Assembly (NCBI RefSeq): GCF_000007225.1
Contig: NC_003364.1
Span: 1,320,001-1,352,000 of the forward strand
Source of the DNA: Pyrobaculum aerophilum str. IM2
Lineage (GTDB): Archaea; Thermoproteota; Thermoprotei; Thermoproteales; Thermoproteaceae
Direction of reading: 5' to 3'
Length of the DNA: 32,000 bases
A program made the position numbers and the translations under genes. Each line of letters begins with the position of its first letter. Within the stretch, counting starts at the first letter, position 1. Positions 1 through 32,000 of the stretch are shown piece after piece. Below the pieces are notes generated by a model. That model saw only the letters and a program-made list of their open reading frames with translations, did not search any database and was not told where the DNA came from.

Positions 1-527
1 GAGGTGCCTTGTTTGCAGACGAAGAGAGCAGGCGGGAGTTTGCCGCATCTCTATCCACTTATTCCGCCATGGTTTTTGCAGTAATTGAGGGGATTACTCC
101 CAATTGGCGCCAGTATTTAGAAATTGCCGACTTCCGGGACAAATTCAAGATAGATTCCAGGGACATATCAAGTTATTTAAAAGACGCGGAGACGCCCGAC
201 GTAATATACTTCGGCTGCCCATTTGCTGATATCGATACTGTGTTGTGGGTGTTGAGTGAAGTGAAAAAGAGGGGGCCTGCCAGGAGGCCGATATACATTT
301 CCACGTCCCCCGGCGTGTATGGACAGATAAGAAAACTCGCGGATGAGATGAGGGAGTACAACGTGAATATATTCTCGGGGTCGTGTTTAGTAGTCTCGCC
401 GTATACTAGGAATTTTAAAGTCGTTGCGACAGATTCGCTTAAGGCGGCTTTTTACATACCTAGATTACATGGAGTAAGAGTAGTCCCGTGTAGACGTATG
501 GGATGTCTAGAGTTGGCATATGCTTAA
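1..527 (+). CDS. Aconitase-X / phosphomevalonate dehydratase large subunit (DUF521-like), C-terminal fragment entering from the left edge
   Basis: The frame is open from nt 3, with no stop upstream of the TTG listed at nt 9, so the gene is 5'-truncated by the window. Its stop overlaps (ATGCTTAA, 520-527) the start of a DUF126-type swivel-domain protein, which is the canonical large+small subunit arrangement. The family call for this fragment rests mainly on that pairing. Confidence 0.55.
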   Translation, partial: GALFADEESRREFAASLSTYSAMVFAVIEGITPNWRQYLEIADFRDKFKIDSRDISSYLKDAETPDVIYFGCPFADIDTVLWVLSEVKKRGPARRPIYISTSPGVYGQIRKLADEMREYNVNIFSGSCLVVSPYTRNFKVVATDSLKAAFYIPRLHGVRVVPCRRMGCLELAYA

Positions 528-870
528 GCCCTTAGTGAAAGGGAGGGGGCGCGTAAGGGCCGAAGTGGTAAAAATAACATCGCCTGTGTCGTTGCTGGGG
601 GACTTGGATCCTGAGGCCGGCAAGCTGGCTGGCGTTGACGTAGTTGGGAAAATTGCCGCGTTGCCGTATGTCAAGGGCTCTACAGTGGGGCCTTATGTGT
701 TGTGGGGCGCGGCGAGGAGGGGAAAGGCGCCCTTAGCCATAGTGGCTCAAAAACCCGATTTAATGCTAATTTCCGCCTGCGTCCTCGCAGGTATTCCGCT
801 TTTTCAAGGCGTTCTTGAAGAGGGGTGTGTTAATATAGATCTTGAAACTGGGGCGTATGACAAGTGTTGA
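520..870 (+). CDS. Aconitase-X swivel-domain small subunit (DUF126-like; phosphomevalonate dehydratase small subunit of the archaeal modified mevalonate pathway)
   Basis: 116 aa. The pattern ...SLLGDLDPEAGKL...GKIAALPYVKGSTVGPYVLW...KAPLAIVAQKPD...GIPLF matches my memory of the DUF126 family signature (G-K-I-x-x-x-P-x-x-K-G-S-T, AP-x-A-I). It is translationally coupled to the upstream gene. Confidence 0.65.
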   Translation: MLKPLVKGRGRVRAEVVKITSPVSLLGDLDPEAGKLAGVDVVGKIAALPYVKGSTVGPYVLWGAARRGKAPLAIVAQKPDLMLISACVLAGIPLFQGVLEEGCVNIDLETGAYDKC

Positions 871-1150
871 GAGGGACATTGCGGCTAGATTGGCGTTATT
901 AATGTTAGAAGAACTCGCATTGAGAAAAAACGGCAAGATAAAGGACAAGTATTGGAAAACTTATAGAATGGTTGTGTTTTGGCTAGGTAAAGAGGTAGCC
1001 GATGGAATTGTGAGGAAATTAATTGAGGGAGGGTTTATTAAAATAGAGGGTAAGTATATAGTCTTAGTAAAGCGTTTTTCCCACGGCAAGTCGCTTAACG
1101 CTATTCTGAGGGAGGCCTACAACCTCCTCTCCACTGGAATAAGGCGATAA
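857..1150 (+). CDS. Small hypothetical protein, possible winged-helix DNA-binding fold
   Basis: ORF 842-1150. I prefer the ATG at 857 (MTSVERD...), which overlaps the upstream stop by 14 nt. It is helical and basic with a ...GGFIKIEGKYIVLV... beta-hairpin-like wing. No family was recognised. The 3' end overlaps the convergent AGOG gene by 50 nt. Confidence 0.45.
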   Translation: MTSVERDIAARLALLMLEELALRKNGKIKDKYWKTYRMVVFWLGKEVADGIVRKLIEGGFIKIEGKYIVLVKRFSHGKSLNAILREAYNLLSTGIRR

Positions 1151-1871
1151 CCTCTTTAGGCACGCCGTGGAGGTTTTCACCATAGAGCACTGCCCTGCCA
1201 GCTAGCCACAATAGAGTATCTAAGTGTAGAGGGGGGATGCCGGTCTCCCTCGCCACGGCATCCCATATTTTTTGCACTGCCTCATAGCGGCGTAAGGCTT
1301 CCTCGGGGGGAAAATCTATTAGGCCTGCGCACCAAGTAAGACGGGCGACTCTGTAGTCAACGGGTATGGGGATGTCAAACGGCAAGACTCTATTAACGCC
1401 TCTACTACACATATAGGCATAGTTCAGTATTTTTATCGTGAAAACCAAGGTCTTTTGCTCGCGTCTGGCTCCTACAATGTGCGAAAGTTGGCGTAGTGTA
1501 AGACCTAGGTCTTCAAGATTTGGCACATAGTCGCATGCCTTCAATGCCCTCTTCTTCCTGGCCTCCACGCCAATTTTAAGAAAAGGGCTTGTCTCTATGT
1601 ACTTAAGGAAATCTCTGCACAAGTCTATAACTTCCAGCTGGGAGAAATACTTCCCAAAATACTCCCAATGCTCCTCCCCCTTACCAGTGAGTCTATAACT
1701 TATTAACGCGTTTAACATAGCTAGCCTTGATCCCACAGTCTCTCCGTGTCTTTTTACGACGTTGCATACGGCGCGGTATTGCGGGTCGCGCCTTTCTAAC
1801 TTCAAAACCTCCTCTATGCCCAAACGTCTTAACGTCTCAATTACTCTTTTTAATTGCGACTCTGCGGCCAT
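1101..1871 (-). CDS. agog: AGOG-type 8-oxoguanine DNA glycosylase/AP lyase (archaeal GO glycosylase, HhH superfamily)
   Basis: 256 aa. The sequence (MAAESQLKRVIETLRRLGIEEV...GARREQKTLVFTIKILNYAY...PIPVDYRVARLT...) matches my memory of Pyrobaculum aerophilum Pa-AGOG, which is also 256 aa. The start overlaps the PriL stop by 35 nt. Confidence 0.85.
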   Translation of the reverse strand: MAAESQLKRVIETLRRLGIEEVLKLERRDPQYRAVCNVVKRHGETVGSRLAMLNALISYRLTGKGEEHWEYFGKYFSQLEVIDLCRDFLKYIETSPFLKIGVEARKKRALKACDYVPNLEDLGLTLRQLSHIVGARREQKTLVFTIKILNYAYMCSRGVNRVLPFDIPIPVDYRVARLTWCAGLIDFPPEEALRRYEAVQKIWDAVARETGIPPLHLDTLLWLAGRAVLYGENLHGVPKEVIALFQWRGGCRPPSE

Positions 1872-2886
1872 ATTGTAGTGGGTTCTTTACTCCACAGCCG
1901 AGATTTGTAGGGCACAGCCCCCAAGAGTTCATAGTTTCACAATTTGGCACGGCGTATTCCTTCCTCCCGCCGACTTGTCCCGCTATATGTTGTACTTGGT
2001 AACGGGTGATTTTCTCATTAAAATCGGGAGATGTACGAAAGAGATCTACTATTTGCTCTACCTCCCAGCCCTTGTGTAATAAATAAGTCGCTATAGCAAA
2101 CCTCGCCGCGTGGGGGAGATTTTCGCCGGCTTTTAAGGCGTCTAATATGGCTTTCATGCACGGGGGATCTGGCCCCTCAGTTGATAGCTTTGTGATGTTA
2201 ACAGGCCTTTGTGCGTATTTTCTCAACAAATCCTCTATAAGCGACATGTCTATTGACGCTGAGACTCTGCCCACAGCGAGTTCGTTTTCACTTGCTATTC
2301 TCAGAATTTGTTCTTCGTACGCCTCTTCAAGTATTCTCTCAAAGTCGTCAAGAGGGAGGATTACCCACCCCTTGACGACGACTCGATTAATCATTGCCCA
2401 AAACGGGTCTGGAGGCGCATATCTCAAGTAAGAAGTCCACTTAATTGCGACCGGCGTTTTAAACGCGGCGTTGATTATGCCCGTCACGACGTCTTGAGCG
2501 GGTTTTGCGATTATCCCAAGATCTTTCCCTATTTCGATTTTACAGTTCAAATTTTGAATGCCTGGAGTTTTCCTCAGCGTTTCTGAGAAATTCTTACTTT
2601 CGCTGTCGGCAAACCTCTTTAAGATATAATTGTTTTTCGTAGCTGCGGCGATATATAACGCAAGTCTGGCCGCTACGGCCTCTTCTTCAGGCGAGTCTAG
2701 ACACAGCCTGAGGTTGTAAGGCTCGCGGGACAGCGACTTCCTCAGCCTCGCTATAGATCTCTCAATTAGGCTCTTGTCTTGTAACACTATATCTAAGACG
2801 AATCCTCTTTTCGAAAGGTAAGAGGACGATTTGTTCAGAAATGGAAAGTAACACGCAAGTTCTCTACTCGACACATCACAAGTCAC
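1837..2886 (-). CDS. priL: DNA primase large (regulatory) subunit PriL
   Basis: 349 aa. The C-terminal Fe-S domain pattern is PPCM...LPHAARFAIATYLL..W..E.I..LF...PDFNEKITRYQVQHIAG..GGRKEY.VPNC..M...GLCP...C, which is characteristic of archaeal/eukaryotic primase large subunits. Confidence 0.85.
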   Translation of the reverse strand: MTCDVSSRELACYFPFLNKSSSYLSKRGFVLDIVLQDKSLIERSIARLRKSLSREPYNLRLCLDSPEEEAVAARLALYIAAATKNNYILKRFADSESKNFSETLRKTPGIQNLNCKIEIGKDLGIIAKPAQDVVTGIINAAFKTPVAIKWTSYLRYAPPDPFWAMINRVVVKGWVILPLDDFERILEEAYEEQILRIASENELAVGRVSASIDMSLIEDLLRKYAQRPVNITKLSTEGPDPPCMKAILDALKAGENLPHAARFAIATYLLHKGWEVEQIVDLFRTSPDFNEKITRYQVQHIAGQVGGRKEYAVPNCETMNSWGLCPTNLGCGVKNPLQYGRRVAIKKSN

Positions 2887-2917
2887 ATATTATTATAGTT
2901 GGCATATTTAAGCCACG

Positions 2918-4021
2918 TCACATATGGAGACTTAAAAGATCTACTGTAAGCGTCAGCTCTCTGTACTTACCGCCAGTTATTTTAGCTATTTGTCTTAAGA
3001 GCTGGCTTTTCTCCGTGGCCACTACGTGTATTCTTTTAAATCTACGGGAGAGTTGTAACACTTTCTCAGAATCGCTTGTCCTTCCGTCTGAGATTATGAC
3101 TACATCGCCCCGCGCGCCGTAATAATGGAGAAGCTCTAATGCAGAGGCCAGCTCTGTGCCGCCCATGGCGTATACATATCGTAATATCTCTAACATCTCG
3201 CGTAAATATCTATGTGCGGGATGAGGAGTCCATAAAAAATCCGCGTTTACGTTAAATAAAACTAGCGACACAGAGCCGCGTAAACTCGCCATTTGGCGTA
3301 AATACCTCGCTATAACGGCCTTTGCCACTCTAAGCTTAGTGGCCCTTCCCATGTACTCCTTCATTGAGCCAGACACGTCGAGGGCTACGTATACTGGTTT
3401 GTCTATGACATAGGTATACTCGTGGAGATAGAAGTCGTCGTCTGAAATAGCCTTACCTTGAATTGACTTCCTCGTAATAGATGTAGCGGTCCGAATCATG
3501 TCAATATCTGCGATTGAGGCATTGGGGTAATACCTCTTTATCCCCCTCACGGCGGACTTAACTGAAATTAATCCCTCGCCTCGGGCGGAAATTTTGTTTT
3601 TAAACTCCTCAATGGCCTCGGCGGGCAGGCCTAGCCTTTTTATTACGTTGAGTTTAACCCGCGGAGTGGCATCTACGGGGACGTGTTTATTAACTAAATG
3701 CGCAAGAGTCGGCGCCTTCTCATCTCCTATAGATCCAGTTGGGAGCGACATGGAGACCTCCTTGGCATAGGTACCGGCGCATAAAATGCCGGCTTCAACA
3801 ATCCGCTTGGCCTCGCTGGGCGTCACGCCGAGAAAGCCCGCCAAATTCTGCGCAATGATTTCTAACAGCTTATTCTCATCCACCTCACCTAAATGAGATC
3901 TCGCGTAAACGTCGGCGACAGCATATATCAAACTGCGCAGAGAAACTCCGTCTAAACAATCACTAAGCGTTAAAATGAGCTCAACTAAGTCATTCATGGA
4001 GAGATTTATCAAAAATTTCAA
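2918..4021 (-). CDS. von Willebrand factor A (VWA) domain protein, partner of the MoxR ATPase
   Basis: 367 aa. A MIDAS-type motif (VALDVSGSM), then GGTELASALELL and VVIISDGRTSD lie in the C-terminal half. The ORF overlaps the MoxR gene by 32 nt, or 8 nt if the internal ATG at 3997 is the start. Confidence 0.8.
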   Translation of the reverse strand: MKFLINLSMNDLVELILTLSDCLDGVSLRSLIYAVADVYARSHLGEVDENKLLEIIAQNLAGFLGVTPSEAKRIVEAGILCAGTYAKEVSMSLPTGSIGDEKAPTLAHLVNKHVPVDATPRVKLNVIKRLGLPAEAIEEFKNKISARGEGLISVKSAVRGIKRYYPNASIADIDMIRTATSITRKSIQGKAISDDDFYLHEYTYVIDKPVYVALDVSGSMKEYMGRATKLRVAKAVIARYLRQMASLRGSVSLVLFNVNADFLWTPHPAHRYLREMLEILRYVYAMGGTELASALELLHYYGARGDVVIISDGRTSDSEKVLQLSRRFKRIHVVATEKSQLLRQIAKITGGKYRELTLTVDLLSLHM

Positions 4022-4958
4022 GTAATGTGTTTTTAACCTCGGGATCGTAAGGCAAATTAGACGACAGGGCTTTTCTTAAATCGCGGATTCCCACCTCTTT
4101 ACGCTGAGACCACGCCATTGCTGCGGCATCAGCCAATGCGTAGCTTAAAGATCTCACAGACTGTGGATACCCCGCCTTCACGGCCTCGTGGGCAAATTTG
4201 GCAAGTATGTCGGCAAGGCGTGGGGGTATCTCCACTTCTAACTCGCCCAGTGCCTCTTTTGCCTTCCAGATGAGTATAGATCTGAGGAGTTCTCTGCTTG
4301 GAATTTTCACCTCTACGAACTTCATTCTATCTGCGAGGGCTTCAGTAAGTTCATACACCCCCTCATACTCAGCGGGATTCGCCGTTCCTATCAGGGCGAA
4401 ATCCGTTCGAATTCTATACCCTCTTATGTAGACGTAGTGTTCTTGTATGGCTTGTAATAATGCCGCCTGAGCATAGGGATTGAGTCTATTTATCTCGTCC
4501 ATTATTAAAACAGAGCCGTGGGCCATGACTAAAGGGCCTGGTATATAAGAGAGCGGGTGGTCAAAACCTGCTTGTAACACCACTGCGATGTCGATATCCC
4601 CCGTTAAATCTACTGCAGTCATATGGGAGTGACAAGCGACCTCCACATAAGGCGGGTCGCTGATGGCGAGGACCTCGGCTAAAGTCTCTGCCAGAGTCGT
4701 CTTTCCGAGACCTACAGGGCCTATTAATACCACAGGCCTGCCAATCATAATGCCGCTCAAAACGTCTAAGACGACGTCATCAAGCCCTTTTAGGACTTTG
4801 CCGATTTTAGCCGTAATTTCATCTACGCCGATTTTCCTTACTCTATCTCGTACAATTTTTGCCACTTCTATTGGCTTTCGTTGCAACAGCTCAGATAAGC
4901 GCACGTATATACACGGTAGATTATTTAAAAGGATATACAGGAGGCGGGTTGAGAACAC
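3990..4958 (-). CDS. MoxR-family AAA+ ATPase
   Basis: 322 aa. Walker A is LIGPVGLGKTTLA and Walker B is VLIMDEINR. The following NPYAQAALLQAIQE...ANP pattern is typical of the MoxR/RavA clade. GTG start. Confidence 0.85.
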   Translation of the reverse strand: MFSTRLLYILLNNLPCIYVRLSELLQRKPIEVAKIVRDRVRKIGVDEITAKIGKVLKGLDDVVLDVLSGIMIGRPVVLIGPVGLGKTTLAETLAEVLAISDPPYVEVACHSHMTAVDLTGDIDIAVVLQAGFDHPLSYIPGPLVMAHGSVLIMDEINRLNPYAQAALLQAIQEHYVYIRGYRIRTDFALIGTANPAEYEGVYELTEALADRMKFVEVKIPSRELLRSILIWKAKEALGELEVEIPPRLADILAKFAHEAVKAGYPQSVRSLSYALADAAAMAWSQRKEVGIRDLRKALSSNLPYDPEVKNTLLEIFDKSLHE

Positions 4959-4989
4959 AATTAAAAACTAACAGTGTTGACAACTACGT

Positions 4990-6267
4990 ATGTCAATACG
5001 CGTTTTAAAAGCCGGCGATGTATACAGAATAGAGGGCCCCGCCAAAGTGGTGGTGAGAAGGGGACAAGTCTATGCAACAGGCGTTGTCTATACAGAGGGG
5101 CAGAGTTTCACAGTGCTCAGAGCTCGCAGGCTTGTAATAAAGGCGTTGTCCGAGTCAGAGGTGGAGCTCGTGTTAGGGCCGGGGGCGTTGTTAGAAAGGG
5201 TAGATCCCAGAGAGGAGATTATTGACGAATGGGAAAGCAAAACTGCAAGCATAGATCCGAAAGGGGTTATAGTGATAGTGGGGATGATTGACGTGGGGAA
5301 GTCCACAATGACTGCCATGTTAGGCAATAAGGCGCTTGCTCGGGGTTACAAAGTGGCTATAATAGACGCTGACGTGGGCCAAAACGACTTGGGCCCTCCT
5401 ACTACAGTTTCATTGGCGAGGCTCACTAAGTATATTACTCATCTTCGGCAACTAGTGGCTGAGAAAAGCATTTTTCTCCAAGCTACAAGCTTAGAGCGCA
5501 TCTGGCCGCGGGCAATTGAACAAATAGCAAGGGCTGTAGATTTCGCAAAGAGATCGTGGCAAGTAGACACCATTATACTTAATACTGACGGCTGGGTGCT
5601 CGACGAAGAAGCAGTCGTATTTAAGCGTAGGCTAATAGATGTAATTAAGCCGTCGTTAATAATCGCAATTCAAGTGGAGAAGGAATTGGCCCCCGTGCTT
5701 GACGGGTATAACAACGTAGTAGTACTCCCCCCGCCTCCCCAAGTCAGGTCCCGGTCGCGGGAGGACAGGAAAATACACAGGGAAATGGGGTACGGACGCT
5801 ATATATTTCCCCCAGTGGAGCTGGCTATACCTCTTGATAAAATACCAATATGCAATTTACCTATTTTTAAGGGCATTGAAATAGGCGATGAGCTTAAGAG
5901 AATTCTCGCCAGGGCTATAGGCACGGGAGTTTTAAAGGCATATCAAGTGGGCAATAGAGTATACGCTATAATTGAAAACGACGCCTGGGTGGTGAGAAGA
6001 GTCAGCGGTTTCCAAGTAATTGGATTACCAATAGATTTTGAAAAAGGACTGCTTGTAGGGCTTGAAGACGCTGAACACTTCCTAGTTGGGCTAGGCGTGA
6101 TGAAGCGAATATATTATGATCGGAGAAAGGCCATAATATATACATCTAGTGAGGTTGAGAGAAGAATAGGAGAGGTAAAATGCATCAGACTGGGCTTAGT
6201 GAGGCTGGACGATAACTTCAACGAGGTAGAAAAAGCGTATAGTCTGCTGAAGGTCGAGCACGAATAG
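4990..6267 (+). CDS. Clp1/Grc3-like polynucleotide 5'-hydroxyl kinase
   Basis: 425 aa. The P-loop is VGMIDVGKSTM, followed by IIDADVGQNDLGPP, the paired signature of the Clp1 kinase family. A TATA-like AATTAAAAAC lies about 25 nt upstream of the ATG. Confidence 0.75.
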   Translation: MSIRVLKAGDVYRIEGPAKVVVRRGQVYATGVVYTEGQSFTVLRARRLVIKALSESEVELVLGPGALLERVDPREEIIDEWESKTASIDPKGVIVIVGMIDVGKSTMTAMLGNKALARGYKVAIIDADVGQNDLGPPTTVSLARLTKYITHLRQLVAEKSIFLQATSLERIWPRAIEQIARAVDFAKRSWQVDTIILNTDGWVLDEEAVVFKRRLIDVIKPSLIIAIQVEKELAPVLDGYNNVVVLPPPPQVRSRSREDRKIHREMGYGRYIFPPVELAIPLDKIPICNLPIFKGIEIGDELKRILARAIGTGVLKAYQVGNRVYAIIENDAWVVRRVSGFQVIGLPIDFEKGLLVGLEDAEHFLVGLGVMKRIYYDRRKAIIYTSSEVERRIGEVKCIRLGLVRLDDNFNEVEKAYSLLKVEHE

Positions 6268-6299
6268 CGAGAAAAACTTATAACTGAGGAGTATATTCG

Positions 6300-6360
6300 C
6301 AATAAATGAGCGGAGCGGGCAGCCCCTGAATATAATGAGGACACCATCTCAAGGCGATTA
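6300..6360 (+). ncRNA. Candidate C/D-box sRNA with non-canonical terminal boxes
   Basis: C-like AUGAGCG is at 6306-6312, a 13-nt spacer follows, and D' CUGA is at 6326-6329. After a 5-nt spacer comes C' AUGAGGA at 6335-6341, then a 12-nt spacer and D-like GCGA at 6354-6357. C positions 5-6 (GC) can pair with D positions 1-2 (GC), which preserves the K-turn stem. A TATA-like CTTATAAC lies about 24 nt upstream. The element fills the 90-nt gap between convergent genes. Confidence 0.4.
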
Positions 6361-7122
6361 TACGTTAATAATGTCACTTAATAAGCCCACGAAGGTGAAG
6401 TCTGGGAGGTATATCTCAACGTTATCCGGGTTCCACTCAACGTATTTTAGGAACGTGCGCCCCTCGGCGGCTAATTGAGGTATTTCCCTCACGTCGACCC
6501 CTGTTATTAACGGATGGCTGGCCGGGAGTACGACGACTTTTAATCTTCCCCGTCTTTTACAGGGCTCATCGTACAACGCCTTGCAGATTTTGGCGCGAGA
6601 AGTGGTGATTTTAAGTATAGCTGGCTCTTTAACTGCGTATCCAAGCTCATCCCGTATGACTACAGCTGGGTGTGTGTGTCCCATGACTACAGTGTCTGCC
6701 TTCTCTAAGTCCTCTTTGGTAGGTTTAACGTGTCCGTGGAAGAGGAGGAATTTCTTAATGAGAATCCCCCTAGTTGGCGCAATTTCCACGCCCTCTATAC
6801 CATTAGCTATCTCGTGAAGAAGAGAGTCGTGGTTTCCCGGGATTAAAATTAGCGGTGCCTTCTTGGCAACGGCCTTTAAGAACATCCTCACTTCCTCGGC
6901 GCTTTCGCGGGGCACTGGAAGCTCGTGTTTAACGTCGCCTAGTATCACCACAGAAGTGGCGCCGTAGTAATCAACCAGCTCCACAACGCCGTTTATAAGC
7001 CTCTGCGTCTGGCTCATTACGTTTATTCCCTTTACCCTTCTCAGTTCCACTTCATAACCTACGTGCGTGTCCGCTAGTAACAAGATTTTTTCACGGCGGA
7101 GTGGCAACAAGATGCCGCGCAC
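6358..7122 (-). CDS. Calcineurin-like metallophosphoesterase (ICC/MJ0037-like)
   Basis: 254 aa carrying all the phosphoesterase motifs: LLADTHVG, ILGDVKHE, IPGNHD, LFHGH and MGHTHP. The listed GTG start overlaps the upstream ParA-like gene by 49 nt. An internal TTG around 7083 just before ...LLLADTH would reduce the overlap to 10 nt. Confidence 0.8.
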   Translation of the reverse strand: MRGILLPLRREKILLLADTHVGYEVELRRVKGINVMSQTQRLINGVVELVDYYGATSVVILGDVKHELPVPRESAEEVRMFLKAVAKKAPLILIPGNHDSLLHEIANGIEGVEIAPTRGILIKKFLLFHGHVKPTKEDLEKADTVVMGHTHPAVVIRDELGYAVKEPAILKITTSRAKICKALYDEPCKRRGRLKVVVLPASHPLITGVDVREIPQLAAEGRTFLKYVEWNPDNVEIYLPDFTFVGLLSDIINV

Positions 7123-7652
7123 GCTCCATTAGCTTTCTGAGTTTTAATATTTCCAGCCTCTCTAAATATCTCAACGGCGGCTTTCGCCATATCAATAGTA
7201 GCCATTGATCGAATTTTGTAGGGTGGAATGCCGACGGCTCTATGAACTGCCATCTCTTCATCAAAGCGCACTATATAAACCTCGCCCAGTTTGCTGTACA
7301 GCTTTACAAACTCTTTACTGGGCCGTCTGACGATTTTATTCACGACGACGCCTAACACCTCTTTTCTAGCCAATGTGTGTATCAGCTCTACCGCCGCCAG
7401 GGTCTGGTAATCCTCGTCCACGACATATACAAGCGCATTGCAACGCAACAGCGCTTCTAAATGGCGCTTGTCGTTAAGAGTAAAGGCGGGGAAGTCAATA
7501 ACAGACATGCCGTTGTTGACAGACTTGGCAAACGGCTTCGTGAGGGCCACAGGCGCTCCTAATGCCTTCCATACATAGGCGAGTATTTCAGCGAAAGTAG
7601 TCTTACCGGTTCCGCCCTTGGAGCCGCTGGTGATACAAATTTTCACACTCAC
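7074..7652 (-). CDS. Small ParA/MinD-family P-loop ATPase
   Basis: 192 aa. It has the deviant Walker A with signature lysine (SGSKGGTGKTT) and downstream VIDFPA / VYVVDED aspartate motifs. GTG start, with a TATA-like CTTTTATAGG about 30 nt upstream on the minus strand. Confidence 0.75.
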   Translation of the reverse strand: MSVKICITSGSKGGTGKTTFAEILAYVWKALGAPVALTKPFAKSVNNGMSVIDFPAFTLNDKRHLEALLRCNALVYVVDEDYQTLAAVELIHTLARKEVLGVVVNKIVRRPSKEFVKLYSKLGEVYIVRFDEEMAVHRAVGIPPYKIRSMATIDMAKAAVEIFREAGNIKTQKANGACAASCCHSAVKKSCY

Positions 7653-7967
7653 ATCACAGATATTAAGCCACCTATAGGTGCCTATAAAAGAATATTGAAA
7701 TGTGGAGAGGGAATTTCTAGAAGGGTATATAGATTTGGCGGAGTATGCGAGAATTTACTATTTAACGAAGCGAAATCCCCTACTCCGCATTCCTCCTGTA
7801 CTGTCTTTATACCTTAGGCTCTTCTCCCGAAAATATCGCCGTATGGAGGCGCGTACGTGAGTGTAGAACGCCAATGTGGCGTTCATCTGTGCCCGAAGTT
7901 TGGCGACGCGCGAAAACAGCGTCCTCGACGTAATTTCATTTTTAATATAGTGCTAGATAGAGGAAAT

Positions 7968-8468
7968 GTGATACGCCGTTGTACTGCTTCAGATGTGCCT
8001 TATATACTAGAAATTGAGCGCAAGTCGTTTAAGCCAGAGGATATTTACAGCGACGAGCTTTTGAAGTTTTTATGTGCCTACTGCAACGACTACTCCTATG
8101 TCTATGTATTAAACGGCACTGTGGCCGGCTATATTATTACATGCCACGAGGGCAACGCGGCGCACGTGATTTCAATAGCAGTGGCGCCCGAATACCGCAG
8201 ACGCGGCATAGGAAAGCGTCTGTTGTGCACAGCTCTGAGACTCATGGCTACTGGAAAAGTATCTGAAGTCTTCCTAGAGGTTAGAGTTAGCAACGCGCCA
8301 GCGCTACATTTGTACAAATCAGCGGGGTTTGAAGTGGCAGAGTTCTTAAAGTCGTATTACAGCGATGGAGAAGACGGCTATAGGCTAGTGCTTAGAGACA
8401 GGGAAAAAGCCAGGAAATTCTGCGTAAGGGAGTTAGAAATGCAAGGAGGAATTCAGACTAGGGCGTAG
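7968..8468 (+). CDS. GNAT N-acetyltransferase (RimI/Ard1-like protein N-alpha-acetyltransferase)
   Basis: The acetyl-CoA motif is IAVAPEYRRRGIGKRLL, with NAPALHLYKSAGF downstream. I prefer the in-frame GTG at 7968 (VIRRCTASDVPYILEIE...). A TATA-like TTTTAATATAG sits about 25 nt upstream, and the 37-aa extension from 7857 looks non-protein-like. Confidence 0.8.
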   Translation: MIRRCTASDVPYILEIERKSFKPEDIYSDELLKFLCAYCNDYSYVYVLNGTVAGYIITCHEGNAAHVISIAVAPEYRRRGIGKRLLCTALRLMATGKVSEVFLEVRVSNAPALHLYKSAGFEVAEFLKSYYSDGEDGYRLVLRDREKARKFCVRELEMQGGIQTRA

Positions 8469-8553
8469 AGCGATCAACGCGCTTTTGGTTGTGGGGGTTC
8501 AGCAACTAGTATTTTATCTGTAGTGAATATTAAGAGGAAAGCCTCTCATATAA

Positions 8554-11412
8554 GTGTACGCCTTCGTTGATCTGCCTTTTAGTCCCAGCGGCGTTACGCA
8601 CTTAATACGCCGTCATAAGTCAGTGGGCTTCGAGAGAGAGTTGAAAGAGCTGTATGAGGTATTAAAAGCGGCCAGGGAGGGCAATAACAACGTATTGGCC
8701 GTCATAATAGCGCCGTATGGGTGGGGGAAGAGCGAGCTCTTAGACGAGTTAGAGGCGCTGGCCGAGAAGGAGGGGTTTGACATATATAGAACGGCGCTAT
8801 CCCTAGAGGGAGAGTTTACTATAGATATCGCGTTGAAAAAGCGGAATAAGCCTATGCTTGTGTTAATAGACGAAGCTGATGAGCTCTCTCGCATTGTTGC
8901 AGTGCACAAACTGGGCGTGTTGGGCGATGAGAAATTTGTCAAAACAGTGCAAAAAGTCGCCACTTATATAAGAGCTTTGCTAGAGCCTAGATCTTATAAA
9001 AACATCCTGGGCGATCCCGAGAGATTTAATAAAATAGCTATAGTAGTGGCCCTAACGCCACAGTTGTATTATACTATTTTAAAAAATGTAGTACCAGATG
9101 TATTTGATATAACTAGTGGTAGAGTGTATAGAGAAATTATAATAGATACCAGATTTCCATTTTGGCAATTTGTCGAAGTTGTAAAACAGAGGCTGTTGGC
9201 CTATTCAGACACGGAGAGAGTTAGGGAGATAGAAAGAGGCAAGATAGACCTCCTCACTCCCTTTACATTATACGACTTGGCGGCAGTATACCACTTGGCT
9301 AAAAGGCGAGGCGAGGTGGCCCCCAGGCCTCTTCTAAAGCTCATGGCAAGGCTTTTCCAAATTAAGAAAGAAGGCGGCAGGCTGGCGCATTTACTAAGAG
9401 AGGAGGGGTTTAACCCAGACTTAGACGATGAAATTTTAGAAATAGTCTTCGCGGCTATACCAGTTGAACACAAAAAGCCATATTTAAAAGAAGTATATCT
9501 ATATAAAATACCATTTGAAGACAAGGAGGCATTAAACATAGCAAGGGAATATTTAGTAGTCAGGGGTAAAGAACTTGACATAAAAGATCCTAAAAACGTA
9601 TCATATGAGCCGTATCTATACTATTCGCTTATAGAAGACGGCCGCCTTTTCGTCTACTTAATAGCGGAAGAGAATTTAGGCATCGAAAAGTACCTAGTTG
9701 GCAAGAGGTACGTAGTCGCTGAGGATGTGGCAAAGCTCGTTGGCTGGGAGGAGGCCCAATCCGTCGCCATAGTTGCGAAGGAGTTGAGCCAGAGGCTTGA
9801 GAGCCCAATAGCCCTGTTGGAAGAGGCAGAACGGGCGTTAGGCATAGAAGGCGTGAAGCTGAGGCGATGTTGCGGATATGCCACATGGTCAAATAAAATG
9901 GGAGTGCGCGAAGCTTACCTCTTTCTCTACGTAGACCGGGAGGACGAGTTAAAGCGGGTTGTGGAAGAGCTGGCTGAAGTAGTGTCGCAAGGAGTTATAA
10001 ATGGTTATGTCGTGGACTATTTAAACGTCCTCCTCGTAAGCCGGGTCTTGCTCACAGAGACTATTCAACAAGCCACATCGCCTTTAATGTCGGCGTATTG
10101 GAAACGCCTATTTCCAGATCCCGTCTCTAAGTTTACAACCCTTGAGATCTACGGCGCAGACAAGTATGAAAAACTGAAGCAACAGTTAATTAAATACGCA
10201 GTTGATAAGATCTTAAAGAGGGGGGAAAAGCCGCCTGAATTCGTAGACGCGGTGATGCTCGGGAGGGAAAGGGCGAGGGAGAATGTGCTCAAATACACAC
10301 TAGCTTTGAAAAAAGGAAAGGAGAAAAAGGCTATAGCGCTTATCAAATTAGCTGAGGCCCTTGAAGAGGGGGGAGAGGTAGAGGGCCTTAAGGCCTACCG
10401 CGAGATAGAAGAAATATTACTAAACGCGTTTGAAGACTCTATTCACGAAAAGGAGTTTAAGTCATTAATAAACACGCTATTCCCCGTTAACTTATGGAGG
10501 GAAATTAGAGAGGACGATGTAGTGGAGTTAATGAAGCTGAGAGGGCAAATAATCCCTATTGGCGACAGGCTTTACAAATATAGAGAGGATTTGGCAAAAC
10601 GCTATATGTCAGAGGTCTTGCGCCAGTTAGAAGCCCTGAGAGAAGTGAAAGTAGAGAGGCAGACGCCGGCAGGCCCTATAAAACTAGTAAGAGTATTAGA
10701 CATTGGCGAGATAGAGGCCGCGTTCACGGACAAGAAAAGCTACGCAAAGGCTTTAAGAGAGGCGTTATTAAAGCTCCAGGTAATAAAGGAAAAATACAAC
10801 GAAATAAAAACAGAGCTAGAGCGAGAGACAGAGGAGAAGGCGAGATTAATCAAAAGAATGTATTCTCTGCTGGAAAAGTTTCCCCAGAGGAGGAAATTCG
10901 TAAACCTCGAAAAATTAGATGAGGAGATTGTGAGGAGAGAAGAGGCCATTGCCCAAAAGACAGAAGAAGCCTTACATGTGTGGAGCGGAATTAAACACAT
11001 GGCCAGCGCAGTTGGGTCGCGGCTAGACGTGGAGAGAGACTTGGCAGTATTATTAGAGTTGCCCGAGCCCTGGATAGCCGACTACGTGGCAGTGCTGAAA
11101 ATTTACTCCTCAGAGCTCGAGAAAAAATACGCGCTATTCTTGGAGAAAGAAAAAGCGAAAAAAACCGCGTTAGAATGGCTGAAATCGAAATTCGGAGTAG
11201 AAAGCGAAGATATAGATACTGCGTTAACTACAGTGGCTACTAAGATTGGCGTGAATATAAAACTACTCGAGGCTGTTGCCAAGAGGGGGAAAGGAGCCGT
11301 TCTTGAAGTAGATCAGCTCGCCGTAGAGACCGGCCTCAAAAAAGAGGAGGTAGAGAGAGAGCTAGAAAGGCTTTACAAGGCTGGCGCAGTGGAGAAGAAA
11401 TATGTCGCTTAA
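8554..11412 (+). CDS. Large P-loop NTPase (ORC/Cdc6-, Arch_ATPase- or BrxC/DUF499-like N-terminus) with a long helical/coiled-coil body and a C-terminal winged-helix-like tail; function unknown
   Basis: 952 aa. Residues 25-40 (GFERELKELYEVL) resemble the 'GRE.EL..L' lead-in of archaeal STAND/ORC-like ATPases. Walker A is APYGWGKSEL (residues 53-62, about nt 8710-8739) and Walker B is MLVLIDEADEL (residues 101-111, about nt 8854-8886). Residues about 730-880 are heptad-like and E/K/L-rich. The C-terminus ...LAVETGLKKEEVERELERLYKAGAVEKKYV looks like a wHTH. GTG start. Confidence 0.8.
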   Translation: MYAFVDLPFSPSGVTHLIRRHKSVGFERELKELYEVLKAAREGNNNVLAVIIAPYGWGKSELLDELEALAEKEGFDIYRTALSLEGEFTIDIALKKRNKPMLVLIDEADELSRIVAVHKLGVLGDEKFVKTVQKVATYIRALLEPRSYKNILGDPERFNKIAIVVALTPQLYYTILKNVVPDVFDITSGRVYREIIIDTRFPFWQFVEVVKQRLLAYSDTERVREIERGKIDLLTPFTLYDLAAVYHLAKRRGEVAPRPLLKLMARLFQIKKEGGRLAHLLREEGFNPDLDDEILEIVFAAIPVEHKKPYLKEVYLYKIPFEDKEALNIAREYLVVRGKELDIKDPKNVSYEPYLYYSLIEDGRLFVYLIAEENLGIEKYLVGKRYVVAEDVAKLVGWEEAQSVAIVAKELSQRLESPIALLEEAERALGIEGVKLRRCCGYATWSNKMGVREAYLFLYVDREDELKRVVEELAEVVSQGVINGYVVDYLNVLLVSRVLLTETIQQATSPLMSAYWKRLFPDPVSKFTTLEIYGADKYEKLKQQLIKYAVDKILKRGEKPPEFVDAVMLGRERARENVLKYTLALKKGKEKKAIALIKLAEALEEGGEVEGLKAYREIEEILLNAFEDSIHEKEFKSLINTLFPVNLWREIREDDVVELMKLRGQIIPIGDRLYKYREDLAKRYMSEVLRQLEALREVKVERQTPAGPIKLVRVLDIGEIEAAFTDKKSYAKALREALLKLQVIKEKYNEIKTELERETEEKARLIKRMYSLLEKFPQRRKFVNLEKLDEEIVRREEAIAQKTEEALHVWSGIKHMASAVGSRLDVERDLAVLLELPEPWIADYVAVLKIYSSELEKKYALFLEKEKAKKTALEWLKSKFGVESEDIDTALTTVATKIGVNIKLLEAVAKRGKGAVLEVDQLAVETGLKKEEVERELERLYKAGAVEKKYVA

Positions 11413-11917
11413 AGTTATAGTGCTCACAGAGGGCGTTGCTGTGAGGGAAGAGGGAGATGTGATTATTGACGCCGCTGGACAGCCACAGTTTTTTGACGTG
11501 ATAATCTTAAGCGGTAAGGAGTTGAAGTCCATTGTGGCAACAGGCGTTGTAAACATCGGCGTGCCTATCGGCATAGGGAAGTATACGAAAAAGCCCGTGG
11601 CTGCCGTGGTAGGCGATAAGGTATACATCAAGGGTATACCGTTGACGCTATATAAAGAGACGGGGATGTTGGAGAGGGAATTGGCAGAGGCGTTAAAAAA
11701 GACTGGCAATGAGACAGAGGCGGTGTTAAAAAAACTTAAAGAAATCGTCATTTCAGAAAGGCGGCGTCATAAAAAGTCGCATACATTATCTATACTAAGC
11801 AAATATATATCGGGCGAAATAGACGAATTGCCCCCGCACTTGGCAGATATCGTGGGGAGCCTCGATAAGGACTCTCTTAGGAGCGTCTTTGAGAAATTAG
11901 TAGAGGATGTGTATTAA
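11402..11917 (+). CDS. Hypothetical protein, middle gene of the ATPase-NurA operon
   Basis: 171 aa. The ATG overlaps the upstream stop by 11 nt, and its TAA shares one nt with the downstream ATG (TAATG). The N-terminal ~90 aa are beta-rich and the C-terminal ~80 aa are helical. No family was recognised. Confidence 0.6.
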   Translation: MSLKVIVLTEGVAVREEGDVIIDAAGQPQFFDVIILSGKELKSIVATGVVNIGVPIGIGKYTKKPVAAVVGDKVYIKGIPLTLYKETGMLERELAEALKKTGNETEAVLKKLKEIVISERRRHKKSHTLSILSKYISGEIDELPPHLADIVGSLDKDSLRSVFEKLVEDVY

Positions 11918-12663
11918 TGCGCGACCTTCTCTCACAGCTCCTGAGATTTGCTGAGCTGGAATATACTTTAAGGAAATTAGAGGTGCCTGAAGCGTTGAGA
12001 AAACTAGTCGTTCCGTGTGAAAGCGAAGACAAGCCAGACTACTACGCCGTTGATTCCGGCTATGTCGTGCAAAAAATTGGCTCCTTTGACGTTTTAATTC
12101 AGTCTATTGTCGCGGTGGGGAGAGAGGTTAGAAGGAGGTTTTTAATTAAAAAGGTGGTTGAGGATGTACATACTGAGGCTAGGAGGCGGGAGATACGTTT
12201 TGCCGAATCAATTGACGCAGATATCGTCCTCGTTGACGGGCCGCTAACGCCGTACGTGGGCGTTACAAGGGTAATTGGAGTTTCAAAAGATCCGAGGCTT
12301 GTTAGATACGGTCCTAGAATAGAAGACGACGCGACGAGAGATCTATTTGTAAGGCTCTCTAAGAGGTGGGGAGAAAGAGAGGTGGCAGGCGCGTTGCTGG
12401 CAAGCGTCCCTGCGGGATCCTACCTCTTGCCGGTTGACATAGGCGGTTTACGTGGCACTTTTTTCAAAAGCGAATGGGTGTTATATGTAGAATTTCCAAA
12501 AAATCTATCGGCAGATGCGCTGTGCGCCTTGTTTAAGAGATATCCAGTGAGGCTTAGAGTGGCGCACCACCTCGCCAAGATCGGCAGGGAATATGTAAAA
12601 AGCGTGAGGGCAGTTCTGTCATCTCTTATGGGCGCTTCTCTACACTTTAGAGATATACTATGA
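11917..12663 (+). CDS. NurA-like nuclease (minimal RNase-H-like NurA domain)
   Basis: 248 aa. The ordered motifs are YYAVDSGY (D46), TEARRRE (E87/E92), IVLVDGPLTPY (D107), IGVSKD (K124) and RYPVRLRVAHHLAKI (H217/H218). They match the D-E-D-H catalytic layout and the 'aiDgS ... llDGsL ... gvSK ... YP..L..AH..a' pattern I know from the NurA family. It is much shorter than characterised NurA proteins. Confidence 0.65.
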   Translation: MRDLLSQLLRFAELEYTLRKLEVPEALRKLVVPCESEDKPDYYAVDSGYVVQKIGSFDVLIQSIVAVGREVRRRFLIKKVVEDVHTEARRREIRFAESIDADIVLVDGPLTPYVGVTRVIGVSKDPRLVRYGPRIEDDATRDLFVRLSKRWGEREVAGALLASVPAGSYLLPVDIGGLRGTFFKSEWVLYVEFPKNLSADALCALFKRYPVRLRVAHHLAKIGREYVKSVRAVLSSLMGASLHFRDIL

Positions 12664-12798
12664 CCCTTTGTAAATGTAAACTAACTGTGCAAGCGCCATG
12701 TTAATACAATCGTCAAGCGAATCAAAGTTATATCTCTTGCATATTTTATATAGTTGTTCTAATTCTTCCTCCGAAAGAGGAATTATAACTTGTTCCAT
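12658..12798 (-). CDS. Small ribbon-helix-helix (CopG/Arc-like) protein, not in the supplied ORF track
   Basis: My translation gives MEQVIIPLSEEELEQLYKICKRYNFDSLDDCINMALAQLVYIYKGS* (46 aa), a beta-strand followed by two helices as in RHH proteins. A TATA-like GGTATATAATTC (12816-12827, minus strand) is centred about 24 nt upstream of the ATG. The stop overlaps the NurA-like gene's 3' end by 6 nt. Confidence 0.55.
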   Translation of the reverse strand: MEQVIIPLSEEELEQLYKICKRYNFDSLDDCINMALAQLVYIYKGS

Positions 12799-12815
12799 AT
12801 TGAAGAGTAAGCCCT

Positions 12816-12827
12816 GAATTATATACC
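12816..12827 (-). promoter_or_regulatory. TATA-like box for the 46-aa RHH ORF
   Basis: The minus strand reads GGTATATAATTC, about 24 nt upstream of the ATG at 12798. This is the same spacing seen for most genes in the window. Confidence 0.45.
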
Positions 12828-12883
12828 CCCTTTACAAAAAACGTACACGTAAACATATATATACAGTCCCGGTGGGGGGTTCA

Positions 12884-14065
12884 ATGAGAGGATTCTCCCC
12901 CAGAATTGGTGCCCTTAGAGAATCGCCTACGCGTAAAATTGACGAGCTGAGGGAGAAGCTCAGGAGGGAAAACCGTGATGTAATACTACTCTCCACGGGC
13001 CAGCCCTCCATTCCGCCGCCGCGTGAAGTGAGGGAGGCGCTCGGCGAACTCCTTAAAGTAGACACAATGGAGCTATATGGCTATACGCCGAGCCAGGGGA
13101 TATATGAGGTGAGACAGGCGATATCTGAAGACTTGAGAAGACTGGGAGGGCTTGAGGTGCCGCCAGAGCAAATAGTGTTAACCGCGGGAGGCCAAGCCGC
13201 CATGTTCTCCACGTTGGCAACACTAATAGAGCCGGGCGATGAGGTGGTGGTAACAGATCCCACTTACTTCGGCTACAAGCCTCTCCTCGAATATTTTGGC
13301 GCTGTTGTAAAACCAGTGAGAACCCGCTTAGAGGACGGCTTCCAGCCAAATCCGGAGGCGCTTAAAGATTCTGTGAGCAGAAAGACCAAGGCGTTAATAC
13401 TGGTATCCCCTGACAATCCCACTGGGAGGGCCTTGAAGGAGGAGGCGGCTAAGGCCGTGGTAGACCTTGCCGAGGATTACGACTTCTGGATAATAACAGA
13501 CGAGGCATACAAGACGTTGATTTACGAGGGGAGTCATATATATTTGTATAAACTCGCCCCGGACCGCACTATTTCAATAAATACCTTTTCCAAGGATCCC
13601 GCCATACCTGGATGGCGCCTCGGATACGTATACGGTCCTCCTGAGGTCATGCCGAAGATAAAGCTGGTTAACGAGGAGATGGTATACTGCCCCCCCTCCT
13701 TCGCTCAAAGGCTAGTGGCAATATATCTACGCTCTGAGGCGAGAATGCGGTATATAAGAGAAGTGGTGGAGATATATCGCCAGAAGAGAGATGTGGCAGT
13801 AGCAGCTCTGAGGAAGTACGTGCCCGAGGCGCGGTTTATAGTGCCGGCGGGCTCTATGTTTATTTTCGTCGACTTGTCTAGATATATAAGCGACGGCGAG
13901 AGTTTTGCCAGAGAGCTGTTGGAGAGATACGGCGTGGCGGTGGTCCCCGGCTCTTACTTCAGCGAGATCTACCGGGCAGCCGTTAGGATATCATTTGTAA
14001 CAGAGCCCCCCCACCGGCTTGAGGAGGGGATACGCAGAATTGGGGAGGCGCTGAAAGCCACGTGA
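12884..14065 (+). CDS. Class I/II PLP-dependent aminotransferase (aspartate aminotransferase-like)
   Basis: About 393 aa. The pattern is ...GQPS.PPP...YTPSQGI..R.AI...; the PLP-lysine context is NTFSKDPAIPGWRLGY, with a terminal RISF. I prefer the ATG at 12884 (MRGFSPR) because CATATATATAC is centred about 26 nt upstream. The ORF track lists a GTG at 12872. Confidence 0.9.
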   Translation: MRGFSPRIGALRESPTRKIDELREKLRRENRDVILLSTGQPSIPPPREVREALGELLKVDTMELYGYTPSQGIYEVRQAISEDLRRLGGLEVPPEQIVLTAGGQAAMFSTLATLIEPGDEVVVTDPTYFGYKPLLEYFGAVVKPVRTRLEDGFQPNPEALKDSVSRKTKALILVSPDNPTGRALKEEAAKAVVDLAEDYDFWIITDEAYKTLIYEGSHIYLYKLAPDRTISINTFSKDPAIPGWRLGYVYGPPEVMPKIKLVNEEMVYCPPSFAQRLVAIYLRSEARMRYIREVVEIYRQKRDVAVAALRKYVPEARFIVPAGSMFIFVDLSRYISDGESFARELLERYGVAVVPGSYFSEIYRAAVRISFVTEPPHRLEEGIRRIGEALKAT

Positions 14066-14535
14066 TCTCATTGGAAACTCTTCTGTATTTAATACAGGGG
14101 GAGAGAGTGCTTCTCATTCTGAAGAAAAGAGGGCTTGGCAAAGGGCTTTTCAACGGCGTTGGCGGGAAGGTAAAGCCAGGAGAGACGCCTGAGCAAGCCG
14201 TCGTAAGAGAGGCCGAGGAGGAAATAGGCGTGAAGCCTATACAGCTGAGCTGGAGGGGGTTATTAGAGTTCTGGAATTTAGAAAACGGACAGGTTGAGTC
14301 AATACATTACGTGCACGTCTATGTGTCTGAAAAATACGTGGGCGAGCCGCGGGAAAGCGACGAAGCGGCGCCCCTGTGGTTTGAAAAAGGGAATATCCCC
14401 TACGATAGAATGTGGGAAGATGATCGCCTCTGGTTACCTGTCGTGCTAGATGGGAAGAGGGTCTATGGTAAGTTTGAATTTGAAGATTGGAAATTAAGAA
14501 AATGGATAGTTTACTTACTTCAACAAACTGGCTAA
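14062..14535 (+). CDS. Nudix hydrolase (MutT-like)
   Basis: 157 aa with a complete Nudix box, GGKVKPGETPEQAVVREAEEEIGV. The start overlaps the aminotransferase stop by 4 nt. Confidence 0.85.
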   Translation: MISLETLLYLIQGERVLLILKKRGLGKGLFNGVGGKVKPGETPEQAVVREAEEEIGVKPIQLSWRGLLEFWNLENGQVESIHYVHVYVSEKYVGEPRESDEAAPLWFEKGNIPYDRMWEDDRLWLPVVLDGKRVYGKFEFEDWKLRKWIVYLLQQTG

Positions 14536-15078
14536 CTTCGCCTTTATTTCGCTTAGTTCACTCCTCAGCCTCTCGACTTCTTGTTTCAACCTGGCGTTCT
14601 CCTCGGCTAGTTCTTTACACTCTTTTGGAGCTGTTGCCTGTTGGCAGCGATCGCTTCTAACCCAATAGTAAAGCTCAGTTTTATCTTTTCGCCAGCGCAA
14701 CTCCCCCGTGTTTATGTCCAGTTCTATTTCCGTAATTATCATAAATATATCGCCTTTATCCAAGCCGTATTTAGGCGCCTGTTCGTTGAAAAACCACTCT
14801 TTAATTGCGTCAAACATTTCCTTACTGGATTTCTTAAACTCATCTGAGTCTCTGATTTTGTTGAAAAGCTCTTCGCCCTGCGGGCCGAATTTCCCCCTCA
14901 GAGATCCAGCCAGTGCGCCAAAGAGCAGTCTGAAGAAGTCAGGGCGCCCGCCCGCCCCGTATCTCCCGAAGAGCCTGCCTGCAGACGTCTTTCCAGTATT
15001 CCAGCGAATTACGAGAACTTGCCTCCCCTCCCTCTCTTCAAGGTGTGCCCTTTCCACAGTCCGTTCCTCTTCCGCCAT
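14515..15078 (-). CDS. Hypothetical protein with a C-terminal coiled coil
   Basis: 187 aa. It has a globular N-terminal region followed by ...KELAEENARLKQEVERLRSELSEIKAKLASLL. No family was recognised with confidence. The 3' end overlaps the convergent Nudix gene by 21 nt. Confidence 0.6.
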   Translation of the reverse strand: MAEEERTVERAHLEEREGRQVLVIRWNTGKTSAGRLFGRYGAGGRPDFFRLLFGALAGSLRGKFGPQGEELFNKIRDSDEFKKSSKEMFDAIKEWFFNEQAPKYGLDKGDIFMIITEIELDINTGELRWRKDKTELYYWVRSDRCQQATAPKECKELAEENARLKQEVERLRSELSEIKAKLASLLK

Positions 15079-15093
15079 GTCTATATTATAAGG

Positions 15094-15106
15094 CTTATAA
15101 ATAAAG
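15094..15106. promoter_or_regulatory. Shared A/T box in a 43-bp divergent intergenic region
   Basis: CTTATAAATAAAG lies about 22 nt from the plus-strand start at 15122 and about 22 nt from the minus-strand start at 15078. It can be read as a TATA box on either strand. Confidence 0.4.
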
Positions 15107-15121
15107 ATCTGCCCCTCGGTA

Positions 15122-16021
15122 GTGTATTACAATCAAGTCTTTAGGGGGAGCGTGGCGCGGGGATGCGAATTGTGTTTACTTGGGAGTAAAAGCGTAATTT
15201 TCATAACGGGCCTCTGCCCCCTCAGTTGTCCCTACTGTCCCGTAGGGGCTGACAGGTTCGGAAAGGATGTAATATACGTTAACGATGTGCCGGTGAAGAG
15301 GCTGGAGGACATCCCGAAAATAGTCGCAGAATACGGCTCAGACGGGGCGGCCGTTACAGGCGGCGACCCCTCAGTAGTCGCCGAAAGGGTCAAGGCCGTG
15401 GCGGATTTGTTAAAGAGAGAGTTCGGCGAGGAGTTTCACATCCACATGTATACACACATACTTAACCTAGACAGCAAAAGAGTCGGGATACTGGCGGCTA
15501 GTAAAGTAGACGAGGTGAGAATACATGTCATCTCAAGGGAGCAGGCGGTGGGCAGGGAGAAGTACTTAAAGGCATTAGTCGCCGCAGGAAAAGTAGTGGG
15601 AGTGGAGGTGCCAGCGTTGCCGGGCTACGAGAGGCAAATAGCCGAGGCCATAAACTACCTATCGCCGTATATAAGTTTTGTTAATATTAACGAACTGGAC
15701 GTTTCCGAGACTAACTTAGAGAGGCTGAGGGCCATTGGGTACAAGGCTGAGGGTCTCAATGTCGCTGGCAGTTTAGAGGCGGCTAGGAAAATAGCGCAGA
15801 TGGTGTCAGTGCCTGTACACATCTGCACTGGCAAAACTAAAGACAGAGTGCAAATAGGGTCTCGGCTGTTTAAATATGCGATGAGGACATCAAAACCGCA
15901 CGAATTTGTCCTCGACGACGGCTCTGTGATGTACGACGAGGAGGGATACCACCCGAAAAGCGTGAGGGCTAAAAAAATACGAGTAAAAATCACGTTGGGA
16001 GGCAAAGAGATAGAGGTATAG
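15122..16021 (+). CDS. Radical SAM protein (pyruvate formate-lyase activase-related, COG2108-like)
   Basis: 299 aa. The CxxxCxxC cluster motif is GLCPLSCPYCP near the N-terminus, followed by a GGDPS SAM-binding-type motif. Confidence 0.8.
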   Translation: MYYNQVFRGSVARGCELCLLGSKSVIFITGLCPLSCPYCPVGADRFGKDVIYVNDVPVKRLEDIPKIVAEYGSDGAAVTGGDPSVVAERVKAVADLLKREFGEEFHIHMYTHILNLDSKRVGILAASKVDEVRIHVISREQAVGREKYLKALVAAGKVVGVEVPALPGYERQIAEAINYLSPYISFVNINELDVSETNLERLRAIGYKAEGLNVAGSLEAARKIAQMVSVPVHICTGKTKDRVQIGSRLFKYAMRTSKPHEFVLDDGSVMYDEEGYHPKSVRAKKIRVKITLGGKEIEV

Positions 16022-16046
16022 TTGCTTTTAAAGACAATTACTATAC

Positions 16047-16352
16047 GTGAAGGAAATCTTAGTGATATTGCTCATAACCGCCGTTGTTTTCGCCGCAACG
16101 AACTCAACAGATCCATTTGTAAAGATTAGTCAAACTGTTGAAAGTATACTATCATCAATAGATAAATTTTTACAAAATTTGAAAGATGTACTAAAGACAC
16201 ATATGGTTTCTATTTCGAGGACTCTGTCGGTAATTCTAGGGCTAGTGGGCGCAGTGTTGTATTTCTCAGGGCTGAATAAATACAGCGGGCGCGGGTTAAT
16301 TATAGGGGCAATACTTCTTTACATACTGGCCGATTTTATTAGTTCTATATAA
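16047..16352 (+). CDS. Small membrane protein, hypothetical
   Basis: 101 aa. It has an N-terminal hydrophobic segment (ILVILLITAVVFAA) and two C-terminal hydrophobic segments (LSVILGLVGAVLYF, LIIGAILLYILADFI). No family was recognised. Confidence 0.5.
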   Translation: MKEILVILLITAVVFAATNSTDPFVKISQTVESILSSIDKFLQNLKDVLKTHMVSISRTLSVILGLVGAVLYFSGLNKYSGRGLIIGAILLYILADFISSI

Positions 16353-16654
16353 TAGACAGTTCAGCGAAATGTTTATAATAACGCTGCATTAACCGCTAGC
16401 GCTGACAATTTACACGCCGTTTAGAAGGGGGTTCGACCATTTTGTCAAGAGGCATTGCCGTCACAGCAATAGGGATTTAGAGCACTGCCTCGGAGACGCT
16501 TAACATAGGAGGTTTGCGTTGGAGCCAGATAAGTCCCACTTGACACGTTTATAATGCAATAAATAGTCCCGTAAACATATACTCTTATAAGACGTCTAGA
16601 GAGTAGAAACAGGGATAATAGCGTCGCCCTCTAAGTTAATAACGATAAGAGGTC

Positions 16655-16677
16655 AATAAAAAGGCTTTCGCAAAGCC
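16655..16677 (-). terminator. Hairpin plus U-tract downstream of the rpoP operon
   Basis: On the minus strand, just after the stop at 16685, GGCUUU-GCG-AAAGCC forms a 6-bp stem (16663-16677) and is followed by UUUUUAUU. Oligo-T tracts are the known archaeal termination signal; the role of the hairpin is an inference. Confidence 0.35.
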
Positions 16678-16684
16678 AAAGGGC

Positions 16685-16921
16685 CTATACGTTCCCCCTT
16701 CCCCCTGCCCACACTACTGTGTCGGTTTCTGGATCCCATACCACTGTATAGCCATCTATTCTCATACGCAATCTCCCCCTCCTCGCCGTTATGAAATAGC
16801 CACGCACCCGTCCGGTTTCTACGTCGACTAACAGCCGATTTCCAACGACGTCTACTCTAAGCGACTCTGCCAGCTTTGACTTCCGGAACTGTTCAGCTAA
16901 TTGAGAGAAATCCTCAGCCAT
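16685..16921 (-). CDS. Hypothetical 78-aa protein translationally coupled to rpoP
   Basis: Its ATG shares one nt with the rpoP stop (TAATG). The protein looks beta-rich (VDVVGNRLLVDVETGRVRGYFI...IDGYTVVWDPETDTVVW). No family was recognised. Confidence 0.5.
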   Translation of the reverse strand: MAEDFSQLAEQFRKSKLAESLRVDVVGNRLLVDVETGRVRGYFITARRGRLRMRIDGYTVVWDPETDTVVWAGGRGNV

Positions 16922-17079
16922 TAAATTGCCGGTATGCGTTTTACCATTGGCGATCTTACCTTCATAATTATTTTAAAGTTACAATAGGGACACCTAATCC
17001 CCGGGAGGATTTCCATCTCTGATTTGCTAAAAATCCTTCCGCACCTCATACAGACATAAAGCTTCCTTTCCTCAGTCAC
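16921..17079 (-). CDS. rpoP: DNA-directed RNA polymerase subunit P (Rpo12/RPABC4), not in the supplied ORF track
   Basis: My translation gives [52 protein letters not shown] (52 aa). This is a CxxC...CxxC zinc ribbon with the conserved LPG[VI]RCPYC.[FY]KI...R.P....K...AI pattern of archaeal RpoP. GTG start, 22 nt downstream of the NMNAT gene stop. Confidence 0.85.
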
Positions 17080-17101
17080 GGTGTTGGTTTTCCCCGCCTT
17101 T

Positions 17102-17608
17102 TTAAAAATTTCTCTCTACTAGTAGTTTTTTAATCCTCTCAACGCCGCCTATTTCATCTATATATTCTGCCACGGCGGGAGGGACCATCCCACGCCATCC
17201 ATCATCCCCGGCGGCTATTAGCCTCCTTATCAAAGTGGCAGAGTATTCTCCGAAGTGCGGGTGCGACCTCACCTCCACTCCCCAGAACGACAAGGCGACG
17301 GCGACCCAGGGATTGTTTGAATAAGCCACGTGGTACTGGGGACACCAGTGGCGCACATAGGCGCCCCAGTGGCTCGTCGGCCCGTTTGTGTCTGGCACTG
17401 TGCAGAATAATAAACGGCAGTTGGCCCCAAAATGTCTCCTAAACATCTCAAGCCTCTCTCCAGGCGTAAAGGGGTTCTCCGGCGTCAAGGCCTTGTCCGC
17501 AGATCCAATTGCAATTACCACCTCGTCGTAGTGCGTCAGGAGCCATTCAATTACCTTCACATGGCCCCAGTGGAGCGGCTGAAAACGCCCTATAAAGAGG
17601 GCTCTCAT
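17102..17608 (-). CDS. nadM: Nicotinamide-nucleotide adenylyltransferase (archaeal NadM type)
   Basis: 168 aa. It has the N-terminal [10 protein letters not shown] nucleotidyltransferase motif, and its size matches archaeal NMNAT. Confidence 0.85.
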
Positions 17609-17624
17609 GACACGTGGGAAATAC

Positions 17625-17637
17625 CTTTTTTAAACAG
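17625..17637. promoter_or_regulatory. A/T box between the NMNAT gene and the divergent C/D sRNA
   Basis: CTTTTTTAAACAG lies about 24 nt upstream of the minus-strand ATG at 17608 and about 20 nt upstream of the plus-strand sRNA candidate. Confidence 0.4.
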
Positions 17638-17649
17638 TAATCCCTCGTT

Positions 17650-17705
17650 TAAGATGATGTCGTAGCTCGCGGCTGATTATGATGTGGGGTATACAAGCTG
17701 AATAA
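17650..17705 (+). ncRNA. C/D-box sRNA (2'-O-methylation guide)
   Basis: C box AUGAUGU is at 17654-17660, followed by a 12-nt guide CGUAGCUCGCGG and D' CUGA at 17673-17676. After UU comes C' AUGAUGU at 17679-17685, then a 12-nt guide GGGGUAUACAAG and D CUGA at 17698-17701. The symmetric 12/12 spacing is the archaeal hallmark. The element lies in an intergenic region and the only overlapping ORF is implausible. Confidence 0.65.
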
Positions 17706-17858
17706 TGTCACAGAGGTGCCCATTAGGCTTGCCGTCCCTGCGCATAGCTTTTACACTCTTACGTAGAAAGGGCCTAGTAAGACGCCCTTTCAACATCTAA
17801 TTATCTAACCCCCCATGGCCCACGCGCCTAACGCGTAAGCCCGCCCTTCTCAGAAGGC

Positions 17859-18677
17859 CTATATTTTAAGAAGCGAGGCCATGTGCATGAGAATTCTCAC
17901 AACTTTCGTCGCAGTTATGTCAGAGACGTCGTTAGGAGGGGAGTACTCCATAATGTCCACCGCCACCGGCTTTAAGGTCATTAACACATCCGTGAGCAAA
18001 TACTCTAATTTTTTAAAGCTCAAGCCGCCAGCCTCTGGAGTCCCAACGCCCGGGGCCTCAGCTGGGTCTAAAACGTCTATGTCGAGGCTGACATAAGCCC
18101 TTCCAGAGGCCGTTGAGAGGGCGTCTGCCACTACTTGTCTAGTGAAGTCCCGCCCCTCTACGACGAAAAACCCAGCGTTCTCGGCATATTCCCTCTCCTC
18201 GTCGTCATAAGCCCTAACGCCTATGTATATGGCGTAAAAGCCAAGCTCCTCGTGCGCCCTCCTGGCGAATGTGGCGTGAGATAGCCTCTGCCCCGGCGGC
18301 CACTCGTTGCGCAAGTCAAAATGGGCGTCTATATGTACATATACGTCAGGCCTAACGACGTTAAGCGCGGCTAGAGTGGCTGTGTGCTCGCCTCCTATCA
18401 TTATAAAAGGAGGCCCCACTCTCTTAAGCTTAGCCTCTATTCTCGCTAAATTTTCCTCAGGCCTTCCCTGGAGGAGCTCAACGTCGCCTAAATCGCAGAT
18501 GGGCTCGGCCACGTTGCCAAATAAAGTTGTGTATTCCAAATAGGGCAGTATTTGCCTAATCTTCTGCGGCGCAAATCTCGCGCCGGGCCTAAAGCTTAGA
18601 GTGTCCTCCATGGGAGCGCCGAGAAGCTTGACGTCTTTTTCTCCGCACTTATTCTTAAGCACGCCTACTTCTTTCAC
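17859..18677 (-). CDS. speB: Agmatinase (arginase/ureohydrolase family)
   Basis: 272 aa with the Mn-binding motifs of the family: GGEHT, HIDAHFDLR and SLDIDVLDP. Confidence 0.85.
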   Translation of the reverse strand: MKEVGVLKNKCGEKDVKLLGAPMEDTLSFRPGARFAPQKIRQILPYLEYTTLFGNVAEPICDLGDVELLQGRPEENLARIEAKLKRVGPPFIMIGGEHTATLAALNVVRPDVYVHIDAHFDLRNEWPPGQRLSHATFARRAHEELGFYAIYIGVRAYDDEEREYAENAGFFVVEGRDFTRQVVADALSTASGRAYVSLDIDVLDPAEAPGVGTPEAGGLSFKKLEYLLTDVLMTLKPVAVDIMEYSPPNDVSDITATKVVRILMHMASLLKI

Positions 18678-19545
18678 CCCGTTTATACTCTTTACGTCTC
18701 GGCACGATTTTAATATCTACATGTACAATAAGGGGATGGAGCCTAGAAATAGTCTTAATGGCCTTTGTCCTGAGGGCATGGAGCTTGCCTATAGTCATGT
18801 CGGGAGTCACCCCCACTAAGGAATATACGACAAAGAAGCTCCCTAGTCTCCTGATTTTAACGTCTATAGGCCGGCCCAGCTCCGCCAAGATGTTTCTTAT
18901 CTTTTCCTCTAGCGAGTCGTCTCTATATAAAGCGCCTACTATGCCGTAAGTGGCCTCTTTTGCGAGCTTAGAGAACTCGTATAGCACGTATAGATATATT
19001 ATGAACACTGCCACTACTTCGGCGAGTACCAAGTGAAACAAATTGCTTACAACTACTGCGAGCGCCGCTACTGCTGAGAGGACCGTGTCTACTTTTGCGT
19101 GTAGGGCATCGGCCTTGAGTATGTCTAGCTTTAAAGATTCGTAATTGTGCCTCTCCCAGAGGTACAGTAGAAAAGTTATGCCGCCGCCGGCCAAGAGGAG
19201 GAGGGTCATCCACATCGGCGTAGGCTCGCCGTTAAGCTCAATAGAGGTGGCCAGCATATAGGTGTAAAATCCCAGTATTGCAAGCGTTGACAACAGCGTG
19301 AGAAGGCTCTCCACGCGATAGATCTCCCACGGAAAGGATCTTCCTCTTCTCGAAGCGTAGTAGAGCCCAAAGCCGGATATGTATGCGATCGCGGCGTCAA
19401 GAAATCCGTGGAGGGCATCGCTAGTTACTAGGAGGCTGTGATACATAATTCCAAGGAGCAATTCGACAAGAGTATACGCTAGGGAGACAGTGCCCATAAT
19501 GAAGAGGTATAGCGACGCAAGCCAAAGCCTAATGAAAGGGCGCAC
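18655..19545 (-). CDS. Cation diffusion facilitator (CDF) family metal transporter
   Basis: 296 aa. It has about six hydrophobic segments, with HSLLVTSDALHGFLDA in TM2 and a further D/H site in TM5, plus a cytoplasmic C-terminal domain. It overlaps the downstream agmatinase start by 23 nt. Confidence 0.8.
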   Translation of the reverse strand: MRPFIRLWLASLYLFIMGTVSLAYTLVELLLGIMYHSLLVTSDALHGFLDAAIAYISGFGLYYASRRGRSFPWEIYRVESLLTLLSTLAILGFYTYMLATSIELNGEPTPMWMTLLLLAGGGITFLLYLWERHNYESLKLDILKADALHAKVDTVLSAVAALAVVVSNLFHLVLAEVVAVFIIYLYVLYEFSKLAKEATYGIVGALYRDDSLEEKIRNILAELGRPIDVKIRRLGSFFVVYSLVGVTPDMTIGKLHALRTKAIKTISRLHPLIVHVDIKIVPRRKEYKRGERSRRA

Positions 19546-19623
19546 AGCTCTAATAGTTGAACTATAAAAAATCCAATCTCCAGGGTTTTTGAACTATCGG
19601 GGAGGAGGTCAAGTTGTTAAGTA

Positions 19624-21180
19624 TTATGAGCTTCGTTGTCTGGTCGGCTTTTCCGCCCTCCACTTATCTACGGCGTCTCTCAGCGCCTTAAAGCGCCGCA
19701 GGGCGTCTAGCTGTTCGGCTAGGAGCCATACTTCGCCCCTCTTAGCCTTGCCTGTCAGCGCCTTTAACACGGCGGCCTCCATATCGTCCTTAACCCTTGG
19801 CCGTGCTGTTTCGTAGTAGTACGTGACTGTTGTTTTACCTCTCTTTTCCCGCTTCTCCGCCCAGCGCCACTCCACCTTCAGTTGCCTCCTCTCCCCTCCA
19901 GCCTCATACTCCGCGATTATGCGCAGGCGGCAACCCTCCCCAGCGCATTGGTTTACCACCTTGCCGTTTTCCACAAATTCATACCGCAGATCTACAACGC
20001 GGGCTATTATATTGCCCTTATCGTCGCGCACCTCCAGCGGCAGATCTATTGCCCCCTCCTCCCTCGCCGGCGTTAGAACCTCTATCAGCTTTTTCACCGC
20101 GTCATCGCCGTGGCGGCGCCTCAACACGTCCTCAAGATCCCTAATAAAGCGTTCTGCCTCCACATCGCCATTCAGCGCCATGCGCTGTATTTCCCTAAGG
20201 CCGTCGTAAGTGATGCGGATTATGTACTGTCCGTTCCACTTCGCCGCGAAGTGCTTTCCCTCCTCCAGCCCTGCCGCCTTCAAGGCGTTTACAACTGTGT
20301 CTTTGTGGTCTTTTTTAACGCGGATTTCGCGCCTTTTGCCGTAAACAGCGTAGTGCTCTTTTTCCTTCAGCCCGCTAAGGGCCTCTAACGCCTTGGCATA
20401 AAATTCGTCCGCAACGCGAATTTCGTAACCGCCGCGCTCTGTTACCGTAAAATGCTCGCCCTCCTTCAAACCCTTGGCCTTTAATGCGTTTAAAGCGGCG
20501 TTTTTAGAGGCCTCGCTACGCGGGTTGTATACTATCATTATGCTCTTCATCCCCGTCCCGTAATAGACCGAAAACTCCGCACCGGCGAGCTTCACAACGT
20601 TGGGGCCTGCGGCTACGTCCTTAACTAGCTGTTTATACCTCTCCTCGCCGATCAGCCCCCTGCCGTACAGCTCGTCCACAAAGCCCCTCACCGCGTTCAG
20701 CCAGCCGTCGTGACGAATTGCCGTAATGCCGTCAGTGGTGAGCCACACTACCCATCCCTCACCTACGCGCTTAACCTCAGCCTCGCCGCCTAGGGCCCTA
20801 ATAATAGAGGCCAGACGCTCGGCGTTTTCGCGAGAGCCGCGGAATTCGGCTAGTAGATATCTGCCAGTCCATTTCATGTTGATGTGTGCCACCACCTCCC
20901 CGCCCAACTTAAAGCGGATGACTGTCTTCGGGTAACTTCCGCTTGCATCCAACGGCCCTCTCTCCACTGTGACGTTCTTGTAGACGTAGTCATCGGCCAT
21001 TGTAATAATTTCGTTTAGCTTTTTGAAAAACCTTTCGTTTCTCACGTCATATGCCCAGTCAACGCCGTGTTTCTTTTTAATCGCCTCGCGTGTAACAACT
21101 TTAAACGAGTCAGCGAACTCGGTCAGGGTATCTCCAAGCTCGTACAGTGTGGACAACGCCGGCATTACCGCTTTCAGCAA
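19624..21180 (-). CDS. Repeat-containing hypothetical protein, probably of the Pyrobaculum-specific paREP2 family
   Basis: 518 aa. There are at least three internal ~35-aa modules of the same pattern: SRENAERLASIIRALGGEAEVKRVGEGWVVWL, SEASKNAALNALKAKGLKEGEHFTVTERGGYEIRV and DHKDTVVNALKAAGLEEGKHFAAKWNGQYIIRI. The paREP2 label is from memory of Pyrobaculum genome annotation and needs checking. Confidence 0.7.
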   Translation of the reverse strand: MLKAVMPALSTLYELGDTLTEFADSFKVVTREAIKKKHGVDWAYDVRNERFFKKLNEIITMADDYVYKNVTVERGPLDASGSYPKTVIRFKLGGEVVAHINMKWTGRYLLAEFRGSRENAERLASIIRALGGEAEVKRVGEGWVVWLTTDGITAIRHDGWLNAVRGFVDELYGRGLIGEERYKQLVKDVAAGPNVVKLAGAEFSVYYGTGMKSIMIVYNPRSEASKNAALNALKAKGLKEGEHFTVTERGGYEIRVADEFYAKALEALSGLKEKEHYAVYGKRREIRVKKDHKDTVVNALKAAGLEEGKHFAAKWNGQYIIRITYDGLREIQRMALNGDVEAERFIRDLEDVLRRRHGDDAVKKLIEVLTPAREEGAIDLPLEVRDDKGNIIARVVDLRYEFVENGKVVNQCAGEGCRLRIIAEYEAGGERRQLKVEWRWAEKREKRGKTTVTYYYETARPRVKDDMEAAVLKALTGKAKRGEVWLLAEQLDALRRFKALRDAVDKWRAEKPTRQRSS

Positions 21181-21570
21181 GCCGTTTAACTTTGGCGGAG
21201 TATGGCGAAAGATGCGCCGAATCGTTAATCAGCAAATACGCCCTGATGAGGGCTTTCTGGGGGATGGAGGGTGGAGAGGAAAGCCGATGTCGTGCTTCGT
21301 GACGGGGAGAAAAGCCGTGTGCAAAGTGGGCGACAAGATGGCCGCGTTTTATGTATTCGACACGCCACATGGCGTATACCCCAGGCCTGAGATAAAGCTA
21401 ATAAACGACTGGATTAAAGTGGCGCATAGGGGCGATGACAGTCAAGGCGGCGTGTGTAAAAGTGGCGCTACCAGAGGCATTTTCCCTGCCCAGAAAATTC
21501 GGCGTTTTGGGCGGTGTTTCTTGCGGGGCGCCTTTAACGGCCTTGACGTAGTAGTGGCGGAAGGAGAAGG

Positions 21571-21586
21571 AAAGTATATAAAAAAA
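21571..21586 (+). promoter_or_regulatory. TATA box for glyS (leaderless)
   Basis: AAAGTATATAAAAAAA is centred about 24 nt upstream of the ATG at 21602. Confidence 0.5.
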
Positions 21587-21601
21587 TAAGACGTCTCTCC
21601 A

Positions 21602-23362
21602 ATGCGTCGCGCGGAGACGCTTGAGGAGATTGTGAAGCGGAGGTTGCTGTACTGGCCCTCATCGGAAATATACGGCGGCGTGGGCGGGTTTTATGATTAC
21701 GGCCCTCTCGGCGTACAGCTAAGGCGTAATATAGTGGAGAAGTGGCGTAAGGTGTTTGTACTCCCCTATCAAGATCTCATAATTGAAGTGGAGACGCCTA
21801 TTATCATGCCGGAGCCCGTCTTTAAGGCCTCTGGACATCTCGACCATTTTACTGACTATTTAGTAACGTGTACAAAATGTGGCCGTAAATACAGAGCCGA
21901 TCACTTAGTAGAGGAGGAGTTGGCGAAGAGGGGGTTGAAAATCTCAACTGAGGGGATGTCCGCCTCAGATTTAGAGCGCCTTATTTCTGAACACAAAATC
22001 GTCTGTCCCCACTGCGGCGGCCCCTTGGGCAGGGTGGAGACTTTTAATCTGCTCTTCAAAACCACCATAGGGCCTTATAGCGAAAACGCAGGATATTTGA
22101 GGCCGGAGACCGCCCAGGGTATGTTCGTCGCTTTCCCCCGGCTAGCGGAGTATGTGGGCCGTCGCCACCCCTTCGGCGTGGCGCAGATTGGCCGGGTTGC
22201 GCGTAATGAGATATCGCCTAGAGGGGGTTTGATGAGGTTAAGAGAGTTTACGCAAATGGAGATAGAGCTGTTTTTCGACCCGCAGAACCCCAAGTGTCCC
22301 TACTTCGCCGAGGTGGAGAGTTTTGAAATCCCAATAGTGCCTGAAGAGTTTGTGGCCAAGGGCCAGACGGAACCCGTTTATTTAACGGCTAGGGAAGTTG
22401 TGGAGAGGGGCCACGCTAATGAGTGGATGGCGTTTTTCATGGCGTTAGCCGCGAAGTTTTTAAAAGAGCTAGGCGTGCCTATTGAAAGGCAGAAGTTCCT
22501 CGGAAAACTGCCCCACGAGAGGGCACATTACTCCGCCAAGTCTTACGACCAAATGGTGCTTACAGAGCGCTTTGGGTGGGTAGAGGTTTCCGGCCACGCC
22601 TACCGCACGGATTACGACCTCTCCGGTCACAGCAAATTCAGCAGCCGCGAGATGTATTTAGAAAGGCGCCTATCCACGCCTAAGGAAGTGGAAGTAGTAC
22701 GGCTTTACCCCAACCCTAATGCTATTAGGGAGAGATACGGCGATAAAATAGGCGAGGTGATAAAGGCAATTAAAGAACACGAGGGAAGAGTAATAGAGGC
22801 GTTTAATAGGGGAATGTCCGAAGTGGCGTTAGGTGAGTACGTCATATCACGTGACATGGTTTACATAAAACTAGAAAAACGCAAGACGGACTTGGAAAAG
22901 TTCATACCGCACGTGGTGGAGCCCTCCTTCGGGCTTGACAGAATTATGTATGTAGTTCTAGAATCCGCAGTGGTTGAGGAGGAGGGACGCGTGTATTTAC
23001 GCCTGCCCCCCGACATAGCGCCAGTTAAGGCGTGTATATTGCCTATTGTAAAGAGGGCGGATTACGTGGAGATAGGCCGCACTTTGTGGAGGAGCTTGGC
23101 GAGACAGGGCTTTGTGGTGTTATACGAAGACGAGGGCACTATAGGCAGTAGGTACGCCTCATGTGATGAGATAGGAACGCCGCTCGCCGTGACAATCGAC
23201 GAGAAAACGCCCGTTGACGGCACTGTCACTATCCGCGACCGCGACACTAAGAGGCAAGTCAGGGTTAAATTGGGCGATGTAGTTACTTTCGTGTCCATGG
23301 TCGCCGGCGGCGCCTCTTTTGACGACGCCGCCAGGGCCTTAGGCGCAGCGCCAGTGCAGTAG
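21602..23362 (+). CDS. glyS: Glycyl-tRNA synthetase (class II, archaeal/eukaryotic alpha2 type)
   Basis: 586 aa. The sequence carries ...YWPSSEIYGGVGGFYDYGPLG..L..NI...W..., the class II motifs (LRPETAQG; REFTQMEIE; GLDR) and a C-terminal anticodon-binding domain. Confidence 0.95.
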   Translation: MRRAETLEEIVKRRLLYWPSSEIYGGVGGFYDYGPLGVQLRRNIVEKWRKVFVLPYQDLIIEVETPIIMPEPVFKASGHLDHFTDYLVTCTKCGRKYRADHLVEEELAKRGLKISTEGMSASDLERLISEHKIVCPHCGGPLGRVETFNLLFKTTIGPYSENAGYLRPETAQGMFVAFPRLAEYVGRRHPFGVAQIGRVARNEISPRGGLMRLREFTQMEIELFFDPQNPKCPYFAEVESFEIPIVPEEFVAKGQTEPVYLTAREVVERGHANEWMAFFMALAAKFLKELGVPIERQKFLGKLPHERAHYSAKSYDQMVLTERFGWVEVSGHAYRTDYDLSGHSKFSSREMYLERRLSTPKEVEVVRLYPNPNAIRERYGDKIGEVIKAIKEHEGRVIEAFNRGMSEVALGEYVISRDMVYIKLEKRKTDLEKFIPHVVEPSFGLDRIMYVVLESAVVEEEGRVYLRLPPDIAPVKACILPIVKRADYVEIGRTLWRSLARQGFVVLYEDEGTIGSRYASCDEIGTPLAVTIDEKTPVDGTVTIRDRDTKRQVRVKLGDVVTFVSMVAGGASFDDAARALGAAPVQ

Positions 23363-23418
23363 ACGCTCGGCTCCGCTACAGGGGGAAGACTTTATAAGGC
23401 TGTTTTACATTTAGATAT

Positions 23419-23769
23419 ATGGCAGAGGGCAAAGACGTGGAACGCGGCCGTAAGTTATTAATACCGCCGTTTTTAACGCCGCAACAAGAGAAGAAGGAGC
23501 AGAGAAAAACAGAGCGTAGAGTGAAAATAAAGGCTTCTGAAGACGTTGAGGACGGCGTGGCGAAATTGCCGCCAGATATACACGACGCCTTAGATAAGCC
23601 GGCGGAGGTAGAAATCATCGCTCCCGGCGGCTCTTCTCACGAAAAGAAGAAGGTTTTTAGAGTCGTAGTTAGCGACAAGATCCCTAGCGGCGAGATATAC
23701 GTCTCTCCCAACGAGTTGAGGGCTCTTGGCGTTGCGGAAAATACTGTAGTGACTGTAAGAAAGAAATGA
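23419..23769 (+). CDS. Hypothetical protein; basic N-terminus plus a possible Cdc48-N/AbrB-like beta-barrel
   Basis: 116 aa. The C-terminal ...[13 protein letters not shown]...[25 protein letters not shown] resembles the swapped-hairpin/double-psi barrel pattern, which is a weak call. Its stop overlaps the endA start (ATGA). Confidence 0.55.
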
Positions 23770-24317
23770 TCGGATATTTACGGGGGCTTGCCGTAATTGT
23801 TGAAGACGTAGAATTCGCCAGGAGGCTGTATAAAGAGGGGTTTTACGGCAGATTTCTGGGCTATGACAAAGTTAAGAGAGATGAGGTGGAGAAAATTAAC
23901 GCCCCGTTAATACTTGGCCTCTACGAGGCGCTTTATTTAGCAGAGAAAGGCAGGCTTAAGGTAATGGGGGAAGATGGGAGGGAAGTTGCCCCCGAGGAGC
24001 TGGCGGCTTTAGGCAGGGAGAGGATGAGGAATTTTGACGAGATATATAAAATCTATAAGTATTTCAGAGATTTGGGCTACGTGGTGAAAAGCGGTTTGAA
24101 ATTCGGCGCCTTATTTTCGGTGTACGAAAAAGGGCCGGGGATAGATCACGCTCCCATGGTGGTGGTATTCCTAGAGCCAGATAAGGGGATATCGGCCACA
24201 GATATCACCCGCGGCGGGCGGTTGAGCCATAGCGTGAGGAAGACCTGGACCTTGGCTACTGTTTTGAGGCAAACTGGAGAGGTGGTGCTTCTGGGATTTG
24301 GTTGGGCACGGCTCTAG
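23766..24317 (+). CDS. endA: tRNA-splicing endonuclease, catalytic subunit
   Basis: 183 aa. The C-terminal catalytic domain has the Y/H/K triad context: [25 protein letters not shown]...[11 protein letters not shown]. Confidence 0.85.
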
Positions 24318-24700
24318 TCAATTTTCAGCTCAGCTACGCCGTACTCCCCCGCCTTGCCTACCACTATTTGTAATACGCCGTCCTTATACACAGCCTTGGC
24401 GCTTTCAACCCTAAGTCTGAAGGGAACTTCTATTTTTCTAGAGACGGGGAAGTTCGATATTCTCTCGCGCCTTAGAGGCTTTCCCGCGCCTTCCGGCGTC
24501 GCCGGCGATGCGATTACTTCAATAGCTCTGTCGTAAACCCTGACTTTAATTGACTCTTTGCGAATTCCCGGCATGTCCACATAAAGCACGATGTTTTCGC
24601 CCAGGTCGTAAATATCGACGTCGGGCTGTCGCTCTACTTTGCCCACATTGGAGTCGTATAGCTCTTTAAGCCCTTCCTCAATTCTCTTAATTGGTTCCAT
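24314..24700 (-). CDS. Small heat-shock protein (Hsp20/alpha-crystallin)
   Basis: 128 aa. The alpha-crystallin core is [27 protein letters not shown]...[14 protein letters not shown]. Confidence 0.9.
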
Positions 24701-24799
24701 GGTTTTATAAACTCCCTTTTAAAAAAGGGGCAGATATAATACCAGAAGATTAGAGACGGATTGAAAACTTCGTTAAAAAAGATGCGTAGTTGCTCGTTT

Positions 24800-25039
24800 T
24801 TACTTCTGCCCCGCTACGCCTATAATTTCGCCGTAGGCGTTTACTGGGAAAGAGCGGCCGCACTTAGGACAAGAGATACTAAAGCCGATGTTGTACCAGC
24901 TCTCGCCTATTTCTATTTCAAATTTGTGTTTGCAGTATGGACATGTAACGCGTACTTTTAACGTTTTTTCCAACTCGCCGCCTGAGTACTCCCAATCCTC
25001 AGGGAATTCTTGTGCCACCATAGGGCGCCCAGTTTGCAT
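24800..25039 (-). CDS. Small zinc-ribbon protein, hypothetical
   Basis: 79 aa with two CxxC pairs (CPYC ... CPKC) 25 residues apart. It is divergent from the nitroreductase gene. Confidence 0.6.
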   Translation of the reverse strand: MQTGRPMVAQEFPEDWEYSGGELEKTLKVRVTCPYCKHKFEIEIGESWYNIGFSISCPKCGRSFPVNAYGEIIGVAGQK

Positions 25040-25065
25040 AAATATAAATTCTTTACCTGCCTCAC

Positions 25066-25782
25066 ATGGAGTTTTTCGAGGTTGTGAATAGAAGGCGATC
25101 GGTTAGGAGGTTTAAGAGAGTGAAAATCCCAGAGGACGATGTGAAGAAAATCATGGAGGCGGGGAGGCTAGCGCCGACAGATGCCACTCTTCACCTCTGG
25201 AGCGCAGTGTGGATAAGAGATGATGTTAAAAAGTCGGAGATCGCCAAGTTGATTGGCCAACCGCATGTGGAAGAGGGATCCGACTTCTTTATCTTCTTAG
25301 CGGATTTATACAGGCTGAGGGAGTTGTTGAAATACAGAGGCCGTGAAATTGTTGCGAATAAATTAGCGCTTTTCGTGTTTGCGGCTGTGGACGCCGCGCT
25401 AGCGGCTGAGAATATGGCCCTGGCGGCGACCGCTTTGGGATACGGCAGTTGTTTTATAGGCGCTGTGCAAAACGCCGTATACGATCTTGTAAGTCTTTTG
25501 AAACTCCCCGATTTAACCTATCCCCTATTTGGACTAGTAATTGGCGTGCCTGATGAGGATCCCCCGCGCCGCCCGAGGCTTCCGGCCGATATGTTATTTC
25601 ATCGCGAGGAGTACAGGGCGTATCGGGAGGATGAGTTAAAAGCGGCGTATGAAATTATGGGCAGAGTCACCAGGTCGGGGGATTGGCTGAGAATACTAGA
25701 ACGCTACGCCGCTAGAGACGGATATTTTGATAAACGCAGTGATTTAATGATATCTGTAATGAAAAGGCTGGGATTTATGTAA
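25066..25782 (+). CDS. Nitroreductase-family FMN oxidoreductase
   Basis: 238 aa. It has the N-terminal RRSVRRF motif, ...AGRLAPT..., and the LAAENMALAATALGYGSCFIG segment typical of the family. Confidence 0.85.
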   Translation: MEFFEVVNRRRSVRRFKRVKIPEDDVKKIMEAGRLAPTDATLHLWSAVWIRDDVKKSEIAKLIGQPHVEEGSDFFIFLADLYRLRELLKYRGREIVANKLALFVFAAVDAALAAENMALAATALGYGSCFIGAVQNAVYDLVSLLKLPDLTYPLFGLVIGVPDEDPPRRPRLPADMLFHREEYRAYREDELKAAYEIMGRVTRSGDWLRILERYAARDGYFDKRSDLMISVMKRLGFM

Positions 25783-25812
25783 ATATTTATATCTGGGCTG
25801 AGTCTTGATCTC

Positions 25813-27476
<1,664 letters not shown>

Positions 27477-27489
27477 TGAATAGAGAGTT

Positions 27490-28080
27490 GTGGAATTTCC
27501 AAAAGTCCTAGTGATAAGGCACTTTTCCGAAGTCCTCGGCATGAAGTACTTGGGGGAGAGCGGCGACGTCTTGTGGTTTGAAGACGGGCTTAATAAAGTG
27601 GCGGTTGGCGTATACTTCTCAGAGCTTTACGAAGAGGCAGAGCTCTACAAACGCCTAGCCGCTCTTGTAAATTTAAACGCCGCCAAGATCTATTTAGCAA
27701 TTTTACAAGAGGCCTCGGCGTTTATAGATCCAAGGTTTTTGAAAAACCAAGGCATAGGCCTAGTTGTGGTAGATCCCACAAAGGGCGCTCAGGGCGTGGA
27801 TGTGAGAATCTACGCAAAAGCCCGTCAACAACCTGTGCCGGCTGTTAACACTGAAAAACTTATTGAGGCCATTAAAGCCGCTGTGTTGGAGCAAGTAAAT
27901 AATCAAATAAAGGCACTTGAAAGTTCAATTTTTGAAAAATTAAAGAGATATATAGATCAACGTCTAGAGGAGTACAAAGGCGCGATGTCTGGCAAACCGC
28001 CACCGCTGCCGCCACCGCCCGGCGGGTCTTCAGTTGTGGAAAACGAATGGGTCAGATACTTAAGGAGCAGGGGGAAATAG
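27490..28080 (+). CDS. rkd-2: Arcadin-2 (crenactin-binding regulator)
   Basis: 196 aa, directly downstream of crenactin. It has a globular N-terminal part, a helical segment, then a GKPPPLPPPPGG linker and a short amphipathic tail, SSVVENEWVRYLRSRGK. This is consistent with the reported C-terminal crenactin-binding peptide of arcadin-2. Confidence 0.75.
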   Translation: MEFPKVLVIRHFSEVLGMKYLGESGDVLWFEDGLNKVAVGVYFSELYEEAELYKRLAALVNLNAAKIYLAILQEASAFIDPRFLKNQGIGLVVVDPTKGAQGVDVRIYAKARQQPVPAVNTEKLIEAIKAAVLEQVNNQIKALESSIFEKLKRYIDQRLEEYKGAMSGKPPPLPPPPGGSSVVENEWVRYLRSRGK

Positions 28081-28087
28081 GGAAGAT

Positions 28088-28099
28088 AGTATATATTTT
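28088..28099 (+). promoter_or_regulatory. TATA-like box upstream of the small arcade ORF and arcadin-4
   Basis: AGTATATATTTT is centred about 23 nt upstream of the GTG at 28117. A second box, TTTATAAA (28104-28111), follows. Confidence 0.4.
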
Positions 28100-28116
28100 C
28101 AGATTTATAAACAGGC

Positions 28117-28287
28117 GTGGATATAATCATTGAGGAAGTCAGAAGGGCGTTTGGAAATACCGACGAGGGAAAAGTGGCAGAACGCCTTATTCTTGCATAT
28201 AAGGAAGGCGGCGCCCGCGCCGCTAGGGCTGTAATTAGAGAATACCTTCAGAGACTGGGAGTAGATGTGGCGGATAGAGAGGATTGA
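28117..28287 (+). CDS. rkd-3: Small 56-aa ORF between arcadin-2 and arcadin-4, a candidate arcadin-3; not in the supplied ORF track
   Basis: My translation gives VDIIIEEVRRAFGNTDEGKVAERLILAYKEGGARAARAVIREYLQRLGVDVADRED*, which is predicted all-helical. The 3' end overlaps the arcadin-4 ATG by 23 nt in another frame. The start codon is uncertain; an in-frame GTG at 28174 is an alternative. Confidence 0.45.
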   Translation: MDIIIEEVRRAFGNTDEGKVAERLILAYKEGGARAARAVIREYLQRLGVDVADRED

Positions 28288-30649
28288 AGTCGAGAACTTC
28301 AGGTCGTACAGAGGGAGGCATATAGTAGCTTTAGGAGACGTGAATATTCTCCACGGGAGAATAGGGGCTGGGAAGACCTCGTTATTATACGCAGTGGAGT
28401 ACGCGCTTTATGGGAGACAGCTTGAAGTTAAGGAGCGGGTGGCAAAACTTCAAGACTTGATAAACACGGAGTCGCAGGAAATGGGCGTTGTGTTGACGTT
28501 GCGAAATGGGGACAGAGTTCTGCGCATTGAAAGGCGCCTTGGGCGCCGCAGTAGCGAAAAAGTCGTTGTTAATATAGACGGCGTTGAGCTCAGAGGCAAA
28601 GATGCCGAGGAAAAACTAGCGGAGCTTTTGGGGGCTGACGAGGACGTTTACGAGAGGCTTGTCTATATATCTCACCGGACGCTAGAGGGCTTTATATATG
28701 GCACTTCGCAGAAAAGATCGCTGACTGTTGACCGCCTGTTTGGAATTGACGTAATTGACGGAGTAGTGAGGACTATTAGCGGCGTGGAGAAAGAGCTAAT
28801 GGAAAAGGCCGAGGAATTGAGGAAGAGGCTGGCGGCGTATGAAAAACATAAAGACATAATTAGGCGCTACGGCGGTTTCGGCCAGCTGAAAGCGAGACTT
28901 GACTCTCTGGCCGGGGAGATTAACGCGTTAAAAGAGAGGGAAGAGCGTTTGGCTAAAGCCGCTGAGGAGTTGGCGAAGAAGAGGGCTAATTATCTGTCTA
29001 AATTACAGGAACAAGAGCCCCTCCTTTTAGAGTACTACAGAGTGAGGTCAGAGCTACAATTACTCGAGGAAGCCGGCGAGGGGAGCGGGGTGGACTTGTC
29101 TATTGTGGAGAGACTGAGAGACGCGCTGTTAGAGGCAGTGGAGGAATTTGAGCATTTCTTCGGGCAGGAACTCGCCGAGAGGCTTAGGAAAGCCGGGGAC
29201 CTAGAGACGCTGTCTGTGGCTATGGCTGAGGCATATGACGCGCTTGTAAAACTTCAAAAAGAGCTGGAGGAGCAGGTCCACGAGACGAAGAGACTGTATG
29301 AACACTATGAAACAAGGGCGAGGAAAATTGAAGTTGAGATAGGCGACGCCGAGGCTAAGTTGAAGAGACTTGAAAAGACTTATCGACGCTTTAAGGATTT
29401 ACAAAAGGCGTATCAATCTCTTGAAAACGCCAAGTTAACGCTTTCTCAACTTAAGAGAAAGTTGGAAGAGGCTGAGAGGTCGGCGGCATTTATATCGGCT
29501 CTAAAGACTGTGGCGTCTTATGCGGCAGAGGTGGGCATGGATAAATGCCCCATATGCGGCGCGCCGCTGAGGGGGGAGGAGCTCCGGCGCCTACAGGAGG
29601 AAATAGAGACAAGAGGCGGCTCTCTAATAAGAGAACTGGAGGAAATGAGGGAGAGGGTGAGAGAGGTAGAGAAGGCAGTGGAGGAGATGGAGGCGTTGAG
29701 CGGAGAGGTGGCGGAGTATCTCGCAGTGAAGACGCGTGTGGAGGAGTTAAAAATAGAGAGGGAGGAGGTCGTGAAAAAGGCAGTGCAAGCTGAAAAGTCG
29801 TTGAGACAGCTTGAGAAGAAACTGGAAAGACTGCGTACGCTGTTGGCCAAAGTAGATAAAAGGACTATCTCCGAGGCGTTGTCTAAATATGGAAGGGCGC
29901 TAAGAGTGCGAGAATTACGCAGGCGTTTAAAAGAGCTAGAGGAAGAGCTTAAAAAAGCGGGCGTTGTAACCGATGCGTTAAATGTAGACTTAAACTGGAG
30001 AGAAGTAGTAGAAGAACTGGAAAGGACCTCTTCACGCCTCGCCGAGGCGTATAAGGAGAAGTCGCTAATTGATGAGGTGATAAGAGAAGTGGGCGAGGAT
30101 TCCGAAGTCTTGAGGAAAAAGTTGGACAACGCGTTATATGCGTACAGTAAATTACAAGAGATCAAGGCAAAACTTGAATTAGTTAGAATAAGCGCCAGGG
30201 CCAGGCTTTTAGAAGTTGCTAAAAGCCGATTTAATGAGATCTTCACCTCCCTGTATAAATACGGCGATATTGTAAGAGTAGATGCAGATTTAGAACAACG
30301 CAAAGGCTTTTATGACTTCTACGCCATAACTTCTACTGGCGACAAATACGGCATATCGAAACTAAGCGACGGCCAGAGGCTCTCCATCGCCTTGGCCTTG
30401 GCTCTAGCGCTGAGAGACATCGTCGAGATGAACATAGGCTTTATAATCTTCGACGAGCCAATTCCCTACGTAGACGCTAATATAAGAAAGGCCTTCGCTG
30501 AGATTGTGAAATCAATTGCCGATAAGCTCCAATTGATAATAGCCACTCAATCTAGAGAGTTCGCGGAGCTAATTAAAACTGCTGTGCCAAACGCCCTGCT
30601 GTTGGTAGTAGATAAAAAAGAGCATTCCAGTATCGTTGCCGAGCGTTAA
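28265..30649 (+). CDS. rkd-4: Arcadin-4, a Rad50/SMC-like ABC ATPase with a long coiled coil
   Basis: 794 aa. The N-terminal head is MWRIERIEVENFRSY...HGRIGAGKTSLL (Walker A). About 550 aa of E/K/L/R-rich coiled coil follow, with CPICG near the centre (Cys428/Cys431, nt 29546-29557). The C-terminal head has the signature LSDGQRLSIALAL and Walker B FIIFDEP. Confidence 0.85.
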   Translation: MWRIERIEVENFRSYRGRHIVALGDVNILHGRIGAGKTSLLYAVEYALYGRQLEVKERVAKLQDLINTESQEMGVVLTLRNGDRVLRIERRLGRRSSEKVVVNIDGVELRGKDAEEKLAELLGADEDVYERLVYISHRTLEGFIYGTSQKRSLTVDRLFGIDVIDGVVRTISGVEKELMEKAEELRKRLAAYEKHKDIIRRYGGFGQLKARLDSLAGEINALKEREERLAKAAEELAKKRANYLSKLQEQEPLLLEYYRVRSELQLLEEAGEGSGVDLSIVERLRDALLEAVEEFEHFFGQELAERLRKAGDLETLSVAMAEAYDALVKLQKELEEQVHETKRLYEHYETRARKIEVEIGDAEAKLKRLEKTYRRFKDLQKAYQSLENAKLTLSQLKRKLEEAERSAAFISALKTVASYAAEVGMDKCPICGAPLRGEELRRLQEEIETRGGSLIRELEEMRERVREVEKAVEEMEALSGEVAEYLAVKTRVEELKIEREEVVKKAVQAEKSLRQLEKKLERLRTLLAKVDKRTISEALSKYGRALRVRELRRRLKELEEELKKAGVVTDALNVDLNWREVVEELERTSSRLAEAYKEKSLIDEVIREVGEDSEVLRKKLDNALYAYSKLQEIKAKLELVRISARARLLEVAKSRFNEIFTSLYKYGDIVRVDADLEQRKGFYDFYAITSTGDKYGISKLSDGQRLSIALALALALRDIVEMNIGFIIFDEPIPYVDANIRKAFAEIVKSIADKLQLIIATQSREFAELIKTAVPNALLLVVDKKEHSSIVAER

Positions 30650-30650
30650 T

Positions 30651-30706
30651 TCAGCGCTCCAAACCCTCCTCATAAATCAGTGGCCCCACTTATTAGTCAT
30701 CATCAG
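30651..30706 (-). ncRNA. Candidate C/D-box sRNA in the gap between convergent genes
   Basis: On the minus strand, C box AUGAUGA lies at 30703-30697, followed by a 16-nt spacer and D' CUGA at 30680-30677. After UUU comes C' AUGAGGA at 30673-30667, then a 12-nt guide GGGUUUGGAGCG and D CUGA at 30654-30651. It starts 16 nt after the TrmB-like stop on the same strand, and it ends 1 nt after the arcadin-4 stop on the opposite strand. The 16-nt C-D' spacing is atypical. Confidence 0.5.
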
Positions 30707-30719
30707 AGTTTAAGCAGGC

Positions 30720-31439
30720 CTATTTAGCCTTTTGCCACACGTTGTAAAAATATGTTATCGCTATTTCGAGTATAAATCTCTCGTTGGAGTAAACGCCGGA
30801 GATCTCACCGCCGTATTTTACAAATATCAATACTGAGTTGCCAATTGCCCCGCCTCCAAACATCTCATTTACCGTTTTAATTTCCACACGTGGCGGCAAG
30901 TCGAACTTATTCCTAAGCTGATCAGTCGTTAAGACTTTTATCACAATTCGTTTAGACTCCTCGGCTATTGTCGCAAGTAGGCGATACGTAATTAGCTCTG
31001 GAAATGGCACTGCCAAATACGCCTCGTTGTCAGTAGCGGCGATTATGTCGCTTATTAAATCCGCCACTCGACCTGCCCCCCGAATTAGAGTGAGGAACGT
31101 AGGCGAAGCAACTGGATGCTTGCTTTCATATATTAACTGGAGGCTGTCGAAGATTGGCTTTAGAGATCTCAAGGCATTTGAAACCTTGTTAACCAACAAT
31201 TTATAGACCTCGGCGGGGGGAACGGCTCTGTACTTTAAAGGCCTACTGCCGCCTTGCGGAATCACTAAGCCCATGTCTCTTAGCCTTTCAATATAAGCAT
31301 ATACTTTTGTATAGGGGATGTTTAACGCCTCAGCTAAGTCTCTTGCAGTGGATTCCCCCCTCTCCACTAGCGCTAAGTAAATATCGACTTCTCGAGCGCC
31401 AATTCCAAAGGCCTCAAGCAGTCTCCTGAGCTCTTCCAC
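30720..31439 (-). CDS. TrmB-family transcriptional regulator
   Basis: 239 aa. The N-terminal wHTH is LEAFGIGAREVDIYLALVERGESTARDLAEALNIPYTKVYAYIERLRDMGLV, followed by a TrmB-like C-terminal domain. Confidence 0.8.
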   Translation of the reverse strand: MEELRRLLEAFGIGAREVDIYLALVERGESTARDLAEALNIPYTKVYAYIERLRDMGLVIPQGGSRPLKYRAVPPAEVYKLLVNKVSNALRSLKPIFDSLQLIYESKHPVASPTFLTLIRGAGRVADLISDIIAATDNEAYLAVPFPELITYRLLATIAEESKRIVIKVLTTDQLRNKFDLPPRVEIKTVNEMFGGGAIGNSVLIFVKYGGEISGVYSNERFILEIAITYFYNVWQKAK

Positions 31440-31519
31440 ACGTCTGCCTTAAGCGCAATTTTTAACTTTTTTCTCAGAATTTAGTTAAAAAGTTTAAAAA
31501 TTGATGTGACAACGGGTGC

Positions 31520-32000
31520 ATGAGCAAGCAAGTGGTAGAGCAAGTTATTGCCCGTGAGGAAAAGCCGCACTTGCTCGTCGATATATCGAGATTTAATTTG
31601 CCGGAGAGATATAAGTCAACGTTGTTAAATGAAAAGTGGCAGTCCACCCTTAAGAGGCAATTCGCCTTGCCCCAACACACGAGAGTGGTGAAAGCCACTC
31701 TATCCCTGTGTCCAGTGTGTAACGCGAGAATACCTGCTGTGGTGTACGAAGAGGGAGGGGCTATTTGGCTGAAAAAGAGGTGTCCAGAGCATGGGGTGTT
31801 TGAAGATCTCTATTGGGGAGACGCCGAGATGTATTACTTCTTCCTCCAGTGGGATAGGCCTGAGTACATCGCAAAGGGCCTTGCCAACCCGTATACAGAC
31901 TTGGAGTTTTACAAAGACATGGGCTCGTGTCCCGAGGGCTGCGGCCTATGCCCGGTTCACAAATCTAACACTGTGCTGGCCATTATAGATGTGACTAATA
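31520..32000 (+). CDS. Radical SAM protein with an N-terminal zinc ribbon (COG1964-like), 3'-truncated by the window end; not in the supplied ORF track
   Basis: My translation from the ATG at 31520 gives MSKQVVEQVIAREEKPHLLV...LSLCPVCNARIPAVVYEEGGAIWLKKRCPEHGVFEDLYWGD...GSCPEGCGLCPVHKSNTVLAIIDVTN.... The frame stays open to nt 32000. The CPxC...CPEHG ribbon and CP.GCGLC..H pattern precede where the CxxxCxxC motif would lie. A TATA-like GTTTAAAAATT lies about 25 nt upstream. Confidence 0.75.
   Translation, partial: MSKQVVEQVIAREEKPHLLVDISRFNLPERYKSTLLNEKWQSTLKRQFALPQHTRVVKATLSLCPVCNARIPAVVYEEGGAIWLKKRCPEHGVFEDLYWGDAEMYYFFLQWDRPEYIAKGLANPYTDLEFYKDMGSCPEGCGLCPVHKSNTVLAIIDVTN

Follow-up and report, generated by a model that had tools for sequence, protein, structure and literature searches.

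Three genes (g1, g2 and g3) at positions 8554-12663 of the 32,000-nt stretch of Pyrobaculum aerophilum DNA analysed here (the window) probably encode an accessory arm, so far uncharacterised, of the machinery by which NurA and HerA process DNA ends, not a stand-alone defence system. At a probability of about one in two, they are taken to specify a Thermoproteales-wide, vertically inherited DNA-processing complex, in which the NurA nuclease would act with a HerA encoded in trans and which would serve genome maintenance in preference to defence.

Gene organization

The three ORFs, the 11-nt g1/g2 overlap at 11402-11412 (ATGTCGCTTAA), the 1-nt g2/g3 overlap at 11917 (TAATG) and all the motifs quoted in the initial annotation were found in the sequence or its translations, both junctions being read directly. 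The features are as follows.

8526..8533, + strand: TATA-like element AATATTAA, putative promoter, 21-28 nt 5' of the g1 GTG start
8554..11412, + strand: g1, ORF of 952 aa with a GTG start
8554..9453, + strand: AAA+ module of g1 (residues 1-300), with Walker A/B, lid and N-terminal lead-in
8710-8739, + strand: g1 Walker A, APYGWGKSEL (K59), with invariant residues
8857-8886, + strand: g1 Walker B, LVLIDEADEL (D106/E107), with invariant residues
9454..10731, + strand: middle of g1 (residues ~301-726), mixed alpha/beta and helical domains according to DSSP on the model
10732..11193, + strand: long coiled-coil helices of g1 (residues 727-880) in the AlphaFold model
11212..11403, + strand: C-terminal winged helix-turn-helix (wHTH) of g1 (residues 887-950), from Pfam matches in the family and the model
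11402..11917, + strand: g2, ORF of 171 aa
11917..12663, + strand: g3, ORF of 248 aa
12052-12054, 12190-12192, 12235-12237 and 12565-12567, + strand: candidate catalytic residues D46, E92, D107 and H217 of g3, respectively
12658..12798, - strand: 46-aa ORF, convergent with g3, the stop codons overlapping by 6 nt

Translational coupling of g1, g2 and g3 is suggested by the overlapping frames. The gene order and the tight junctions were kept in 30 of the 37 related loci (five genera), with a g1-to-g2 gap of mostly -11 and a g2-to-g3 gap of -1, -4 or +1; conserved order, junctions and invariant motif residues in the relatives place the trio beyond chance. An AATAT(A/T)A block and the GTG start were conserved in the alignment of seven Pyrobaculum upstream regions, and the TATA-like element, if it acts as the promoter, would imply a leaderless or near-leaderless operon transcript.

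Distribution and neighbourhood

The trio was syntenic outside this genome, in Pyrobaculum, Thermoproteus, Vulcanisaeta, Caldivirga and Thermocladium, and was present as a single locus per genome in essentially every sampled Thermoproteales genome. Identities of g1, g2 and g3 fell in parallel across the genera and tracked taxonomy; judged from their sequences, the three genes co-diverge. The conserved flanks in Pyrobaculum and Thermoproteus were MoxR-Clp1-phosphoesterase-MinD-GNAT on one side and aminotransferase-NUDIX-ThermoDBP on the other. At none of the 37 loci did the operon or the 8 kb on either side of it contain herA, mre11 or rad50, HerA was also absent from the 32-kb window, and no CRISPR arrays or cas genes lay near the trio in the window. 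No trio homologues were found in viral contigs, phages and plasmids, no PADLOC model matched g2 or g3, and the PADLOC matches to g1 were at chance level. Distribution and neighbourhood are consistent with vertical inheritance. The trio had been put forward as a candidate uncharacterised system, and no match to it as a named system was found in PADLOC, Pfam, NCBIfam or the literature.

Sequence and structural analysis of g1

According to its AlphaFold model (pLDDT 86), g1 is an AAA+ ATPase with an Orc1/Cdc6-like N-terminal fold, in which the Walker A/B motifs and the conserved arginines are intact. GFERELKEL, APYGWGKSEL and LVLIDEADEL occupy residues 25-33, 53-62 and 102-111 of the translation, respectively. 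The invariant columns of the family are P8, P11, G13, G56, G58, K59, D106, E107, R190 and R258, the last belonging to the AAA+ lid, and the N-terminal lead-in FVDLPFSPSGV is conserved with the family pattern FVDxPFSPSGV. The best Foldseek matches were ORC/Cdc6, MuB, RuvB and clamp loaders, with E=2e-4 for the P. aerophilum Cdc6 1fnn; Orc1/Cdc6 and AAA+ loaders (MuB, DnaC/IstB-type, RuvB and clamp loaders) matched residues ~1-400 best, at E values from 7e-5 to 1e-3. The Walker A/B AAA+ core and the lid of g1, as well as the wHTH domains of its family, are shared with Orc1/Cdc6. However, g1 is 2.5 times longer, with ~550 extra residues including the coiled coil, and it alone has the FVDxPFSPSGV lead-in and the coupling to a nuclease. 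No Pfam model of ORC/Cdc6, and no Pfam or NCBIfam family at all, scored above its cutoff for g1.

No recognisable fold was assigned to the middle region, the profile search and Foldseek giving no PDB match past the AAA+ part; a weak wHTH match (TrmB, E~1e-4) directly follows the lid in Vulcanisaeta and remote g1 members. The model helices of the coiled-coil region span residues 727-775, 790-820 and 841-880, where only designed coiled coils were matched in the PDB profile search, and those of the winged-helix region span 887-942. The C-terminal wHTH was matched by MarR_2 in 11 of the 23 g1 members (best 1.6e-6) and by TrmB in 9 of the 23, and also by HTH_5 and HTH_24. The annotation of g1 as a large P-loop NTPase that has an ORC/STAND-style lead-in and ends in a wHTH is borne out by Foldseek and the family domain matches. 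Of the ~650 aa of helical and heptad-like sequence claimed for it, the model shows true coiled coil only at ~727-880, and mixed alpha/beta domains at ~300-720.

The g1 homologues (n=44) were all from Thermoproteales, and a full scan of 1.84e9 representative proteins gave only 43 matches; the family is new, previously undescribed and restricted to this order.

Sequence analysis of g3, g2 and the convergent ORF

By sequence, g3 is a true NurA-family nuclease, with the acidic and histidine catalytic set conserved. AVDSG, LVDGPL, GVSKD and YPVRLRVAHH were located at residues 44-48, 105-110, 121-125 and 209-218, respectively. Pfam NurA (PF09376) was matched with E=5.4e-20 (72.4 bits, cutoff 21), and the g3 family profile matched S. 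solfataricus (Sso) NurA 2ygk with E=6.3e-9 and the motifs aligned. These matches and the shortness of g3 (248 aa; Sso NurA has 339 aa and the nearest HerA-linked relatives have 370-398 aa) agree with its annotation as a minimal NurA core. D46, E92, D107, G108, K124, Y209 and P210 were invariant in the family. At position 217, the Pyrobaculum and Thermoproteus proteins have H and those of Vulcanisaeta and Caldivirga have D.

The HerA-NurA of thermophilic archaea is usually encoded as a herA-mre11-rad50-nurA operon. The NurA of the HerA-NurA end-resection complex belongs to the same family as g3, and the catalytic D...E...D(G)...H/D motifs of the two align, but g3 is ~90 aa shorter than Sso NurA, and its partners in the trio are a 952-aa ORC-like AAA+ protein and a 171-aa orphan. 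The reduction of the Pyrobaculum NurA from ~380 to 248 aa may have removed HerA-contacting or dimerisation elements, which would favour a HerA-independent mode.

For g2, which had been said to match nothing, the domain-family and structure searches agreed: a Pfam domain was found in none of its 18 homologues, and its model (pLDDT 69) gave no Foldseek matches. It invariably lies between g1 and g3, has a beta-rich N-terminal half and a helical C-terminal half, and keeps E119, R120, S126 and the C-terminal Tyr invariant.

The 46-aa ORF was 51-87% identical across Pyrobaculum and Thermoproteus, where it invariably adjoins g3, with C20, C31, A35 and G45 invariant. In the rearranged locus L004 it has shifted together with g2-g3, and at L026 and L027, which lack g2-g3, it still adjoins g1. 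Its product is possibly a ribbon-helix-helix (RHH) DNA-binding protein (CopG, E=0.45; Pfam RHH_1, E=0.11) and is a candidate fourth partner or regulator of the trio.

Relationship to HerA

In the scan of representative proteins, the g1 profile was also matched by P0114 and P0115, which aligned with g1 over columns 4-296, the whole AAA+ module (hhalign, 99% probability, E=1e-17), and the C-terminus of the large protein of L039 matched g1 at 3e-15. In two clusters of such remote relatives the order was (~250 aa)-(large ATPase)-(small)-(NurA)-(HerA)-(TGT-like); the HerA, directly after NurA, is bona fide, with DUF87, HerA_C and HAS-barrel domains. On the g3 family HMM, scores of 74-80 bits were obtained for the NurAs of these clusters; a separate search with the related A4 profile gave 38 bits for Sso NurA. 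Since g2 had no similarity to the 'small' proteins of these clusters (hhalign probability 0.1) and the clusters have an extra 'up' protein, absent from the trio loci, the systems are not simply orthologous.

In a trio-bearing Caldivirga genome (L022), HerA was encoded at another locus without an adjacent NurA and with a TGT-like neighbour. The clade of this orphan HerA was sister to the NurA-linked HerA clade of L038 and L039 (bootstraps 0.98, 1.00 and 0.79, the last for the sister placement) in a tree that sampled only HerAs caught by two sequence patterns in metagenomes. As three further HerA paralogues of Thermoproteales are not among these, the placement as nearest HerA is provisional.

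Bernick et al. 2012 (PMC3396285) describe an 'unmatched' HerA group, with PAE2998, Pogu_0853 and Vdis_0944 among its members, for all Pyrobaculum and for Vulcanisaeta, and show that in Vulcanisaeta a NurA and its HerA partner need not be linked. The canonical herA-nurA pair, about whose presence elsewhere the initial annotation had asked, occurs in Pyrobaculum genomes (Table A2 there). The paralogues of that study share with the trio its genomes and the idea of specialised NurA paralogues. Nevertheless, the g3 NurA is absent from its table, the g1 homologue Pogu_0218 puts the trio away from the pairs Pogu_1165, 1338 and 1515, and the trio NurA has an AAA+ partner instead of HerA. The 'unmatched' group is the obvious candidate for the trans partner of g3. 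The label HerA-less therefore stands in cis, where no HerA was found, but fails more widely: remote g1 and g3 homologues share an operon with HerA, and an orphan HerA carried by Thermoproteales genomes groups, provisionally, next to the HerAs of the remote clusters.

Proposed function and alternative explanations

From the gene overlap, g1, g2 and g3 would form a stoichiometric complex, with the product of the convergent ORF probably as fourth partner. Because ORC/Cdc6-type AAA+ proteins are nucleotide-controlled DNA-binding switches and g1 has a confident C-terminal winged helix of DNA-binding type, joined in some members by a weaker one past the AAA+ lid, g1 may be the subunit responsible for ATP-dependent DNA recognition, loading or licensing; g2 would be the adaptor, its invariant C-terminal Tyr suggesting a docking tail, and g3 the effector degrading DNA from ends or nicks. 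The ancestor of the trio would have been a larger cluster of the order given above, a type still represented among uncultivated low-GC archaea. Its HerA(+TGT-like) part would have relocated to another locus in Thermoproteales, and g3 would therefore most likely still be served by an orphan HerA motor encoded in trans; directing or gating this NurA-HerA resection machine would fall to g1 and g2. Repair, or the processing of replication or recombination intermediates, appears a likelier cellular role than antiviral defence.

It is possible, if rather doubtful, that g1 replaces HerA, oligomerising on DNA while g2 bridges and DNA is fed or presented to g3, with no FtsK/HerA-type translocase involved. 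The lack of HerA within 8 kb (37/37 loci) and in the window, a g3 ~90-150 aa shorter than HerA-linked NurAs, the gene coupling expected of a self-sufficient complex and the Foldseek matches of g1 to the motors or filament formers RuvB and MuB besides ORC all fit such a machine. However, HerA is encoded alongside the nearest relatives of both g1 and g3, a related orphan HerA exists in at least one trio-bearing genome, and ORC/Cdc6-like AAA+ proteins are usually switches, not processive translocases. Antiviral or anti-plasmid defence, with g1 as a STAND/BrxC-like sensor that activates NurA through the adaptor g2, fixed in the order, is considered unlikely: the order-wide single copy with identities tracking taxonomy, the conserved housekeeping genes that surround it in Pyrobaculum and Thermoproteus, the viral contigs, phages and plasmids without homologues and the PADLOC results weaken it, and the BrxC_BrxD match is limited to positions 18-92 of the 414-position profile. 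Still, weak AAA_16, nSTAND_NTPase5 and BrxC_BrxD signals occur at the g1 N-terminus of many members, and ATPase, small protein and nuclease form a layout typical of defence systems. HNH and RNase HII-Schlafen/AlbA genes lie on the flanks of the remote relative L038, a short g1-type ATPase lies between McrBC and a DUF4062-STAND gene, the HerA part is accompanied by a TGT-like and possibly DpdA-like gene, and small RHH-like ORFs are common regulators of defence-type modules. That g1 is merely a large wHTH transcription factor beside an unrelated NurA paralogue is highly improbable, since its ATPase motifs are invariant, its frame overlaps within an order-wide synteny with g2 and g3, and its remote homologues are linked to NurA too; C-terminal wHTH matches in the family and the NCBI name of P0013 from one MAG ('ArsR family transcriptional regulator') speak for it.

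Comparison with defence and SMC-type systems

BREX BrxC/PglY-type and STAND ATPases resemble g1 in size (~1000 aa) and in the N-terminal AAA_16-like lead-in, and PF10923 was touched by 8 of the 23 g1 members (best 3.4e-8). The BrxC match is confined to ~75 residues around Walker A, no BREX partner genes were found in the trio neighbourhood, and the distribution of the trio is not patchy but order-wide and core. Rad50-Mre11 and Lamassu, to which the initial annotation had likened the trio, share its gross layout (large coiled-coil ATPase, small protein and nuclease) by analogy only. The likeness proved to be without structural basis: their ATPase is ABC/SMC and g1 is AAA+, the trio nuclease is NurA and not Mre11 or Cap4, and the LmuB signal (PADLOC, E=0.011) lies over the coiled coil only. 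An SMC/Rad50-like g1 was rejected on the ORC/Cdc6-like fold found by Foldseek. The HNH, Schlafen/AlbA, McrBC and DUF4062-STAND genes near remote g1 relatives hint at a defence ancestry.

Structure of the operon

The three genes g1, g2 and g3 (together, the trio) and the convergent neighbour of g3 were located as follows.

8554-11412 (+), g1, ORF with a GTG start, 952 aa, large AAA+ ATPase
11402-11917 (+), g2, ORF, 171 aa, orphan protein
11917-12663 (+), g3, ORF, 248 aa, predicted minimal NurA nuclease
12658-12798 (-), 46-aa ORF (sequence MEQVIIPLSEEELEQLYKICKRYNFDSLDDCINMALAQLVYIYKGS), convergent with g3, the stop codons overlapping by 6 nt

The coordinates of the trio were exactly those of the initial annotation, and every motif quoted there was found in the translations. 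Direct reading of the junctions showed that the reading frames overlap or abut, with both reported features present: an 11-nt overlap between g1 and g2 (sequence aaATGTCGCTTAAag) and a TAATG junction between g2 and g3 (sequence gtgtatTAATGcgc). A conserved TATA-like box lies 21-28 nt 5' of the GTG start of g1, which is itself conserved. The ORFs, junctions and motifs were not attributed to chance, because the gene order and tight junctions are found again in dozens of related loci and the families show no variation at the motif residues. The trio is real and worth follow-up, and a probability of about 0.85 was assigned to its being an uncharacterised operon, conserved throughout the order, that encodes an ORC-like AAA+ protein, an orphan protein and an active-looking NurA.

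The NurA nuclease

By its sequence, g3 belongs to the NurA family: the family HMM was matched above cutoff and the catalytic residues are conserved. The Pfam profile PF09376 matched g3 with 72.4 bits (E=5.4e-20, cutoff 21 bits) over residues 41-222 and profile positions 2-254 of 254, and was present in all g3 homologues. The g3 family profile (23 members) matched the structure of Sulfolobus solfataricus (Sso) NurA, 2ygk, with E=6e-9, and the motifs VDSG/IDGG, LDGPL/MDGSL and GYPxPL..A[H] of g3 and 2ygk were in register. An RNase-H-like fold is predicted for g3 from this profile alignment to 2ygk.

The catalytic set sought in g3 consisted of the motif I Asp (D58 in Sso NurA), a Glu, the DG-motif Asp and a C-terminal His or Asp after GYPxPL. 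Residues D46, E92, D107, G108, K124, Y209 and P210 were invariant among 23 sequences from five genera, and at position 217 the sequences of Pyrobaculum and Thermoproteus have His where those of Vulcanisaeta and Caldivirga have Asp. These residues make an active RNase-H-like DEDH/D site in g3 likely. The ordered catalytic pattern read in the initial annotation is therefore conserved in the homologues, and the reduction to a minimal core noted there was evident from the length of g3, which is trimmed to 248 aa as against 339 aa in Sso NurA.

The large ATPase and the orphan protein

The N-terminal ~300-400 residues of g1 have an AAA+ fold, for which the best structural neighbours were ORC subunits and Cdc6, including P. 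aerophilum Cdc6 (1fnn). The Foldseek search against the PDB gave 7jgr_G (6.7e-5), 8s0c_D (1.3e-4) and 1fnn_A (2.2e-4), with target-normalised TM scores of 0.37-0.45 for the ORC/Cdc6 neighbours; MuB, RuvB, Hda and clamp loaders came next. Residues K59, D106 and E107 were invariant in the family alignment. Judged from its predicted model, g1 resembles Orc1/Cdc6 in fold and shares with it the Walker A/B motifs and the lid, but sequence and architecture set it apart: an ORC/Cdc6 match in Pfam or NCBIfam is not shared, and the 952 aa of g1 exceed the ~400-aa AAA+-winged helix architecture of Orc1/Cdc6 by ~550 residues. No Pfam or NCBIfam family was matched above threshold by g1 (AAA_16, AAA_22 and nSTAND5 only below it); among the 23 members of its family, weak Pfam signals were recorded for AAA_16 (19/23), nSTAND_NTPase5 (19/23) and BrxC_BrxD (8/23), and also for AAA_22. 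When 1.84 billion representative proteins were scanned with the g1 profile by HMMER, only 43 matches were obtained, nearly all of them the g1 family itself.

In the AlphaFold model of g1 (pLDDT 86), mixed alpha/beta domains reach to roughly residue 720, and the long helices of the coiled coil are confined to residues 727-880, followed by a C-terminal winged helix. Of the ~650 aa of helical and heptad-like sequence that had been proposed to follow the P-loop, the coiled coil itself thus stands, but only over 727-880. The proposed wHTH-like tail agreed with the winged helix of the model and with the recurrence of the C-terminal wHTH families MarR_2, TrmB and HTH_5 among the 23 members. A winged helix directly after the AAA+ lid was seen weakly and in some members only.

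The likeness to Rad50-Mre11 and Lamassu modules drawn in the initial annotation was abandoned. In Lamassu- and Rad50-type ATPases the halves of an ABC head are parted by an antiparallel coiled coil, whereas the ATPase of g1 is a contiguous N-terminal AAA+ domain, and the PADLOC LmuB model matched only residues 579-905, the coiled-coil region, with E=0.011; homology of g1 to SMC, Rad50 or Lamassu proteins was ruled out. Membership of g1 in the BREX BrxC family was likewise rejected, since the match comprises ~75 residues around Walker A: PF10923 (BrxC_BrxD) was found in 8 of 23 members with a best score of 33 bits at profile positions 18-92 of 414, the g1 of the window had no match to it, and the BREX genes pglX, brxB and pglZ were absent from the neighbourhood of the trio.

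The protein encoded by g2 had been described as resembling nothing recognised, and the searches bore this out, with no match in Pfam, NCBIfam, PADLOC or the PDB and, for its model, nothing below E=0.48 in Foldseek. Only 18 homologues were found, and the shallow alignment gave a mediocre model (pLDDT 69) with a beta-rich N-terminal half and a helical C-terminal half. E119, R120, S126 and a C-terminal Tyr were invariant even across very divergent members.

Distribution and synteny

One genome per GTDB species was scanned, which gave 37 loci from Pyrobaculum, Thermoproteus, Vulcanisaeta, Caldivirga, Thermocladium and a few related MAGs, never more than one per genome. By iterative HMM searches, g1, g2 and g3 were adjacent and co-oriented in 30 of the 37 loci, so that synteny extends beyond this genome; in four others the contig ends before the downstream genes. 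The identities of the three proteins drop in parallel, from ~60-70% within Pyrobaculum to 35-45% towards Thermoproteus and 20-30% towards Vulcanisaeta and Caldivirga.

Several loci depart from the common order. In a Thermoproteaceae MAG (L004, 2704-10862), the block of g2, g3 and the small ORF is inverted and found ~4 kb upstream of g1, separated from it by three unrelated ORFs of ~355 aa; this is either a real rearrangement or a misassembly. In two MAGs (L026, 395-4296; L027, 7977-11873), g1 (1117 and 1123 aa, respectively) occurs without g2 and g3, which may lie elsewhere in the genome or have been lost; after g1 come a small zinc-ribbon protein (with CxxC...CxxC and a basic tail), the small convergent ORF and then LivG/LivF-type ABC ATPases. 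In Vulcanisaeta and Thermocladium JCM drafts (L028, L030, L032, L035 and L036), g1 and sometimes g2 and g3 are interrupted by frameshifts and appear as several ORFs; since neighbouring genes are broken as well, errors of sequencing or assembly are the probable cause, not pseudogene formation.

The surroundings of the trio in the window were as follows.

1837-2886 and 2918-4021, two ORFs upstream of and co-oriented with the MoxR gene
3990-4958, MoxR-type AAA_5 ATPase
4990-6267, Clp1-like P-loop kinase
6358-7122, opposite to the trio, calcineurin-like phosphoesterase, with two genes between
7857-8468 (+), GNAT acetyltransferase, directly upstream of g1
14515-15078 (-), ThermoDBP (ssDBP_DBD, E=2e-60), 2 kb downstream of the trio
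19624-21180 (-), full-length PaRep2b gene (E=2e-271)
25813-30649, crenactin ('arcade') cluster, ~13 kb downstream of the trio

A MinD-like ATPase, an aminotransferase, a NUDIX hydrolase and a radical-SAM protein are also neighbours. The housekeeping flanks are syntenic in Pyrobaculum and Thermoproteus: the MoxR and Clp1 genes stay with the trio throughout Pyrobaculum, and the gene for ThermoDBP, the Thermoproteales-specific replacement for SSB, does so in both genera. A single-gene inversion sets this genome apart: the GNAT gene is on the plus strand here, whereas every other Pyrobaculum and Thermoproteus locus has it on the opposite strand and divergent from g1. The inversion left the TATA-like box and GTG start of g1 untouched, and no relevant inverted repeats that might have caused it were found flanking the gene. 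PaRep2b belongs to a repeated family typical of P. aerophilum, and g2 shares 99% identity with a P. aerophilum protein, both of which place the window in a Pyrobaculum near that species. The crenactin cluster contains an actin-family protein (26178-27476) with small ORFs on either side, and an arcadin-4-like SMC_N/AAA_23 protein of 794 aa (28265-30649), which is the sole SMC_N protein of the window, 15 kb from the trio. The tRNA and Rfam scans of the window returned nothing, and no CRISPR or cas gene was found near the trio.

Relation to HerA and to larger clusters

To our knowledge, NurA has hardly been described except as a partner for the helicase HerA when archaea resect double-strand breaks. 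The HerA HMM matched nothing in the 32-kb window, nor anything in the 8 kb to either side of the trio in any of the 37 loci; a TGT-like gene was absent over the same range. There is no adjacent herA, and the flanks (GNAT, aminotransferase, NUDIX and ThermoDBP) show no linkage to mre11 or rad50. Because herA adjacency was looked for and not found, the trio operon is not a canonical HerA-NurA(-Mre11-Rad50) locus. Canonical pairs do exist elsewhere in the genome, as three NurA-HerA pairs are described per Pyrobaculum genome, together with an 'unmatched' HerA group (PAE2998, Pogu_0853, Vdis_0944 and others) and unlinked NurA-HerA partners in Vulcanisaeta (Bernick et al. 2012, PMC3396285). The NurA of the window is absent from the table of that paper, since the homologue of g1 is Pogu_0218.

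The only remote matches of the g1 profile, the proteins P0114 and P0115 (~1220 aa), could both be placed on contigs (loci L038 and L039), which are archaeal, have 27-33% GC and in one case carry a PCNA-like gene. The gene order there is a ~250-aa 'up' protein, the large ATPase, a protein of 240 or 306 aa, NurA, HerA and a TGT-like protein. By hhalign, the g1 family aligned with P0114/P0115 over the whole AAA+ module, including the GF..PFsPsGVt lead-in (99% probability, E=1e-17), and the large protein of L039 also matched the C-terminal coiled coil and wHTH of g1 (3e-15). The NurAs of L038/L039 scored 74-80 bits on the g3 family HMM, well above Sso NurA, for which a different search with the related A4 profile had given 38 bits. 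The HerAs of both loci are bona fide ones that contain the DUF87, HerA_C and HAS-barrel domains. Between g2 and the 'small' or 'up' proteins of these clusters hhalign gave a probability of 0.6% or less, and homology was ruled out.

Members of the 'up' family (~240-267 aa; L038 5257-6000, L039 4429-5181, L040 4012-4737, L041 858-1661) always lie directly upstream of a g1-type N-terminal ATPase, either long (1218-1225 aa) or short (250-267 aa). Against Pfam, nothing beyond a weak MCM8 winged-helix match was obtained for this family, and no counterpart was found in Thermoproteales. On the opposite strand of L039 (2-2394, -), 3 kb upstream of the five-gene cluster, there is a second divergent pair of NurA (weak PF09376) and HerA-like protein (DUF87, 486 aa).

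A metagenome scan with the large-ATPase alignment gave no matches. With HerA as probe, 80 loci were obtained. In the closest of them HerA is again directly preceded by a NurA of the g3 type, and L049-L051, which come next, belong to Caldivirga; among the members of the HerA cluster is WP_066797093.1 from Caldivirga sp. MU80, whose genome has the trio as locus L022. The Caldivirga HerA has no adjacent NurA and has a convergent TGT-like neighbour 31% identical to that of L038. In a neighbour-joining tree (Poisson-corrected) of 72 HerAs sampled from metagenomes, bootstrap values were 0.98 for the NurA-linked clade, 1.00 for the Caldivirga-containing clade and 0.79 for their sister relation. HerA lies beside a short gene of the TGT-like (queuine/archaeosine tRNA-ribosyltransferase) family in L038 (11516-14288), L039 (10985-13610) and L049 (2344-5062), and a QueT and a PCNA/Hus1-like gene also occur downstream in L039. 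The conservation of this HerA-TGT pairing might point to a DNA transglycosylase of the DpdA type.

The simplest synthesis would be that an ancestral contiguous cluster was split in Thermoproteales into g1-g2-g3 and HerA-TGT-like parts, and that the orphan NurA and the orphan HerA are partners in trans. The description of the trio as HerA-less in the initial annotation holds for the window and the 37 loci, but the remote relatives of g1 and g3 sit with HerA and Caldivirga has a related orphan HerA; the term is replaced by 'HerA not in cis'.

Function and significance

ORC/Cdc6-type proteins are switches, and by analogy with them g1 would act as an ATP-gated DNA-recognition or loading subunit of one complex formed by the three proteins, with g2 as adaptor and g3 as effector, probably feeding from or onto a HerA motor encoded in trans. 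The chances that this composite explanation of the trio is correct are about even.

A defence system had also been considered in the initial annotation. No known one was recognised: PADLOC-DB v2 had no match for g3 or g2 and only chance-level ones for g1, and the expanded L038/L039 clusters matched only generic HerA models, so that a known defence system was ruled out. The trio shows neither a component match nor a patchy island-like occurrence, its distribution being core-like and in conserved housekeeping synteny. Relatives were found neither on viral contigs (scan) nor on plasmids (tblastn with g1) nor in phages (tblastn with g3), and a mobile-element origin was rejected on these searches. 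The parallel identities, the synteny, the lack of viral or plasmid relatives and the PADLOC result argue for a vertically inherited core operon and not a defence island, and because of the core-like distribution a role in core DNA processing or genome maintenance is more likely than one in defence. Points in favour of a possible defence ancestry come from the remote loci: L038 is flanked by HNH and Schlafen/AlbA genes, a short g1-type ATPase (with its 'up' partner) lies in L040 between McrBC and a DUF4062/nSTAND gene in a defence-island-like setting, and the HerA part is linked to the TGT-like, possibly DpdA-like, gene.

A broader reading joins these observations and is considered unlikely. 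The trio would be the visible half of an ancient multi-component NurA-HerA system ('up', ORC-like giant AAA+, small adaptor, NurA, HerA and TGT/DpdA-like transglycosylase), contiguous in uncultivated archaea, and split and domesticated as a core genome-maintenance machine in Thermoproteales, with the ORC-like ATPase licensing NurA-HerA on specific DNA structures or on DNA without a 7-deazaguanine-type mark. Such a machine, if real, would stand between modification-dependent defence and housekeeping repair or chromosome processing.

Literature searches found no published description of the trio or of the expanded cluster (a NurA-like mention in PMC9976892 is irrelevant to the trio), and with the negative PADLOC result this agrees with the earlier view that it is not a named, characterised system. 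The trio is a nuclease module built on NurA in which both the family of the partner ATPase and the small subunit are new; two protein families and a class of NurA partner are thereby newly defined. A minimised, apparently catalytically intact NurA is tied by overlapping genes to two families without a Pfam or NCBIfam match, and all genera sampled across this archaeal order retain the arrangement. The tie to the larger HerA-containing cluster of uncultivated archaea yields concrete, testable subunit predictions, and the trio offers an explanation for the 'unmatched' HerA paralogue of Pyrobaculum described in 2012. If g1 were the loader or gatekeeper of a nuclease-helicase machine, this would be a new way to control end resection. 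Thermoproteales is the one crenarchaeal order that replaced SSB (by ThermoDBP) and the Cdv division machinery (by crenactin), and the trio adds to the lineage-specific solutions of this order in DNA metabolism.

The 46-aa convergent ORF

The 46-aa ORF appears unannotated and is conserved at 51-87% from Pyrobaculum to Thermoproteus, with two invariant cysteines (C20 and C31). To judge by size and beta-alpha-alpha pattern it could be a ribbon-helix-helix protein, with scores that are not significant (Pfam RHH_1, E=0.11 for one member; CopG 2cpg in the PDB profile search, E=0.45, the register being kept from residue 2 on), and it may be a candidate DNA-binding regulator or accessory. It travels with g2-g3 in L004 and stays beside g1 in L026 and L027. 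In deeper lineages (L026, L027, L029 and L037) a longer form carries a conserved CHTGSxSSxxSSDxxNHPP tail.
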